This document shows, one piece after another, positions 1-64,000 of a stretch of 64,000 nt of DNA. The first letter of the stretch is position 1. Every line of letters begins with the position of its first letter. Below the pieces are notes generated by a model. That model saw only the letters and a list, made by a program, of their open reading frames with translations. It was not told where the DNA came from and did not search any database. The stretch is from a virus (Duplodnaviria; Caudoviricetes): the IMG/VR virus record IMGVR_UViG_3300044658_000165, positions 3,622 through 67,621 of that record; one strand, written 5' to 3'. The position numbers and the translations under genes are program-made.

Positions 1-257
1 CCAACTTTAAGCGGCCGCAACGCAGATGGCTTCCTACTTTTTACTGCCGGTTTGTCGTTTGAAGCTGCAGGTAAAGCAGGTATATCAGGAACAACAACCT
101 TTTCCCATGGGCGTACAGGCAGGCCATCCATAAGCGCAAATTGCATTTGAACCAGCGCCACAGGTTTATTAATTATTTTTGCCAGTTCTTCATCCGTTTT
201 GGCTCCAGCCAGGTTGTATATATATTCGATATCTGATATGGATAGTTTTGCTTCCAT
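1..257 (-). CDS. hypothetical phage protein, runs off window edge
   Basis: ATG at 257, open frame MEAKLSISDIEYIYNLAG... to position 1; abuts the methyltransferase stop. Confidence 0.6.
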   Translation of the reverse strand, partial: MEAKLSISDIEYIYNLAGAKTDEELAKIINKPVALVQMQFALMDGLPVRPWEKVVVPDIPALPAASNDKPAVKSRKPSALRPLKV

Positions 258-263
258 GTATGA

Positions 264-1631
264 TTAATTAAAAGATTCTACAACTTGTTGTACCAACCAT
301 TCCATGGCAGGTGGAGTAACTGCATTTCCGCATTGCTTTACCTGGTCACGGCTATTGCCGAGAATTACATAATTACTGTCAAAGGCCATTGCCAGTTTGA
401 CTTCACCGGCTTTCAACATTCTATAATAACAATCTTCAATATTGGGCTCTTGGTAGTTTATTAAGTAATGCCTATCGCTGGTTGTTATGCTGCCAAGCTC
501 TTCAGTAAAGTGCTTTGTGCAATTACTACCATTATAGTAGGAAGCAAAAAAGCTCCTCCATGATTCATGTGTTACCAGCCCCATGCTTTGCCGTGTTGTC
601 TGAGTTTGGAAGGATTCCGTTACCGAGCGCACATTGAACTGATTGCTATGCTCAGCTTTTATAATAAATGGCACCACTAAGCCATGATGATCCTGTGAGG
701 TAACGGTAGCAGCTTCTTTAAGTAGTGGCTTGCAATAGCCAGGGGTATAATTGATTGACAACATTGGCTGGCTGCCATATTTCTTAAACCCGTAATTAAT
801 TCGTTTAATGGTGCTTTTGCTCAATGGCTTTTTTCTGTCACCAATGCGGCCACCAAGGTCTGACCAATCAATACAGTTAAAAGAAGCATAGTAATATGGC
901 TCAACTACAACCCCATCATTTGGGCAGCAGTAAACATATTGTTGGCGGTACTTCCCGTATTTCTTCAAAGGGTTTTTCCAGGTCTGAACAGCTCTAACAT
1001 CAGTTCTGCATTTTGGGCAATGAGCTGCAGGCATATAATCCAGAACCGGGGCTTTATTGGCTTTCTTCCAAAAAACAACATACATACGATCCCGACTTTG
1101 AGGCGTCGGATGACAGTGCATACTATTCAGATAAACACACTTGTGACAATACCCTAATGATAACATTGCATGCAGCCAGGCGTCGAACATTACCCATTTA
1201 CGGGCGTCTACTACATTTTCAACTATAATAGCGTTGTAGTTATGGTATTCAGCAAACCGGCATACATCCCACATCGTGGCGCGGCTACGCTCTGCAGATG
1301 GATCAATTTTCCCCTGTGCATATAAATCCATTTGCTTCTTTATGATCTTTACCCCTTTTGCAAGAGAATGGTTTGTACACTCAGGGGAAGTGATCAAAAT
1401 ATCGGTCGAATTGTAACGACGTGGATCACATGCGCTAATATCAGTGCAGTCGTGTAGGGTATCGGGGAAATTTGTATTATGAGTCTCAATAGCCAGTTTC
1501 CAATGATTCAACGCCAGCTTTACCTCAATACCACCACCATGTTTATTTGATAAGCGCCGAACACCTTGCGAACTTCCGCCAGCGCCACAGAATTGATCTG
1601 TAACTGTTATATGGGAGCTTTTTCTGGGCAT
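264..1631 (-). CDS. DNA (cytosine-5) methyltransferase
   Basis: Motif I DQFCGAGG, catalytic SPEC (PC variant), ENV, QSRDR, C-terminal GNAV; Cys-rich CPKC...CCPND insertion. Confidence 0.92.
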   Translation of the reverse strand: MPRKSSHITVTDQFCGAGGSSQGVRRLSNKHGGGIEVKLALNHWKLAIETHNTNFPDTLHDCTDISACDPRRYNSTDILITSPECTNHSLAKGVKIIKKQMDLYAQGKIDPSAERSRATMWDVCRFAEYHNYNAIIVENVVDARKWVMFDAWLHAMLSLGYCHKCVYLNSMHCHPTPQSRDRMYVVFWKKANKAPVLDYMPAAHCPKCRTDVRAVQTWKNPLKKYGKYRQQYVYCCPNDGVVVEPYYYASFNCIDWSDLGGRIGDRKKPLSKSTIKRINYGFKKYGSQPMLSINYTPGYCKPLLKEAATVTSQDHHGLVVPFIIKAEHSNQFNVRSVTESFQTQTTRQSMGLVTHESWRSFFASYYNGSNCTKHFTEELGSITTSDRHYLINYQEPNIEDCYYRMLKAGEVKLAMAFDSNYVILGNSRDQVKQCGNAVTPPAMEWLVQQVVESFN

Positions 1632-4189
1632 TAGGCAGTTTTTTCGATGAAGTCAAACAATGATGGTATCGCTCTTTTCTGCTCGGCAGCCTTACAATAA
1701 GCGGCGCCATCGAGGAAGTAATTATGGTTGAGTTCAAAACCAATCCCATACCGGCCTTCTTCCACTGCGATCGATGGCACTGTCATCAGGCCGCCGAAAA
1801 TATCCAGTACTTTATCACCTGTGTTCGACATTTGGGTAATTACCCGTTTGGCGAGATCGATCTGCATCGGGCAGAGATGCATTTCTTTGCCTTTGGCATG
1901 TTGGGCGCCATTGAGCGTGCGCATTCTGGTGATATCGGTCCATACTTCATCAGACCAGCTCTGTGGCTGCAATAACATGAAGGTGGTAGGCAACTTTCCA
2001 ACTGCTGCAAGCTTCTCCCCTATTTCTACATGGTAATCAAAGTCGTATATGTGGTTAAGTGAATAGTCCCGGAAAACTTTGAAAATTTGATCGTGGTCCA
2101 GTCCTGCAATCTCATCTGGCGTCAAAGGCCGGTTACCATTGGACCTGGTGAAACCATGGGCATCCACCTGCCATTTGGAAAGGGAATAATTATCTTTCGA
2201 CTTTGTAACCGGCACATCTGCGTAGGAGTTGGAATTATCAGATGGCGGCTTTCTGAAAAGCAAAAGGTATTCAGGCATGCCTACACCCATCTTCGATGCA
2301 TCTTTGCATTGTTCCGTCCATCCCAGCCGGTATGTCTGGTTGTTCTCCCGCACCACATCAGTTACGATCGTTTTCATGCCCAGGTAACCGAAACCGTGGC
2401 GGGTATAGTGTTCAATGCAACGAACATGGAAAGGGTAAACAGTTTGAAAGCCCAGGCCAGTCATGCCGCCAGGTACAATGCGATCCTTCACATGAATGGC
2501 GGCAATTCTGCCCGGCATCAGCGAACGATACAATTCGGGGGTGAGATAATCCATCTGTACAAAGAACTCTTCGTTATTCTCACTATGCCCAAAATCAGCG
2601 TAGTTCGGCGAGTACTCATATTGAGTGGCAAATGGAATCGAGGTCAGGATCAGGCCAATACTATCGCTTTCAAGCCTGCGAGATTCCAACACACAGTCAT
2701 TATTCACGATATGGAAATTCTGACCTTTTATTTCAATTCGCTCCACACCGATCGCACGGGTCAAATGCTGCGCCATGGCCGCATGGGTGAGGCCAAATTC
2801 CTTAATAATATCAGTCATGATTTTTACCTGTTGGTTGTGTTGATGCCACTTTCTTTCCAGTGTGCGGCGCACTTCACGCTCTGCTTCTGTGTAGATCAAG
2901 TCGATGCGTACCTGGTGTTGCTGAAGAAACCGAAGAAGCCGGTGAATGGACTGTATGAAGTCATTAAACTTAAATCCGATGCCCAGGTATATTGCCCAGT
3001 GACAATGCCGCTGCAGGTTGGTACCGGAGCCGATCATTGAAGGCTTGCCGCCAATCTCTGGTATTTCGCCTGAAGAAAACGCTGCTATAATTTTCTCCCG
3101 TTCTTCCAAATCCTGGTTACCATAAACGGTAGCGCATGAGGGGATGGCCTTTTCAATCGCATGGCGTTCCGATTCCAGATCATGCCAGATAATACGGTGA
3201 GCGGATAGATCTTCGTTTCGAAGCTGCAGCAGCTTTTCAATCCGAGCTGTAAGGCTCTCCCTTTTCTCCCGGGCAGCATCGGCCAGTCCGCAGGCTGTAT
3301 TTTTGAATAGCCGGCGCTGACCATTCTTTTCATTGCCGGCAGTACTGTGATCGCTAGGAAGCTCATGCCACCGGATATCCAATTCAGGAAGGATATACCC
3401 AGAATCATCGGCAGGGTTGCCGGTAAGATCTGATGGCTTGGTGACAAAGAGGGCCCATGAAGCAACCCACAGCCAGAACTCCCTTTCCTTATGTTTATGC
3501 AAGGTGAGTTTATCAGCCTGAGTACTGTCACGCTTAAAGAACCGGGTTTTAGCCTGGCTTACATCCATCACACCGAGAAAATCGGCATAAGCCAGCAGTT
3601 CAATGTAATCGTTCGGGGAAGGTGTGGCCGTGGCCACAAACCGGTAATCCACCTTTTCAGTACCGCGACGGTTACCATTAGGTCCAGCATCGCCAGTAAA
3701 CAGCCGCATGAATTCCCGGAATGTTTTACTACCCCCAAAACCGCGAAGGATAGATGCCTCATCAAGGCTTACTACGCTGAACAATCGAGGGTCCAGTTTG
3801 CCATCGCGCACAGTCTCATAGTTGGTAATATATATACCGGTAGAACTCGCTTCATCAATCGATCGGATGAACTTCGGGCCATCAGGCCAGCCCAAGATCT
3901 TCATGGCGTCGTTCTTAAATTCTTGGCGAACACCCAAAGGAGCAATAATTAAACCCCGGCCACCGGTAAAAAGCAGAATACAACGAATAACCTCCAGTTG
4001 CGTTACGGTTTTATGCAGCCCGAAGTTTGCAAAGCATGCACGCCGGCCACCTTCCACCATCCACTTTACCATGAGCTTATTGTGTGGCTTCAATGCCGGG
4101 TTTATTACTGAGATATCAATACTGAAACCAGATTGATCGGCTAACCGGACTTTTGATTTTAAAAACTCGGGGTATTCCATTGGTGGCAT
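1631..4189 (-). CDS. SNF2-like helicase fused to N4/N6 DNA methyltransferase
   Basis: GLHKT Walker A, LDEAS Walker B, TATP motif III, QSIHRLLRF motif VI; C-terminal TSIPF motif IV, HLCPMQ and LDIFGG motif I. Confidence 0.88.
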   Translation of the reverse strand: MPPMEYPEFLKSKVRLADQSGFSIDISVINPALKPHNKLMVKWMVEGGRRACFANFGLHKTVTQLEVIRCILLFTGGRGLIIAPLGVRQEFKNDAMKILGWPDGPKFIRSIDEASSTGIYITNYETVRDGKLDPRLFSVVSLDEASILRGFGGSKTFREFMRLFTGDAGPNGNRRGTEKVDYRFVATATPSPNDYIELLAYADFLGVMDVSQAKTRFFKRDSTQADKLTLHKHKEREFWLWVASWALFVTKPSDLTGNPADDSGYILPELDIRWHELPSDHSTAGNEKNGQRRLFKNTACGLADAAREKRESLTARIEKLLQLRNEDLSAHRIIWHDLESERHAIEKAIPSCATVYGNQDLEEREKIIAAFSSGEIPEIGGKPSMIGSGTNLQRHCHWAIYLGIGFKFNDFIQSIHRLLRFLQQHQVRIDLIYTEAEREVRRTLERKWHQHNQQVKIMTDIIKEFGLTHAAMAQHLTRAIGVERIEIKGQNFHIVNNDCVLESRRLESDSIGLILTSIPFATQYEYSPNYADFGHSENNEEFFVQMDYLTPELYRSLMPGRIAAIHVKDRIVPGGMTGLGFQTVYPFHVRCIEHYTRHGFGYLGMKTIVTDVVRENNQTYRLGWTEQCKDASKMGVGMPEYLLLFRKPPSDNSNSYADVPVTKSKDNYSLSKWQVDAHGFTRSNGNRPLTPDEIAGLDHDQIFKVFRDYSLNHIYDFDYHVEIGEKLAAVGKLPTTFMLLQPQSWSDEVWTDITRMRTLNGAQHAKGKEMHLCPMQIDLAKRVITQMSNTGDKVLDIFGGLMTVPSIAVEEGRYGIGFELNHNYFLDGAAYCKAAEQKRAIPSLFDFIEKTA

Positions 4190-4207
4190 GGATTCAGGGG
4201 ATGAAGG

Positions 4208-4501
4208 TTATTGCTGAGGTTTACTGTTTACGAGCTTGTTATCAAACTTCTTAAACTCAAACTTCTTCGTCAGGTACTTAGACACAAAGCTGCCGATCGA
4301 TTCCGCCTTATGCATCTCATCGATGATCTCCTTCGGCACATTCTCGTAGATGTAGGTGCCACCGTTTTTGAACTGGATAAAAATGTCCTTCCCATTGGTG
4401 CCGTAGAAATCGACGTTGGAAGATGGCTTTTGACAAATCTCGAAGCCTTGCAGACTATCATCGATAATGTATTCTGCCAGGTTGATTACGTATTGCTCCA
4501 T
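4208..4501 (-). CDS. KTSC domain protein
   Basis: IFIQFKNGGTYIYENVP...AESIGSFV signature. Confidence 0.8.
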   Translation of the reverse strand: MEQYVINLAEYIIDDSLQGFEICQKPSSNVDFYGTNGKDIFIQFKNGGTYIYENVPKEIIDEMHKAESIGSFVSKYLTKKFEFKKFDNKLVNSKPQQ

Positions 4502-4730
4502 AATTCAAAAAAGTTTTTAAAATGAACTGTTCAATATCTGGTATGTGAATCCATTGATTAGTCCCTACCCAGGTCGCCCTACCACTCTTCGGAAAATAAT
4601 CCAACCGTTTACCATGCTTATTGGTCATACGCAAATGCCATTCGTGAATGCGTACTACTTGATAATCATGCTCCCCGGCCATTCCCTCAACTACCTCACG
4701 GTAGAAAATATTCCATGATGCCTTATTCAT
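4458..4730 (-). CDS. hypothetical protein (90 aa)
   Basis: Internal ATG at 4730 directly after the MBL stop; MNKASWNIFYREVV... Confidence 0.6.
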   Translation of the reverse strand: MNKASWNIFYREVVEGMAGEHDYQVVRIHEWHLRMTNKHGKRLDYFPKSGRATWVGTNQWIHIPDIEQFILKTFLNYGAIRNQPGRIHYR

Positions 4731-4731
4731 A

Positions 4732-5481
4732 TTAAAAAGGCGTACGGTTAAAAGGAATCTCCACTCCCGCATCAGCAATGTGAACGGTCTTACCGGTAAT
4801 ATCCTGTACCTCGCGTTTGAACCTTGCCGCATCGCTATTACCATCACTCAGGTGGATGAGAACGATATTGTTTACCTGGCTGAGGTCATTGGCCAGTAGA
4901 AGATCCTTACAGTTGGCAATGCTCATATGGCTTTGTATCACGCGATCGCATTGGGCTTTTGCAATATCCCGCTGCTCCAGGCGCCGGTCGAGAATGGTCT
5001 GGCAGTAATTCGCCTCAACGATGATGTTGTTCAACCCAGCAAACTTGAAGGGGCTGTATACTGTATCGGTAAGGAAAAGAACAGTACCGCATTCTTCATG
5101 GGCTACCAGGTAACCAACCGGATCGGGCGTATCGTGAATGATCTTAAATGGCAAAAACATAAAACTGCCAACGGGCATAATATTAGAAAAACTGGAAGTC
5201 ACAAACCGGGCGTTATGATGACTAGCCGTACCCATGGCATCATGCTCACCAGGTGTTGCCCATACATTTATACCCGCTTTCAGTACATCCTTCACCGCCT
5301 TACAGTGATCCCCATGGCTATGAGTAACCAAACAGGCAGCAACGCGATCGAGCTTATACTTCAGTGCCTGTTTAATCAGCTCCCAGCGAAGGCCGCACTC
5401 GATAAGTAACGCCTCACCCGTAGATGATTCCAGTATGTAGGCGTTACCTGCCGAGTTGCTATTGATGATCTTTAACTTCAT
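4732..5481 (-). CDS. MBL-fold metallo-hydrolase (YycJ/PhnP-like nuclease)
   Basis: SNSAGNAY, LLIECG, THSHGDH, HDT, LTDT, EANY, LIHLSDGN motifs. Confidence 0.88.
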   Translation of the reverse strand: MKLKIINSNSAGNAYILESSTGEALLIECGLRWELIKQALKYKLDRVAACLVTHSHGDHCKAVKDVLKAGINVWATPGEHDAMGTASHHNARFVTSSFSNIMPVGSFMFLPFKIIHDTPDPVGYLVAHEECGTVLFLTDTVYSPFKFAGLNNIIVEANYCQTILDRRLEQRDIAKAQCDRVIQSHMSIANCKDLLLANDLSQVNNIVLIHLSDGNSDAARFKREVQDITGKTVHIADAGVEIPFNRTPF

Positions 5482-5734
5482 AGTGTTCAATGGTAGCTGC
5501 CAGAGATGGATTGTGCCCCTTCAGGAAACTTTCGAGACGGGCAACCGGTACTGGCCACAAATAATGATCGATCAAATGTTGAATTGAGTTAAACACTATA
5601 TCGGGCTTATAACCATGTATCACTGGGATATAATAATCGTTGCCAATCAACCCAGTAACGATGTCATCCGAAATCGTTTTCTCTTCTATATATGAAGGCG
5701 CGCCTGGTTTGGGTTTCAAAACAATCGTTTTCAT
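5459..5734 (-). CDS. hypothetical protein
   Basis: Start overlaps the stop of the recombinase gene; operon-consistent. Confidence 0.6.
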   Translation of the reverse strand: MKTIVLKPKPGAPSYIEEKTISDDIVTGLIGNDYYIPVIHGYKPDIVFNSIQHLIDHYLWPVPVARLESFLKGHNPSLAATIEHYEVKDHQ

Positions 5735-6549
5735 TAGTAGCCTGGCCCCTCTTCATTGGTTTCAGGTTGCTTTTCGTCTTTCTTTTCAGCTGCAGGACTG
5801 GCATCAGTTTTTTGATCAGCTGGTTGATCCGCTTTACCTTCTGCTTTGGGTTGATCAAAACCAATGGTGTCCTTGTTGGCGTTGGCATTTACATCGGCTT
5901 TAACCTTAGCCGAAACATCAGCCGGTTTCACCTCCTCGTAACCGATATCCTCGATTTCATCTTCGGTTTTCATGCCCATGGAGATTTCCGGGGCAAACTC
6001 GTTGGTCCAGAAGGAAGCAGCACGGTAACGCAGCATTTTCTTCGGCATAGTCTTCCACTTGCTTCCGTTCTTACCATACCACCCTTCGTCGATTGCCATC
6101 TTAATATCTACAGGCGAAGATTCCAATACTACATCAGAACCCTTTCGTGTGGTATAGGCAATGCATTCCCAGTTGTCCAACTCCACATTATTAAACTTCA
6201 CTTTGCCCAGGTTGGTCATTTTAAATTCAAGATTCTCGTACTTTCCACAGGTGTTAACAGTGGCAATTAAAAACTTTGAGGACCAGCCGGGGCGACCATA
6301 CACCACATACAGGTTCTGCATTACCATCAGCGGGCTGGCACCAATACGCGATGCCATTTCCAATGCGATCATTACGTTGGCGATCGCTTTTTCAGGCAGA
6401 GTTTTTTCGCTTACCCGGTATATATCGGGTACCAGCTCTGAATAAATGAAAACCTTTGCTATACGCTGCATGGTTTCAAACTGATCCTTGTTGAAGAAAT
6501 TCAATGAAGGAACGTTGTTGGCCTCTACCTTTAATACTTCTGTTGACAT
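5734..6549 (-). CDS. recT: RecT/Bet-like single-strand annealing protein
   Basis: SPLMVMQNLYVVYGRP and KWKTMPKKMLRYRAASFW...APEISMGM segments; acidic tail; context with AAA ATPase and MBL. Confidence 0.75.
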   Translation of the reverse strand: MSTEVLKVEANNVPSLNFFNKDQFETMQRIAKVFIYSELVPDIYRVSEKTLPEKAIANVMIALEMASRIGASPLMVMQNLYVVYGRPGWSSKFLIATVNTCGKYENLEFKMTNLGKVKFNNVELDNWECIAYTTRKGSDVVLESSPVDIKMAIDEGWYGKNGSKWKTMPKKMLRYRAASFWTNEFAPEISMGMKTEDEIEDIGYEEVKPADVSAKVKADVNANANKDTIGFDQPKAEGKADQPADQKTDASPAAEKKDEKQPETNEEGPGY

Positions 6550-6586
6550 GACTTACTTTTTTATAGTTAAGGAATAGGTTTACTTT

Positions 6587-8614
6587 TTACCACGCCAGTT
6601 CCCGGGTTTCAATCCGGAGCTTTTCATCTTGAGGTGACACAATAAAGTTGATTACCTGGCTTTCGGTGTATGGTATGGCAGTCACGCTCTCCCGGTTATC
6701 CAGGAAGATGGGGGCGTAAACGTTATAATGCTTCGATAAAGCGTTTATGACATCGATGCCTGCTTTTATCCGACCGGCGGTATTTAAGTCGCTATAAGGC
6801 ACACCATTGAGCATGGTTTCACAGCAGGGTTCTTCACCGCCGTTAATGTTCGTCTCGAACATTTTGAAGGTGACATACTTGAATTTATCATTCACACGAG
6901 CGGTGATCTGCTCCATACGGAGCTTTTCAAAACGGAGTAATTGAAACTCTTCCCCTTCTGCATCGGCCAGCTGCTGAGAATACATCTTCTCATTTTCTAC
7001 CAGGTTTTCGATGCGGGCGTTGGTATTGATGATGGTATCCTTCAGGCCGAGCTTTTTGTTGAGGTCTGAAATCAGGTTGGTGAGCTCTGATTTACGGGTT
7101 TTGGCTTGGGCGTTATCTTCAGCAGCAGGTTCTTCTTTTACCATCGCCATTTGCGCTTTCAGGGCAGCCTGAATCGATAACGCATCTTTATTATTCTTAA
7201 GCACTTCAGCCAGGCGCTCTTCGATCGGTGCTGGAGCGGTGTACTGTGCTTTCAGGGTTGCCAGTTCCTGTGCAGCAGTTTGCTTTTCTTCCTGCTTTTT
7301 AGCAATAACTTCATTGATCTGTTGCAGGGAGGCCTCAACCTCTTTTTTATTGGATACAGCTTTCAAGCCGGCCCCCTTGTTATCTGACAGATCACGCTCC
7401 TTGGCCTTGTTGAAAGCAACCAGCTTCATTTCGCGGTCCTTATCGTAGTTATCCTTTAAGGTTTGCTTACGGGTGTTGATATCCACTTCAGGGAGCAGCT
7501 GACCACAATGCGGGCAAGTATTCTCCGATTCGTTATAAACAAAATCAGGATACTCAAACTGGCGGGCATTAACCTGTTTCCATTCAGTACGCAGTTCGTC
7601 CAGTGTCACATCGTAGGTTTTAATGCGGCGCTCACAATCTGACTTATCCTTTTCCAGCTGAGCAATAGCAGTTTCCAGGTTATTGATTCGGCCCTCAACG
7701 GTGGTCATATCAGCCTTCGCATTACGATCCTGGTTATCGAGCTCAATGCGCAGTTTCGCCTGCAGGTCTGCGTACTGGCGGTTAAGTGCGTGGATCTGCT
7801 TCTGCACGGCAGATTGCTCATCCTGCCATTTCTTTTGCGCTGCCGTTTTATTGGAAAGCACCAGGTCAACTTCATTGAGATCAGCAGCAGCCTTGTTGAG
7901 CTGAATCTGGATGGCGTCAAAGTTGGGTTTCTCTTCTGGCAGGCTTTTCTTCAGCTCATCGATACGGGCGGGAATGTCATCCAGCTGCTCTTTGAGTTTC
8001 TTTTTCCGAGCAGCCAGTTCAGCGCGGTATTCAACAATGGTTTTCTTGCCCATCTTTGAAAGCAGCTGAAGCAAATCAACATCATCACCAGCAATCTCAC
8101 TATCAGGAATGGGGCCAGCCATCTCGATCAACGTTTCGCGCCGTTTTTGCCAGCTAATGGTGCTACAGAAATAACCCGGGTGAGTGATCTTTTTGAAGGT
8201 TTCTGCATTGAGGATCTTTTCGATCTTCGCGTTCCAGTCCTTCAGCTGGCAGGGAACATTATTCCAGTAGTACTCGTTCTCATTACCGGTATAAGCTTTA
8301 GCAGTAGCGCCGCGCTTCTTCTGGTGCTTCTCCCGGTAGACGTGGCGAAGGATAGTTTCTTCACCATCGATCAACAATATGCCCTCAACCTCATGATCCA
8401 TTTCATTGAGCTCAGTACGCACTGTGTTCTTTACATTGAAATCCTTTTCGTCTGAACTGTTCTTACCGAACAACAACCAGTACCAGGCATCAGCAATCGA
8501 GGTTTTACCGGTGCCATTTGCGCCGTAAACATATGTTTCATGGTCAAAGGAGATAACCATTGTAGGTATCCCTTTGAAATTTTTTATAATCAGTTTAAGC
8601 AGAACTATTTTCAT
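6587..8614 (-). CDS. SbcC/Rad50-like AAA ATPase with long coiled coil
   Basis: IKNFKG, Walker A GANGTGKT, central CPHC hook, LNTAGRI signature, IFLDNRES Walker B. Confidence 0.85.
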   Translation of the reverse strand: MKIVLLKLIIKNFKGIPTMVISFDHETYVYGANGTGKTSIADAWYWLLFGKNSSDEKDFNVKNTVRTELNEMDHEVEGILLIDGEETILRHVYREKHQKKRGATAKAYTGNENEYYWNNVPCQLKDWNAKIEKILNAETFKKITHPGYFCSTISWQKRRETLIEMAGPIPDSEIAGDDVDLLQLLSKMGKKTIVEYRAELAARKKKLKEQLDDIPARIDELKKSLPEEKPNFDAIQIQLNKAAADLNEVDLVLSNKTAAQKKWQDEQSAVQKQIHALNRQYADLQAKLRIELDNQDRNAKADMTTVEGRINNLETAIAQLEKDKSDCERRIKTYDVTLDELRTEWKQVNARQFEYPDFVYNESENTCPHCGQLLPEVDINTRKQTLKDNYDKDREMKLVAFNKAKERDLSDNKGAGLKAVSNKKEVEASLQQINEVIAKKQEEKQTAAQELATLKAQYTAPAPIEERLAEVLKNNKDALSIQAALKAQMAMVKEEPAAEDNAQAKTRKSELTNLISDLNKKLGLKDTIINTNARIENLVENEKMYSQQLADAEGEEFQLLRFEKLRMEQITARVNDKFKYVTFKMFETNINGGEEPCCETMLNGVPYSDLNTAGRIKAGIDVINALSKHYNVYAPIFLDNRESVTAIPYTESQVINFIVSPQDEKLRIETRELAW

Positions 8615-8651
8615 AACTTTATAATGATTTTTAACTGTGGATTTTTAATAG

Positions 8652-8679
8652 AAGCCCGGGCAGCAACCCGGGCTTTTTA
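8652..8679. terminator. GC hairpin flanked by A and T runs
   Basis: AAGCCCGGG-CAGCAA-CCCGGGCTT followed by TTT. Confidence 0.65.
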
Positions 8680-8698
8680 ACTGTGGTTGGAAATACAA

Positions 8699-8848
8699 CT
8701 ACTCCGTCACGTCACCTTCCGCTTCCTGCTCCTCAGCCTTCGCTTCCTGCTCCGCGTTTCCAGTTTCACCAGTGGCTGCCTGGGTATCACCTGCCTGATC
8801 TTTTAAGTCTTCCTGTTGCCCTTCTTTGGGACCGTTTAATATATCCAT
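8699..8848 (-). CDS. small acidic protein (49 aa)
   Basis: Translated by hand: MDILNGPKEGQQEDLKDQAGDTQAATGETGNAEQEAKAEEQEAEGDVTE. Confidence 0.55.
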   Translation of the reverse strand: MDILNGPKEGQQEDLKDQAGDTQAATGETGNAEQEAKAEEQEAEGDVTE

Positions 8849-8891
8849 GGTATGTAAAGCCGCATAACCCAGCGGCGGGTTTAAAAAGTTA

Positions 8892-9155
8892 CTAGCCCTT
8901 TGACGGCTGGAAAAAGTGAACTACAGCTTTCTCATCGAAAGAGCATTTGAAACCGAGTTTCTGCATGGCCTCTTCTGTAAGTGGGATGGCTACGCTACCG
9001 TAACCATTATTGTAATAGTCCGGACGGGCCTTTACCTGCTCTTCATCATAAATACCAGCATTGAACGGATAATTGGTATAGCCGGCATCATTGGCCTTCC
9101 AAAAGCAAGGCTTCACGCCCGTACCATGTTTCAGAGATATGATGATGTATTTCAT
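8892..9155 (-). CDS. hypothetical phage protein
   Basis: 87 aa ORF in the early operon orientation. Confidence 0.7.
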   Translation of the reverse strand: MKYIIISLKHGTGVKPCFWKANDAGYTNYPFNAGIYDEEQVKARPDYYNNGYGSVAIPLTEEAMQKLGFKCSFDEKAVVHFFQPSKG

Positions 9156-9282
9156 GATGACATTTTTAAAAACCCCGGCCCGATCTGCCGGGGAACCCAG
9201 TTATGAGGAATGTGCAATCAAGGCTGTTTTAAAAAGGCGGCAGCTCGGCCGCCTATACCATTAACCATTAAACCTAACCCAG

Positions 9283-9353
9283 TACACAGTATGGGAATCG
9301 AACCCATTACATCACCTTGAAAGGGTGACCGCTCACCAATTGCGTTACTGTGC
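9283..9353 (-). tRNA. trnE: tRNA-Glu(UUC), non-canonical A8, no encoded CCA
   Basis: Cloverleaf by hand: acceptor GCACAGT/ACTGTGT, anticodon arm TCACC-CTTTCAA-GGTGA, T arm ATGGG-TTCGATT-CCCAT. Confidence 0.8.
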
Positions 9354-9492
9354 GCATCGCCCCAGCTATCCCGCTACGTATACGAGAAAAACACTTATCG
9401 CTCATACCGGTGTACACCCTTGCATCTTAGCACGATACGATAACCATTCTTTCACTGAGGCTTCTTTCTGAGGGATTGCATTTATATAGAGT

Positions 9493-9969
9493 TTAAATCC
9501 AATCATAACATTCACCGCGCTTTATCCTGCTGATCACGAATCTTGACACATTGAATTGCCTGGCTATTTCACACTGCCTATTACCTTCTGAAAGCAACAC
9601 CTTAACCTCTTTGGCTTGTTCAATTGTAAGAGCAGCATTTAACATTTGCTCCCTGCTTACCTTCCTCAGTTTCTCAATTATTTCAGGTGTAAACTTTGCC
9701 AATCGTCCTTTCCTCTTACAATCCTGCATATTATCAACCTGGGTGCCTAAAAACAAATGTTTTGGATTTACACATAACCGGTTATCGCATTTGTGGCATA
9801 CATAGAAACACTCCATTATGTAACCGAAATGAATCATGTACGATACCCTGTGAGTGTCTACTACTTTCCCATTCAGCTTAAAAGCACCATAGCCAGTAGC
9901 GCCTCTCGATGCACCAGTCCATAACCAGCAGGTTGAGGTCTTTTTTACTTTATCCCAAAAACGTTGCAT
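9493..9969 (-). CDS. HNH homing-type endonuclease with C-terminal HTH
   Basis: CWLWTG, THRVSY, VCHKCDNRLCVNPKHLFLGTQVDNMQD; C-terminal QCEIARQFNVSRFVISRI. Confidence 0.9.
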   Translation of the reverse strand: MQRFWDKVKKTSTCWLWTGASRGATGYGAFKLNGKVVDTHRVSYMIHFGYIMECFYVCHKCDNRLCVNPKHLFLGTQVDNMQDCKRKGRLAKFTPEIIEKLRKVSREQMLNAALTIEQAKEVKVLLSEGNRQCEIARQFNVSRFVISRIKRGECYDWI

Positions 9970-10273
9970 TGCTTAAGGTTTAAAATAGTCCCGGCGCTAG
10001 TGGCTGCCGGGACCGGTAATTCGGCGAAACTTTAACCACACATTTCTGTGTGATCATAAAAAGAGCTCCATGCAATTTTGGGTAACTCAGCATGTTAGAG
10101 TTTGCAGGTATTACGTATTGCCTTTAATGACTGATAAAGGCTGCGTCATACCAAAAAGTTAAAAGGAACCAGCCTGGCGAAACAGGCCGGTCGTTGTTGA
10201 TCGTACCCTTTGATATAAGAACTTTAATGGCAGGTTTTAAAAGGAGCCGTACGCGTTGAAACGCCCCGGCTTA

Positions 10274-10434
10274 AACGATTGCTTGCCATATGAAAAAAGT
10301 GGGAAGAACTGGGATCGAACCAGCCGCCTTTGGATTTTCAGTCCAACGCTCTACCTACTGAGCTACCTCCCCGAGAAGTCCCCCGACTTCGTAGATACGA
10401 GGGGGACCCTAACGATTGCTTGCCATATGAAAAA
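10274..10434 (+). repeat. 24-bp perfect direct repeat flanking tRNA-Phe
   Basis: AACGATTGCTTGCCATATGAAAAA at 10274-10297 and 10411-10434, each preceded by a GC hairpin. Confidence 0.9.
10300..10372 (-). tRNA. trnF: tRNA-Phe(GAA)
   Basis: GGGGAGGTAGCTCAGTAGGTAGAGCG TTGGA-CTGAAAA-TCCAA AGGCG GCTGG-TTCGATC-CCAGT TCTTCCC A; canonical cloverleaf. Confidence 0.95.
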
Positions 10435-10732
10435 GAGGTTGTTGTTATAGAGGCTTAGCCTGGAGTACCATACTTTTTTAGGCATCGCACCTTCCATCAA
10501 TCACACCATTGCCAATGATACAATTGATGTTTTAGCTGTTCAACCATAACAACAATAACTTCAAAGAACTTTTTAAAAAGCTGGGCAGGAGGACCGATCA
10601 ACCTACCCAGCGGAATCACTACTAACAAAAAACTACATGCATGAAAAAGAACCGTACTCTGAAAACTTTTTTTTTAAAGCCCCCTGTAGAAACAGGGCGC
10701 CTCCTTGGTTAAGGCCTGATTTGTAGCGTATA

Positions 10733-10828
10733 TTACAATTCGTTCATAGCCCGGTCCACTCGTCTATCGCTTCTGTGCCATAGCCATAGCATAGCTACCA
10801 CTGTAATAACTACCGGCATTGAATCCAT
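10733..10828 (-). CDS. small hydrophobic peptide (31 aa)
   Basis: MDSMPVVITVVAMLWLWHRSDRRVDRAMNEL; 3' part of the listed 76 aa ORF. Confidence 0.4.
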   Translation of the reverse strand: MDSMPVVITVVAMLWLWHRSDRRVDRAMNEL

Positions 10829-10935
10829 TCGTTGAAATGATAAACCGTATACCGGAATATGCCAACAAGGGCAACTGTAACTGCGATTGATATACTTATT
10901 ACAATCATGGTTAAAGATTGAAGGGTTATTGCCAT
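10810..10935 (-). CDS. small single-TM peptide (41 aa)
   Basis: MAITLQSLTMIVISISIAVTVALVGIFRYTVYHFNEWIQCR; start overlaps the upstream stop. Confidence 0.5.
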   Translation of the reverse strand: MAITLQSLTMIVISISIAVTVALVGIFRYTVYHFNEWIQCR

Positions 10936-11153
10936 TTAATATTATAACCTGATTCAATTGCACGCCTCATTCCGATCGGTCGCATTATCCAGAAGTACGG
11001 ATAATTGAATAGATCCTCCAATCTTATACGGGCACGACAATAATTAAACAGGTAAGACTTGTAGGCTATCTTATCCATAATAGAAAGCGATCGATACCAG
11101 GAAAAGAATTTTTCCCTATCACTTATTTTCATCTTTTTCTTCCTGCTTCCCAT
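10926..11153 (-). CDS. hypothetical basic protein
   Basis: 75 aa ORF downstream of a hairpin, operon orientation. Confidence 0.6.
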   Translation of the reverse strand: MGSRKKKMKISDREKFFSWYRSLSIMDKIAYKSYLFNYCRARIRLEDLFNYPYFWIMRPIGMRRAIESGYNIKWQ

Positions 11154-11239
11154 ATATTGAAATAAGAGTTTTAAAAAGTGCGGCCGGTGGTACGGATCTC
11201 TACCTGGCGGCCGCTATCCTGAAAAACCGACCAATTGAA

Positions 11240-11533
11240 TTATATGTGAGGCGCCAATGCGCTCAATAATATCTCTGAAACGTGTTTGTTACCTTCAAAA
11301 AATTCCTTCCTCTTCTTCACAGCCGCCTCTATTTCTGCGCGGATCTCCTGCATAAGTGAGGGACCAGCCTGCATATGCAGCAGGCACTTCTCACTGAAAC
11401 CAACATCCTCTATTATAACCTGGTCCTCTTTTACTGAGTAGATTACACGGGCAATGAAAGGACGAATAATTTTACAGGCTGGGAAATACTTAGCCGGTAT
11501 GGTGAAGGCATGCAACTGTGATTTGTCTTTCAT
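11240..11533 (-). CDS. hypothetical protein
   Basis: ATGA-type overlap with the upstream ORF. Confidence 0.7.
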   Translation of the reverse strand: MKDKSQLHAFTIPAKYFPACKIIRPFIARVIYSVKEDQVIIEDVGFSEKCLLHMQAGPSLMQEIRAEIEAAVKKRKEFFEGNKHVSEILLSALAPHI

Positions 11534-11913
11534 GGCTGCATATTTAAAACTTCATAATAGGCTGCCACAGCCCGTTGCTCACAGTTCGTCAATTCCAGCA
11601 CCTGGTAATATCTTGCGATCGCCTTTTCCTCAACAGAAAGTGGATCAGATTCTACAATTGGATTGGGAACTATTGCTTCCTGTTCGGTAGCATTGATATC
11701 ATCAGCATCGGCTTCAGGAAGGATAGCGAAACAGTCAACTTGAAAACCAGTAGGTAAATGGAATTCCTCAAAATCATAAACATCATGATTACCACAGGCG
11801 CAAGGCCGCTGTGCTTTTACGGTGCATTCATCCCCAACTTCGGGAATTTTACCACCATATATGCCGGCAACAATTAGCCATGCTAATGGGCTTTCAACGC
11901 ACATTACTTTCAT
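11530..11913 (-). CDS. hypothetical protein
   Basis: 127 aa, Cys/acidic-rich, operon orientation. Confidence 0.7.
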   Translation of the reverse strand: MKVMCVESPLAWLIVAGIYGGKIPEVGDECTVKAQRPCACGNHDVYDFEEFHLPTGFQVDCFAILPEADADDINATEQEAIVPNPIVESDPLSVEEKAIARYYQVLELTNCEQRAVAAYYEVLNMQP

Positions 11914-11918
11914 GATGG

Positions 11919-11999
11919 TTATCGATTTAAGAGGTTCATAATTCGTTTACAGGCTTTAATCGCCTCAGCGGCTGTCATCGGTAAGCACGGATGTTTCAT
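11919..11999 (-). CDS. small peptide (26 aa)
   Basis: MKHPCLPMTAAEAIKACKRIMNLLNR fills the gap between genes. Confidence 0.35.
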   Translation of the reverse strand: MKHPCLPMTAAEAIKACKRIMNLLNR

Positions 12000-12028
12000 A
12001 GTGAAAGGGTTTTGCGGTTTTTCAGTAA

Positions 12029-12193
12029 TTAGTTAATCTCTACTGCTTTCGATGCCGTAACCTGTCCTACCAGGTTGTTAGCGTCTGTCACTTTATCGAT
12101 GGCTTGTTCACTATTGAATGCGAGGATCACTGAGCTTACTACACGTGTGTCGGAGCCGACACAATACTTAAGAGTTACGCGATACGATTTCAT
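12029..12193 (-). CDS. hypothetical protein (54 aa)
   Basis: MKSYRVTLKYCVGSDTRVVSSVILAFNSEQAIDKV... Confidence 0.6.
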   Translation of the reverse strand: MKSYRVTLKYCVGSDTRVVSSVILAFNSEQAIDKVTDANNLVGQVTASKAVEIN

Positions 12194-12208
12194 ATAGACG
12201 GATTTTGA

Positions 12209-12457
12209 TTATGATGCCTGTTTCCTTTTGATAAACTGTTCGGGTATGCTTTCGAGCTTGTATAACCAACCACCGCCTGGACTTGCTTTATACTCCACTA
12301 TCTTATTTTCCCGTGCCTGGCGAAGCTCCTCCCTGTTCCAACCGGTGAGCTTAGTAACCCAGCCCGGCGGCAACCAAGTATCTTTCCGGTTAGCTGCTGC
12401 CATCGCATTCAGCTTTTTATCGATCCTGTCCAGTCTTGCTTCAAGTTCGCGGTCCAT
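12209..12457 (-). CDS. excisionase-like winged-HTH protein
   Basis: WLPPGWVTKLTGWNREELRQARENK resembles MerR/Xis HTH; first gene after cro. Confidence 0.55.
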   Translation of the reverse strand: MDRELEARLDRIDKKLNAMAAANRKDTWLPPGWVTKLTGWNREELRQARENKIVEYKASPGGGWLYKLESIPEQFIKRKQAS

Positions 12458-12534
12458 TGGAATTGGTTTGGTTGGGTTCTGACCGGATGCCGGTATTGAC
12501 AAATTCAAAAAAATGTTTATTCTTTGTGGGACCG

Positions 12535-12756
12535 TTACTTCACAGAAACCGCCTCGCCTTCCTCCAGTATCTCAGAATCAGATAATCCGGTCTCCTCTTT
12601 AATGATATTAGTAGCGGAAGGAGCAGTCAAACGCACTTCGCCCTCCTTAATCCATCTCTTTATAGTGAAAACCGAACAATCAAACTCCAATGCCAACAGG
12701 TTTTGAAGCCTTGTACTTCCATTAATCGCTCCCTTTGCCTTGTCCGTGAGTTTCAT
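12535..12756 (-). CDS. cro: Cro-like repressor
   Basis: 73 aa from the ATG at 12756; LQNLLALEFDCSVFTIKRWI HTH; divergent from the cI-like gene. Confidence 0.75.
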   Translation of the reverse strand: MKLTDKAKGAINGSTRLQNLLALEFDCSVFTIKRWIKEGEVRLTAPSATNIIKEETGLSDSEILEEGEAVSVK

Positions 12757-12863
12757 ACTTAGTATATTTGATAAGCATAATTGCAATACAATATTACTTT
12801 GCAAAATGCAATATTCAAAATAAAATGCAATCTTTTTTTGCAAAATGCAAACTTTTTTAATTT
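12757..12863. promoter_or_regulatory. genetic switch: divergent promoters and operators
   Basis: Palindrome TTGCA-AAA-TGCAA at 12799-12811 and 12838-12850; partial AAAATGCAAT at 12822; plus-strand TATATTTG at 12763-12770. Confidence 0.8.
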
Positions 12864-13538
12864 GTGAAATCTCAACCTGAAAAGACTGAAAAAATTTCAA
12901 TAACTGAGGTAGATTCTTTGATAGATTCTATCATAAAGGCTAATCCAGAGCTTACTGAAGAAATAATATGCTTGGAATTAGAGTACAATGGAGGTTATAT
13001 ATCACAGCTCCGCAGTCGTGAAAAAGCAACTGGAGAGCCTCAAGTATCTACAAAATTTTACAACCAACTGAAAGCCTTTAGATTGCAAAATGCAAACTAT
13101 AAAGATAAAGGCACAGACCTTTCATTAGAGGAATCTACCATTGAATATGGTATAAAAGGGAAATTGGACTATATAAAAGCCTTGTTGGAAGAAAAGGATC
13201 GAGCAATAAAGAAAGCAGAGGCACACTACGAAGATGCAAAGGTTGACAAAGAAAGGCTTTTTGCAGCTCTAAATAAACTGCAACACACGTTTGATATTAC
13301 TTTAAAAGAAATATCAAATAATTTAAAAGAGGCCGCAACTAATTTCGCTCACAATAGACAGGATCTTGCTCAGTTAAAAGATCAGATTTATATAGTATCA
13401 GATCAGCTTGAGCATCAACGGGAAGCTTTGAACTTAGGATTACCGGGAGATAAGCCCCAGAAGGTATCCTTCGTAAAAAAGGGCAAAGCTTCACACGGTC
13501 AACAACAGGATGGTGGGAAAAAGAACAAAGATCATTAG
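12864..13538 (+). CDS. cI: CI-like repressor (HTH plus coiled coil, no S24 peptidase seen)
   Basis: GTG start, divergent from cro; TEEIICLELEYNGGYISQLRSR HTH-like; LLEEKDRAI coiled coil. Confidence 0.6.
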   Translation: MKSQPEKTEKISITEVDSLIDSIIKANPELTEEIICLELEYNGGYISQLRSREKATGEPQVSTKFYNQLKAFRLQNANYKDKGTDLSLEESTIEYGIKGKLDYIKALLEEKDRAIKKAEAHYEDAKVDKERLFAALNKLQHTFDITLKEISNNLKEAATNFAHNRQDLAQLKDQIYIVSDQLEHQREALNLGLPGDKPQKVSFVKKGKASHGQQQDGGKKNKDH

Positions 13539-13639
13539 CCATAAGATGACATGTTGAGCAAGTTTTGAGGTTCATGGCAAAGATTCATTAGGGGTTTACA
13601 ACGCCTACCTGGCAGGGATGTGTTTGATGAGATTGAAGC

Positions 13640-13810
13640 AAAAAAATAGCGCGTCTTCGCTACTACCCTCCTGGTACTGGTATACCGCAAGTAAATAGCT
13701 ACACGACGCGCCTTTTCGGCGCCACTATAGCTATTCGTTGCATATGAAATTACCAGTTTCGGAGACGAATAGTATAATAACCAATATTTTGAACCCTTTT
13801 GGGGTTAGAA
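13640..13810 (-). ncRNA. candidate structured small RNA
   Basis: Nested pairings GTCT..AGAC, CTGGTA..TACCAG, ATAGCTA..TAGCTAT, GCGCC-GAAAA-GGCGC; ends in a T run; TATTTTCG promoter-like at 13823-13816. Confidence 0.5.
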
Positions 13811-14086
13811 GACCGCGAAAATAAGGATTTAAAAAATTACGAGGAAGACAAATAATGGTACATATGATCGAAGGTTTTAAGGTTAATAATAAAAGGAATC
13901 TGGGGTTTAATTTGTCGCTTATGGCGTTCCGAAGGTTAGGACAATAAATTTAGTTTTTAATTTATTCAATAAAAAATTAAAATAAGGTTAATTGACCTCG
14001 ATCAATACACGATAATTCACAAAGTCACGACACTGAATTGGGGTTCCCGAAAATGTATATATCATAATAAATAAATAAAGCATACT

Positions 14087-14677
14087 ATGCTTCGCCATTT
14101 ACCCCTCATTGTACTTATAACGTTTATCATTGCATGTAAATCTGATGAGCAAAAGTTTGCAGATGAACAATATGATCAATTCAAATCGCTGATTGCTGAT
14201 GATAGTTTAAATGCTTCCGCAACGAGTTATGCAGCATTTATTGCGGCAAACCACTATGATGATAAAAAGAAAAATGAAGCCCAGAATTGGCTTAATTCCT
14301 ACAAAAAAAATGAGGATGATTATAATGCGAAAAAGAAAATAGAAGAGGAAAAAACTAAAAGCAGGCTTGAAATTATAGGTGGCTATAAGATAGTTGAAGT
14401 AGATTCAAAAACAAAATGTAATCTATATAAAGGCATTTACCGGTTAAACAAAATGGTAATTGATAGCGCGGATCTTGCTTTCCTGGCTAAATATCTGGCC
14501 AATCAATTATTTATAAATGGCCAAAAAGCGGCTGATTGTAGTTACCCAGTAATGAGTCAAGCCTTTATTTATCAACCCACGGCCAAAGAACGGGAAGATT
14601 GGGCATCTATGTGCTCGATAACACCAAGAAATTATGAAGGAGACGTGTTTGTAAAAATGAATATAACCAAACAGTAA
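14087..14677 (+). CDS. lipoprotein (moron, possible superinfection exclusion)
   Basis: Lipoprotein signal MLRHLPLIVLITFIIA-C-KSDEQ; AT-rich. Confidence 0.75.
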   Translation: MLRHLPLIVLITFIIACKSDEQKFADEQYDQFKSLIADDSLNASATSYAAFIAANHYDDKKKNEAQNWLNSYKKNEDDYNAKKKIEEEKTKSRLEIIGGYKIVEVDSKTKCNLYKGIYRLNKMVIDSADLAFLAKYLANQLFINGQKAADCSYPVMSQAFIYQPTAKEREDWASMCSITPRNYEGDVFVKMNITKQ

Positions 14678-15027
14678 TGGCCAAAGAGAAGAAACAGAAG
14701 TACACACCTGGGATTCAAAAACGATTCCTGTCAATAATAGACGAAACAATAAAGGAAGGGAAGTGCGATTCTATATATGAGTTCCTGGAAAGCATAGGGG
14801 AGCATAGAAGCAACTCCACGGCTTATAAAAATGGCACTAGATCTCCAACCCTGGAGCAGCTGGCAACAGCCTGCATGAAATACGGCTATTCTCCCACTTG
14901 GTGCATCCTGGGCGTCGGGAATAAAAAGCTCAATGTAAAAGATGAGAAAACAATAGAGGACCGGGTTAGTGAGCTGGAGGCAACGGTATCCAGTTTAAAG
15001 CTCACTATAAATAGACGGTTTATATAA
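14677..15027 (+). CDS. XRE-family HTH regulator
   Basis: SIYEFLESIGEHRSNSTAYKNGTRSPTLEQL...YSPTWCILGVG pattern. Confidence 0.75.
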   Translation: MAKEKKQKYTPGIQKRFLSIIDETIKEGKCDSIYEFLESIGEHRSNSTAYKNGTRSPTLEQLATACMKYGYSPTWCILGVGNKKLNVKDEKTIEDRVSELEATVSSLKLTINRRFI

Positions 15028-15071
15028 GCATAAGCGAGGTAATACCGGTCCAGATTAAATGCAAATAGATT

Positions 15072-15164
15072 ATGTCCCGCATGCCTTATAAGAGAATCCC
15101 AGTGGCTGGTATTATTTCAGTCATAGTGTATATTTTCATTTGGCTCTGGGTTTGCTGTGGTTAA
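15072..15164 (+). CDS. small hydrophobic peptide (30 aa)
   Basis: MSRMPYKRIPVAGIISVIVYIFIWLWVCCG, followed by a terminator. Confidence 0.5.
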   Translation: MSRMPYKRIPVAGIISVIVYIFIWLWVCCG

Positions 15165-15228
15165 ATGCTAATAGGCCCTGGCCTATAGTGATGCAAAGAA
15201 CCATGGTGAAGCGAAATAATAATTTACA

Positions 15229-15250
15229 GGCCCAGGCAATCGGGCTTTTT
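15229..15250 (+). terminator. intrinsic terminator
   Basis: GCCC-AGGCAATC-GGGC-TTTTT. Confidence 0.55.
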
Positions 15251-15638
15251 ATCTCTACTTAAATATTGCTTATGTCGTATTATCAGGGGCCGAATTGGCT
15301 TGCTTTCCTTATGATTTTAATACTTCTTCTCTGTCTGATTTTCTGTTAACCTAGATTGAAATAAAAGGTATCTTCTACATTTAAAATATCGAGCATCGAG
15401 TATAAATACTTTTCAAATTCAGTATTTTATGAAACTAGCACCGTAAAAACACCTATTTTGCAAAATTTTGTGGTTTAAAGTCTACAATTTTTGTCAGTTT
15501 TCTGCTAACTTGCCACTGTAAAGTTACCAATACCTTGAAACTCCTCTCTTAGTATTTGAATCCCAACCAATTGCGTTTTTATTGCATTTTTCCGATAACA
15601 TTTGCATCAAAATTGCGTTATATAAGTAAAGGCTGAAA

Positions 15639-15908
15639 ATGGAAGACATTAAATCATATAGAGAATGTTTGGAAGTTAGATTTCATGTCCGCCCAATCAA
15701 TTTTTGGAATAGCTTATTTTCATTCTTTACTCAAACTTCCCCATTTGAAGAAGCGGTCGATAATATTCATAAGATGGATATAAAAGAAGCCTTCAAATCA
15801 GACGCCCAACAACTTCACAGAGATTTCCACCATGCATGCAAGAAACAACATTTTGATCTCCTTGGCGTAAACTGTTCCGACAAACAATTGGCTGATGCCT
15901 GTGAGTAG
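15639..15908 (+). CDS. hypothetical protein, upstream partner of DUF2335
   Basis: 89 aa, overlaps the start of the next gene. Confidence 0.7.
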   Translation: MEDIKSYRECLEVRFHVRPINFWNSLFSFFTQTSPFEEAVDNIHKMDIKEAFKSDAQQLHRDFHHACKKQHFDLLGVNCSDKQLADACE

Positions 15909-16368
15909 ACGAAGGTCTAAGCTTAAGAGATCCAAACCCCCAAAATCAACGATTGCTTCCATGAACAAAAGTGGCAAGCTGAAGGTGCGTCGAGATCATA
16001 GGCAGGGCACAGATGAAATTACCGGAGAAGTGTATCAAGGTATCATCCCATCTCCTTCGATGATGAAGGAATATAAAGAGGTTGATCCTGATTTACCCAT
16101 GAGACTGGTGAAAGCTATGGAGGACGAAGCTGCCCATAGAAGAAAAGTAGATACTACAATTATAAACTACAATTATAGGACGAATAGGAATAATATCGTT
16201 TATGGATTCCTTGCATTAATAGCGTTGGGTGTCCTAGCATACCTGTTTATGATCAATGGTCATCCTAATCAAGGTGTCGGAATTGCTGGAAGTATTGGAA
16301 CTGTTATCGGTGTGTTTGTCCTACGTAAGGGGAGACCTGAAAAGAAAAAAGAAAAATCAGATCTATAA
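15895..16368 (+). CDS. DUF2335 membrane protein
   Basis: YQGIIPSPSMMKEYKEVDPDLPMRLV...EDEAAHRR motif plus two C-terminal TM helices. Confidence 0.8.
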   Translation: MPVSRRRSKLKRSKPPKSTIASMNKSGKLKVRRDHRQGTDEITGEVYQGIIPSPSMMKEYKEVDPDLPMRLVKAMEDEAAHRRKVDTTIINYNYRTNRNNIVYGFLALIALGVLAYLFMINGHPNQGVGIAGSIGTVIGVFVLRKGRPEKKKEKSDL

Positions 16369-16378
16369 TGAATTTTTT

Positions 16379-16401
16379 AAGCCCAGTTATGCTGGGCTTT
16401 T
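16379..16401. terminator. bidirectional terminator between convergent genes
   Basis: AAGCCCAG-TTATG-CTGGGCTT with flanking T/A runs. Confidence 0.75.
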
Positions 16402-17646
16402 CTATTTAAAGAATGGTGTTCCCTGCATGTTCTGAGCGTTTTCTTCTGCTGATATTTTCTTATAACGCAATAATGTAGAATGCTTACTTATGCCAGCTAA
16501 TTGCATGATCGTACTATCGGGCTCTTTAAGCCGAATTAATTGTGTGATAAAAAATCGCCGCATGGTGTGACAACTGACCATCTCCCATTTCTTTAAATAG
16601 AAATCTTTGCGCTCTCCACCTTTCGTACAAAAATATAAGTAGGGCACATCAAAGTACTTTATTCTTTCGCAGACCTTTTTAATGTTACGATTGATCTCAT
16701 TCTCATGCATAGAAGGCGGCAGCCCATCCCACTTCTTCATTATATTTCTGACATATTGATTGGTGGGAACTACGACTTTTTTATCTGTCTTCTCCGTGGC
16801 AATTATTATCGAGTCGGGTGTAACATTGATGTCTTTTTTAAGCCTTTTCACATCCGATACCCGCAACCCTACATTCGCACCAGTAACAAACCAATCTCTG
16901 GCAATATCTAAGTTGCGTTCGGGTAATTCGATAGCAGAAATAGCATCCAATTCAGCCTGGGTCAACGCAATGTCGTCCGTTTGTTCCTGGATCACACGAA
17001 AGTCCTCATCCAGGAAACCAATGGTATTATGGAACTGGTACTCCTTGCTTTTCCCTATCTTCATTAACCGCACCAGGTTCTTTATGTGCTGTGCAATATA
17101 ATTCATGCTCCAGTCCTTATCATTACACCACTGAATGAATAACCGGTAGAACTTCATGTCGATAGATCTCCAACTTAAGCCGGCGTCATATTCTTCAATA
17201 CAATTGAGCGATTGGTTATAGTTCTTAATGGTACCGGCACTGTACTTTTTCCCTGTAAGAGGCGTTGTCAGTTTGCCTGATTTCATATCCGCAATAATCA
17301 GCCGGCACTCTTTATAAAACTCGGCCTTATCAGACTTCCTTTTACCTGTCACTTCCTCCACTTTAGCTGACAATTCCCTGCAGGTTAGATGGTTACCAGT
17401 AAACCTGGCATCCCTAATGCGGCCTTCAATAAACTTTTCGAGCCCGGATAATAGTGCGTTTATGCTTTTGTTTTCTGCAGCAGTATCCCGATCCAGCCCC
17501 ATAACTTCTGCCCTCTCCGTTTCCTTGATCCACATAGCCGGCAGGATCTTGACACTCAGGCTTTCTTTAAAGGGGCCATCGGAAAGTTGTTTCTTCAGGA
17601 ATATGTAGGTAGGTTTGTCCGAATTAGGGCGGTCCAGAATGAACAT
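16402..17646 (-). CDS. int: tyrosine integrase (arm-binding, SAM-like and catalytic domains)
   Basis: GLRVSD, KTDK, HTMRR, GISKHSTLLRY catalytic motifs; Bacteroidota-type N-terminus. Confidence 0.95.
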   Translation of the reverse strand: MFILDRPNSDKPTYIFLKKQLSDGPFKESLSVKILPAMWIKETERAEVMGLDRDTAAENKSINALLSGLEKFIEGRIRDARFTGNHLTCRELSAKVEEVTGKRKSDKAEFYKECRLIIADMKSGKLTTPLTGKKYSAGTIKNYNQSLNCIEEYDAGLSWRSIDMKFYRLFIQWCNDKDWSMNYIAQHIKNLVRLMKIGKSKEYQFHNTIGFLDEDFRVIQEQTDDIALTQAELDAISAIELPERNLDIARDWFVTGANVGLRVSDVKRLKKDINVTPDSIIIATEKTDKKVVVPTNQYVRNIMKKWDGLPPSMHENEINRNIKKVCERIKYFDVPYLYFCTKGGERKDFYLKKWEMVSCHTMRRFFITQLIRLKEPDSTIMQLAGISKHSTLLRYKKISAEENAQNMQGTPFFK

Positions 17647-17670
17647 ATGGCTTTTGGGGGGTTATTATAT

Positions 17671-17906
17671 TTTACGGACAATTTACGGACTTTTGCTAAC
17701 TCGATATGCCATTTTTTACCACATTACACCACATTATAAATTCACGCGAAACCCTTACTGGGCCTATGTTTGAATACAATTCCATGATTTGCAACAATAT
17801 ATCAAAAACCGGCAATTGAATCTTGTCCTGGGCACACTAAAATAATTAGGCATTGATAACTAACATGTTACGGTGCCTTTTTTATTTTTACGGGCTATTT
17901 ACGGAC
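17671..17906 (+). other. attP: attP: tRNA-3'-like core flanked by arm-type sites
   Basis: Core TTGAATCTTGTCCTGGGCACA (17816-17836); TTTACGGRC at 17671, 17682, 17887, 17898 (11-bp pitch in both pairs); ACCACATTA twice at 17718 and 17728. Confidence 0.75.
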
Positions 17907-18566
17907 TTCCATTTTATTTTTCGCAAATATCAGTATAACGTATAAATACAAACGCCACCAACTTACAGGTGGCGGTTTTTTAAACACACGCTTTCCAGGG
18001 CAATAAAATAAAGCAGCCACCCATTATGGATTGGCTGCTGAGGTTGCTACATCCCGAAAATTTTAAAAGAATCCCCGGCTAGATAACCAGGGATTGTTTC
18101 AGTGTAATTACGCTGGACCAACCCAGTCATAAATAAATTACCCGCTTGGAATATTTTAAAAGAGCCCCGGTGATCGTACTCCCGGGGCTATATCTAACAA
18201 TTGGAAAAAAGCCTCCCATCCGGGAGGCTCCAGCAAACGGCTGCTGGACATTTTATTTTTCACACGTTCCCATTAATGGTGCTGCGGAATTCACATTTAT
18301 AAGATTAAAAATGTTTTGAATGAGCGCAGTCTTTGAAAAACATATATATTTTTTAATACATATTCTAATAAAAACCTCCCCATGGGGAGGCTGCACTAAT
18401 CAAATACCATCAACCATTAAACCTTATCCTATGAAATATGAAGTTAATCGTTCTTTTCTATACAACAAACTTCTAATATCAAAGTTAGACACTTCTATAT
18501 TAGAAGTTATTTAATTCAATATCAGACCTTTATTGACGTTATCTAAGAATTATTGCATTTCTTTAG

Positions 18567-18848
18567 ATGATGGCTATGGATCGAAACTATAAGATTGGAA
18601 AGAGTCTAATTCTGGATGGCACGATAAAATCGCTTACAGACCTCTGGGAGTATGTCCCCAAAACCAACATCGCACGTGACTTACATATGCATTTCAACAC
18701 ATTGCAGAGTAGAATTGATGAGCCTGGTACCTTTGAAATTAATTTGCTTACTGATATCGCAGATCTTATGGACGTAGATCCAATGGTGATTATTAAAATG
18801 GCATATACCCAGCATAGCCAAGAGCGGAAGGCAAAGAAGAAAAAATAG
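18567..18848 (+). CDS. HTH-like protein, paralog A
   Basis: Aligns without gaps to the next ORF. Confidence 0.7.
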   Translation: MMAMDRNYKIGKSLILDGTIKSLTDLWEYVPKTNIARDLHMHFNTLQSRIDEPGTFEINLLTDIADLMDVDPMVIIKMAYTQHSQERKAKKKK

Positions 18849-18923
18849 TATAAATCATCCTTTCTTTAGTACAACTTGTCCTTTTTACATGAATTATCTT
18901 TTCATGATAGTACCTTGCGGGTA

Positions 18924-19196
18924 ATGAAAGATCCGCGATTTGAAACGGTAAAAAAACTTTTTGAATTTGGCCAGATTAAATCCTTCAAGGACATAATTAC
19001 TCATATTCCAGTCAGCACATTGCGCCAGGTAATCCATACCAATCATTATCGCATGACGCGCATAGTAAATAATCCCTCAGAGCTTCAATATGATGAAGTA
19101 GCCGCTTTGGCCAGAGAGATCGGCGTTGAACACCGCGTAATTTCAGAGATGATTGAAAGAGAAATCAAAGCGAATCGAAAGAAGAACGCCAATTAA
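18924..19196 (+). CDS. HTH-like protein, paralog B
   Basis: ATG at 18924; G.IKS..D....P and A....V...VI..M shared with paralog A. Confidence 0.7.
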   Translation: MKDPRFETVKKLFEFGQIKSFKDIITHIPVSTLRQVIHTNHYRMTRIVNNPSELQYDEVAALAREIGVEHRVISEMIEREIKANRKKNAN

Positions 19197-20128
19197 TGCA
19201 CTACTTCCGCCGGCGCCTTGTCCGGGTGGAGTCGCAGAAAAGAAGCATGCCGTAGTTCACCGGCTTTGGTAATCTCCAGATATTTAATTGAACAGACCAA
19301 TTCTGGCCGGCACCAAGCCATAAACGCAGGCGCCTTTCTGCCCCAGCGGCCGCCTTTCAGAACGGGAATTTTTGCCAGTGGGCATCTTTTCACCACCTTT
19401 ATACTGGCCAATATTTGCATTAACTCTCGAGCATTCCACCCGGTTCCCACCTCTCCTAAGTAAACCAGTAGGTTCTTTTCGTAAGCAGCCAACAACAATG
19501 AGTTGATAACAGCAGGACCGTTTTGGCTTGTATAACCGACAATGATCGCATCCCTTTCTTTGTATGTTTTGAACTTCTGCCACTCTTTGCTTCGTATTCC
19601 GGGTTTATATAAAGAATCTGCTTTTTTTGCTATGATACCTTCAAGGCCATTCCTGGTTGCCATACGAAAAGCAGCTTCACCATGCATTGGTATATGTGTG
19701 ACAAAGCGCACTTCGTGGGATGGGCGAAGGAGTTTTTCCAAAGTAGACTTTCTTTTTACTACTGGTAACTTCATAAAGTCCCGTCCTTTGAAATACAAAA
19801 GATCAAAAACGTAGTAAACCAATAGGCCATCTGCATCCGTTTTCCAGTTTATTAACGCCTCAAAATCGCTTACCCCAGCATTATTTATAACAACAATCTC
19901 GCCATCGAGGATCATATCAGCTTTGTATCGTTTTAATGTATCGACTATCGGCCGGAACCTGGTTGTATAGTCTGCGTTTTTCCTTGATTTTAGCCGCACC
20001 ACTCCCTTTGTGATATAACCTAAGATGCGGAACCCATCGTACTTGATTTCAAATATCCAGTCTTTGTTATTGAATGGCTTATCAACGAGTGTGGCCAGCA
20101 TGGGCTTTATGTTACTGGGCATGGTCAT
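19193..20128 (-). CDS. ligD: ATP-dependent DNA ligase (LigD-type ligase domain only)
   Basis: WIFEIKYDGFR, LDGEIV, VFDLLY, EGIIAKK, WQKFK, ELRHASF. Confidence 0.92.
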   Translation of the reverse strand: MTMPSNIKPMLATLVDKPFNNKDWIFEIKYDGFRILGYITKGVVRLKSRKNADYTTRFRPIVDTLKRYKADMILDGEIVVINNAGVSDFEALINWKTDADGLLVYYVFDLLYFKGRDFMKLPVVKRKSTLEKLLRPSHEVRFVTHIPMHGEAAFRMATRNGLEGIIAKKADSLYKPGIRSKEWQKFKTYKERDAIIVGYTSQNGPAVINSLLLAAYEKNLLVYLGEVGTGWNARELMQILASIKVVKRCPLAKIPVLKGGRWGRKAPAFMAWCRPELVCSIKYLEITKAGELRHASFLRLHPDKAPAEVVH

Positions 20129-20397
20129 AGAATCCTTCTAAATACTATCGGCTGATCATAATCGAGCTCTGGGGGTTTTTGTAGGTATTTTGGATGGGCG
20201 TCAGCAAAATCGGATTCATCCGTAAACCACATAAGCTTGTAATCATTATAAAAGGACATAAGATGAAGATACTCGCGGCAAAACCTGTTGAATTGCTCAG
20301 CAGGCATTTCGGAGACGGCCTGCATGAATCTTTCTTTATTATATATGCCGCTCTCTGGCACTATCTCGCAAAATTGGATTATTTCCCACACGTCCAT
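20125..20397 (-). CDS. hypothetical protein
   Basis: Overlaps the ligase start. Confidence 0.65.
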   Translation of the reverse strand: MDVWEIIQFCEIVPESGIYNKERFMQAVSEMPAEQFNRFCREYLHLMSFYNDYKLMWFTDESDFADAHPKYLQKPPELDYDQPIVFRRIL

Positions 20398-20609
20398 AAA
20401 CTCACCCCCTTCATATTATCTGTAATTTTTATGCCATAAAAATGCCGACAGTGGTTGTCTGCCGGCGTTCAAATTTCCGACCAGAGGGGATCGGGCTGTA
20501 AGCAAGTTAACGGGTTTACCTGGACCGTATTTAAGAAAGTACAATCCGTACTTTTTTTCTTTCGTTCGACTCATAAAAGCAGGGACCGGCTTAACGGTCC
20601 ACGTCAATT

Positions 20610-20780
20610 ATGAGTAAGCACACGATTAAGCTGGATCAGGTTATCCTAGTGAAACTTCCCAACGGCGAAAAGTTCTATTTAGAATATTTTCGCGACGGGC
20701 TATTGATCTGCCCTAAAGACAAAACCAAGAAAATGAAAATGGTAAAGTGCCACGATGGCATTATTATTTACTTAAAGTAA
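20610..20780 (+). CDS. hypothetical protein (56 aa)
   Basis: MSKHTIKLDQVILVKLPNGEKFYLEYFRDG..., translated by hand. Confidence 0.55.
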   Translation: MSKHTIKLDQVILVKLPNGEKFYLEYFRDGLLICPKDKTKKMKMVKCHDGIIIYLK

Positions 20781-20844
20781 ACCATGATTTCCGCCCTGGT
20801 AAACTGGGGCGGTTCCTGATAATTTTTTTCCTTTATTTTGTAAA

Positions 20845-21060
20845 ATGTACACAGAAAATGAACTTATAGAGCTGGAGCAGTACTTCAAATCCGTAACGCT
20901 GCCGGCTGAGATTCGCCTTTCCCAATGTGAGAATATAATCGACGTTAAAAAATTTATTACTACGAGCCTGGCTAATTGCCGTGCAGGCATGGGATTAAAG
21001 ACTTTTGAGGCAGCTTACGACCGGTTAATGAAGCTGAAAGAGCTTTTGCAGGCTGGTTGA
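20845..21060 (+). CDS. DUF6965-like small protein
   Basis: ELEQYF...LP..I.L..CENI.DVKKFI...AYDRLMKLKE pattern recalled for this Bacteroidota family. Confidence 0.6.
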   Translation: MYTENELIELEQYFKSVTLPAEIRLSQCENIIDVKKFITTSLANCRAGMGLKTFEAAYDRLMKLKELLQAG

Positions 21061-21082
21061 CCTTCGTCAATTTAAAGCACCA

Positions 21083-21116
21083 GTATTGGGACAATACAGG
21101 CGATTTGTTACATTTG
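21083..21116 (+). promoter_or_regulatory. promoter with overlapping inverted repeat
   Basis: TTGG (-33), 19 nt, TACATTTG (-7); palindrome GTATTG-GGA-CAATAC. Confidence 0.75.
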
Positions 21117-21120
21117 AAAA

Positions 21121-21315
21121 ATGGCAGAATCAAAAAAGTTTTATAAAGAACTGGATTGGCTGAAGGCCCGGAAGGATTACCTAAGCATTTATAAGATCGA
21201 AAAGGAGTTGGGGATGCCGGAGGCGACGCTTAAAAAGTTCGTCAATGGAGATCGCGGCCTTGCGGTGAAATGGCATGACCCTCTAATGATCTGGGTCAAG
21301 AAGTTTAAGAAATAA
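21121..21315 (+). CDS. small XRE-type HTH protein
   Basis: LSIYKIEKELGMPEATLKKFVNG. Confidence 0.75.
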   Translation: MAESKKFYKELDWLKARKDYLSIYKIEKELGMPEATLKKFVNGDRGLAVKWHDPLMIWVKKFKK

Positions 21316-21356
21316 TGTCCCATCATTGGGACATATCTAAACCTTTACTATCTTTG
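21315..21356 (+). promoter_or_regulatory. promoter with overlapping inverted repeat
   Basis: ATGTCCCA-TCAT-TGGGACAT; TTGG, 19 nt, TATCTTTG. Confidence 0.75.
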
Positions 21357-21399
21357 TTTCAGTAAAGGCAATGAAGCCGATGCATTAAACGAAAGCAAT

Positions 21400-21654
21400 A
21401 TGAGCACTCCTTTAACATTCGAAGATTTAAAAGTTTTTGAAAATGTATTCGCGGTTGATACTTCCAGCGTTAGTATACAGACAGAGGCCGCCCGGATTTT
21501 TAATGAAAAGTTCGGCGAAGATCTTTTGCCAGATCAGGTAACAACTCGTTTTCTTTTTGCAGGTGATGACAGCGAAGGGAACCAGGTGAAAGTCTACGAG
21601 GCTTCTAAAGATTCAGGTAGCAAAAATTTAATCTACCTGACAGCTACCCTTTAG
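21400..21654 (+). CDS. small acidic hypothetical protein
   Basis: 84 aa, D/E-rich, has its own consensus promoter. Confidence 0.75.
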   Translation: MSTPLTFEDLKVFENVFAVDTSSVSIQTEAARIFNEKFGEDLLPDQVTTRFLFAGDDSEGNQVKVYEASKDSGSKNLIYLTATL

Positions 21655-21714
21655 TATCCTCTTCAATCGAACCTCACAGGAATATAAACGCAACCGGAAA
21701 GGAGCCGGGAGAGT

Positions 21715-21900
21715 ATGGAAGATCAATTAGATGATTATTACGAAAAGAATTATGTCCATAAAAGTATAATTAAATGGAAAATCTGGACAGCTTTTGTAAT
21801 AGGATTTGTAGCCGGTTTAGCGTGTTACTTTTTCGTCCATATAAAACCCACTCATATGAACAATAATAAGGCTATCAAAATCATAGCGGCAAGAAAATAA
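21715..21900 (+). CDS. small single-TM protein
   Basis: IWTAFVIGFVAGLACYFFV hydrophobic segment. Confidence 0.6.
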   Translation: MEDQLDDYYEKNYVHKSIIKWKIWTAFVIGFVAGLACYFFVHIKPTHMNNNKAIKIIAARK

Positions 21901-21965
21901 AGCCCCGACAATCGCCGGGGCCTCTAACCTTCCACAACTCCCCAGTTGGTTTAGAAAAAGAGTTT

Positions 21966-22046
21966 ATGAAAAAGATTTATAAAGCTCTTATTGAAATACT
22001 CGAATTTCTTTTCAACCCACGCCCGTGGATGCGAAAGAGAAAATAA
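21966..22046 (+). CDS. amphipathic basic peptide (26 aa)
   Basis: MKKIYKALIEILEFLFNPRPWMRKRK between two hairpins. Confidence 0.35.
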   Translation: MKKIYKALIEILEFLFNPRPWMRKRK

Positions 22047-22218
22047 GGCCCGGTAAGAATACCAGGCCCCTGTCAACCAAAACTAACTGTGCTATGAAAA
22101 ACAGTTAATCAAATAGTATTTTCAAAGGTTACATCTGTAAGGTTATCCCACCGCCATAATTGCCAGCCGCCTTTCGGCTCCCACTTTTTATCAGGATATG
22201 GTGATTTTCGGCGGGGCA

Positions 22219-22479
22219 TTATTCAGCTGCAGTCACTGTCATTTCACACTCGACAATAGCGCCAACCTTCCAGAAGTTGTAAACCTCCGGATTAATGGTT
22301 TTCAGATTTTGAGTAGATCCGGATGATAAGGAACCATATACATAATTAGGATCATCCGGATTGCTAGTGTATACTACCTGCATTTTTGCTTCTTTCTGTG
22401 GTACCATTTTGCCAGTCTTACTGTCATAGCCTTGGCTTTCGACGATCTCGTTGATCTGATATTTAATTTTTGATTTCAT
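22219..22479 (-). CDS. hypothetical protein
   Basis: Likely start MKSKIKYQ; last gene of the late operon. Confidence 0.7.
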   Translation of the reverse strand: MKSKIKYQINEIVESQGYDSKTGKMVPQKEAKMQVVYTSNPDDPNYVYGSLSSGSTQNLKTINPEVYNFWKVGAIVECEMTVTAAE

Positions 22480-22521
22480 GATGAGAATTGCGTTCGGCAA
22501 ACCCCGTCCCCGGCTTATGTT

Positions 22522-24825
22522 TTAAAAAGGATATAATTGTGATTGGGGTACGAGTTGTTTTTTTTGGTTGGTAGATTGCCAGTATAGATAAAGCTGCGAG
22601 CGGTCATCGTTGTTCAGGTACTCCAGCTTAATAGAATACTTTTTTCCAGCCTCCATTTTGATTGCTGTTGATGTCAAAGTTGTTGGATACATATCTTCCC
22701 ACTTATTCAATAGTTGCTGACCGTTCACCCACAATCGTATACCGCCGCCGGTAGCAACCAAGAATTTGTATGACTCCGAATATTGCGGCTCAATGAAACC
22801 AGTAAACCGAATGCTATATGTTTCATCTTTGATGCGGTAATGTACACCGGTTTCCAGCCCAGGTAGTGGCAATTGCCATTCAGGAAAGTTTATCAATGGA
22901 TCTATTCGCGTTTCAGCCAGGTTGGAGAAGTCTGTGTTGTTAAAGTACTGGCCCAGTAGCCCGGTACCGGTACCCCAGCTTGTGGGCGCGAAGTTGGCAA
23001 TATTTGACTTGCCTAATTTTGTCAACTTATACGCCTGCCCGCTCACAGGTTGAACGCGGATGGTTTCGCCGCTTATCGCAGATTTTGAAACAACCATTGT
23101 ACCGGTTACATTCGACTGTATAACATCAACGCTCTTTATATTATCGGAACTTTCATCCAGGATGGCACCTGTCTTTCCACCTTTGATCGTACACGCACGA
23201 ATAAGGATCGGCCGCATGCCGGCTACTGGTCCCTGCTGCACAACATGGAAGGGATAAGGCACCATACCGGCGCCATCAAGCGTCATATTTTCCAGGCGCA
23301 CGCCATTTTCCAGGCTGGCAGCATGATCTTCAAAAGGTGCGTTATATAGATATCCGCCCTGGTATGTATAATTATTATTATATGCCCCATGGTGAACACC
23401 TCTCCCGCAATTATACACTGCTGAATTTTCCAGCACATGGTTCTTACCATTGTTCTGCCAGCTGCGAATACCGCAATCAGAATTATGCGCCAAGTTTCCT
23501 TTGAAGATCCAGGCAGATTCAATGTCCATTTCTTCCCAGTCATAAGCAGCGTTTACATCCGGATTGCCCGTTTGCCCAGCAACTATATTGCTATCACACC
23601 GGTTATCGTCACCAAGGCCCAGAACGAACCCATGCACGCCGAAGGTTGGTGATCCTTGCGTGTCGAAGTTCAGTGAATGGAATATATAAGTAGGCTGCAC
23701 AACTAAGTTGTGAACCCAGGTAGTTCTATGCGTTGCATCGGGAAGATCCCACCAGAAAGGCGTTTCTGTGCAATTATAGGCAATATTGTCGCGGAACATG
23801 ATGCCATTGCTTACATGGGGCACGTAGGCATGGTTATCGATGTCACGCATAACGCAACCGGATACAACAGACCCGTCGCTTCCATCATCGCAGTGGTGGA
23901 AATGAAGGCCATAACGGCCCAAAATGAGGTCTTTTATCTTGTCTCCATTCTGATCTTTACGTGGGCCCAAGTACCGGAAGGCAACATTTTTGATCACCTG
24001 CGACTGGCTGGATCGGATAAATATATGCGACTTACCGCTGGCTGTGCCCTCAATTCGCACGTTTCTGGTGAGGTTACCAACTTCGGCTGTCCAGCGGTTG
24101 TTGATAACAGGGTGAGCAGTTGCCGTTGAATTCACAATTAAGGAATAAGATTCCAGCGCATCCGCTCCCGCGCTACTTAGCGTTTTTGATTTTATAGTTC
24201 TCAGATCATAATTAGTGGCCGCTGCCGCCGTAGGTGTAATTATTATTTCATCACCTGGTAGCCATCCGAAAGCGTCATTAACGTTTACGGTTGTACCGGC
24301 TGCTATTGATCCAAAGGCATTTGTCCACGCGGTTTTATCTGCGCCTTGCAGCTGCAGACGCCCGGCCCCCATGACCCACAATCCAACATCAGTACTGACG
24401 GGATCCATGCCGCCGCCCACGACATTATTTTCATTGATACCGGTAAACCGCAGCAAGTGAACAAACGATGGATCACCGGGAGTCATTTGTAGCAATCCAT
24501 TCACCAGGATATTCTGAGTGCTGACAATTGTTACTGATTTCGTTGGCTGGAACCAGAGTGATCCATTGATCTGCATGCCTGCAACGGCGGCATCAGTATC
24601 CGCAAAAACAGTGTGGCCGGCTGAGATTGTAATTGCATCACCTGCAGTCGGCATTCGGCCGCTCCAAGTCGCAGGATCTGACCAGTTGCCCGATTGCACC
24701 GAGGCGATTGTTGCGCGGAATTGATAGTTGGCTGGCGCGCAGGAAATGGTAACGCGTTTCACGATACCATGGTCATTAAGAAAGAGCGCCAAAATCGGTG
24801 CCAATAAGTAGAGAAAGTATTTCAT
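22522..24825 (-). CDS. G8 domain, right-handed beta-helix and PA14 protein with hydrophobic N-terminus
   Basis: GNWSDPATW..P.AGD.ITISAGHTV (G8); VGNLTRNVRIEG and GRYGLHFH; PA14 GLLGQYF...RIDP.INF...YSIRFTGFI...GIRLWVNG...LYW. Confidence 0.85.
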   Translation of the reverse strand: MKYFLYLLAPILALFLNDHGIVKRVTISCAPANYQFRATIASVQSGNWSDPATWSGRMPTAGDAITISAGHTVFADTDAAVAGMQINGSLWFQPTKSVTIVSTQNILVNGLLQMTPGDPSFVHLLRFTGINENNVVGGGMDPVSTDVGLWVMGAGRLQLQGADKTAWTNAFGSIAAGTTVNVNDAFGWLPGDEIIITPTAAAATNYDLRTIKSKTLSSAGADALESYSLIVNSTATAHPVINNRWTAEVGNLTRNVRIEGTASGKSHIFIRSSQSQVIKNVAFRYLGPRKDQNGDKIKDLILGRYGLHFHHCDDGSDGSVVSGCVMRDIDNHAYVPHVSNGIMFRDNIAYNCTETPFWWDLPDATHRTTWVHNLVVQPTYIFHSLNFDTQGSPTFGVHGFVLGLGDDNRCDSNIVAGQTGNPDVNAAYDWEEMDIESAWIFKGNLAHNSDCGIRSWQNNGKNHVLENSAVYNCGRGVHHGAYNNNYTYQGGYLYNAPFEDHAASLENGVRLENMTLDGAGMVPYPFHVVQQGPVAGMRPILIRACTIKGGKTGAILDESSDNIKSVDVIQSNVTGTMVVSKSAISGETIRVQPVSGQAYKLTKLGKSNIANFAPTSWGTGTGLLGQYFNNTDFSNLAETRIDPLINFPEWQLPLPGLETGVHYRIKDETYSIRFTGFIEPQYSESYKFLVATGGGIRLWVNGQQLLNKWEDMYPTTLTSTAIKMEAGKKYSIKLEYLNNDDRSQLYLYWQSTNQKKQLVPQSQLYPF

Positions 24826-24827
24826 AA

Positions 24828-25310
24828 TTAATAGGGGATTCGTATAAATGCTTTGATGGTAGAGTTTTTTCGACAAAGAGCGCCGGACCGATGGGCTACC
24901 TCATATCCATTCCTGCTGCCTTCATCATTACTGTTTCCTTCTATTGTTTCGCAGGTAAGATCAAATCCTTTAAGTACAAATCCAGTATGCCCTTTTCCGC
25001 CGCCGAAATCCATAATGAAAATGTCTCCCGGCATTGGTGAATGATAAATCCATTCTGGGTGATTCTGTTTTACCCAACTAAAGAGATCCATCACACTGGC
25101 AGTAGTTTTGAGTGGAAACTTAACGCCCATTTTTTCGCAGGCCTGCTTTAGACACCACATTACGAATGCCATGCACCAAAACTGAGGAGGCTCGAGACCT
25201 ACCGCTGCGAGATATTTTTTTACATGCGGGCCGTTATTGCTGTTAATGGGAATTTCTTGGTTTCCTATTTCGCCCGTCGCAATTTCGAGGGCTTTTTCAC
25301 GTAACGTCAT
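24828..25310 (-). CDS. CHAP-domain endolysin
   Basis: SNNGPHVKKY, FWCMAFVMWC, GHTGFV, TIEGNS. Confidence 0.9.
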   Translation of the reverse strand: MTLREKALEIATGEIGNQEIPINSNNGPHVKKYLAAVGLEPPQFWCMAFVMWCLKQACEKMGVKFPLKTTASVMDLFSWVKQNHPEWIYHSPMPGDIFIMDFGGGKGHTGFVLKGFDLTCETIEGNSNDEGSRNGYEVAHRSGALCRKNSTIKAFIRIPY

Positions 25311-25729
25311 AAAAGATTTGGGATTAAAAGAAGAATTGAAATAATGATGGTGGCGATCTTCAGGGTGGCACTGAAAGCACGGTGCTCTATGTGAAGGATA
25401 CCAGCCGCCCATCGTTGTACAATATCTATCTGTGCGGTTGTACCGATATACCACCATTCCCTTTTTAAAACAAAGGAGTTAACGCAGCCATCAAATAGCA
25501 GCCAGTATAATGCGCCGGTAAAAAATCCAATTCGCCAATCATGTGCTATGCGTCCAATGCAATAACCCATCCATAAATGACAAATACCTGTCGCTGCGTG
25601 CCAGATAAGCTTTAAACGGCGATCTTCCGCTGTTTGGTTCGCCGTTCGATCATCCAACAGAAAATATACCATCTGTTGAATATGCGCAGCGATACCCGTC
25701 ACAATCAATATAATGACCTCCCAGGTCAT
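25307..25729 (-). CDS. multi-pass membrane protein (lysis cassette)
   Basis: 3-4 hydrophobic segments; overlaps both neighbours. Confidence 0.7.
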   Translation of the reverse strand: MTWEVIILIVTGIAAHIQQMVYFLLDDRTANQTAEDRRLKLIWHAATGICHLWMGYCIGRIAHDWRIGFFTGALYWLLFDGCVNSFVLKREWWYIGTTAQIDIVQRWAAGILHIEHRAFSATLKIATIIISILLLIPNLL

Positions 25730-26166
25730 TGTAAAAAGATTGCATCAAGATTATCCTTATTGGCCTCATATTGCTCGGCACTGATAGTACGTTGAAAGTT
25801 TTTTATCTCGTAATACTTTCCCAGGTGTTTGCCGAATATCATTAATAGGCCACCTCCTACTAAGATGATAAGTACAAATTTGTTCACCTGCCATACTTGC
25901 TGATCGCACACATAAACATAGAACCCGGCAGCTGCAAACAAAACAAAGCCTACGACAATCATCCAGACCACGCGTGTACCATGATGCCACTTATAGCTGG
26001 TACTTGCAGTTACAGTATATTCTTCAGGCACCTGTTGATAGCCAGTACCGGGACCATACGCCGCTGCTTTATGTTCCACTTCAGCAGTCTTTGAAGATGA
26101 GATAATGAACATTCCGGCTATTGCAAAAAGAGCAGGAATAAGAAACATTAAAATTGCTTTATTCAT
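25726..26166 (-). CDS. membrane protein (lysis cassette)
   Basis: N-terminal hydrophobic anchor plus two TM segments. Confidence 0.7.
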   Translation of the reverse strand: MNKAILMFLIPALFAIAGMFIISSSKTAEVEHKAAAYGPGTGYQQVPEEYTVTASTSYKWHHGTRVVWMIVVGFVLFAAAGFYVYVCDQQVWQVNKFVLIILVGGGLLMIFGKHLGKYYEIKNFQRTISAEQYEANKDNLDAIFLQ

Positions 26167-26182
26167 AAAAATTGTTTTTTAT

Positions 26183-26758
26183 TTAAAAAGGAAGTTTAAA
26201 CTTGAGTTTTAAAAATGTATATCCGCCGATCAAACCGACCGTTAACCAGAACAGCCAGGGCCATTTCTTTAGCTTTTTGAGCTGGGCATCCTGTTCGGAA
26301 ATGCGTTTATCACGGATTGTTATTATTCCGTCCTTTTCATCCAGCTTCCCCTGCAGCTGCTTTTCCCGTGCTCGATCCACAACTGTATTGGTTATTACTT
26401 TCACAGTATCTTTGCAGGGCGCCAGCCTCTTTCTCATCTCGGTATCAACAGCCTTACGCAATGAATCCAGGTTAATCGCCGGAGGGCACGGCTGTTGCGG
26501 CGTTGACCTGTACGTTTCCCGGTGTTTCTTCAATGCCAGGAATAGACTATCAGTATAGGTATGCATGTTGGATAATGCCTGTTCATAAGACGCAGTATCG
26601 ACCGAATCTGTTATAGTCCGGGTTAACGTGTCCGGCGGGAAATTGTCAGCACAATAGCCAGCGGCTTCCTTGGGGTGCTCCTTTAGCCAGGTATTCACCT
26701 TTTTATGGGTTACGCAGGATGCAAATAAGATGCACCCAAGTATTATAATGTTTTTCAT
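26183..26758 (-). CDS. putative unimolecular spanin
   Basis: Lipobox MKNIIILGCILFAS-C, coiled coil, C-terminal TM WPWLFWLTVGLIGGYTFL. Confidence 0.65.
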   Translation of the reverse strand: MKNIIILGCILFASCVTHKKVNTWLKEHPKEAAGYCADNFPPDTLTRTITDSVDTASYEQALSNMHTYTDSLFLALKKHRETYRSTPQQPCPPAINLDSLRKAVDTEMRKRLAPCKDTVKVITNTVVDRAREKQLQGKLDEKDGIITIRDKRISEQDAQLKKLKKWPWLFWLTVGLIGGYTFLKLKFKLPF

Positions 26759-27072
26759 TTCTTCGGATTAAGCGTTGATACATCTTCAGGGATAGAGTCT
26801 TTTGGCTTTTTGGCATTGATAAAACCAGAAAGCAGGGATCCACTAAAGGCGCCTATAATTACGCAGGTAAGCTTTGACATGACTATCAGATCAGGCGGTA
26901 AAGAATTTCCAATATAAATCAGTATGAAAATTGCCACTATATTAGAGGTGATACTTACCACGAAAAGTTTGGTAACGAATACCTCATTGCGTTTTATCGC
27001 TTCCTGGTATTGCTTTAGGAGGTGGAATATGAACCCACCAAAGGCCAATAATATTTGCTCTATAAAAGACAT
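26755..27072 (-). CDS. holin-like membrane protein
   Basis: Three TM segments and a charged C-tail, 105 aa. Confidence 0.6.
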   Translation of the reverse strand: MSFIEQILLAFGGFIFHLLKQYQEAIKRNEVFVTKLFVVSITSNIVAIFILIYIGNSLPPDLIVMSKLTCVIIGAFSGSLLSGFINAKKPKDSIPEDVSTLNPKK

Positions 27073-27073
27073 A

Positions 27074-27334
27074 TCAGTAATGTTTAATTGAATCGTATGT
27101 AATTTCTTGTTCCGGCTCTTTTCTGGGCATCATTTCCAAACCTCTGAACTTGTCTATCAATCGTTGATCGTTTATCATCTCCACTTTCGCCTGCAATGCC
27201 GGTACAGCCTGCATGAGTTGCTTAATGTCCTCTCGCATATCTTTCACCAGGAAGCAAACCACAGCTATAAGGCCTTTAAAAACCCAATCGAATGCACCTG
27301 CTTTAATTTTATTTAAGAAATTGTCCTGCTTCAT
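27074..27334 (-). CDS. single-TM coiled-coil protein (holin/antiholin-like)
   Basis: WVFKGLIAVVCFLV followed by a heptad pattern. Confidence 0.55.
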   Translation of the reverse strand: MKQDNFLNKIKAGAFDWVFKGLIAVVCFLVKDMREDIKQLMQAVPALQAKVEMINDQRLIDKFRGLEMMPRKEPEQEITYDSIKHY

Positions 27335-27386
27335 TGAGCAAAATTTAGGGTCGGGTTTAGTAATGCATAGGAATAAAGGGTATTGA

Positions 27387-30290
27387 TTAAGGAGCTGGAC
27401 TATAATCTACATACCACATCTGCGCAGTTATATCGCTACTTCCACCGCCGGCGCCCCCTGCCTGCCCGGTTATTTTCAGAATATTCCCGGTTGTGAAATC
27501 CAGACCGGTTAAATTCGATGTAGTCTTATACGATTCCTTAGCCGCATTGTCAACAGATATCGTTACGAAAGATCTTGCCGTTGTGCTACTTGTTCTTATA
27601 ATAACTCCTTCTATTGTCCACACCCCTGTCGCTGATATGGTTAAGGCACCAGTGCCACCAATACCATTACCAGCGAACAAGGCCTGAAGATCAACAGTAG
27701 CCATGGCATCATTAGTTGTGCCGGACGCTTTAAAATGAAGCCTTGTGCCATCCGCAGCAAGCGTTAACCCCGCTATGCTTTTGGTATATAAATCAGTCTG
27801 AGAAGTACCGGTGTTATTAGCATCTGTGTATTGCGCATCTATCGTGCGCTTAAACACGCTGCTCGTCGGGTCAACATTATATGCTAAAGTGTTTCCTCCT
27901 CCCGGATTTGTTACGTATGTCGCAACTCCCCCAGATAGCGTTATCGCCGGTCCAGTATGGCTGTTGATAGATGTTATACCACCACCTGATGATCCGGTTA
28001 TTTTAAATGTACCTGTCGCTGCATCCCTATAAACAAACCCTCCTGTAGCTGTGGCTGAGCTATCCGCTTTTGCTATGATCTTTAGATTAGGCATGTATAA
28101 GGCAGTATCTTGAACGGTTGCTTTTTTTGTCCCTGCAATAAAGAAATCATGAACACCGCCAGAAAACACGTGATATTCCAGGTGGCCGAATGAAAGCCCA
28201 AGGCCCGCACGCGCGGATCCATCATTGTACACATAGTACTTTAACTTACTGTCATCGCCTGCTGTGTTCGCATAAGTACCGCCGGCATCAAAGCTCTGAG
28301 GGGTAGCCGTTGATGCCCCACTATTATTAACACCGAGTAATAATTTTGTATCGTTTATAGTTGCAGCGGGGGTCGAGGCGCCGTTAATCTTAAATGTGAA
28401 CTTTGCGCCACTCCCACCGGCATGCAAGTAAAAGTTCTGCGCACTTACACCTATCCCATATCGTGTATTGGTAGATCCATCATCATAAAAGACCATTTTC
28501 ATTTTATCAATATCCTCACTCACTGAACTATAGGAGCCTCCTTGATTAATCTGTAGAGGTGTAGTGGTGGAAAGCGATTTCCTTGTCCCCTGTTGGATGT
28601 TCTCAATTGCGCCTATGTACCTGCTAACATCCCATTCTATGAATGCATGCCCGGCATCATTAGCATGTACATTATCGCCGGTTATTAAAGTAGTGTCATT
28701 TCGCAACTGATCGTTATAGATGTTAAAGTAAAGGGTTCCCCATTTCGTGGCCGTCTCTTGTGTAGCCTGAACGAAATCAAGATGCCGTTGATACGTTGGT
28801 GCTGCATTGCCGCTTGCTGAGGCATATGCATTATAGCCAGCTTGACCTATCCAGTAAGGTGGGATGATAAGAATTTCATATGGCGCCCAACCCTTGTTGG
28901 CGCAATAATGCATAACACTATCGTAATCCGTCTTGAAGTTCGCTACTGTATATGCTGCTGCGGTTTGCCCAAGATCATTGAGGCCAAATGCAAAAATTAA
29001 TAACCTTCGATTGAATGTTTTTGTGGGAACAGTTGATAGTCTATCAATCATATTCGTGCCCCCATTCCAATCGACAGGAGTGCGTTTCATTAATGTGCTG
29101 CCCGGAATACCGTAATTCACTTCTACAGCACCCATGCGATAAGCTACTAATGTTGTCCACCGATACCCTGATGTTGCGCCGCTTCCATACGTATAACTGT
29201 CCCCGAAAAAATAGATACTGTCGCCTTGATTAAATCGTGAATTATTATGTAATAATGGGTACTGATTCAATGCATTTACTATAGAACTATCTTTAAGGAT
29301 TACTGACGAGACTCTTATCGCTGTCGCTGTGTCGTTCAAATCGGATTGCGTCACCAGGTGATTGCCGCTCGAAGTATCAGCTTTAAAAGTAATCCCGTCT
29401 GTATTGCTACTACTATCTGCCGATAGACCATAACCAGCGAATAATGTTTTTAACTGGCCCACTGCTGTTTTAACAAGTCGATACCCGCTGCCAGCGTTGG
29501 AGAGAGTTGAAGATGTGCCGCGAATGGTGATCGTGTCTGTATTAATTCTAAATGAGCTATCATTAATTTGAGCAACAACGCCATTGGCTGCAAAAGTGCC
29601 TCTACCCTTCTGATCAAAAGTGACGGTTGCAAGCTTATAGGTACCTGGAGTGATTGAGGTTGGCGACAAAACAAAATTGGCCAGACCTGGGCCTGTAGCG
29701 GCACCATCCCCATTAAGACCAGTTATATAATTACCCGAAGGCTGTTTTCCGTCAATCCTATTACTTAATGATGTAGTATCTGAATACTTCATCCGCTGAT
29801 CAATCCGGTTGCTGAGAGATGCAGTATCAGATTTCCGTAGGTAGATGGCGAGCATGGCAGCTGTATCTGAATATTTTACACGCTGGTCAATTCTGTTACT
29901 CAATGAGGCCGTATCGTTTTTCCTCAGGTAAGGATATAACATCAGCAATGTATCGGAATATTTAACCCGAACGTCAATACGTGCTGACAATGAAGTAGTA
30001 TCGAGTGCGGAGCCTCCTTTTGCACCACCTTTAATAACAACGGTATCTCCTCCAACTATAATCGTGGAATCATTCAGCACAGTAGTCTTTTTAAAAGCGG
30101 TTCGTCCTCCTCCAATATTATACAATACGCCCCCTTTTTGGGATACGCTACCGGCGTTTGAAATAATTAGCTCACCATTACCCCCAGTCTTTTCTATATA
30201 TACAGAATCACCGCGTATATAATATCTGCTTTGGGAATAACCAATCGCGGTAACAAAAAGGAATGTCAATAAAAAAATAAGTCGTTTCAT
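27387..30290 (-). CDS. tail fibre/spike-like protein with SGNH hydrolase domain and N-terminal signal peptide
   Basis: FGDSYT, GIPGS, GLND, DNVH SGNH blocks; TPGTY...VTFDQKGR fibre motif; DT.SLS.RID repeats; MKRLIFLLTFLFVTAIGYS-Q. Confidence 0.8.
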   Translation of the reverse strand: MKRLIFLLTFLFVTAIGYSQSRYYIRGDSVYIEKTGGNGELIISNAGSVSQKGGVLYNIGGGRTAFKKTTVLNDSTIIVGGDTVVIKGGAKGGSALDTTSLSARIDVRVKYSDTLLMLYPYLRKNDTASLSNRIDQRVKYSDTAAMLAIYLRKSDTASLSNRIDQRMKYSDTTSLSNRIDGKQPSGNYITGLNGDGAATGPGLANFVLSPTSITPGTYKLATVTFDQKGRGTFAANGVVAQINDSSFRINTDTITIRGTSSTLSNAGSGYRLVKTAVGQLKTLFAGYGLSADSSSNTDGITFKADTSSGNHLVTQSDLNDTATAIRVSSVILKDSSIVNALNQYPLLHNNSRFNQGDSIYFFGDSYTYGSGATSGYRWTTLVAYRMGAVEVNYGIPGSTLMKRTPVDWNGGTNMIDRLSTVPTKTFNRRLLIFAFGLNDLGQTAAAYTVANFKTDYDSVMHYCANKGWAPYEILIIPPYWIGQAGYNAYASASGNAAPTYQRHLDFVQATQETATKWGTLYFNIYNDQLRNDTTLITGDNVHANDAGHAFIEWDVSRYIGAIENIQQGTRKSLSTTTPLQINQGGSYSSVSEDIDKMKMVFYDDGSTNTRYGIGVSAQNFYLHAGGSGAKFTFKINGASTPAATINDTKLLLGVNNSGASTATPQSFDAGGTYANTAGDDSKLKYYVYNDGSARAGLGLSFGHLEYHVFSGGVHDFFIAGTKKATVQDTALYMPNLKIIAKADSSATATGGFVYRDAATGTFKITGSSGGGITSINSHTGPAITLSGGVATYVTNPGGGNTLAYNVDPTSSVFKRTIDAQYTDANNTGTSQTDLYTKSIAGLTLAADGTRLHFKASGTTNDAMATVDLQALFAGNGIGGTGALTISATGVWTIEGVIIRTSSTTARSFVTISVDNAAKESYKTTSNLTGLDFTTGNILKITGQAGGAGGGSSDITAQMWYVDYSPAP
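29750..30005 (-). repeat. intragenic repeats encoding DTxSLSxRID(xRxKYSDT)
   Basis: Four copies in the translation; three at a 30-aa period. Confidence 0.85.
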
Positions 30291-30294
30291 AACG

Positions 30295-30597
30295 TTACGA
30301 TATAATTAAACGGCCAGTTGAAAGGCCACCGAGATCAATGGAATAACTCGTCGTTGTTGTCGGATCATCAGGTATGATCTCGCAGTTAATCTGGCGATAC
30401 TTGCCATCACTACCCTGAATCTCCACATAGATCACAGCCGCATCGCCAAACCTGTTCTTACGGGTGTTATCCCAGGGTAAGGTGATAGTGGCAACATTTG
30501 AAAAAGGAATGACCTCATTCTTCCCTGAAGCATCCGGATTAACGGGATCAGGTGTGATTATTTGATCGAGACAGCATTGACCTATTAGAAATGGCAC
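30295..30597 (-). CDS. virion-associated protein, paralog of the adaptor C-terminal domain
   Basis: IPF.NV..I..PW...RK.RFG and GR.IIS shared with 30913-31842. Confidence 0.75.
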   Translation of the reverse strand: MPFLIGQCCLDQIITPDPVNPDASGKNEVIPFSNVATITLPWDNTRKNRFGDAAVIYVEIQGSDGKYRQINCEIIPDDPTTTTSYSIDLGGLSTGRLIIS

Positions 30598-30607
30598 AAT
30601 ATTATTT

Positions 30608-30634
30608 TAAATATAAATGTCGTATTTTACGACA
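30608..30634 (-). promoter_or_regulatory. putative late promoter/operator
   Basis: TGTCGTAAAATACGACA, 2 nt, TATATTTA on the minus strand. Confidence 0.7.
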
Positions 30635-30649
30635 CATGAATTAAAAAAA

Positions 30650-30913
30650 TTACCAGCGATTATCCGGGCACTTTTCATGCAGCACCAACGCCTTCTCGTT
30701 AACAGGACAACCGCATATTCCACACCCAATACCACTTCCCTGTTTGTCATTATGCAAAGCTCCATCAATGAACTTCTTCAACCATTGTTCTTTGGCGTGC
30801 GGACATTCAATACAGATGGAAACCCGCTTCCTGGCCAATTCCTTGTTTTCCTCGCTGACCTCAATGAGACCCAGCGACTTCACCCATCCCTCATATATAT
30901 GCTTTAAATTCAT
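30650..30913 (-). CDS. Cys-rich (CxxC) small protein
   Basis: RVSICIECP, CGICGCP, KCPDNRW. Confidence 0.75.
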   Translation of the reverse strand: MNLKHIYEGWVKSLGLIEVSEENKELARKRVSICIECPHAKEQWLKKFIDGALHNDKQGSGIGCGICGCPVNEKALVLHEKCPDNRW

Positions 30914-31842
30914 TACGATATAATTACCCGTCCAGCTTCTACAGGCCCAGCCAGGTTGATCAAATAATAAGTTGTATTATCAATGCTATCAGGGCTCGCT
31001 TGCACTGCTACGGCTTGGTAGCCTGTTCCATTCCATATCTCAACAGTAAATGAGGCGCCAGCGCCAAACCTTGATTTGCGATTGGAATTCCAAGGAATGA
31101 GAATCTGATCAACGTTTCCAAAAGGAATCGTTTCATTTCGGCCAGCTATAACAGGAATAACAGGAACAGTTTCTTCACAACATTTTTTCTTATCATCATC
31201 ATATAATCCGAATATCACACCACTCATCTTCTTTGTACGTGATTCACCACAACCGCAATCCCGGGTATAACCTGGATATCGTATAGAGCACATGTAGCTG
31301 TGGAGATCGTCGATTAAGGGTGTGATCCTTTCCTGCAATCCTTTATCTAAAAGGTGCTTCAGGTCCTTCAGATCAATGGTTACAGATTCCTGATTCTGAC
31401 CGATGGTCTCCGGGAAGTTTTTAATGACGCCTTGGGCGCCAAACCGGGCCCGGTTTACAGGCAGGGCGCAAAACCAGACACATTCTGCCACGATCTTATG
31501 CAGATAATTCAGCCAGAGATCCTGCTGCTGTTCATTAAGATAGGTATCAGAATTAACATAATCGCCGACATTAAGTATAATGGGCTGACGATCAGCTGGG
31601 CGATTGGCATTTACTATATCCTGTAGTTCATCCTTATTTGAGGACGTAACAAGTAAATTTTTATTATCAATAATCAGGTTATAGATGCCAACCCCTAGCA
31701 ATGGTTTTATAAACCTGCGCTCAGCAATTATTATATTGTTTAAAATAATTCTTGGATCAACCGTGTTATCAGTAGGGGCATGAAAGATTACCTCGTCTGT
31801 TGTAACAAGTACTTTTGTCTTTAATGGATTTACTCCTATCAT
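30913..31842 (-). CDS. head-tail adaptor-like protein with extra C-terminal domain
   Basis: AERRFIKPLLG..IYN pattern of Bacteroidota adaptors; follows portal. Confidence 0.6.
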   Translation of the reverse strand: MIGVNPLKTKVLVTTDEVIFHAPTDNTVDPRIILNNIIIAERRFIKPLLGVGIYNLIIDNKNLLVTSSNKDELQDIVNANRPADRQPIILNVGDYVNSDTYLNEQQQDLWLNYLHKIVAECVWFCALPVNRARFGAQGVIKNFPETIGQNQESVTIDLKDLKHLLDKGLQERITPLIDDLHSYMCSIRYPGYTRDCGCGESRTKKMSGVIFGLYDDDKKKCCEETVPVIPVIAGRNETIPFGNVDQILIPWNSNRKSRFGAGASFTVEIWNGTGYQAVAVQASPDSIDNTTYYLINLAGPVEAGRVIIS

Positions 31843-33242
31843 TCTGCACCTCCTAAATTTTTTGAGTTTTGATTCTTTCCGGCTACTCGGCTTATCTGAA
31901 GACTACCAGTGCCGTTGCCGATTGGCCCTTTGCCCATTTCTTGGCGGCCTTCATCCACAGTAAGCAGGCTGTTAATATCCAGGTAGCCCTCCAGACCGAT
32001 CGGTATAACCGGCTTAATTGACCAGGGCAAATCGTAAAAGCTGGTTCCTTTATATTCATCAATGATCTGCATCAGCGGAAATATAAAATTATTCAGCACG
32101 GTTTGCTGAGCAGGAATAATGGTAGTATGAAATTTCCGTTTGAAAAGCTGCGCCAAGTAATCACCGCCTTTGCCCAAACCAGATTTATCGTGCATGTCCA
32201 GCAATTCCTTGCTCCAACTGTTTGCACTGATAATCTTGCCTTCATTATGCTTATCGAACTCAACGAAGTGGCCTTCGTTAGTTTGGGTGAAAGGCGTAAA
32301 CTTGGTATCACTAATGCCTGCCTCAGAACTTACAGTAAGGATCCTGCGTTGCTTACCTTTTCCCATATAAGATCGCCTTATATCTGTCAGAAGCTTTTTG
32401 GCTTCTGTTTCAGATACCTGGCCCATAATCGATAGCACACCTGCCAGGAACATATTATTTTCAAAATTGTCCAAATTAAACCGGGCAACATTGTATTCAA
32501 GGTACGCCTGGATGAAACCAGCAAAGTTGGAAGGCAGGCCATAATGGTCCACTCCCTGAACTTCATTCCGGACTACCAGCATGGTTCTGGTCTTGTTCGG
32601 ATTATCGGGATCGGTTAACCAAATCTCAGATTCATCAATTGGGTTGTCGGTCCAAATGGGAATTTTAGTTGGTTTGGCATCCTTTTTAAAAGTAAGAATA
32701 CCATCACGGCGGAATTCTTTCGATACGATCACATGCGTCGGATCATCACCTTCATCCGGCTCTGCAAACCGGCAATCCAGATTATTATGCTTGTAAACGT
32801 GAATATATTTTTCACCCGCTAATTCCAGGCGCACCACCTCAATGAAATCGTTCCCATCTTGCCAATAGCTTTCAAATACACCCTTCAAAACATCATCGAT
32901 CGTCTGCCGGCGCCCATTAATTTTTTTATCAAACTTCTCCGGGAATTCCCGATCCATAACCTGCAGGCCGGCGCCAATTGAATAAAGGGTCTTATCGTTA
33001 ATGCAATTGGATTGCGTTGGGGAGAGTAGCCGTAATGTGAGCAGCTTGCGGAATAGTGTATCACTGGGCGCGAAGAAAGGATAATAATTGCCATTTGCAT
33101 TACTGGTAAATGCCCGGCCGGTAAAATCAATAGGCAGGTTGATTTCTGGATCGAAATCAAAAGAGTTTTCATGCCGGCTTTCCATTCTATTAACCGGGGC
33201 TTTTGTTTTAACAGCTGCTTTCTTCTTTGGTGTTACCGGCAT
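31839..33242 (-). CDS. portal protein
   Basis: 467 aa; SPTQSNCI, YGLP, NFENNMFLAGV, KFTP, IISAN. Confidence 0.8.
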   Translation of the reverse strand: MPVTPKKKAAVKTKAPVNRMESRHENSFDFDPEINLPIDFTGRAFTSNANGNYYPFFAPSDTLFRKLLTLRLLSPTQSNCINDKTLYSIGAGLQVMDREFPEKFDKKINGRRQTIDDVLKGVFESYWQDGNDFIEVVRLELAGEKYIHVYKHNNLDCRFAEPDEGDDPTHVIVSKEFRRDGILTFKKDAKPTKIPIWTDNPIDESEIWLTDPDNPNKTRTMLVVRNEVQGVDHYGLPSNFAGFIQAYLEYNVARFNLDNFENNMFLAGVLSIMGQVSETEAKKLLTDIRRSYMGKGKQRRILTVSSEAGISDTKFTPFTQTNEGHFVEFDKHNEGKIISANSWSKELLDMHDKSGLGKGGDYLAQLFKRKFHTTIIPAQQTVLNNFIFPLMQIIDEYKGTSFYDLPWSIKPVIPIGLEGYLDINSLLTVDEGRQEMGKGPIGNGTGSLQISRVAGKNQNSKNLGGAE

Positions 33243-33472
33243 TACTTAAATATTTTCCTTTCTATTTCCTGCATTTTCATCCGCTGCAGCTCTGGCAGCT
33301 CAGGCAAGGTTTCAAATAGTTTTAATAGGGAAGGGTTACCAGATCTACGGGCCATTATACCCAGGTCAATAAGGTCGGAAAAGGATCTGTCTTTAAGAAC
33401 AACACCGCTATTGTTGAATGCAATAACGGTGTTGAAATAGGCTGGATATATGGTTAAACAGGAACGGGTCAT
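33242..33472 (-). CDS. hypothetical protein
   Basis: Stop overlaps the portal start. Confidence 0.65.
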   Translation of the reverse strand: MTRSCLTIYPAYFNTVIAFNNSGVVLKDRSFSDLIDLGIMARRSGNPSLLKLFETLPELPELQRMKMQEIERKIFK

Positions 33473-33481
33473 AGGGCTTTA

Positions 33482-34084
33482 TTAACTTTCAGTATCGGCT
33501 TCGAGCGCTTCAAGGGCGGCAGTACCGCCGGTGAATTCGTAGGCGCCGCGGAAGAAGTCGCCGACCAGTTTGGTTGTTTGACCATTCTGATCTTCAAACA
33601 GTTTACCGGTACCACCGGTACTGCCGTTTTGCTGCATTCTCCACTCACGAATACGAGCGCCATTTACATACTTCTCACCCAGCACAATCACCTTACCATT
33701 ATTCAATTCGACAATACAGCCAATACCGCAACACGCAGAGGCAGCATCTACTCTTTCGTTCCACTGAGTAATAAAGTGGCTAATGTCAGAAAGCAGGAAT
33801 TCCAGGTTGTGCTCATACTTAACCGATGTACCATTATTCAGTGACTGCGTATAATTGTATGCGCATTCTTTGTACTGGAATAAGACAGGGAATAGATTAC
33901 CGCCATCTATCGCAGTAGCGCCCGCACGTCTGGCGATTGCGGTGTATTCTGGTTTATTACCGTCAGCATCAGCTGCGCCTTGGGTAAAGTCGAAATCATC
34001 ACGATCGAAGATCCAGAGCCGGGATACACCGCCCGTGGTGGCAGCACAGGGCTTGTCGTATACTTTAAGTTTGACGCAGAGCAT
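33482..34084 (-). CDS. major tail (tube) protein
   Basis: N-terminal C..TGGVSRLW pattern and IVELNNGK typical of Bacteroidota siphovirus tubes; follows capsid. Confidence 0.65.
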   Translation of the reverse strand: MLCVKLKVYDKPCAATTGGVSRLWIFDRDDFDFTQGAADADGNKPEYTAIARRAGATAIDGGNLFPVLFQYKECAYNYTQSLNNGTSVKYEHNLEFLLSDISHFITQWNERVDAASACCGIGCIVELNNGKVIVLGEKYVNGARIREWRMQQNGSTGGTGKLFEDQNGQTTKLVGDFFRGAYEFTGGTAALEALEADTES

Positions 34085-34142
34085 ATTGGGAAATATTTTA
34101 AATGTTCGAGTATTTTTGGATCAAAAGCTAGATTACCTGGTA

Positions 34143-35162
34143 TTATGCAGGCAGAGCCAAACAACTGTGCTCAGGCAGCGCGATCTGAGTACCACCTTTT
34201 AAGGCGGTTCTCCATTTCCAAGTATCATCATAGTAATCATACCAAACCACCAAAGCTTCATTGCCATCAGGACCAGTACCATACGATTGATCGGTACCGA
34301 ATACAAAGTTTCCGCGCAGTGTCAGTACGCCGAAGTGTGCACCGTTGCCAACAACCTGATTAAGAACCGGATTAAAAAATGGATTCACGAAAATGGGAAT
34401 GCCTTTGTAAGCGCGGCCTTTGATGCCGTTGATAGTGAAGTTCGCAGCTTCATTGCTTCCCTGACCAGAGGCAACCAGGTAAGCCTCGTATGCGTCACTC
34501 CACTTCTTATCAATGTAGAACGCCTTGTCAGTATCGAGCATGACATTCATCAATGAATCCTGATTAGAATATAAGTTCTCCAGGTACACCTGTGCATTTG
34601 AAGCTGAGATATTACCAGCGGGGATATTGAAGGTTTGACCGCCTGGTATAACACCAGCAGTCACATATTTTTTATACTGGGTGAAGATCCCGTCAAACTG
34701 ATTTACGTTGAAGTCGTTCGGATCACTGTTGGCTGCCGCACTTTCATCACCGAAATACATCAACGTCATGAGGTCGGTGGCAATCCCATTCTTGAAGTAG
34801 TTTACGATACCATCAAGGAAGGCCGGATCACCATTGCGCCAGTCTTTCAAACAACCCTGATAGAACTCTTCACGGCACATCTTCACACCAGCGGCTAACT
34901 CGGTCACAACAATTTTCCGCAAGCCAGCCTTTGCGATTGGTTGGTATTCCATGCTACAGCTGGCATCACGGCGCCGCAAAATGTTCTGAAGCCTGCGAAT
35001 GTCTATGATCTTCCTTTCGTGAGCTACATCGTTCATTACGATGAACTCGCCGAAGTAACCGTTGCGAACATCCATTCCATCTACCAGATCACCAAAGGAC
35101 GGCTTCAGGATCAATTCATAGAATTGAGGACCATTTATGCTGACACGTTTGAAAGCGGGCAT
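34143..35162 (-). CDS. major capsid protein
   Basis: 339 aa after the protease; CREEFY, FDGIF, YKGIPI, LVVWYDY; HK97-like layout. Confidence 0.8.
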   Translation of the reverse strand: MPAFKRVSINGPQFYELILKPSFGDLVDGMDVRNGYFGEFIVMNDVAHERKIIDIRRLQNILRRRDASCSMEYQPIAKAGLRKIVVTELAAGVKMCREEFYQGCLKDWRNGDPAFLDGIVNYFKNGIATDLMTLMYFGDESAAANSDPNDFNVNQFDGIFTQYKKYVTAGVIPGGQTFNIPAGNISASNAQVYLENLYSNQDSLMNVMLDTDKAFYIDKKWSDAYEAYLVASGQGSNEAANFTINGIKGRAYKGIPIFVNPFFNPVLNQVVGNGAHFGVLTLRGNFVFGTDQSYGTGPDGNEALVVWYDYYDDTWKWRTALKGGTQIALPEHSCLALPA

Positions 35163-35219
35163 CTTTTATAATTTAAAGAGGTTAATAACTACTGTTTTGC
35201 TTTATAGGGAAAAGAATAA

Positions 35220-35654
35220 TTATGATTCATCATCATCATCAACATTGCTGATAATAATACCGGTATGATCGCGGTCCCAGCTGGCCAGGCTACCAGAAGA
35301 AGGGAGCGCCATCCCGATCAGGCCATAATGACCATCGCTTATGCAACCATCATCCGACACAACAGTAGCACGCAATTCCAAACCTTCTGAGGCATCCAGA
35401 CTGGCAATGCTCACGGTTACTGCATCGTCACCATCTGCAGCAGCAATGTTCCCATCGACTGTTTTTCCATTCTTGTCAGTGACGCGCAGGTTTACAATTT
35501 TGCGATCGGCACCATTGGGATAAGTGGATCCATCGGTAAACACGATAGTTTTGGCGCCAGAATCATAAATGAATGAAACTGCTGCAGCAAAACCAGTACA
35601 ATTGCAACCACCGCATAGGCCGTCAACAAGATTTTTATTGTCGAATGAGTTCAT
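35220..35654 (-). CDS. putative capsid decoration protein
   Basis: Beta-rich Ig-like composition, between protease and capsid. Confidence 0.5.
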   Translation of the reverse strand: MNSFDNKNLVDGLCGGCNCTGFAAAVSFIYDSGAKTIVFTDGSTYPNGADRKIVNLRVTDKNGKTVDGNIAAADGDDAVTVSIASLDASEGLELRATVVSDDGCISDGHYGLIGMALPSSGSLASWDRDHTGIIISNVDDDDES

Positions 35655-35711
35655 TGCTCAAATTTTTATAGTGAAAAAGTTTACTACAGTTTATTTAAAA
35701 GCGTAAATAGA

Positions 35712-36911
35712 TTATGCGTACTCAACATTTACCTTATCCAACAATGATGAGTCCTTTGAATTGCCGGCATTAGGCTTAGTTTCTTTCCCAGCCAAAGCAT
35801 CTTTCAGCGCCTTATTCTCCTTTTCCATTTTATCCAGGCGCGCGGTGAGGTTCTTCATAGCTTCGCTTTCCTCTTTGGGCTCATCCTTCTTCTCATCGTC
35901 CTTTTTACCCTCATCCTTCTTTTCTTCAGCGGCTGGCTTTTTATCCTCAGCTTTTGTTTCGCCAGTTTTGGTCTCAGTGGTTTCCTCCTTCTTCTCTTCA
36001 GTGGAACTTTCTTCATTCCGGGCAGCCAATGCTTCATCGATCTTATTCACAACAGGCTCCAGGACCTTATTCACCATATCCAGAATGGCATCACGATTTT
36101 CAATTTTGTCGAATGTTTTATCATCCTTACCATTCTTAATGGCGCCTTTAAGCGTGTCGATTACTTTCATAAACTCATTTTGTAGATTGGAGAAAAAAGA
36201 TTTATGCTCAACCTCAGGTGCGCCTGAAGGAACTTTTACAGCGGAATTATAGGCATTGAGCACAGCTGTATTCTTGTACGGCCAGTGCTCGGGTTTAATG
36301 GAATTGTTGAAATCAGCAGCACCATCAATATTCTTAACAAAGCCTTTATCCTTAGCCTCAGAAGCAATCATCCAGGTTTCGGCATCCATCATATTGCCAA
36401 TAACAGTTTCGCTCAGGCCGGTGGCTTTTGCGTAGAAACCAGTAATGGCATCATTGAACTTCCGCATTGACTTTGCATAGTTCTCGATGATGTTCACATC
36501 GCCCCAAATAACACCGGATACATTATGGATCATGAACCAGCTGTTCTCACTCATTGAAGAATTATCGCCACCGGCCATCAGGATGTAAGTAGCTGCAGAG
36601 GCGATAATACCCCGGCCAATGGTGTTCACAGTGACACCTTTAATGATTTGGTCCTTGATGAAATCATGCATGGCCATAGCGTCGGTGACAATACCACCGC
36701 CGCTATTTACATAGATGTTCATTTTTTTTGGATTGGCAGCTGTAACCTGGTCGCGGAAGGATTTATAGGAGACAGAAGTGTCATCTCCGAACCAGTCTTT
36801 GAGGATTTGTTGCGTCTCAGCATCAACGATGGCACCATCGATATAAACATCCAGGGTATCTTCTGCCTGGTTTACAACTTTGTAATTGAATGCTTGAAAT
36901 TGACGCTTCAT
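35712..36911 (-). CDS. ClpP-type head maturation protease fused to scaffold
   Basis: YVNSGGG, ASAATY, FMIHN, ETW; long charged C-terminus. Confidence 0.88.
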   Translation of the reverse strand: MKRQFQAFNYKVVNQAEDTLDVYIDGAIVDAETQQILKDWFGDDTSVSYKSFRDQVTAANPKKMNIYVNSGGGIVTDAMAMHDFIKDQIIKGVTVNTIGRGIIASAATYILMAGGDNSSMSENSWFMIHNVSGVIWGDVNIIENYAKSMRKFNDAITGFYAKATGLSETVIGNMMDAETWMIASEAKDKGFVKNIDGAADFNNSIKPEHWPYKNTAVLNAYNSAVKVPSGAPEVEHKSFFSNLQNEFMKVIDTLKGAIKNGKDDKTFDKIENRDAILDMVNKVLEPVVNKIDEALAARNEESSTEEKKEETTETKTGETKAEDKKPAAEEKKDEGKKDDEKKDEPKEESEAMKNLTARLDKMEKENKALKDALAGKETKPNAGNSKDSSLLDKVNVEYA

Positions 36912-36951
36912 TGTGCTGTGAGAGGTTTACAGCACAAAAGTTGTATTAATT

Positions 36952-36978
36952 CAAATATAATAATCGTATTTCACGAAT
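36952..36978 (-). promoter_or_regulatory. putative late (head operon) promoter
   Basis: Palindrome variant (plus AATCGTATTTCACGAAT), 2 nt, perfect TATATTTG; 40 nt upstream of the protease ATG. Confidence 0.75.
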
Positions 36979-37004
36979 AAGTGTATCGCAAATGAATACA
37001 CTTT

Positions 37005-37253
37005 CTAAAAATTGAACATTCTTTTTAAATGGGAATCATAGCCTTTTTTCCGACATTTCTTCCAGTAGCGTTGGACGGTCCCGCGGGAAACACCGAGACT
37101 TATGCGACATTGATTATAAGAGGCACCTTTCAGTTTACAGATTGCAATTCGGTAACCAGGATAACCGAGATCCCCGATAATAACCATGAGCAGACCAAAA
37201 TCTTCGGCTGCCATGGAGAGGCATTGTTGTTTTAGTTCCTGTGCTTCGCTCAT
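37005..37253 (-). CDS. small HTH protein (sigma-r4/LuxR-like)
   Basis: GASYNQCRISLGVSRGTVQRYW. Confidence 0.65.
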   Translation of the reverse strand: MSEAQELKQQCLSMAAEDFGLLMVIIGDLGYPGYRIAICKLKGASYNQCRISLGVSRGTVQRYWKKCRKKGYDSHLKRMFNF

Positions 37254-40200
37254 ATATCTCCTACAGATGTGTCTTTAATTTTTTTCTTTTGGGCCCGGGT
37301 CACTTTATTGGGATTCAACTGCACCTCTTTGGCATCGGTGGCATAAACAGCACCGGCAATCTGTGCAACCATGCCTTTCAACTCCTGCACATCAGCGCTC
37401 ACATTTCCAGCACCGGAAATATTCCCTCCATTTAAGTATGTACCTGCGGAGAAATACGGAGCCTTCAGCTGGCTCCCCAGCGCGCCACCCATCCCAAACT
37501 TGGCGACAGTTGCACCTGGTGAGAAGGAGATACCGCCGCCGATAGAATTGAGGGCAGAAGCAATCTGCGTATGGTTACCGGTGATGGTATATACCTTGTT
37601 TTTCGGTGCACTCTTTGTCCGGATCACTGATAACTCATCAACCTCAGCATTGTACGATTGGCCATTGAATTCAAAATCGGTACCGCCCTGCGAGTGTGGC
37701 AGGCCGCCAAACTTACCTCCGTTTACCGGTACTTCATCAGGTTTACCACCAAAGGCATACTTTAGTTTTTTCAGCAATCCACCCTGAGCGAACTGTTGTT
37801 TCTGGATCTGGGACCGCTGAAGAAGATAAAGAGCAGTGAGGCCCGCTACAGGAAGGAGGCCAAGCGGGAAGCCGAAGGTTGCGAATGTCTTTGTTACCGC
37901 TACAGCAAAATCTATAGTAGCCTGCTTTAGCGCATTCTGCTTCTTCTGCTCGGCAGCCTTCTTCTCGATCTCCTTTTGCTTCTGCGCATACTGCCGATCA
38001 ATGGCATCCTTTTCGGCTTGGCTATCGGCGCGGGCGAGGACTTGCTGCTTCTCCCGGTCCAAAGCTTCCTGCTGCTCCTGCTTGTCGCGATCGATGCGAG
38101 CATCCTGGTTTTTGAAATAGTTCTGGTAGGCATCATTAACAGCTGTTTTAATACTCTCCTGGGTGGCTTTTGTTGCATCTTCTACTCGTTGCTGTTCGCC
38201 GACTGCATCGTTTGAATACTTTTTAATACCAATAACCCCTTCAACGAACGAGTCCTTCAGTTCTTTTAGGGCATTAATAAAGCGCTGGGTGGCCGATACC
38301 TGCTCATCGGTAGTGACTTTATAAAGAGCAGCTTCTTTGGTTTTGTAATCCTCGAGCTTTTTCTGATATTCAGCTTCACTGATAAGCCGAGCATCATAAT
38401 ATATCTTTGCCTGATCTAAAGCAATTTTGGCCGCAGCGGCTTCATTGGCCAACTGAGTTTTGGTTGCGTCCTGTTCCACTTTAGCCAGGTTACGGGCCTT
38501 TTTGGTGTAGGAAGAATTCGATTCTAAAATGGCTATCGTCTGGTCAGCAACACGCTTTCGTAACTCTACCAGTTGACGATCAGCGGCTTCCTGGATATCT
38601 TTAAATCTAGCTTCAGGACCTTGCTGTTGTAAATTTTGCAAGTCCTTTAAGATCTTCTCAATAGCGTCTTTCCTACTTTTTTCATTGTCTATTGACTTAA
38701 TCGAATACAATTTTTCAATATCGATTTGCTTTTGATTAAAAACAATCCTGGACTGCAATAATTTGTTTTGATAATCTTCTTCTATCTTTAGCTTCTGTAC
38801 ATTAGACAGATTAGGGTTAAGTAAAGCAGTATCACGTTCTTTGGTAGCCGCCTGCTCTTCATCATGTAGGTTTTTCTCCAGCTGTTTGTTATCGATATCG
38901 AAAAGCTTTTGGTTGGCCTCACGCTTCGCCTGAATTTGCTTTTTTGTAGCATCGGCAACATCTTTCTCCAGTTCTCCATTAAAACGGGCAAGGGCCTTCT
39001 TATACTTCTGTTGAAATTCCTGAATGGTATCAATCTTCTGTTGCTCACCGTTGGTGGTAATGTCACGGACGCGCAGGTAGTAATCACGTTCAGAAATGAG
39101 GCCATCAGCCAGCTGCTGATCTAGAGCGTTCTTCTGCTCTGTCATGGCAGCATCTATTTCTTTCAACCGGTTGTCCAGTTTTTCTTTTTCAGGTGAACGG
39201 TGTGAGCCGCCGGAGCTGGATTTCGGTTTGATAAGTTCTTGTACCTTCTTCTGTAATTCCAGTAATTTTTTATATTCCTCGGACGTAACAGATGTAGCTT
39301 TCTTTTGAGCTTCTATCTTTTTCAATAATTCTTTAAAATCACCAGCGGTGCCATTATTATTTATTAGCCGATCAAATATTTGGAAAACAGTTTCACCAGC
39401 AGTCCCCCCTGACACTGGCGCCGTAATACTATCATCAAGCTTTTTTAAATCTGCCTCCGCCTGCAGTTGCACTTTCAGGTAATCCTGATAAACGCCAACA
39501 GCTTCATCTTCTTTTGCTTTCAGCTGACGGATAATACTATCAAAATTTTTCCTATCGAAAGAAAGACTTCCTTTTGTTGGATCGAATAAATTTCGTGTAA
39601 AATCTACGCCCTTTATATTTCTTAGCACTTGGGATTCTGCATCTGAAATTTGATCAGGAAGTAAGCCAATAGTCTGGCCCTTCTGTTGCGCGACTTCGAC
39701 CTCAACGCGTTGTCTTAATGTTTGGGCGACCACGATATTCTTCTGTTTTTCTGCTGATAAAGAAGCAGCAGCCTCAGCTCGTGCTTTTGCCTTTATAGAT
39801 TCAGTTACCTGTTTGTAAATAGCATCCAGCTTTTGCAGATCTATCGTTTGACCTTGTAGTACAGCCTGAAAAGCAGGGTTGATATCAATAAGCTTTTGTA
39901 ACGCTTGGCGTTTGGTATCGGCAGAAGTGGCGGCACTCTTTATAACAGCAACCCACCCGTCTATTTTGGATATTTGATCGTTCGTAGCTTCAGCAGCCTT
40001 TTTTGAAACTTCAGCATTGATTTGTTGTAACCTTATATATTCACTTAAACTACCGCGAGATTCCTCCAATCTTCTACCGAACGCAGCAAAAGCAGCCGCT
40101 AAAAGGGTTGCGACAGTTAAAATAACACCAAGGGGGCCACTTGTGGCTTTAACGGTAATGCCAAAAAAAGCAAGAGCCCTGGTAGCGATGGTGATAACAC

Positions 40201-42340
40201 CATTTGCAATAAACATTACCCCATTATAAGCAGCTTGCGCAACGGTTAACGCACCAAGGGCAACATAACTGGCACCAATTGCCAAATTATATCCGATGAC
40301 ACGTGCATTCAAAAGGATTAACTGCGCATTCTGTACCGACCAATTCACTGCCAAGAGACTACCTAATGCTAATAAAGCTGGGATATTATTAATTAAAAAT
40401 AATATAGCCGTTGCAATAGCATTTAGTGTTATTTGAAACCCCTTTGAAGTACCCAACAGCTCAAATTTCTTTTTTATATTATCGAGGGTAGCAGCAAAGG
40501 TATTTTGTTTAATCTCATTTGCAGCCACAATTGAAGCCTGATCACCGAAAGCAGCATTGGCATCCTTTATTCGTTTGCGCATGTAATCTGCATTACCTGC
40601 AATATCCCCGAGTACGCCGACAACACGAGCTCCATGGATACCCGCCTGGTCAAATGCCTGGGCAACTTCATCCAGTCCAGCTTTATTATTTTTAAGTCCG
40701 GCGGCCAGCTGGACCAATGCTTCAACAGGATTTTCTGTTACAGTCTTTGTGAACTCAGCAACACTTTTTCCCGCAAACCCGGCATATTTAGGAATATCAC
40801 CGAATAATTTAACAATTAACTGAGAACCAGCCGTACCGGCTACCTCAGATCGTTGGCCCAATTCTTGAAGAGCGGCCCCCAAACCAAGCACATTCTGGAT
40901 TGAAACACCGGTGATACCGCGTACACCAGCCAAGCGCTCAGCAAAGTTGATAAGGAAGTCGCCGGTTGCCACACCAGATGAGGTAAGTTTCTGAATTGCT
41001 GCACCAATATCACCGATATTCTTAGCAGTCACGTGCTTATCCTCAGAATATACATTCACCAGCTTCACCATGGAGGCTATTGCTTCGTGTGGGTCACCAA
41101 CTTCTTTACCGAGTACAACGAATAACTGATCCAGCGCCTGGGTAACACCGGCAATTTCCTCTTTGGCAACTCCCTTTTTAGCGACGATGGTAGAAATATC
41201 AACAAGTTGCTGTAAGGAGGTACGGGTAGGAATTTTTTTAAGGCTCTCTACCAAGTTATCAACATCCTGCTTCGATCCATGCAGGAAAATCTGCAGCTGG
41301 GCGAAACTATCGCTCAATTCTGCGTTCAATTCCACGCTTTTTTGGAACTGATTGAATGCTGCGAAGAACCCGACGTATGTTAAGGCGAATTGAGCGATGG
41401 AATTCTTCAAATTCTTAAAACCTTCATTGATACTGGTTGTGATTTGTTGGCCCACACCACCTACACCTTTCAATTGAACCTCTGCCTCAGCAACCGACTT
41501 CCTCAAATTCTGGGTTTCAACAACGTTATCATGTATTTCTTTCTCCAGCTTATTTAAATCAGCGCTTCCCTCCTGTTGCGCCTGGCGATAAGCCACAACC
41601 AGATCCTTTGTTTTTTGCTCCAAAGTAGAAAGTTGCTGTTTTGCGCCGTTGACCTGATTCTTAATGATATCGTCAATATTCAATTGCTTAAATGCATTCA
41701 CAATACCCGATTCGTACTCCCCTACCAGGGTGCCATCTTTTGTAAATTGCCGGCGGAAATCCTGTTCAGCCGCTGAAAGGCGTTTATATTCAGCGATAGC
41801 CTGATCGAAATTGAAGGTCTGCCCATTGGCAGATAGAGTTGAACCGCTGTTTGAATTTTTCAATACCGCGTATAGATCCTGCGCAGCTTTTTTAATGGCA
41901 TTATACGAGCCCGGTTCTGCATCGAGCAGTTGCTTTTTCTTCTGAAGCTCCTGCTGCTCCTTCTTTTCCCGGTCGATCATGCGATCAAGCTCCTTTTCCT
42001 GATCTATTTGCGATTTTATTCTTTCTCGATCAGCCTTAGCATCCTTTAATTTAGCGGCAGCCAATTTATCCGTAATATCTGCAGCAAGCTTCTCGTCTGC
42101 TTGTGCTTTCTTCCGCTCTTGACCCAGCGATTTCATCTTGGCTTCCAGGTCGGCGATCTTAGCAGTCAGGGAAGAAATTGCTCCGGGGTCAGCTTTAGTA
42201 GAAACAAGTTCAGCCAGCTCGCCTTTTGCCTTTGCAATAGCATTGGCCATAGAGGACATGGCGGTTTTAATAGATGTAAGATCTTTCTCTACATCCTTAC
42301 CACCGGTTAATTCTATGCGGAAAACTTTGGTTAAGGCCAT
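37250..42340 (-). CDS. tape measure protein
   Basis: 1696 aa, helical; TP901-like block SFAQLQIFLHGSKQDVDNL...; hydrophobic mid-region; C-terminal GGLPHSQGG. Confidence 0.92.
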   Translation of the reverse strand: MALTKVFRIELTGGKDVEKDLTSIKTAMSSMANAIAKAKGELAELVSTKADPGAISSLTAKIADLEAKMKSLGQERKKAQADEKLAADITDKLAAAKLKDAKADRERIKSQIDQEKELDRMIDREKKEQQELQKKKQLLDAEPGSYNAIKKAAQDLYAVLKNSNSGSTLSANGQTFNFDQAIAEYKRLSAAEQDFRRQFTKDGTLVGEYESGIVNAFKQLNIDDIIKNQVNGAKQQLSTLEQKTKDLVVAYRQAQQEGSADLNKLEKEIHDNVVETQNLRKSVAEAEVQLKGVGGVGQQITTSINEGFKNLKNSIAQFALTYVGFFAAFNQFQKSVELNAELSDSFAQLQIFLHGSKQDVDNLVESLKKIPTRTSLQQLVDISTIVAKKGVAKEEIAGVTQALDQLFVVLGKEVGDPHEAIASMVKLVNVYSEDKHVTAKNIGDIGAAIQKLTSSGVATGDFLINFAERLAGVRGITGVSIQNVLGLGAALQELGQRSEVAGTAGSQLIVKLFGDIPKYAGFAGKSVAEFTKTVTENPVEALVQLAAGLKNNKAGLDEVAQAFDQAGIHGARVVGVLGDIAGNADYMRKRIKDANAAFGDQASIVAANEIKQNTFAATLDNIKKKFELLGTSKGFQITLNAIATAILFLINNIPALLALGSLLAVNWSVQNAQLILLNARVIGYNLAIGASYVALGALTVAQAAYNGVMFIANGVITIATRALAFFGITVKATSGPLGVILTVATLLAAAFAAFGRRLEESRGSLSEYIRLQQINAEVSKKAAEATNDQISKIDGWVAVIKSAATSADTKRQALQKLIDINPAFQAVLQGQTIDLQKLDAIYKQVTESIKAKARAEAAASLSAEKQKNIVVAQTLRQRVEVEVAQQKGQTIGLLPDQISDAESQVLRNIKGVDFTRNLFDPTKGSLSFDRKNFDSIIRQLKAKEDEAVGVYQDYLKVQLQAEADLKKLDDSITAPVSGGTAGETVFQIFDRLINNNGTAGDFKELLKKIEAQKKATSVTSEEYKKLLELQKKVQELIKPKSSSGGSHRSPEKEKLDNRLKEIDAAMTEQKNALDQQLADGLISERDYYLRVRDITTNGEQQKIDTIQEFQQKYKKALARFNGELEKDVADATKKQIQAKREANQKLFDIDNKQLEKNLHDEEQAATKERDTALLNPNLSNVQKLKIEEDYQNKLLQSRIVFNQKQIDIEKLYSIKSIDNEKSRKDAIEKILKDLQNLQQQGPEARFKDIQEAADRQLVELRKRVADQTIAILESNSSYTKKARNLAKVEQDATKTQLANEAAAAKIALDQAKIYYDARLISEAEYQKKLEDYKTKEAALYKVTTDEQVSATQRFINALKELKDSFVEGVIGIKKYSNDAVGEQQRVEDATKATQESIKTAVNDAYQNYFKNQDARIDRDKQEQQEALDREKQQVLARADSQAEKDAIDRQYAQKQKEIEKKAAEQKKQNALKQATIDFAVAVTKTFATFGFPLGLLPVAGLTALYLLQRSQIQKQQFAQGGLLKKLKYAFGGKPDEVPVNGGKFGGLPHSQGGTDFEFNGQSYNAEVDELSVIRTKSAPKNKVYTITGNHTQIASALNSIGGGISFSPGATVAKFGMGGALGSQLKAPYFSAGTYLNGGNISGAGNVSADVQELKGMVAQIAGAVYATDAKEVQLNPNKVTRAQKKKIKDTSVGDI

Positions 42341-42341
42341 A

Positions 42342-44675
42342 TTATTGAGGTATGTCAGAGGTTAATAAAAGGTGTGGCCAGTATTTCACATCGAAAGAAT
42401 TACTGGTCCCATGGTTCTGGATACTTTGGATCGACGGGTAACTGGTATCGGCATCCTTTGTAGATACCGGCATGAACTCCCACATATTACATTCCGTACT
42501 TTGGTCAGGTTCCAATGGGTTATAGTTTTGAATGGACGTGAGCAGGTATTCCATGTAGTCAATTATAATACTCTCACGGTGCAGGAAGTTGGCCACATCA
42601 TTATTATTCAGCATTATGTTGATGGGCTCATACCGACGACCATTGCGCAGGATGGCCATTCGCTGCAAATAGAACTTTTTCAATAGGCCTTTTGCGATCA
42701 CGCCGCCAATCAGCTGGTCACTGTAAGAAAGCACAGGATCATTCTGGCCACCAGGTTTATAATTCACAGCAAAAAGGAATGGTAACGTTGAATAATTGGC
42801 GCCATTGAACACCCAGCCACCGAAACCGGTTACATTTCCTTTGTACCACACCCGCTTTGGATTATAGATGTTCTCGCTCTCGCTGCTGGATGTGTTACTG
42901 ATGTTCTCCGGGATGATGGCGACCATCTGCGGCGCCACGCCGGTAACAAACTGGAATTTCTTGTTTTCATAATGCATCACGGGGCTGTAAAACCGGTTTT
43001 CCTGCTCCTTCTTTTCAGCCTTATAACGCTCAGGCAGCACATATTTGGCCATGCCAATGGTGGTCTGGTTGCGATCCTGAACCTTTTTCAGGCCACCATC
43101 ATTGTTGTCATCCTGGAACTTGAACACCAGTTCACGCTCGTAATCACTGAACAGCTTCAGATCGCTTTCAACGCTTATATCCACCTTTTGAGACCAATCG
43201 AGTTGCTTCCGGTTATAATAACCTGGATAATGAGTGCCATTGATCTCATATCCATGGGTAGGCTCGATGTACACTTCCTTCTTGATAGGATCGGTCTGTA
43301 TAGATAGGTCGAAGAAATCGATCTCACCGCGCAGAAGATCAAGCCATTTATAGTTTTTGAATTTAGTGTAATTGTTTTTCAGATCGATCGTCGCTCCATC
43401 GGTCAATTTTACAAAGTTGATTTGAAAAGCATCAACCTTAACATCCTGCCGGGCAAAGCCGGTTCCGGTTTGGTTTAAGTATATCTTAATACGGGCGCCA
43501 ACCCAATCGCCAGGTACCATATCAGTCTCGAAAAAATGTTCTGTGAATCCAGCGGATTGGCGGGTACCAACTGCAGGAGCACTCGCCTGGAATGCGTACT
43601 CATTAGATACGTTCGCGCCATTCTTAAACCAGTAAACCTGCAGATTTGCATCACTATTCTGTTGAACCTTATAATCCCAACTAAGCTGAAGAGAGAAATT
43701 GATACGGACTTTACCCAATACTAAATTGGATGGCGCAGTAGGATATTGCCACATCAACATGAACGGCAAAGTGCTGGCGCCGTTTGTATAGGTAAAGAGG
43801 CCATTATTGTCGAACGTGCCGGGGATACTGCCATCAGCTTTAACGGACAAATCAGGATATTCATCATGATGATCGCCCTGAAACCGCTGACTTTGTGCCT
43901 GGGCCGCCAGGAACTTAAACGGCTCCCACCGGCTGTCATCGAGGAAGTCAAAGCCGCCCCAAGTCCAGACCAACAATGAACGGCGGTAATAGTCGGTATC
44001 CATGAACTGACTGACTATGCGATAACCGAGTGATTTGAAACCGCGCCACAGAAGCCAGTAAATGCTGATCGATGGTTTAAGGTCATTGAGAAGTACATTG
44101 TCATCCAGTGGCTGCGGGTTTGGATTATCTTGAGTTGGCTGAGGGTATTCACCGAACGGCTTGCGGTACCTGATAGGTGCATATACAAAGTCAGTTGCCT
44201 CATTGCGCCCATCGAAATTCCAGCTGGCGATAACAGTATTTACATCGAAGGTGTGAAGCCTGGGGTTAATGAAATCAGAAAGGGTCTTTTCTTTCATATC
44301 GATTACCCAATCTCCATTGAGGCCATATGCTTTGCCTTTATACTTTTCCGGCCGACCGTTCTTCTTAATAGCATTTGTTGGCAGGTACTTCCCTATTAAC
44401 AACTCCATTCCATTGCCAATATATCGGAAGGGTTGAAAGTTGTCGTATACCTGGGCGGCAGTGCTGTCCCGGACGGATGGATTGTGAAGGGTATTGTGAA
44501 TCTGATCGTTAATCAGAGTACTGGGCAGTTCAATATCGAAGGACTCGGCTGACTTCTTTTGCTCAAAGTCATCTTCATTTTCCAACTGATAGCTGATGGT
44601 GGGCACCTGACCCTGCGGATCAATGTCGGCCTTCTGCCCACCGATAAACAATTCTATGTAATTGCTTCGGCTCAT
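42342..44675 (-). CDS. tail tip/baseplate hub protein
   Basis: 777 aa; IELFIGGQKADI and SFDIELPST N-terminal pattern. Confidence 0.65.
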   Translation of the reverse strand: MSRSNYIELFIGGQKADIDPQGQVPTISYQLENEDDFEQKKSAESFDIELPSTLINDQIHNTLHNPSVRDSTAAQVYDNFQPFRYIGNGMELLIGKYLPTNAIKKNGRPEKYKGKAYGLNGDWVIDMKEKTLSDFINPRLHTFDVNTVIASWNFDGRNEATDFVYAPIRYRKPFGEYPQPTQDNPNPQPLDDNVLLNDLKPSISIYWLLWRGFKSLGYRIVSQFMDTDYYRRSLLVWTWGGFDFLDDSRWEPFKFLAAQAQSQRFQGDHHDEYPDLSVKADGSIPGTFDNNGLFTYTNGASTLPFMLMWQYPTAPSNLVLGKVRINFSLQLSWDYKVQQNSDANLQVYWFKNGANVSNEYAFQASAPAVGTRQSAGFTEHFFETDMVPGDWVGARIKIYLNQTGTGFARQDVKVDAFQINFVKLTDGATIDLKNNYTKFKNYKWLDLLRGEIDFFDLSIQTDPIKKEVYIEPTHGYEINGTHYPGYYNRKQLDWSQKVDISVESDLKLFSDYERELVFKFQDDNNDGGLKKVQDRNQTTIGMAKYVLPERYKAEKKEQENRFYSPVMHYENKKFQFVTGVAPQMVAIIPENISNTSSSESENIYNPKRVWYKGNVTGFGGWVFNGANYSTLPFLFAVNYKPGGQNDPVLSYSDQLIGGVIAKGLLKKFYLQRMAILRNGRRYEPINIMLNNNDVANFLHRESIIIDYMEYLLTSIQNYNPLEPDQSTECNMWEFMPVSTKDADTSYPSIQSIQNHGTSNSFDVKYWPHLLLTSDIPQ

Positions 44676-45247
44676 TAGTTACGAAGGATAATTTTATCGT
44701 TTGCAAATGCCAGTTCAATCTGCACCACATATTGATATCTCTCTTCAAACTTGCGTGTGCTATACTTCCCGTCTTTAATTACAACCGGGATATAATCATC
44801 ATCCTGACCTTGTGTACCAATCCATTGAATCCAGGCATTGGGTGTATCCATCAACTCTTTCAGCCAGGCCTGGTCATCTTCACCAAAGCAGGTATTGAAG
44901 CCAACCCAGCTGTCGTTACTGGTGACATTAAACCGCTGGGTGCCACCGTCCCATTTAGCCAGCGGGTATGCGTTCGGTTTCTTCCAACTCGAACTGACCG
45001 TTTCATGCTCCTCAGTCATCAGCCGGAAATTGACAGCATCGATCCCACCAACGTAATTCACGAAGAACAACCGGAAAGTATCCTCGTTACAGCAGCAGGA
45101 CCGGTTAAACCGGTTTGTGGTCGCTATAGTATCCAATGTGTTCTGGTCCCGGATTTCAAGGTAATATTCATCCACCTGGCTGAAGTCAACACCGGGAAAG
45201 ATACTTTGCAAGTTTTTAGGCCCGGATGGAAGGAGAAAGGTAACCAT
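44675..45247 (-). CDS. tail protein (distal-tail-like)
   Basis: FVNYVGGID, WLKELMDTP motifs; coupled stop/start. Confidence 0.6.
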   Translation of the reverse strand: MVTFLLPSGPKNLQSIFPGVDFSQVDEYYLEIRDQNTLDTIATTNRFNRSCCCNEDTFRLFFVNYVGGIDAVNFRLMTEEHETVSSSWKKPNAYPLAKWDGGTQRFNVTSNDSWVGFNTCFGEDDQAWLKELMDTPNAWIQWIGTQGQDDDYIPVVIKDGKYSTRKFEERYQYVVQIELAFANDKIILRN

Positions 45248-47166
45248 TAGTAGTTGCTTATGTTGATGTTTACAATATTTTGGTATGTTCCAGGGATCGG
45301 AGTAGCTACATTATTCTGCACATCAAAGGTTGCCACCTGAGTATTCCCACTGATATCAACATACGTCACCGTACATTTAATCACACCGGTTGTGTTACCA
45401 GGATCCAGCGTCTTTGCGATGACTGTTATGGCCCACACTTTGTTTTTTGCCAGCGGGTAGGTCAGCTGGTAGCCGCCAGCTTGAGTATCTGCGTATAGAC
45501 CTGTATTGTAATTGACGCTTGGAGGGTCCGAAAGAAACAGTCGAAGAGAACGCATATTTACATTGGATATTGAAAGGCCATACCCAAAGGTTACTGTGCT
45601 TATGTCTGGGCCATTGGGACAGGTAGCTGTATCTGAAACTGGTGCTATGTAATCAGGATCACTAATGACATTCGGCTTTGTAACGCCCGTTGGAATGTTG
45701 GTGGTGGTATTATACTCCTGTAAATCATTGAATCCCTTTTCCCCTGTATTGCCACCCGTTAATTGCTTATCGGGATAAGGATAATAAGTGTGAGTAGTTA
45801 CTGTGCTCGAAATAATATCAGGATAAGGGTTGTAAGCATAATTCTCATCCTTAGTGTGAACCTCACCCAACAGTACTTCGGTGCTGTTTACATCAACATT
45901 ATATGTTGATACCGTTTGCGTTTGGCTGTGCACCGAGAAATAGTCAATAAAATTATCGCTGAAAACGAAAATCTTTAACCCTACCTGATTAACCGTAACC
46001 GGGTTCAGCAAGTTGGCATCGCTGAAAAACATTGCATAAAGGTTGCCCTTTGTTACTACCAGCCGGGAAATAGGGTCTGTATTATTGGGGTAATCAGTTG
46101 TTTCAGTTGTAATATTACGGACCTCCAGCTTCACATAAACTGCAGGTGAAAAGCTTTGCACTACACAGAAAGGATTGATACCGCGCCAGGCCAGGTTCAC
46201 CGTTGTGCCGCTCAGGGTAAATGTGTGCGCTACAGGACTTGAAGAAAGACAGGGAGTGCAAAATGTAATCACCCGGATATCGTAGTCGCCGGCAATATTA
46301 TTTCCATTCACATAGAAATAGAAATCCTGAGTAGCATAAGATCCGGCAGTTATCCAAACTAAGTCCGCTTGCTTTTTATACTGAACCATCACAGTCTGGC
46401 CCGCGGGTAAGGCTGTGGCCATGTGAACAGAAACCTTATTACCTGTTACAGTTGGCGTAAAGCCAATACCGGCACAGGTATTAATGTCCTGGGCGGTGTC
46501 CTGACTAAAGGAGGTTTGACCCTTCAGCCGATAATGCAGTATTATATCAGCGGAAACACAATCACCGGTAAATACGAGTGGGAAATGATCGCTGTCATTA
46601 TCACAGAAGTAATACCGGTTACGGTGAGTGAGCGGAAAGGCGTTCGCAGCCCATGTTCCCTGCTTATACGCATCCAGATGCAGCGCCAGGTTCTGGTTAT
46701 CCTCGTGCTGCAGGGCTGAATTGATGGCGAAGAAAGTATTGGATTGAGTACCGGTACCAGCAACTGCTGCAGTAAACTTCGTACCCTGTACTGGCGCCGT
46801 TGCCTCTTCAACCGTGAAGCCATCCGCATCGATATCACTGGATCTGAATCGGCAGTATACCTTTGCGCTGGAGTGCGGCGCCTTCAGTAAGTTATTGTTG
46901 TTGATGGTGGCCAGATCCGCTTGCATGTACTCCTGCAGCGCATCGCTAATATTGAACAGAAATACACTATATGTGCTGGCAATGCTTTCGGGCGCGGTCC
47001 GGATTAGGGATTTATAATAAACGTCAGCCAGGTAAATGTCGCAAACAACAAAAGGCGGCGTTATTCCCCCACCGGTGGCCGTGGCCTGAACCTTTAACAT
47101 TATAGGACGATAAGCCGCTATCAGTTGGCCGGTAGCGGGTTGATATGGTATTGACGTTACTGGCAT
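45247..47166 (-). CDS. tail protein with FN3/Ig-like domain
   Basis: AYRPI N-terminus; VQYKKQADLVW...YDIRVITFC FN3-like segment. Confidence 0.65.
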   Translation of the reverse strand: MPVTSIPYQPATGQLIAAYRPIMLKVQATATGGGITPPFVVCDIYLADVYYKSLIRTAPESIASTYSVFLFNISDALQEYMQADLATINNNNLLKAPHSSAKVYCRFRSSDIDADGFTVEEATAPVQGTKFTAAVAGTGTQSNTFFAINSALQHEDNQNLALHLDAYKQGTWAANAFPLTHRNRYYFCDNDSDHFPLVFTGDCVSADIILHYRLKGQTSFSQDTAQDINTCAGIGFTPTVTGNKVSVHMATALPAGQTVMVQYKKQADLVWITAGSYATQDFYFYVNGNNIAGDYDIRVITFCTPCLSSSPVAHTFTLSGTTVNLAWRGINPFCVVQSFSPAVYVKLEVRNITTETTDYPNNTDPISRLVVTKGNLYAMFFSDANLLNPVTVNQVGLKIFVFSDNFIDYFSVHSQTQTVSTYNVDVNSTEVLLGEVHTKDENYAYNPYPDIISSTVTTHTYYPYPDKQLTGGNTGEKGFNDLQEYNTTTNIPTGVTKPNVISDPDYIAPVSDTATCPNGPDISTVTFGYGLSISNVNMRSLRLFLSDPPSVNYNTGLYADTQAGGYQLTYPLAKNKVWAITVIAKTLDPGNTTGVIKCTVTYVDISGNTQVATFDVQNNVATPIPGTYQNIVNINISNY

Positions 47167-47658
47167 TTAGAAAAAAGTTTGGTCGAAGGTTTTATCGATG
47201 AATTGATCGAGCTCATTGCTCACGCCGGTTTCCAACAGCTGGTCGTATTCACTCTCATGTTTATTGTAAGCCTCCACATTGGCGAATAACCGCTCGCCGG
47301 TAGAACTATACTGGTATGAATTCTTTGTCGGCATACCCTCTTTGGACTGTTTACGAAGAATAGCTATCGCTGCTTTAATGGCCGCCTTACCCGAAAGACC
47401 GAAGCGCTTCTCGGCGTACTTTGTCATCCCGGCGATATTTGATTGATCGATGTGTTCCGGTGGTACGCCCTCAAATAGATCATCCGCATAATCCAGGGCA
47501 CCCATTTCGATTATTGATGTATTGCCTGACGTGGTTTGTTTGGAAACAATAGAGGCCTCCAGCGCACCGGTCAGGTAGTGGCCCTGGGCGCGGAGCTCCT
47601 GCTTCAGGTTACCCTCGAGTTCGATTTCAATTCGTTTTATGGTGGCGTCGCCGATCAT
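47167..47658 (-). CDS. neck protein (HK97 gp10-like)
   Basis: TGALEASI motif, 163 aa. Confidence 0.55.
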   Translation of the reverse strand: MIGDATIKRIEIELEGNLKQELRAQGHYLTGALEASIVSKQTTSGNTSIIEMGALDYADDLFEGVPPEHIDQSNIAGMTKYAEKRFGLSGKAAIKAAIAILRKQSKEGMPTKNSYQYSSTGERLFANVEAYNKHESEYDQLLETGVSNELDQFIDKTFDQTFF

Positions 47659-48068
47659 GAATGAATGGGTTCAATTTCCAAAATAGTGGATTGAAAATAT
47701 TCACGAACCTTTTCCCAATCAACAAAAGGACGCTCACCATTCTCATAAATTAAAGGTGTACCAAGGCCTGCATCATCAATATATAGGTGGGCGTAAACCT
47801 TTGAGGAAGATGTCCAGCTCTTTTGATTTGGATTGCAGTTAATTCCATATAAATTAATTCCCCGTTCAACAAACCAGTTAACTGCATCAGTTAAAAAATT
47901 ACCTTTCGGGCCATCACTACGCATAGTATTTAACACCAGTTTAAATCCAGCATTTTGCAGTGCTTTTAAAACAGTTATACAGTTAGGTACTTCATCACCT
48001 ATCTGAGGGAACCGATGTTTTACAACAGTACCATCGAAATCGACAGCTATAACATAATTTTCTTTCAT
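47655..48068 (-). CDS. HAD-superfamily phosphatase
   Basis: IAVDFDGT, LNTMR, KVYAHLYIDD. Confidence 0.85.
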   Translation of the reverse strand: MKENYVIAVDFDGTVVKHRFPQIGDEVPNCITVLKALQNAGFKLVLNTMRSDGPKGNFLTDAVNWFVERGINLYGINCNPNQKSWTSSSKVYAHLYIDDAGLGTPLIYENGERPFVDWEKVREYFQSTILEIEPIHS

Positions 48069-48340
48069 ATTTGTTGTAGTGAGTTATATTCTTTTTCAAC
48101 CTCCACCAGGTAGGGGCTCAACTTTTTCCAGTTGTCCAGAATGTTCTGTAAGCAGATCGGGCAGTTATCTTTTTTAATACCGTCCGGATCGATGTAAATG
48201 AAATAAGCCTCCCAAAGCATTTTATATGCATCGTTGCCCATGGTGGCGGTGGCCACCGGCAACCATTGAGTAATGATCTTCTGCCGATATTCATGGGGCA
48301 CGGATTCGGCGATTTTCTTCATACTACTCATGGAACTCAA
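48065..48340 (-). CDS. hypothetical protein (CPIC)
   Basis: Overlapping operon arrangement. Confidence 0.65.
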   Translation of the reverse strand: MSSMSSMKKIAESVPHEYRQKIITQWLPVATATMGNDAYKMLWEAYFIYIDPDGIKKDNCPICLQNILDNWKKLSPYLVEVEKEYNSLQQI

Positions 48341-48593
48341 ATTTTACGTTATACTTTTCACCGGCCTTGCGGATCAGCTTGTGAGCCTTCCAAGTCGGGT
48401 ACTTTTTGCCTAAGCGCATGAACTCGTCTGCTATCAGTTTTCTTTTTTCTTCTGGAATATCGGTAGCAGCCTCGAGTTCTTTCAATTGAAGGTCCCGATT
48501 GTTTGGTTTCGGCTCTTTTGGTATTGGCTTGCCATCACATCCTAAATTGTATTCAGGCAATTTTACATTGCATAAAGAATTGCTATTCATCAA
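48324..48593 (-). CDS. hypothetical protein
   Basis: Overlapping operon arrangement. Confidence 0.6.
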   Translation of the reverse strand: MMNSNSLCNVKLPEYNLGCDGKPIPKEPKPNNRDLQLKELEAATDIPEEKRKLIADEFMRLGKKYPTWKAHKLIRKAGEKYNVKFEFHE

Positions 48594-49207
48594 TGAAAAT
48601 GTTTTTCGTGCGTCGGCGCTATGCCGTCAATAATTTCCGTTAATACACTGCTATCACTGAGATCAATATCGGCAAACTCACAGCCTACTGGTAACTCTCC
48701 CTGAAACTGGAGTAGCACCCCGGAAAGGTTGGCATTCTGCAGCTTCGAAAGCCTGATGATCTTCCAGGGCTCTTTTTGGCCTAACCGAAATTGGTTGCGC
48801 AACTTGACCTGCAACCGCTCCAGGGTGTTCATAAAGCTGAATGCCACGGCTTTCATATCGGACCAATCCATGTTAACTCTGTGCAGGGACGTGTTGGTGC
48901 TCGGGTCCGGGGCTTTGATCTGGTTGTCACCTGTATAACCCGTTGTACACAAAAATAAAAGCTGGAAATAGAAACACTCCCATTGGGCTTGTTGTACGGA
49001 GGCCTCTTTAATTACCGATATCGGTGGCAAACAGAATACACCAGGGTATGTATCGCCGGGAGCAGGCAGCTCAATGCCCGTCAGGACATTGTTCAGGTTC
49101 AGGTCCCCGCCTTTGACGATCACTCCGTATCGGCCATTCATAATAGCTGACTTCTTCACCACCTGGTGGAAAAGGCCTTCTTTGCCGTAAAGTTGAATTT
49201 CGTCCAT
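48590..49207 (-). CDS. tail terminator/completion protein
   Basis: 205 aa; YPGVF and C-terminal SGVLLQF...C pattern. Confidence 0.5.
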   Translation of the reverse strand: MDEIQLYGKEGLFHQVVKKSAIMNGRYGVIVKGGDLNLNNVLTGIELPAPGDTYPGVFCLPPISVIKEASVQQAQWECFYFQLLFLCTTGYTGDNQIKAPDPSTNTSLHRVNMDWSDMKAVAFSFMNTLERLQVKLRNQFRLGQKEPWKIIRLSKLQNANLSGVLLQFQGELPVGCEFADIDLSDSSVLTEIIDGIAPTHEKHFH

Positions 49208-49476
49208 TAGTTACCCTTTATAAGATTGTTAATGCCGGGGCCATCGTTGCCCTTACCAACGCCCAGTTGTTTCAGCATTTGATCCAAATACTTTTCCAGT
49301 GCCTTCTCATCATTTCCCACAACTTTTTTTGCCTCATTCACCATTTCAGTTGCAGCCCATCGCATTAGCTGATCTGCTGCTTCGTAAATAATCGCAGGAT
49401 GGACACCATTGGTTTTTACATCCATCCTTGTTTTTGCCTTTACATCACCATCAATAATTATAACTGCTGAATTCAT
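49207..49476 (-). CDS. hypothetical protein
   Basis: Coupled to the next gene. Confidence 0.65.
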   Translation of the reverse strand: MNSAVIIIDGDVKAKTRMDVKTNGVHPAIIYEAADQLMRWAATEMVNEAKKVVGNDEKALEKYLDQMLKQLGVGKGNDGPGINNLIKGN

Positions 49477-49487
49477 AGCTTAAATAT

Positions 49488-49640
49488 TTATCTGTACCGT
49501 TTATTGGGTCCTTTGGTCGTTATATGAAGCATACCGCAATCCTTACACCGATAGATCTTCGCGCTCATCTTCTTTTTGATCAGGCTATGCTGATGCTGAT
49601 GGGCTGAATCATAAGTTTCATGAGCAATTTTGTCGCACAT
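49488..49640 (-). CDS. small zinc-ribbon protein
   Basis: MCDK...YRCKDCGMLHITT. Confidence 0.6.
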   Translation of the reverse strand: MCDKIAHETYDSAHQHQHSLIKKKMSAKIYRCKDCGMLHITTKGPNKRYR

Positions 49641-49644
49641 ATGG

Positions 49645-50540
49645 TTATTTTTTAAACGCTTCATAATCGAGGTTCTGAGCTTCATTAAAACTCTTTTCCT
49701 CGCTGGCGAAAATCAAAACATCGTATGCCTTGGAGTACTTCGCGCAATCGATGCTGTTCATTCCGGACCCAGGCAGGTCAAAGACTTTTGTCTTGGCGAT
49801 CTCCTTCAGAAAATTGACCCAGCCCCAGTTTTCCATATGCTGCCTTATGTTTCTGCCGGCTGCAGGTCCTCTGGATTCCTGGAAGACTGGAAAGTGGTCA
49901 GCCAGGAAGACATTGAGCCGATCAAAAAAAAAGCTACGTGCAGCGCGTAATTAAGCGGCAAGGTTTTCATCAGTTGGTACCGCTCGCCGGCTTCATTCAG
50001 GAAATCTTCATTGAATGCCTCCCCTTTCTTTCTGAAGTAGATACAACACAATGGAAGCAGCGACTCCCACTTCTCATCACCCAGCTGCATAAGGTTCTGA
50101 ACAGCCTGCTTCGCGGTGATCAGCTCCCCGAAGGTCATTTTACTGTCCGGGTTCAGTACAGGGCCCGCGATCGTCCACAGATCATCGTTCCATCCGAATT
50201 CGTTTTCCAGCTGAAACTCCGCATTGGTGAAATCGTAATCGTCAGCATATGACTTCATAACCGAATGGTAAACTGAAAGCACATCGTTTATATCGACGCT
50301 GCTTTGAACAAAATCCAACGGTATTCCTGCAAAAAAACTGAGTGACTTGCAGGCCAACTCGCAGTGGTATATGCTGGATTCCAGTTCCTGCAGGTCTTTA
50401 TTCTTTATTTCAAGGAGCTTAACCAGCTGCTTGCGCAGGTCCTTGCCGTACTGGTTTTCATAATCAATTCGCTGTTGTAGGGTAATCGCGGCCAGCGATG
50501 CCGGTATATCGTATTCCAGTTCGTTGATCGTAACCTTCAT
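49645..50540 (-). CDS. tail assembly chaperone G (231 aa) and GT (about 298 aa via -1 frameshift)
   Basis: T9 run at 49932-49924 in GCT TTT TTT TTG; the -1 frame stays open into MENWGW... (49836-49645). Confidence 0.75.
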
Positions 50541-51296
50541 TTATTTGCCAGCTTTCTTTTTAATGTCGGGTTTGGTATCAGTTGCAGAGATGGCCTTTTG
50601 CTCATCAGCCTTTAATTCATTTTTAACCTGATTTAATTCTGCATCCGGATTGGCATCCGACGCTTCCGTTTTTTCAACAGATGAATCTTTCGTCTCATTT
50701 ACAGATGTATCATCACCCGTCAATGCCGGATCGCTTTCTTTCGCCCCATTCATGGCGTCCTTAATTCGCTCAAGCGTTTCAATTGATAAACGTCCCTTTG
50801 TTTCTTCTGGCTTGGCCCCATTTAGAATAGCAACAGCAGTCTTTATAGATTCAATAAACTCAACTGTGATCTCTGCTGGATCATCCTTCGTCACCTGCAG
50901 GCCAGCTCTCTTTGCAACGCCGCGGATAATGAGTTCAGGTATATTGGCAAGGATCCCGGCTGCATTTGCCTCAGGACCGAAATATATCAGAGCTTCTTCA
51001 ATGTCCTGCTTCAGCTTGAACACCTTATCATCGGCAGGCACCAGGTCAGCTTCAGTGAACCGGCGCTGCTTAGCGATCGGCACACCACCTATGGTTTTGG
51101 CAGGTCCCAATACTGTCGTTTGTCCAGCTTCCAGGTCACCGGTACCGGTAAGCAATAACAGCTTGTCATGCGTACGCTGCAGGTCATTCGTAACACTGAG
51201 CTTGTGAAGCTCGTCATCCGGGGAACTGAGAAGTTCGTTGATTGCGCCAATAGTATTTTTTAAAAGGGCCGCAACGGCCTTGTATTGCTGTGACAT
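50541..51296 (-). CDS. hypothetical protein with acidic tail
   Basis: 251 aa ORF heading the tail operon. Confidence 0.8.
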   Translation of the reverse strand: MSQQYKAVAALLKNTIGAINELLSSPDDELHKLSVTNDLQRTHDKLLLLTGTGDLEAGQTTVLGPAKTIGGVPIAKQRRFTEADLVPADDKVFKLKQDIEEALIYFGPEANAAGILANIPELIIRGVAKRAGLQVTKDDPAEITVEFIESIKTAVAILNGAKPEETKGRLSIETLERIKDAMNGAKESDPALTGDDTSVNETKDSSVEKTEASDANPDAELNQVKNELKADEQKAISATDTKPDIKKKAGK

Positions 51297-51402
51297 TGAT
51301 GTGAGGGATTTATTTGATTATAAAGGTAATCGTAATTTGAGACTTTTATATTTAATTTACGACATTTGAAGCCGAAACCATTTTTAACAAACTCTCATCA
51401 TC

Positions 51403-51714
51403 ATGAAAGGATTTATTGCACTACTGCTTTTTGCAGCTTTCGGGTGTGGGACATTTGCTTCGTACGCCGCGGATGTTGGCAGCAAGGCAAGAACGGAACT
51501 GGTGAAGAAGTCTCATGATCTGGTAGCCGTTGAGGTTAACCAGGTGATCGAGGTTGAGGCGCCAGCTGTTCAGCGTATCTGCTTTATAACCGGTGAAGTA
51601 AATGTAAAAGCAATCAGCCGGCCGAAGGAAGCCGTTGCCAATGCACCCCCATTAATCGTCTTGGAGCAGTCACCACAGGAAAGCCACCGTATAAGGCGGC
51701 TGACGGGTCAATAA
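51403..51714 (+). CDS. secreted hypothetical protein
   Basis: Signal peptide MKGFIALLLFAAFGCGTFASYA. Confidence 0.7.
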   Translation: MKGFIALLLFAAFGCGTFASYAADVGSKARTELVKKSHDLVAVEVNQVIEVEAPAVQRICFITGEVNVKAISRPKEAVANAPPLIVLEQSPQESHRIRRLTGQ

Positions 51715-51737
51715 AACACAAAGGATTAAGTAGATTG

Positions 51738-51764
51738 AGCCTTGCAGAAATGCAGGGCTTTCTT
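51738..51764 (+). terminator. intrinsic terminator
   Basis: GCCTTGCA-GAAA-TGCAGGGC-TTTCTTT. Confidence 0.7.
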
Positions 51765-51788
51765 TATCTTGGTGGAAACGAATGCCAT

Positions 51789-52295
51789 ATGGGTATAATG
51801 CTTGACCTGAATTCTTTGCCAAATAATAAAGCAATTGCTATAGTATTGATAGTTACGATAACAGTACTTGGCCCTTTTCTTTATATTTATAATTTTTCCC
51901 CGCTGGCATTTTCTAAATACAATATACCCACCTTACTTCTTCTTTCAACCTCATGTGGGTTACCAATTATAGTATTTAATACGTTATCAATTTATTATGG
52001 CCTTGATCGAGAATACAGCAAAGAATCGTATTGGCCGTCTATTGGAATTCTTTCATCGATAGTATCTATGATCGTTATTTATACGCCTATAGGTTACAAC
52101 ATGGGAAAGTCTTTGCCTATAACAAAAGCCCTTAGGTTCTCATTTATCCTTCAGGTCTGGTTCACCGCAATATTTTCTATAACGACCCTTTATTTTTTAA
52201 TTAAAAGACGCAAGACTCAAACTTCTAATACCCCAGCTGCCCCAGCAGATCCTCTTCCTCCCAATCCTCTTCCTCAGACTCAGAGTGGTACTTAA
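51789..52295 (+). CDS. AT-rich 4-TM membrane protein (moron)
   Basis: Four hydrophobic segments; convergent with and overlapping the terL 3' end. Confidence 0.7.
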   Translation: MGIMLDLNSLPNNKAIAIVLIVTITVLGPFLYIYNFSPLAFSKYNIPTLLLLSTSCGLPIIVFNTLSIYYGLDREYSKESYWPSIGILSSIVSMIVIYTPIGYNMGKSLPITKALRFSFILQVWFTAIFSITTLYFLIKRRKTQTSNTPAAPADPLPPNPLPQTQSGT

Positions 52296-53772
52296 AGCCG
52301 GTTGAGCTGTGCCGTTGAATACATTGTGAAAGAACGTCAGCCAAGTCCATAAACTTACCATTAGGAAACTTCAGGATGCCCTGCAGCTTATCATCGAAAA
52401 ACTTGTCGGCTATACTCTTACGCACACAGACCATACCCGCCTCAGCAGTTGGTGAGGCCATCCGGGCCCGGGCAACTTTATCCTCCCCACCCTTTACAGG
52501 AATTTCAATCGCAACAATACCCGCTTTTGATAATGTTTGCTGGGCAGAAATCCCGGCAGCCTTTGCTTCAATATAATGGCTGGCCTGTTTGGTTTTCATC
52601 CACCTGATGAGCTCAGGAAACTCCTTCCACGCCCAATCCAGATCATCCAGGAATATTTTGTTATTATACTTAAAGCTGGTAATGTATGCCGATGCCGCGT
52701 TCTTCTTCTTTTTCGTGTACGCAAGGTCCCAATCGCTGCCCAGGCCTTCGCCCAGGTTCTTGTTCGGCATATATTCATCGGGCACAATCGTAAACCACTC
52801 CCTTTTCCATATCTCACCATTGGCAGGGGCAGGTTCCTGATCCCATTGCCCTGCATAACCATAGGTACCTAAATCAATAGTCGCCTCCTGGATAACACCC
52901 AATCCATTACGCTGAGGATCCAGTACTCCCAGGCGAGTGGTTTTGTATCGTTTGGCCAGCGGATGAGTATCAGGTACGTCAATGTAGGTGTATATGCTGC
53001 GATACTTGGCCGGTTTCACGCAATCAGGATCGACATCAACCGCAATACCAGGTAGTTTGATATGCCGGATCATTTTCTCCTTCTTATCGAGCAGTGTGCC
53101 GGTTGGATCGGCCTCATGTAGCCGCTGCATGATGAGGTAGGTAACTGTAACTTCCTTATTGGTTTTACGGCTGGGTAATGTCTGGCTGAAGAAATCATTT
53201 GCCTTTGTCCGTTCTGCATCCGATTTGGCACCCGCCGGATCGATAGGGTCATCCACCTTCAGGATGTCAGCATGTTTAGAAGTCAGCGTACCGCCTACTG
53301 TAAACGCGTAAAACTCACCATTAGCCTCGGTAAGGAAGTTGTGAGACGTGTCCTTATCCTTGCTTATAACCACATCAGGAAACCACAGCTGGTATTTTTC
53401 AGACTTCATCACCTTGCGGATGGCCAGGGCGATACCAGTAATGGCCATATCTGAATATGAGCCCACGAAAACCTTTATCGAAGGCTTCATGGCGAATTCC
53501 CAACAGGTAGAAAGAACGGAAACAATCTTTGTTTTACTGGTGCCGGGCGGCACATTGATAATTACATCATATTTCTTTGGCTGGCGAACAAATACACGCC
53601 CATCGGCTTCTTCAATCTCATCGCACATCACCTGCATGTGTGGGGTCCATACAAGCGGATCATCGACAATTATGGGCCAGAATTCCTTTACAAAGAAAGC
53701 AAGGCCACCAGGTTTACGACAACGGGCGCCACCTGCCTTGTTTATATTTATGCGGAGCTTTTTATCACTCAT
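52225..53772 (-). CDS. terL: terminase large subunit
   Basis: IINVPPGTSKT Walker A, VDDP Walker B, IMQRLHEAD, GQWDQEP, DWDLA, DLADVLSQ. Confidence 0.93.
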   Translation of the reverse strand: MSDKKLRININKAGGARCRKPGGLAFFVKEFWPIIVDDPLVWTPHMQVMCDEIEEADGRVFVRQPKKYDVIINVPPGTSKTKIVSVLSTCWEFAMKPSIKVFVGSYSDMAITGIALAIRKVMKSEKYQLWFPDVVISKDKDTSHNFLTEANGEFYAFTVGGTLTSKHADILKVDDPIDPAGAKSDAERTKANDFFSQTLPSRKTNKEVTVTYLIMQRLHEADPTGTLLDKKEKMIRHIKLPGIAVDVDPDCVKPAKYRSIYTYIDVPDTHPLAKRYKTTRLGVLDPQRNGLGVIQEATIDLGTYGYAGQWDQEPAPANGEIWKREWFTIVPDEYMPNKNLGEGLGSDWDLAYTKKKKNAASAYITSFKYNNKIFLDDLDWAWKEFPELIRWMKTKQASHYIEAKAAGISAQQTLSKAGIVAIEIPVKGGEDKVARARMASPTAEAGMVCVRKSIADKFFDDKLQGILKFPNGKFMDLADVLSQCIQRHSSTGFKYHSESEEEDWEEEDLLGQLGY

Positions 53773-54256
53773 CTGACTTTTTGCGGGCGTTCAATATCGC
53801 ATCTAATACTTCAGTTGGGAGGCTGTCATAATCAATTTCATCATTCTTATGCTGATGCTTGATCGGTCCGCCACCCTGGCCAGATAGTTCGCCAGAAAAC
53901 CGGTCTTTGTATCTCTCAGGCAGGTTGCCTTTAAGGAGTAATACCATAAGTGTGTCGGAATATTCGCGGATGGTGCCAACTTTTTTGCCTCCCTGAAATA
54001 CTGGTTTTAATATACCCTCGTGTGCCCGGCGAACGGCTTCATCTTCAAGCGCATCGGCAGCGATTATCCGGGATTTTTGGAAATCCTTCTCGAACTCTTC
54101 ATCCTTTTCTCGCCAATCGTAAACAGTGCGGCGTGGAATCTTTGCCAGTTTACAGGCGCGACGTACCGAAGCGGTTTCTTCCATCGCCTTTAAAAAATCC
54201 TTTTTCTTTTTTGATAGGCTTCTCTTGTCTACGTTATGTGCAATGGTGCGCGGCAT
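53765..54256 (-). CDS. terS: terminase small subunit
   Basis: HTH SVRRACKLAKIPRRTVYDWR, LEDEAVRRA, YSDTLMVLLLKG..PERY. Confidence 0.88.
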   Translation of the reverse strand: MPRTIAHNVDKRSLSKKKKDFLKAMEETASVRRACKLAKIPRRTVYDWREKDEEFEKDFQKSRIIAADALEDEAVRRAHEGILKPVFQGGKKVGTIREYSDTLMVLLLKGNLPERYKDRFSGELSGQGGGPIKHQHKNDEIDYDSLPTEVLDAILNARKKSDE

Positions 54257-54292
54257 TATTGGGGATATCTTCTACACAAAGTTATCGTAAAT

Positions 54293-54323
54293 TACATATA
54301 ATTGTCGTAAAATACGACATTTG
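54293..54323. promoter_or_regulatory. divergent terS / glyco-operon control element
   Basis: TGTCGTAAAATACGACA at 54303-54319; minus side 2 nt then TATATGTA; plus side GACATTTG. Confidence 0.7.
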
Positions 54324-54330
54324 CAGGTCA

Positions 54331-55032
54331 ATGGATATAGTTATCCCCTACCGACACAGCGCCAGCAATGGCCTTGAGCTACGCTACACACTACGTGGAA
54401 TTGAAAAGTTCTTTCCTGACCTGGAAAACATATTCATAATCGGGGACTGCCCTGAGTTTGTTGACAATATTATCCATATTCCAGCCAAAGATGCTCCGGA
54501 ACGCCATTTAAAAGCGAGAAATATAATGAGTAAACTTTGGATCGCTTGCGAAGACAAACGAGTGAGTGATACATTCGCTATGTTCAACGATGACCATTTT
54601 CTTTTAAAACCTTATAATCATTCATATCATTATTCACAGTACCTACAATATTCAGTGGCATCCTATACAGTGCATCAAACGTATAGAAACACCTTAAATA
54701 ACACCATGGCTTATTTGAATGGTGGTAAAAACTTTGATACCCATTGTCCAATTATTTTCAATAAGGAACTTTTTGTAAGAACAGTTACCACAGCGGACTG
54801 GTCTAAACCTTGGGGTTATGGGATCAAGTCACTTTACTGTAATATGGCAGGCATTGAGGGGGAATATTATCCTGATTTGAAAATCAAATCTCCATTCCCA
54901 AAAGATCGGATTGTAAACGACTTGTTAGCTGGTCGCCCTTATTTCTCCATTGATGACCGTGGCCTGAATGATGCTATGAAGGAAGTCTTACAGGAATTAT
55001 ACCCCCCAAAAAGCATATATGAATCTCACTGA
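54331..55032 (+). CDS. Stealth-like sugar-phosphotransferase/glycosyltransferase (233 aa)
   Basis: MDIVIPY, ELRYTLRGIEKF, NIFIIG, FAMFNDDHF, THCP; resembles Stealth CR1-CR3. Confidence 0.7.
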   Translation: MDIVIPYRHSASNGLELRYTLRGIEKFFPDLENIFIIGDCPEFVDNIIHIPAKDAPERHLKARNIMSKLWIACEDKRVSDTFAMFNDDHFLLKPYNHSYHYSQYLQYSVASYTVHQTYRNTLNNTMAYLNGGKNFDTHCPIIFNKELFVRTVTTADWSKPWGYGIKSLYCNMAGIEGEYYPDLKIKSPFPKDRIVNDLLAGRPYFSIDDRGLNDAMKEVLQELYPPKSIYESH

Positions 55033-55651
55033 ACTCGCTCTCAAACATGGATCGGACAAAGCTGGTCACCACAACTACACGCCGATATACGAAAAGTATT
55101 TTGCCCCTTTCCGGGACCAACCGATAACATTATTGGAGCTGGGTATTGGTGGTTATGAGTTCCCCGATCGTGGCGGCGCCAGCCTGAAAATGTGGTATGA
55201 GTATTTTCCCAAAGCTGATATCGTTGGCATAGACCTTCATTCAAAAACCGGCTTATCGAATGAAAGAACATGGGTATATAAAGCAAGTCAAACCGATCAT
55301 ATCTTCCTGGAAGGTTTATTGAAGGCCCACGGTAATCCCAATATCATTATCGATGACGCCAGCCACATAAATAAACTGACCATTCAATCCTTCGTAATCC
55401 TTTTTCCTCTCCTGGCGCCAGGCGGCATATATGTGGTGGAAGATATCGAAAGTTCCTGGGCGCCACTCCACAGCTGGGCAATGGGATGCGATAATTATAA
55501 AGACCTGAATGAATATTGTACAGTTAATTTCTTCCGCCGGCTGGTTGATGAAATGAATGGCCAATACATCCCTCATTATGAAACCTGGGGCTTCCCTGAA
55601 ATCGACTCCATCCATTTTTACAAAAACATCATTTTCATACAAAAGAAATAA
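55019..55651 (+). CDS. class I SAM O-methyltransferase (MycE/TylE-like)
   Basis: HGSDK...HNYT..YE, LLELGIGGY, GGASLKMW..YFP, IIIDDASH, GGIYVVEDI. Confidence 0.82.
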   Translation: MNLTELALKHGSDKAGHHNYTPIYEKYFAPFRDQPITLLELGIGGYEFPDRGGASLKMWYEYFPKADIVGIDLHSKTGLSNERTWVYKASQTDHIFLEGLLKAHGNPNIIIDDASHINKLTIQSFVILFPLLAPGGIYVVEDIESSWAPLHSWAMGCDNYKDLNEYCTVNFFRRLVDEMNGQYIPHYETWGFPEIDSIHFYKNIIFIQKK

Positions 55652-55654
55652 AGC

Positions 55655-57814
55655 ATGTTGACTTTTTCCCGCCTCGGCAGAATGGGTAATCTGGGAAACC
55701 AGTTGTTCGAGATCGCCAGCACTATCGGTCTTGCTGCCAAACATGGCCATGATTACCAATTTCCAGAATGGGCATATCAAAAATTTTTTATAGGGCCGAT
55801 TCCTACAGGGCAATTACCTGGTACGCCTGTATTAAATGAACAACTATATCATAACCACGACTGGCCGATAAAACGTGGCGAGAATTATGACCTCAAAGGC
55901 TGGTTGCAATCAGAAAAGTACTGGGAAAACGTTGAACCGCAGATCAGAAAGCTGTTTACCTTCCAGGAAGAGTTAGCCGCAGGTGTCCGCAACCGGTTTG
56001 CCGCTGCTTTTAAAAAACCAACAATTGCAATTTCCATCCGCCGCGGTGATTATGTCGATAATCCAAACTACGAGCTGCTACCGGTTACATATTATATTCA
56101 GGCTCTCCTTCATCACTTCCCGAATTGGCAGGACTACAATATTATTTTCTTCAGCGATGACCTACCCTATTGCCGGATTCACTTTGAATGCCTTCAAAAT
56201 GCCTGGTTCACTGATGGCCTGAACGCGATTGAGCAGCTATGCCTAATGAGCATGTGCAACCACTTTATTATTGCCAACAGCACATTCAGCTGGTGGGGCG
56301 CTTACCTGGGTGAGAAAGAGGAAACCAAGATTATCCGGCCGGCATACCTCTTCGCCGGGCCGTTGCTGGCGAAGAACGACGCAAAGGACTTTTATCCCGA
56401 TCGATGGATCTCTTTCGATCATAAGCAGCAGAAGCTGGACCTGCGCGATGTAACTTTCACTATTCCGGTATTCCACGATCATACCGACCGGCGCCAGAAC
56501 CTGGATTTATCCGTATGCATGCTGCAACGCGATTTCGATACCAACGTAATTGTTGGCGAGCAGGGTAGCAATCAGTTCGGTTACATGGCCCAATGGTCAA
56601 AGTATGTGCGGTTCGATGATATGAAGGACTTCCACCGCACAAAGATGTTGAATGATATGGCGATGACGGCTGAAACTCCAATTATAGTGAACTGGGACTG
56701 CGATGTATTCGTGCCACCGATGCAAGTATGGTTGGCTGTCGAAGCAATCCGCAATGGCCAGGATATGGTATATCCATACGATGGTCGGTTCGCCCGGGTG
56801 CCGCGCACCTGGTTCAAAAAGATGGAACACCATCTGGATATCGGGATTTTCGGCGATACCGAATTCACCGGCAAGAAAGGGAAGCCGATGCCGGTTTCAT
56901 CGGTCGGCGGCGCCATCTTTTTTGACAAATCAGCGTTCATCGACGGGGGGATGGAAAACGAAAAGATGATAAGCTATGGTCCCGAAGATTGCGAACGCTG
57001 GGATCGGTTCCATGCCCTGGGCTTTAAGGTAACCCGGATTCAGGGCACACTTTACCACTTGGATCACTTTATCGGTCCGAACAGCTCGAGCCGGTGCCCC
57101 TACTTTAAAGCCAACCATAACGAGCTGGCCAAAATTCGGGCAATGAAACCGGAAAGGTTGCGCGAGTATGTCGATTCCTGGCCATGGCGCCACATGTACA
57201 CCGAACGGTACTACAACCGGATATCGGAATCCGCGATCGCGTCGGCTCGGCAAGTGTTTTCAGCCCTGGCGTTGGAAGGAATAAAGCCGGAATCAGTAAT
57301 CGATATCGGTTGTGGTGTCGGTGAATGGGGTAAGGATGCGCCTTTCAAATACATCGGTGTTGATTATCGGGTGCCGAAACGGTCTCTGGTTATTCCGGAG
57401 GATCGGTATTATGATTACGATCTTACGAGCGGAAAGCCTTTCCCTGCCGGTAAGTTTGACCTGGTGCTATGTATGGAAGTACTCGAGCATATCCCTGAGC
57501 AGTACGCAGATCAGGTAATTAGTCTATTATGTAGTCTGGGAGACTGGGTGCTTTTCAGCGCGGCCATTCCCTACCAGGGCGGAGTAGGGCATGTAAATGA
57601 ACAGTGGCAGAGCTATTGGGCGCAAAAGTTTGCCGCCAATGGCTTTTACCAATCCAGGATTAAAATGCGGGATCTCATTAATGATTACCCTTTAATCGAT
57701 ATCTGGTACCGGCAGAACGCTGTTTTGTATGAACGGAATGGTGAGGGCGGTCTGGTTACCTGCTATGTGCACCCGGGGATGTATCTGAATGTGGTGAAAA
57801 GTTTGGCTAAATAG
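55655..57814 (+). CDS. fusion of GT11 alpha-1,2-fucosyltransferase-like, GT7C/GT2-like and SAM methyltransferase domains
   Basis: GNLGNQLF, IRRGDY, FSDD, ANSTFSWWGAYL; WDCD, GGAIFF, YGPEDCE; IDIGCG, CMEVLEH, FSAA...GHVNEQ. Confidence 0.88.
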   Translation: MLTFSRLGRMGNLGNQLFEIASTIGLAAKHGHDYQFPEWAYQKFFIGPIPTGQLPGTPVLNEQLYHNHDWPIKRGENYDLKGWLQSEKYWENVEPQIRKLFTFQEELAAGVRNRFAAAFKKPTIAISIRRGDYVDNPNYELLPVTYYIQALLHHFPNWQDYNIIFFSDDLPYCRIHFECLQNAWFTDGLNAIEQLCLMSMCNHFIIANSTFSWWGAYLGEKEETKIIRPAYLFAGPLLAKNDAKDFYPDRWISFDHKQQKLDLRDVTFTIPVFHDHTDRRQNLDLSVCMLQRDFDTNVIVGEQGSNQFGYMAQWSKYVRFDDMKDFHRTKMLNDMAMTAETPIIVNWDCDVFVPPMQVWLAVEAIRNGQDMVYPYDGRFARVPRTWFKKMEHHLDIGIFGDTEFTGKKGKPMPVSSVGGAIFFDKSAFIDGGMENEKMISYGPEDCERWDRFHALGFKVTRIQGTLYHLDHFIGPNSSSRCPYFKANHNELAKIRAMKPERLREYVDSWPWRHMYTERYYNRISESAIASARQVFSALALEGIKPESVIDIGCGVGEWGKDAPFKYIGVDYRVPKRSLVIPEDRYYDYDLTSGKPFPAGKFDLVLCMEVLEHIPEQYADQVISLLCSLGDWVLFSAAIPYQGGVGHVNEQWQSYWAQKFAANGFYQSRIKMRDLINDYPLIDIWYRQNAVLYERNGEGGLVTCYVHPGMYLNVVKSLAK

Positions 57815-57858
57815 TACAATGGGCACATTAAAACGTATAATATGTTAAGGGGTTCCAA

Positions 57859-57886
57859 ATGCTGGCTTCGGTCGGCATTTTTATTT
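57859..57886 (+). terminator. terminator of the glyco-operon
   Basis: ATGCTGGC-TTCG-GTCGGCAT-TTTTATTT. Confidence 0.75.
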
Positions 57887-58233
57887 AAAAACAACTCGTC
57901 AGAAGTTATACACAAAAAAAATTAAAAGTGTGAATTTTAGCAAAAACAAGCCCCTATTGAATTTCATGACATTTAGAGCTACATATACACAGGTGTGTTT
58001 ATTTAATTCAAGGAAAGTTTTTGAATTTCCTGGAGCTTTGAAAAAGCAGAATGGGTTAGTGGCTGATAAGGCATTTATATTACAAGTTTTCCCCAAATTA
58101 ACTTATTCAGGGGGTGTGGATATAAATTCCTCCAAAAGTGCGGGTTTAATGGACCTTTGAGAAGTAGTTTTGTTAGATCACCCGGGTTAATGATATGGAC
58201 TGGTTTGCGCCAGTTTTGATATGTGTGGCTTCC

Positions 58234-58416
58234 AAAAAAAACGCCGAATGGTTAAGGCCCATTCAGCGGCTCAGTAAGGCACTGAGTATTTTGAAACCTT
58301 ACGTAGAAATAACTGTTTTGATTTGGATTGCACTCCATAACAGGTAAAACCTACGTTCTACAGAATGCCGATCGCTAGCAACGGTCGGCTTCTTTTTTCG
58401 TATTACGCCGTGTAAT
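58234..58416 (-). ncRNA. candidate multi-hairpin small RNA
   Basis: Perfect TATATTTG at 58430-58423; several stems; ends CGCTGAATGG-GCCTTAA-CCATTCGGCG-T8. Confidence 0.55.
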
Positions 58417-58715
58417 ACGCCACAAATATAACTACGGGCGCCTAACTTTCGCGGATTTCCGCGCCGAAACCCGCCGATATTAATTCACAAATGTTTAAAA
58501 AAACGACGTTTCCCTCGATTTGTCGTTTTCAATTCCTTAAGACACAACAAATAAACTACTGACTTTCATTTATTTATAACCGTTTCTGATTTAACCGGAA
58601 TTTACGGCCGGAAACCGCCATTTATCGCGGAGAAGACCGGCGCTCCCGGCGGATTCAGCGGCGCCGCGCCGCAAAGTCTTTAAGCGGATTCCCGCTTACC
58701 TGCAGGTAAACCTGT

Positions 58716-58946
58716 TTATTTCAAAAGGGAATTACTCACCTTATGAAGCTGCGCAAACATCTTCCCCTGCTGCTTCTGATCATTAGCAGGAAACTGGTTC
58801 CACAGCGGAGTGCTCAGCCAAACCTCGTTTGTATCGATATTCCATATGCCGGCATGCTCATGGCCGTTCAATTCCGGCTTATGGTGGATGACAACGGTAA
58901 CCGGTTCGGTAAGACCTTTGGGTATGAAGATGATAGTGCGGCGCAT
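58716..58946 (-). CDS. hypothetical protein
   Basis: Likely start MRRTIIFIPKG. Confidence 0.55.
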   Translation of the reverse strand: MRRTIIFIPKGLTEPVTVVIHHKPELNGHEHAGIWNIDTNEVWLSTPLWNQFPANDQKQQGKMFAQLHKVSNSLLK

Positions 58947-58973
58947 GAGCGTGAAATTACATCGTTTCGGCAA

Positions 58974-59090
58974 ACACCTTCCTCGTACTTTTTACTGATA
59001 TCGGTGGCGCCGGCTTCCACCAGCCACTTTTCTATGCGTCCCATGGGACGTGATAGCGGGCACTTCGGATATATAGTTTTTGATATTCAT
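58974..59090 (-). pseudogene. frameshifted gene remnant
   Basis: MNIKNYISEVPAITS, one extra C, then MGRIEKWLVEAGATDISKKYEEG in the next frame. Confidence 0.4.
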
Positions 59091-59142
59091 ACAATATTTC
59101 GTTTATGTACTCCGTTACTTATCTAACCTAACGAGACTGATT

Positions 59143-59337
59143 ATGTCAGGAAAACAGAAAGTTGAAAACGGCTGTTTGATGGCCTTTTTAATAATTTTCG
59201 GACTATCTTTCTTTATGATGATTGCAAATAGTGAACGAAAACACCCAACAAAATTTACATTTATTCCCATTGGAATTTTCGCTTTATGCTTGTTGGTTGT
59301 AATCATATTTATGAACAAGAACATGCCGAAGAATTAA
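59143..59337 (+). CDS. small 2-TM membrane protein
   Basis: Two hydrophobic helices, AT-rich, inverted orientation. Confidence 0.6.
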   Translation: MSGKQKVENGCLMAFLIIFGLSFFMMIANSERKHPTKFTFIPIGIFALCLLVVIIFMNKNMPKN

Positions 59338-59341
59338 TCAT

Positions 59342-59602
59342 CTACTCATGCTCCCTCCTTTCCCTGGCATGGTCACAATCCCAGACTTTTATCGGCGCCT
59401 TCAATAACCGGCCACTGCAGTCGTAATGTGTACAGCTGTCGCCATGGATCACCGTTAACCCGATCCTGGATATTGCAAAACCCATAGGCCGGATAGTCAC
59501 CAGCATTTGTTCGCGTACGGCGCCGGCCGGCGGAGTCACTTCCAGGTTGCGCGCTGGTGCGCACGTGGCGAAGAGCAGAATTACAGGTAAGAGCTTTTTC
59601 AT
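59342..59602 (-). CDS. hypothetical exported protein
   Basis: MKKLLPVILLFATC signal-like start. Confidence 0.55.
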   Translation of the reverse strand: MKKLLPVILLFATCAPARNLEVTPPAGAVREQMLVTIRPMGFAISRIGLTVIHGDSCTHYDCSGRLLKAPIKVWDCDHARERREHE

Positions 59603-59796
59603 TTTAAATGCTTTTTAAATTCGATAGCCTGGTACTGGCCACCTACCTTTTGAATATTGTACACCTTAACATCCCTACGTACAGTACTCCTGGAAATTCC
59701 TAATGCTTCCGCAGCGGCGGCAAAAGTTCGTTCCCGATTCAGTGCTTTTAATATGAGGATCTTACGGTGATCGTTTAGATTGAGGTTTTCTTCCAT
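59599..59796 (-). CDS. Fis-like HTH protein
   Basis: ILKALN...TFAAAAEALGISRSTVRR. Confidence 0.75.
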   Translation of the reverse strand: MEENLNLNDHRKILILKALNRERTFAAAAEALGISRSTVRRDVKVYNIQKVGGQYQAIEFKKHLK

Positions 59797-59798
59797 GG

Positions 59799-60458
59799 CT
59801 ATGATTCAAGAAATTTTTTAAGTTTATCAATAGCGTCCTGTTCGGTAGTTCCCTGTTGTTCAACCTCACATTTTAACGGAGCAGTTACCTGGCAGGTTGC
59901 GATCCAAACATCTCTGGTGATTTTCTTTGTAGTAAACGCACTATTATTGGTTCCTTTCGTTAAAGGGTGAAGGTTATCAACTTCCGGAAGCCGTCCGGTA
60001 TATTCCCAAAGACCGAGGCTCCCTTTGGCCGGTATACCAGTTTTGAATAACACAGGGTTTGAAAGTTGCCAGCCATAACGGCCTGGAGAGTAATCACCGA
60101 AGGCTTCTTCTTTTATAGATATTAGCACCATCCGAAGTTCATCTCCTATAACTATTTTATCATTGACTTTAAAGCCAATGCCGCTGGCTCCTGCCCACGC
60201 TTTTTCGGTCGGGAAAGTATCTATCAGATCTACCTTGCCAATTATTTGCCCCAGTGGAAGATCCTCGAAGAAACCTAAACCGGCACCGTGCTTTTTTTTA
60301 AACTCAACGCACAGGTTCATTTGATCACCGGTAAACTTTTTCGAGGCATGAATTAAAAGAGGGCCTCGATACTTCGTATTCCAGGAACGTGTTTCAATTT
60401 GCTTTTCACCCAGAACTACCAACGATGCCCAGGGCTGAAGGAGGGATATGACTTTCAT
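59799..60458 (-). CDS. ASCH domain protein
   Basis: ISLLQPWASLVVLGEKQIETRSW..KYRGPLLIHAS; KGSLGLW. Confidence 0.9.
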   Translation of the reverse strand: MKVISLLQPWASLVVLGEKQIETRSWNTKYRGPLLIHASKKFTGDQMNLCVEFKKKHGAGLGFFEDLPLGQIIGKVDLIDTFPTEKAWAGASGIGFKVNDKIVIGDELRMVLISIKEEAFGDYSPGRYGWQLSNPVLFKTGIPAKGSLGLWEYTGRLPEVDNLHPLTKGTNNSAFTTKKITRDVWIATCQVTAPLKCEVEQQGTTEQDAIDKLKKFLES

Positions 60459-60943
60459 TTCTTAAATTTTACAGGTATTACATTTCCGGGCACATATAGC
60501 GGATGCTGTGGTGAGCCATCCTTATTTATTTTCAAAGCATAAGCATCAGGGAACATATCAATAATTGCTTGCGACCATTTTTCAGCCTGTTTGAATTTCC
60601 CCCAGGCAAAAACTATTCGCTGACAATGCTTCGCCAGGGCTTCAACCCACTTATCATTTTCACCAATAGGATCTTCGCAGGTTTGCAGGTCTTCAGGATA
60701 AGGGGAAATCCAACCATATATATTCGCCATAACCACCCCACCGAAACCCCAGTTATACCCGAATGATATTACGCGGCGGATGGTAGGATCATTTTTTCGT
60801 TCATTTGCCCTGGAAGGATTTAGGCCAATAAACATAACTATACCTTTGTCAGGATTCCAAACACGCCATAGGGCATACCGGTAATGGCGTTCTGTGCTGA
60901 ATTCGGCGCCGCTACCTTCGAGTTTTATGTTGGTGATGTCCAT
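60455..60943 (-). CDS. DUF1643 protein
   Basis: YRYALWR, FIGLNPS, DPTIRR, IGENDK, FAWG, HPLY. Confidence 0.88.
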   Translation of the reverse strand: MDITNIKLEGSGAEFSTERHYRYALWRVWNPDKGIVMFIGLNPSRANERKNDPTIRRVISFGYNWGFGGVVMANIYGWISPYPEDLQTCEDPIGENDKWVEALAKHCQRIVFAWGKFKQAEKWSQAIIDMFPDAYALKINKDGSPQHPLYVPGNVIPVKFKK

Positions 60944-60966
60944 AAGTATATTAACCCTGATTGATT

Positions 60967-61383
60967 TCAAAACAGTTTTGTGGTGTAGCGGAATCCCTGA
61001 AAGCCTTTTAATATTCTTTTGTAGGGACACTTTTCAAATGGGCCTGATAATATCACAAATGGTTTATCCATCAACTTCTGCTTGCCTGTAGCGCCATAAC
61101 CGATAATGCCAGGATTGGGCTTCCTGTGAAAGCCGCCGCAATAAACGCGGCCATATAAGCGGTTGGCTACGATGATATAGATGTGGTCTACCTCTATCGT
61201 TGGCATAATTGAACAGGTGTGCATCCAGTAGCTACCTATCTCATGCTCACTCATCGTTTGCTGGAAAGCCTTCAAAAATGTTTTCAGGCCGCCTTGTTCT
61301 TTTATCATTTGTTGACCAAAAGTCACAACAATGCCTTCAGGCATGATCGACGGATCTTTGGAGTACCCGGTTGGTGTGATCAT
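60967..61383 (-). CDS. hypothetical protein, possible PUA/ASCH-like fold
   Basis: C-terminal KGFQGFRY resembles the ASCH terminal strand. Confidence 0.6.
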   Translation of the reverse strand: MITPTGYSKDPSIMPEGIVVTFGQQMIKEQGGLKTFLKAFQQTMSEHEIGSYWMHTCSIMPTIEVDHIYIIVANRLYGRVYCGGFHRKPNPGIIGYGATGKQKLMDKPFVILSGPFEKCPYKRILKGFQGFRYTTKLF

Positions 61384-61594
61384 TGTTCATCTTCGATTTA
61401 AATTTGATAAATACTTGGATGTTACTGGTATCAATGATTGCAATACTTTTTAGCAGACGTTCAATCTTTTTATTTAATTGTCTCTCCCGAGATTGAACAC
61501 CCTGCTCCCATGGTCTTCCCTTTAAATACCATAACCAAATGTTCTCTTTATGAATCAGTCTACGGTCCTGATATATCTCTATCCAGCAACTCAT
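61337..61594 (-). CDS. hypothetical protein
   Basis: Overlapping operon arrangement. Confidence 0.55.
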   Translation of the reverse strand: MSCWIEIYQDRRLIHKENIWLWYLKGRPWEQGVQSRERQLNKKIERLLKSIAIIDTSNIQVFIKFKSKMNNDHTNRVLQRSVDHA

Positions 61595-62022
61595 ATCTCT
61601 TTGATTGTAATGTTGTGAACCTTCTTCATCAACCGCCGCTTCTTCAGGTACTCCCGGGTCCGGTGGCCTTTCGCATCTTCTACCACCTTTTCCCCGGTGG
61701 CCGCGATTATGTAAACAAAATCGGCGATGTACTTTAGCGAGTGAGTACCACCGGTGTTGAGCTCAAAGGGAACCTGCAGCTCTAGTAAACCAATGATGCC
61801 GGCCTTCAGCATAAGTTTCAGTTCCCCATAGCGATGCGCTTCCTTTTCACTATCGAACGTGATCCCATCCACCTCATGCTTTCTATTCCCGTACTTCGAT
61901 CGCTTTTCTTTCGGCTGTTCCGTATCGACCGGTGCCGGCTTCGGGTTATTCACCTTGTAGCCGCGAATCTTTCCAGCGGCCAGCTGTTGTTTTATATACT
62001 CTATGGTAATGCCGGTTTTCAT
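61591..62022 (-). CDS. DUF1064 PD-(D/E)XK-type endonuclease (resolvase-like)
   Basis: SKYGNRK..VDGITFDSEKEA, YIADF, VEDAKG. Confidence 0.88.
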   Translation of the reverse strand: MKTGITIEYIKQQLAAGKIRGYKVNNPKPAPVDTEQPKEKRSKYGNRKHEVDGITFDSEKEAHRYGELKLMLKAGIIGLLELQVPFELNTGGTHSLKYIADFVYIIAATGEKVVEDAKGHRTREYLKKRRLMKKVHNITIKEI

Positions 62023-63555
62023 TTAGAAAGGGAGGTCTTCGTCTTTTGCATTATCAGCGAATGGCATGCGTGGGCTCTCCTTCAACACATCTTTCAATGG
62101 TCGTAGATTCTGCCCTGGGGCAGGTGATGGTGCTGGTTTTGAAAATTCCTTGTCAACCTCTTCCCACTCCTGGGTATCCTTATTCAGTTCGAAGTCGATG
62201 GTAAGCAGCATGCCATTACGGGCCTTAGCGATACGAGCATAGCGCCGATTTTTCAACGATGCATCATTGGCAATCTCGTCCTCATCAGGTGCCCACAAGA
62301 AAATAACATTGTCAGCATCCTGCTCGATGGAACCTGATTCCCGCAGATCACTCAATTGCGGCTGGCGTTTGGGACCGTTACGCTTTTCAACATCGCGACT
62401 CAATTGCGATAGTGCGATGATGGGAATACCCAGTTCCTTCGCGAGTAATTTCAGGCCACGGGATATCTTTGAAATTTCCTGCTCACGGTTACCACGATTA
62501 TCATCACCACTCATCAGTTGGAGGTAGTCAACCAGGATCAGCCCGATATTGAACTTCTTTTTTAGCCGGCGGGCTTTTGCTCGTAGTTTCAACAGGTTCA
62601 GGCCTGGCTGGTCATCGATGAATATTTTGGTGCCGGCCAGCGTTTGAACCCCATCGCGATATAGCCTGGTCATATCCTCGTTTTCGAGCCGACCGGTTTG
62701 TATACGGTGAAGCATCATCCCGCTTTCTGCTGCCAGCATGCGCAACCCCAACTGTACGTCTTCCATTTCCAATGACCAGATTGCTACAGGTACCGGCTTC
62801 TCCGGGTTTAGCGCGGCATTACGTGCAAGTCGCAGGGCAAACGATGTTTTACCTACCGATGGCCGTGCTGCCAGGATAATCAGGTCTGAAGGCTGCCAGC
62901 CGCGGGTGGCTCGATCGAGTTGTTCATAGCCAGATGGCACACCGGTGACGTGGCTGTCCTGTTTACGCCACTCTTCAATTCTGCCGAGCGTTTTAACAAT
63001 CACACTATCGATGCCCTTCACATCACCAGTAACATGCCGGCTGCCTAAGCTCATCAGTTGCTCTTCTGCCTGATCGAGCATCTCAAATACATCAGTAGAA
63101 TCTTCATAGGCCTCATTAACCATCTCCATTCCAACGCGGATCATTTCCCTTCCCAGAAACTTCTGGGCAATGATCTTTGCATGGTTTTCAATACTTGCTG
63201 CAGAAACCACTTTGTTCGTAAGTTGTGTTACGTAATAGGGGCCTCCAACAAGCTCGAGCTTTTCCTGCCGCCGCAATTCATCCACAACAATTCCAATATC
63301 CGTGGGTTGCCCTTTTTGGTGCAGGGAAACCATGCAGCGAAAAATTTCCTGATGGGCAGAAACGTAGAAAGATTCATCGGTGATAAATTCCAACACCCTA
63401 TCGATTGCATCGGGCACTAATAGGATAGCTCCCAACACTTTTTCTTCAAGATCTTTTGCTTGGGGCGGGATTTTACCATACACCATGCTTGGAATATCGA
63501 TCGACTTTTTTCGCCGCTCTTTTTGGTCCTGATTACGTTTGGTAAGGTCTTTCAT
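62023..63555 (-). CDS. dnaB: DnaB replicative helicase
   Basis: AARPSVGKT, SLEM, VDYLQLM, LSQLSR, DLRESGSIEQDAD. Confidence 0.95.
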   Translation of the reverse strand: MKDLTKRNQDQKERRKKSIDIPSMVYGKIPPQAKDLEEKVLGAILLVPDAIDRVLEFITDESFYVSAHQEIFRCMVSLHQKGQPTDIGIVVDELRRQEKLELVGGPYYVTQLTNKVVSAASIENHAKIIAQKFLGREMIRVGMEMVNEAYEDSTDVFEMLDQAEEQLMSLGSRHVTGDVKGIDSVIVKTLGRIEEWRKQDSHVTGVPSGYEQLDRATRGWQPSDLIILAARPSVGKTSFALRLARNAALNPEKPVPVAIWSLEMEDVQLGLRMLAAESGMMLHRIQTGRLENEDMTRLYRDGVQTLAGTKIFIDDQPGLNLLKLRAKARRLKKKFNIGLILVDYLQLMSGDDNRGNREQEISKISRGLKLLAKELGIPIIALSQLSRDVEKRNGPKRQPQLSDLRESGSIEQDADNVIFLWAPDEDEIANDASLKNRRYARIAKARNGMLLTIDFELNKDTQEWEEVDKEFSKPAPSPAPGQNLRPLKDVLKESPRMPFADNAKDEDLPF

Positions 63556-64000
63556 ATCCCAAGTTTTTTACGGTTTTCAGCTTCTTCCAATTCACGAGCA
63601 GATGGGCCGGTGTTAATAGGTGTAATCACATTGGCACCTTGCTTTTTATCCCGCATTCTAATCCAGCTGCGAAGCGTAAGGTTTGCTGACTCATACTTCT
63701 TTAGCAACTCCTTGTGGTTATGCATGGAGAGGATCACTTCCTGTAGCAACGCACGCCCATTTTCACCTGGAAAATCACTTCTGAGCTTCAAATACTGATT
63801 GATAGTCAACGGCTCTTTCATCTTATTGACTTTTGAAGCGTACTTTTCAATCCAGCCGGAGAAAGCATTAAACAAATTTTCTTCTTCAGGAGAGTGTGTC
63901 GGCGCGCCAGCGCCATCCCCATTATCCTTTTTACCCTTATTACCCTTATTATTATTTGTTCCCTCGCTGTCTCCTGGGTGTTCCCTCGCTGTTCCGGTCT
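63552..64000 (-). CDS. replication initiator, C-terminal part (truncated by window)
   Basis: Frame open to the edge; NNNKGNKGKK linker typical of lambda O-like proteins; directly upstream of dnaB. Confidence 0.7.
   Translation of the reverse strand, partial: TGTAREHPGDSEGTNNNKGNKGKKDNGDGAGAPTHSPEEENLFNAFSGWIEKYASKVNKMKEPLTINQYLKLRSDFPGENGRALLQEVILSMHNHKELLKKYESANLTLRSWIRMRDKKQGANVITPINTGPSARELEEAENRKKLGI
63958..63992 (+). repeat. iteron-like direct repeat in the initiator gene
   Basis: GTTCCCTCGCTGT at 63958-63970 and 63980-63992. Confidence 0.6.

Follow-up and report, generated by a model that had tools for sequence, protein, structure and literature searches.

A soluble glycosyltransferase-methyltransferase cassette beside terS in a Bacteroidota phage: a candidate virion-glycosylation system

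In capsid and tail-tube subunits, glycans have been reported at the C-terminal end (PMC12619734). In mycobacteriophage Corndog, gp38 was reported to be essential to capsid glycosylation (PMC12363180). PBCV-1 A064R, a fusion of two glycosyltransferases (GTs) and a methyltransferase, builds capsid glycan in that virus (PMC7826918). There is also precedent for phage GTs that attach varied glycans to DNA (Pyle et al. 2024, cited in PMC12619734), and the authors who described GT11 and GT-A genes in cyanomyophages read them, without trying the idea, as modifying the host surface or DNA. Here, a three-gene cassette of predicted sugar-modifying enzymes is described from a soil phage with a Chitinophagaceae-like host. 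No description of this cassette family was found in a literature search.

The cassette lies in a 64,000-nucleotide stretch of DNA (the window) from a 67.6-kb phage record with a CheckV completeness of 100%. Its parts and immediate neighbours are as follows.

52225..53772, minus strand: terL (phrog_38, E 2.7e-63)
53765..54256, minus strand: terS (phrog_4044, E 1.5e-36), divergent neighbour of the cassette
54257..54330, no strand assigned: terS/cassette divergent intergenic region, 74 bp, with palindrome and core; candidate promoter/operator
54331..55032, plus strand: gene 1 (P0003), 233 aa, short Stealth-family protein, predicted hexose-1-phosphate transferase (profile and fold)
55019..55651, plus strand: gene 2 (P0001), 210 aa, metal-dependent MycE/TylE-type sugar O-methyltransferase (phmmer, motifs)
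55655..57814, plus strand: gene 3 (P0002), 719 aa, fusion of GT11, GT7-like GT-A and methyltransferase domains (Pfam, PHROG)
57857..57880, plus strand: terminator-like hairpin of intrinsic type at the cassette 3' end, with a stem of 10 pairs and then a T-rich run

Genes 1 and 2 overlap by 14 bp, and genes 2 and 3 are separated by 3 bp. The coordinates and the hairpin bear out the first-pass annotation, which had described three adjoining or overlapping plus-strand genes with their own terminator close to terS; the gap between the oppositely oriented genes measures 74 bp. A Bacteroidota host had also been proposed, and this agrees with the closest relative, a Niastella MAG contig (L088) of identical layout. 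Another relative (L005) encodes a terL 84% identical to that of the window, and its contig ends just upstream of terL. When metagenomes were searched with terL, the contigs returned were all short or unrelated. Against GenBank phages, blastn of the locus matched just 65 nt in a cyanophage GT, and Rfam had no match in the 57.9-58.7 kb gap.

Neither a signal peptide nor a genuine TM helix was found in the three cassette proteins, and their hydropathy maxima fall in Rossmann-fold core strands. All three are soluble, and the earlier view of these enzymes as cytoplasmic is supported. By Pfam, the cassette contains no flippase, polymerase or polyprenyl-phosphate priming transferase, and no integral-membrane transferase or flippase of the Gtr/Oac type was recognized, the proteins having neither TM helices nor such domains.

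Gene 1 is placed in the Stealth family by homology in the catalytic region and by a shared fold, the four conserved regions of long Stealth proteins being covered only in part. As a single sequence it scored 32.8 bits against Pfam Stealth CR2, below the cut-off of 39.4; its family profile (A2) matched GNPTAB (GlcNAc-1-phosphotransferase) at 2.9e-11 and CpsY at 1.6e-6 in the PDB. An AF2 model (pLDDT 95.9) had CpsY (8j2n, 1.7e-10) as its first Foldseek match, followed by GNPTAB. The protein also matches phrog_7999, and D87, D88 and H138 are invariant or nearly so among homologues. In catalytic-core profile and fold it resembles GNPTAB, M. tuberculosis CpsY and capsule polymerases; unlike the longer Stealth proteins, it has just 233 aa and no accessory domains. 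Mycobacteriophage Boilgate encodes a homologue, gp3, two genes upstream of its terminase and portal.

Gene 2 aligned by phmmer with MycE (3ssm, 4.2e-35, across residues 2-209) and TylE (8ia9, 7.7e-34), and matches phrog_21658. Its conserved DDxSH and ED motifs, which are metal-binding and catalytic, align with those of MycE and place it in the MycE/TylE group. It consists of the catalytic domain alone, the N-terminal auxiliary domain of MycE being absent.

Gene 3 comprises a GT11 domain (residues 1-253), a GT7-like GT-A domain (261-509) and a class I SAM methyltransferase (about 530-660; Methyltransf_23 in Pfam). The first scored 81.3 bits against PF01531 (cut-off 23.9, E 9e-23), and R129, R130 and D132 of its RRxD motif are invariant in 36 homologues, which identifies it as GT11. 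A GDP-fucose donor, and with it the 'fucosylated' glycan of the first-pass annotation, is predicted from GT11 membership alone. The central domain scored 21.7 bits against PF02709 (Glyco_transf_7C), slightly below the cut-off of 23, and its profile matched K4CP (1e-5) and beta4GalT1 (9e-4). A model of this domain (pLDDT 94) gave K4CP, ppGalNAc-T2 and beta4GalT1 as best folds. Fold, the DxD within an invariant NWDxD and the C-terminal region make it GT-A and GT7-like, with fold matches that are generic to the GT2/GT7/GT27 group and do not pin down the exact CAZy family. The RRxD, NWDxD and DxGxGxG motifs, covering all three domains, are invariant across the 36 homologues. Metagenomic homologues of gene 3 number 1,189 proteins at E<=1e-10, the best 120 of which are full length at 49-84% identity. 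When the GT-A profile was aligned with Corndog gp37 by hhalign (probability 92.6%, E 4.5e-7), the two came out as remotely homologous.

The intergenic region carries a 17-bp palindrome, TGTCGTAAAATACGACA, at 54303-54319, and a core, TACGACATTTG, 9 nt ahead of the gene 1 ATG. Exact copies of TGTCGTAAAATACGACA in the window number 2, against 0.12 expected. The core 10-mer TACGACATTT has three exact copies, at 54313 (+), 51358 (+) and 30615 (-), and every one (3/3) lies just upstream of a correctly oriented gene. The two outlying sites are these.

30615..30634, minus strand: second exact TGTCGTAAAATACGACA copy plus TTT (palindrome 30618-30634), upstream of a small ORF at 30295-30597
51358..51367, plus strand: third core copy, TACGACATTT(G), roughly 35 nt ahead of the small plus-strand unit at 51403-52295

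The small ORF behind the second palindrome shares a unit with a 967-aa GDSL-esterase fibre-like gene (27387-30290). The palindrome had been said to recur upstream of both head and fibre genes; the fibre-like unit does have the one other copy, and the head genes have none. Of the palindrome, the syntenic Niastella-MAG relative shares just the right half, TTTACGACATTTGCA, and the 51358 core copy has diverged there. A common head-and-fibre late operator was rejected as the role of TGTCGTAAAATACGACA, which has only two copies, none at head genes, and is not conserved in that relative. Palindrome and core in the 74-bp gap are best regarded as a candidate promoter or operator.

IMG/VR, GTDB contigs and GenBank phages were the sole sources of genomic context for related cassettes. 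In IMG/VR, terS, terL, portal or protease lies at most three genes away in 30 of 69 distinct cassette architectures (29 of these 30 co-oriented with the cassette), a proportion inflated because short IMG/VR contigs are enriched for hallmark genes. On contigs of at least 30 kb, a terminase, portal or protease gene is found no more than 4 kb from 13 of 32 cassettes, co-oriented with the cassette in all 13. Two more have their nearest head or packaging gene 4.7-5.7 kb off, and near the other 17 none was identified up to 10 kb away, annotation being incomplete and some contigs truncated. Some cassettes sit inside the head operon, in the orders terS-Stealth-GT-terL (L016), terL..GT..portal (L014) and portal-MT-MT-GT-x-protease (L059), and the flanking terL and portal genes come from many different families. 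Relative to the common co-oriented layout, the cassette of this lineage appears to be inverted. Its divergence from terS had been taken as a sign of late coupling. It is not evidence of that, since accessory genes also gather at the position upstream of terS; in a related phage (L006), genes for an OLD nuclease and for a DNA methylase lie there. MAG labels of homologue contigs include Bacteroidota, Saccharibacteria and Woesebacteria, and source names include Anaerolineales and Casimicrobiaceae. Such a spread across phyla points to an acceptor supplied by the phage itself, weakly, given that the binning of viral contigs is unreliable.

A capsid C-terminus that ends in Gly-Ser offers a second line of evidence. 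It occurs in five of nine cassette-bearing phages (L055, L158, L016, L052 and L079) and in none of 21 cassette-free relatives (Fisher p 0.0009, phylogeny ignored). Single capsid proteins were used for this count, the capsid alignment (A4) being too diverged for a pattern scan. The same Gly-Ser end is found on the major capsid proteins (MCPs) of Che8, Corndog and Boilgate and on the major tail protein (tail tube) of Che8; L5 lacks it. No Gly-Ser end was found among all real ORFs of the window, in which two head-region proteins are of interest.

34143..35162, minus strand: candidate major capsid protein (P0123), after a ClpP-like protease, ending ...LALPA without Gly-Ser
35220..35654, minus strand: 144-aa Ig-like protein encoded between the protease and capsid genes, ending ...DDDDES (acidic, with a terminal Ser)

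Atlas structure neighbours of P0123 include Phage_capsid clusters (TM 0.73-0.83, a lead only), and alignment A4 showed no relation to it. The 144-aa protein has Ig-like structural neighbours at a TM of about 0.5, also a lead only, and its role as a glycan acceptor is speculative.

Glycosylation of the phage's own virion proteins is the reading tentatively preferred here, with a little less than an even chance of being correct. The three genes make up a self-contained cytoplasmic cassette for building a glycan. The analysis shows the enzyme families, their solubility, the operon structure, the recurrent association with head genes and the remote homology to Corndog gp37; the sugars, linkages, acceptor and timing are those we infer. 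The GT7-like GT-A domain would attach a beta-linked hexose or HexNAc, onto which the GT11 domain would place an alpha-1,2-linked 6-deoxyhexose of the fucose type. The fused methyltransferase and the MycE-like enzyme would O-methylate these sugars, and the Stealth-like enzyme would join a sugar via a phosphodiester. The targets would be virion proteins, as in Che8, Corndog and PBCV-1, so that progeny particles would bear a capped, methylated glycan masking or stabilising their surface. The lineage would have inverted the cassette, which its own promoter region and terminator would now serve. Linkage of the kind seen in mycobacteriophage virion glycosylation is present, terS and terL being adjacent here and head-operon contexts occurring in many relatives. 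The virion model of the first-pass annotation draws its support from the family as a whole (head-operon context, gp37 homology and the Gly-Ser correlation), the arguments specific to this window being weak. A wider proposal is possible and should be held more guardedly: that virion glycosylation extends beyond actinobacteriophages, that a mobile GT11 plus GT7-like (plus methyltransferase) cassette, often with Stealth, decorates tailed-phage capsids across many bacterial phyla, with C-terminal Gly-Ser on capsid or tail tube as a portable acceptor tag, and that this phage carries it inverted and with another acceptor, for example the ...DDDDES protein.

Remodelling of host glycans, as lysogenic conversion or superinfection exclusion, is unlikely on balance and carries real weight all the same. 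Soluble enzymes at the cytoplasmic face would modify lipid-linked precursors of LPS, EPS or the Bacteroidota general O-glycan, and a methylated deoxyhexose-hexose cap would alter the receptors that other phages meet. Peripheral cytoplasmic GTs acting on Und-PP-linked units require no TM segment. Opposite strand, own promoter region and own terminator give the cassette a moron-like arrangement, as an independent unit at a position taken up by defence genes in the related phage (L006), and the phage encodes an integrase, which makes expression in the lysogen possible. The cyanomyophage GT11/GT-A homologues adjoin nucleotide-sugar epimerase genes and were read by their authors as cell-surface modifiers. 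Against this stand the lack of Gtr-type membrane parts, flippase and acetyltransferase, the correlation of the cassette with capsid C-termini, the occurrence of a fusion about 50% identical in phages assigned to very different phyla with differing surface glycans, and the many relatives whose cassettes are co-oriented with or inside head operons, where late transcription would be expected.

That the window has no Gly-Ser acceptor tail suits host remodelling, and also an action on some other target, such as a phage protein outside the virion, a protein of the host cytoplasm, a small molecule or a lipid, in host takeover or counter-defence. MycE and TylE act on small-molecule glycosides, and an acceptor is not readable from sequence. 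This explanation is nevertheless improbable: a multi-enzyme cassette with capping methylations points to a structural glycan, and head-gene linkage and the capsid-tail correlation would be left unexplained. Least probable is DNA hypermodification, in which the transferases would glycosylate modified phage bases against restriction and be expressed around packaging. DNA-modification genes are frequent near terS, as with the DNA methylase of the related phage, and the precedent of DNA glycosylation by phage GTs was noted above (PMC12619734). The 67.6-kb record, however, lacks a thymidylate-synthase-type hydroxymethylase (PF00303), which the same search detected in control genomes, and what the phage does encode is DNA methyltransferases of the C5 and N6/N4 types. 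Moreover, MycE-type O-methyltransferases and GT11 enzymes work on sugar acceptors, and Stealth enzymes have no known DNA role.

If virion glycosylation is correct, glycan coats on phage particles would be common in soil and aquatic phages, beyond the mycobacteriophages, with consequences for how they adsorb, how stable the particles are, how grazers and immune systems recognise them, and how phages are engineered. The Gly-Ser tail would offer a simple way to predict from sequence which phages carry glycans and at which site, and the fusion enzyme would be a compact candidate tool for the cytoplasmic synthesis of a methyl-capped Fuc-Gal-type unit. If instead the host surface is the target, the cassette would represent lysogenic conversion of a new kind in Bacteroidota, carried out by soluble enzymes.

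Among known systems, GtrABC/Oac serotype conversion is similar in that a temperate phage carries sugar-modifying genes as an independent transcription unit. Those proteins are integral to the membrane and act at the periplasmic face, whereas the cassette proteins are soluble and lack a flippase-type component. The best cultured-phage homologues of gene 3 (residues 1-520, 28-34% identity) are in T4-like cyanomyophages (S-SCSM1, S-H68, P-TIM68 and others). There, GT11 and GT-A are two adjacent split genes (phrog_2644 and phrog_15655) without a fused methyltransferase, in sugar-metabolism islands with nucleotide-sugar epimerases and away from head and packaging genes. In architecture, gene 3 resembles chlorovirus PBCV-1 A064R (and A111/114R), where a single soluble polypeptide combines a pair of GT domains with a sugar O-methyltransferase at its C-terminus and builds a capped MCP glycan. 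A064R belongs to a eukaryotic giant virus and has rhamnosyltransferase domains rather than GT11 and GT7-like ones; PDB searches gave no sequence match, and the likeness is one of architectural analogy.

From the mycobacteriophage systems (Corndog, Che8, Myrna; Freeman et al. 2023, as cited in PMC12363180 and PMC12619734) the cassette differs in its enzyme families, here GT11, Stealth, a MycE-type methyltransferase and the tri-domain fusion. The present candidate system also has a Bacteroidota host, an inverted cassette and no Gly-Ser protein in the window; P0001 showed no similarity to Corndog gp35, nor did the GT-A domain to gp36 or gp38. The relatives of the cassette nevertheless match the layout of the validated Corndog cassette gp35-38, in which a soluble methyltransferase and GTs (MT-GT-GT-GT) stand with head genes on one side and the capsid gene on the other, and the Gly-Ser end of Corndog and Che8 virion proteins recurs on the capsids of cassette-bearing relatives.

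The cassette beside terS consists of three tightly packed plus-strand genes, and 74 bp separate the first of these from the start codon of terS. The first-pass annotation had described adjacent or overlapping genes with their own terminator at this place, and its observation was largely confirmed in gene order, enzyme families and terminator. None of the three predicted proteins (0/3) has a signal peptide or transmembrane helix, also as proposed. The window makes up the greater part of an IMG/VR virus record of 67.6 kb, complete by CheckV rating, and its character is that of a phage throughout. Apart from the cassette, the region of virion and replication genes (22-64 kb) has no sizeable plus-strand unit. 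The main features are:

264-8614: DNA C5 and N6/N4 methyltransferases, RecT-like protein and SMC-like ATPase
9282 and 10299: two tRNA genes
16402-17646: integrase
19193-20128: ATP-dependent ligase
about 22-54 kb, minus strand: long virion block with terL and terS at its end
54331-55032, plus strand: cassette gene 1, Stealth-like
55019-55651, plus strand: cassette gene 2, MycE/TylE-like methyltransferase
55655-57814, plus strand: cassette gene 3, three-domain fusion
57857-57880: hairpin ending the cassette
59-64 kb, minus strand: replication genes, including resolvase and DnaB-like helicase

The virion block encodes a beta-helix/PA14 fibre, a 967-aa GDSL-esterase protein, a ClpP-like prohead protease, a capsid candidate and a 1,696-aa protein with a minor-tail domain. 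Two of its products are large fibre-like proteins with carbohydrate-active domains, G8/beta-helix/PA14 (22522-24876, minus) and GDSL/SGNH esterase (27387-30290, minus); this phage probably recognizes and de-acylates or degrades a host surface polysaccharide. The neighbouring ORFs 30295-30597 and 30913-31842, both on the minus strand, have similar endings (...GGLSTGRLIIS and ...AGPVEAGRVIIS), which suggests a common C-terminal module. At the other end of the window, the C5 cytosine methyltransferase adjoins an 852-aa N6/N4 methyltransferase (264-4189, minus), and methylation appears to be a means of DNA protection in this phage.

Gene 1 codes for a short Stealth-family protein whose Pfam score alone is below threshold. 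A profile of its family (19 homologues) matched GlcNAc-1-phosphotransferase at 2.9e-11 as well as M. tuberculosis CpsY, and the same two proteins were the first structural matches of its model (pLDDT 95.9). The product of gene 2 matches the MycE and TylE catalytic domain along its whole length (E about 1e-35) and retains the DDxSH and ED motifs. The product of gene 3 comprises a GT11 domain with an invariant RRxD, a GT-A domain with GT7-type signatures and an invariant NWDxD, and a class I SAM methyltransferase. The best folds for the predicted GT-A model are K4CP, ppGalNAc-T2 and beta4GalT1, and the domain carries FHRTKMLN where beta4GalT has its motif FNRAKLLN. Judging from family chemistry, the cassette product is likely to be an O-methylated hexose bearing an alpha-1,2 deoxyhexose, plus a phosphodiester-linked sugar. 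A 137-aa BT0820-type HAD phosphatase lies inside the virion block (47655-48068, minus; NF046079, E 2.8e-24; PHROG label 'phosphoheptose isomerase'). Its homologues (cluster 30) occur at five other cassette-bearing loci, and it may serve the cassette in sugar-phosphate metabolism.

A 17-bp palindrome in the gap between terS and the cassette had been said to recur upstream of head and fibre genes. It is present at the cassette and before the fibre-like unit, and these are its only two copies in the window. The 10-mer TACGACATTT has three exact copies, each placed shortly before a transcription unit and in the correct orientation: at 54313 (+) before the cassette, at 51358 (+) before a small plus-strand unit at 51.4 kb, and at 30615 (-) before the unit at 30.6 kb formed by a small ORF and the GDSL fibre-like gene. 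This candidate promoter or operator core is similar to the Bacteroidota -7 element, TAnnTTTG, with the first T substituted. On a related Niastella contig the cassette copy retains TTTACGACATTTGCA and the 51-kb site has diverged. The cassette may be co-regulated with a virion unit (n = 3 sites). The stretch of about 0.8 kb that follows the cassette (57900-58740), up to the next genes, has no convincing ORF and no match in an Rfam search; it contains strong terminator-like hairpins on both strands, at 58268-58242 (minus) and 58367-58389 (plus).

The Niastella (Chitinophagaceae) MAG contig was the best match in the genome collection, with the layout of the window: terL and terS on one strand, the cassette on the other, and identities of 67% (Stealth), 70% (MycE-like) and 84% (fusion). 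The source metagenomes are from soil and rhizosphere. At E<=1e-10 the fusion protein has 1,189 homologues, and the best 120 of these are all full length with identity of 49% or more. Roughly half of the loci in IMG/VR encode a form of 500-530 aa lacking the methyltransferase domain, often beside a separate Methyltransf_23 gene; that the two parts occur both fused and split is an argument for their functional coupling. Accessory genes at roughly 80 loci were MycE-like methyltransferase (25), Stealth-like (18), weak Glyphos_transf-like (14), FkbM methyltransferase (12) and GT25 (12). GIY-YIG/NUMOD3 homing-endonuclease genes (cluster 17) adjoin the GT gene at L031, L032, L034, L053 and L070-L072, and are a possible vehicle for cassette transfer. 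On three larger phage contigs (L044, L062, L069), a phage-encoded GroEL-like chaperonin (cluster 82; phrog_5725, E 1e-125) lies 4-5 genes downstream of the cassette. No description of the cassette family was found in the literature searched, relative to which it is undescribed.

Linkage to terS in related phages, which the first-pass annotation had proposed to survey, was examined by ORF calling on 80 IMG/VR loci, clustering, and PHROG or Pfam labelling of cluster representatives. A head or packaging gene was identified in 48 of 69 distinct architectures, and the nearest one was downstream of the cassette in 42 of the 48. It lay at most three genes away in 30/69, a figure inflated by the enrichment of short IMG/VR contigs for hallmark genes, and was co-oriented in 29 of these 30. 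On contigs of at least 30 kb, such a gene was found within 4 kb in 13/32, always co-oriented; this rate is above a generous null of 25% (p 0.04), and since head-gene labelling was partial it is a lower bound. The cassette occupies the terS-terL (L016), terL-portal (L014) or portal-protease (L059) interval, or immediately precedes a terS, terL or portal gene; these genes belong to many unrelated families. In larger phages, likewise in T4-like cyanophages, its genes sit within bigger sugar islands. The linkage is frequent, not universal.

In one siphophage lineage with a common capsid family, cassette-bearing members have capsids ending in Gly-Ser, as do validated mycobacteriophages.

C-termini of virion proteins
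L055, cassette present, capsid 6042-7331: ...DSGS
L158, cassette present (FkbM + Stealth variant; 32% capsid identity to L055), capsid 10001-11308: ...DSGS
L016, cassette present, capsid 8557-9846: ...GEGS
L052, cassette present, capsid 14338-15585: ...TPGS
L079, cassette present, capsid 3452-4702: ...TPGS
Che8 (L201), validated, capsid gp6: ...TGS
Che8 (L201), validated, major tail protein gp11: ...DGS
Corndog (L105), validated, capsid gp41: ...VGS
Boilgate (L202), Stealth-like gp3, capsid gp10: ...GSGS

This ending was found in 5/9 cassette-bearing phages and in 0/21 cassette-free relatives with enough upstream sequence (Fisher p 0.0009, kinship ignored). The other four cassette-bearing capsids end in ...EATS, ...QSSV, ...QGSI and ...AATT, and the Gly-Ser ending was likewise absent from about ten relatives with a second capsid family. 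Neither the capsid nor the major tail protein of L5, a control with no known cassette and no known virion glycosylation, ends in Gly-Ser. In mycobacteriophages, capsid and tail-tube subunits are reported to carry glycans at their C-termini (PMC12619734). Together with the Gly-Ser contrast, this supports capsid glycosylation for the cassette family, and the tail could act as a portable acceptor tag.

For the phage in the window the case is weaker. None of its real ORFs ends in Gly-Ser; the capsid candidate, for which Atlas structure gives an HK97-like lead only, ends in ...LALPA. Among the 25 minus-strand ORFs listed for 22.5-54.3 kb (virion genes plus terS and terL), Ser is the last residue in five, including an Ig-like 144-aa protein (35220-35654; ...DDDDES) that adjoins the capsid gene. 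Most relatives, among them one with a terL of the same family (L030), have the cassette in the other orientation, and an integrase gene is present in this phage. In a related phage (L006; terL 44% identical), the slot upstream of terS (2768-7250) is an accessory and defence hot spot: an opposite-strand gene for an OLD-family ATPase/TOPRIM nuclease is found there, as is one for a DNA methylase whose N-terminal domain is GmrSD-like. With the missing Gly-Ser ending, the inversion, the cassette's own terminator, the integrase and this hot spot, remodelling of host glycans with expression in the lysogen stays a serious rival. Glycosylation of the phage DNA is unlikely because no hydroxymethylase was found and DNA methyltransferases are carried instead. 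Glycosylation of the virion, as originally proposed, is partly supported: head-gene linkage, remote gp37 homology and Gly-Ser tails provide good evidence at the family level, and in this phage virion proteins are a candidate target.

Among validated systems, Corndog has methyltransferase, GT, 'galactosyl transferase' and GT genes (gp35-38) between its head genes and the capsid gene gp41, and gp38 is reported to be essential for capsid glycosylation (PMC12363180). The cassette GT-A profile and Corndog gp37 align over 183 columns with a probability of 92.6% (E 4.5e-7); no similarity was found between the gene 2 product and gp35, or between the GT-A domain and gp36 or gp38. Cultured-phage homologues of the Stealth-like gene occur in actinobacteriophages only, one being gp3 of Boilgate, with terminase and portal two genes downstream of it. 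An independent precedent for the three-part fusion in capsid glycan synthesis is A064R of PBCV-1, a GT-GT-methyltransferase fusion that builds the capsid glycan (PMC7826918).
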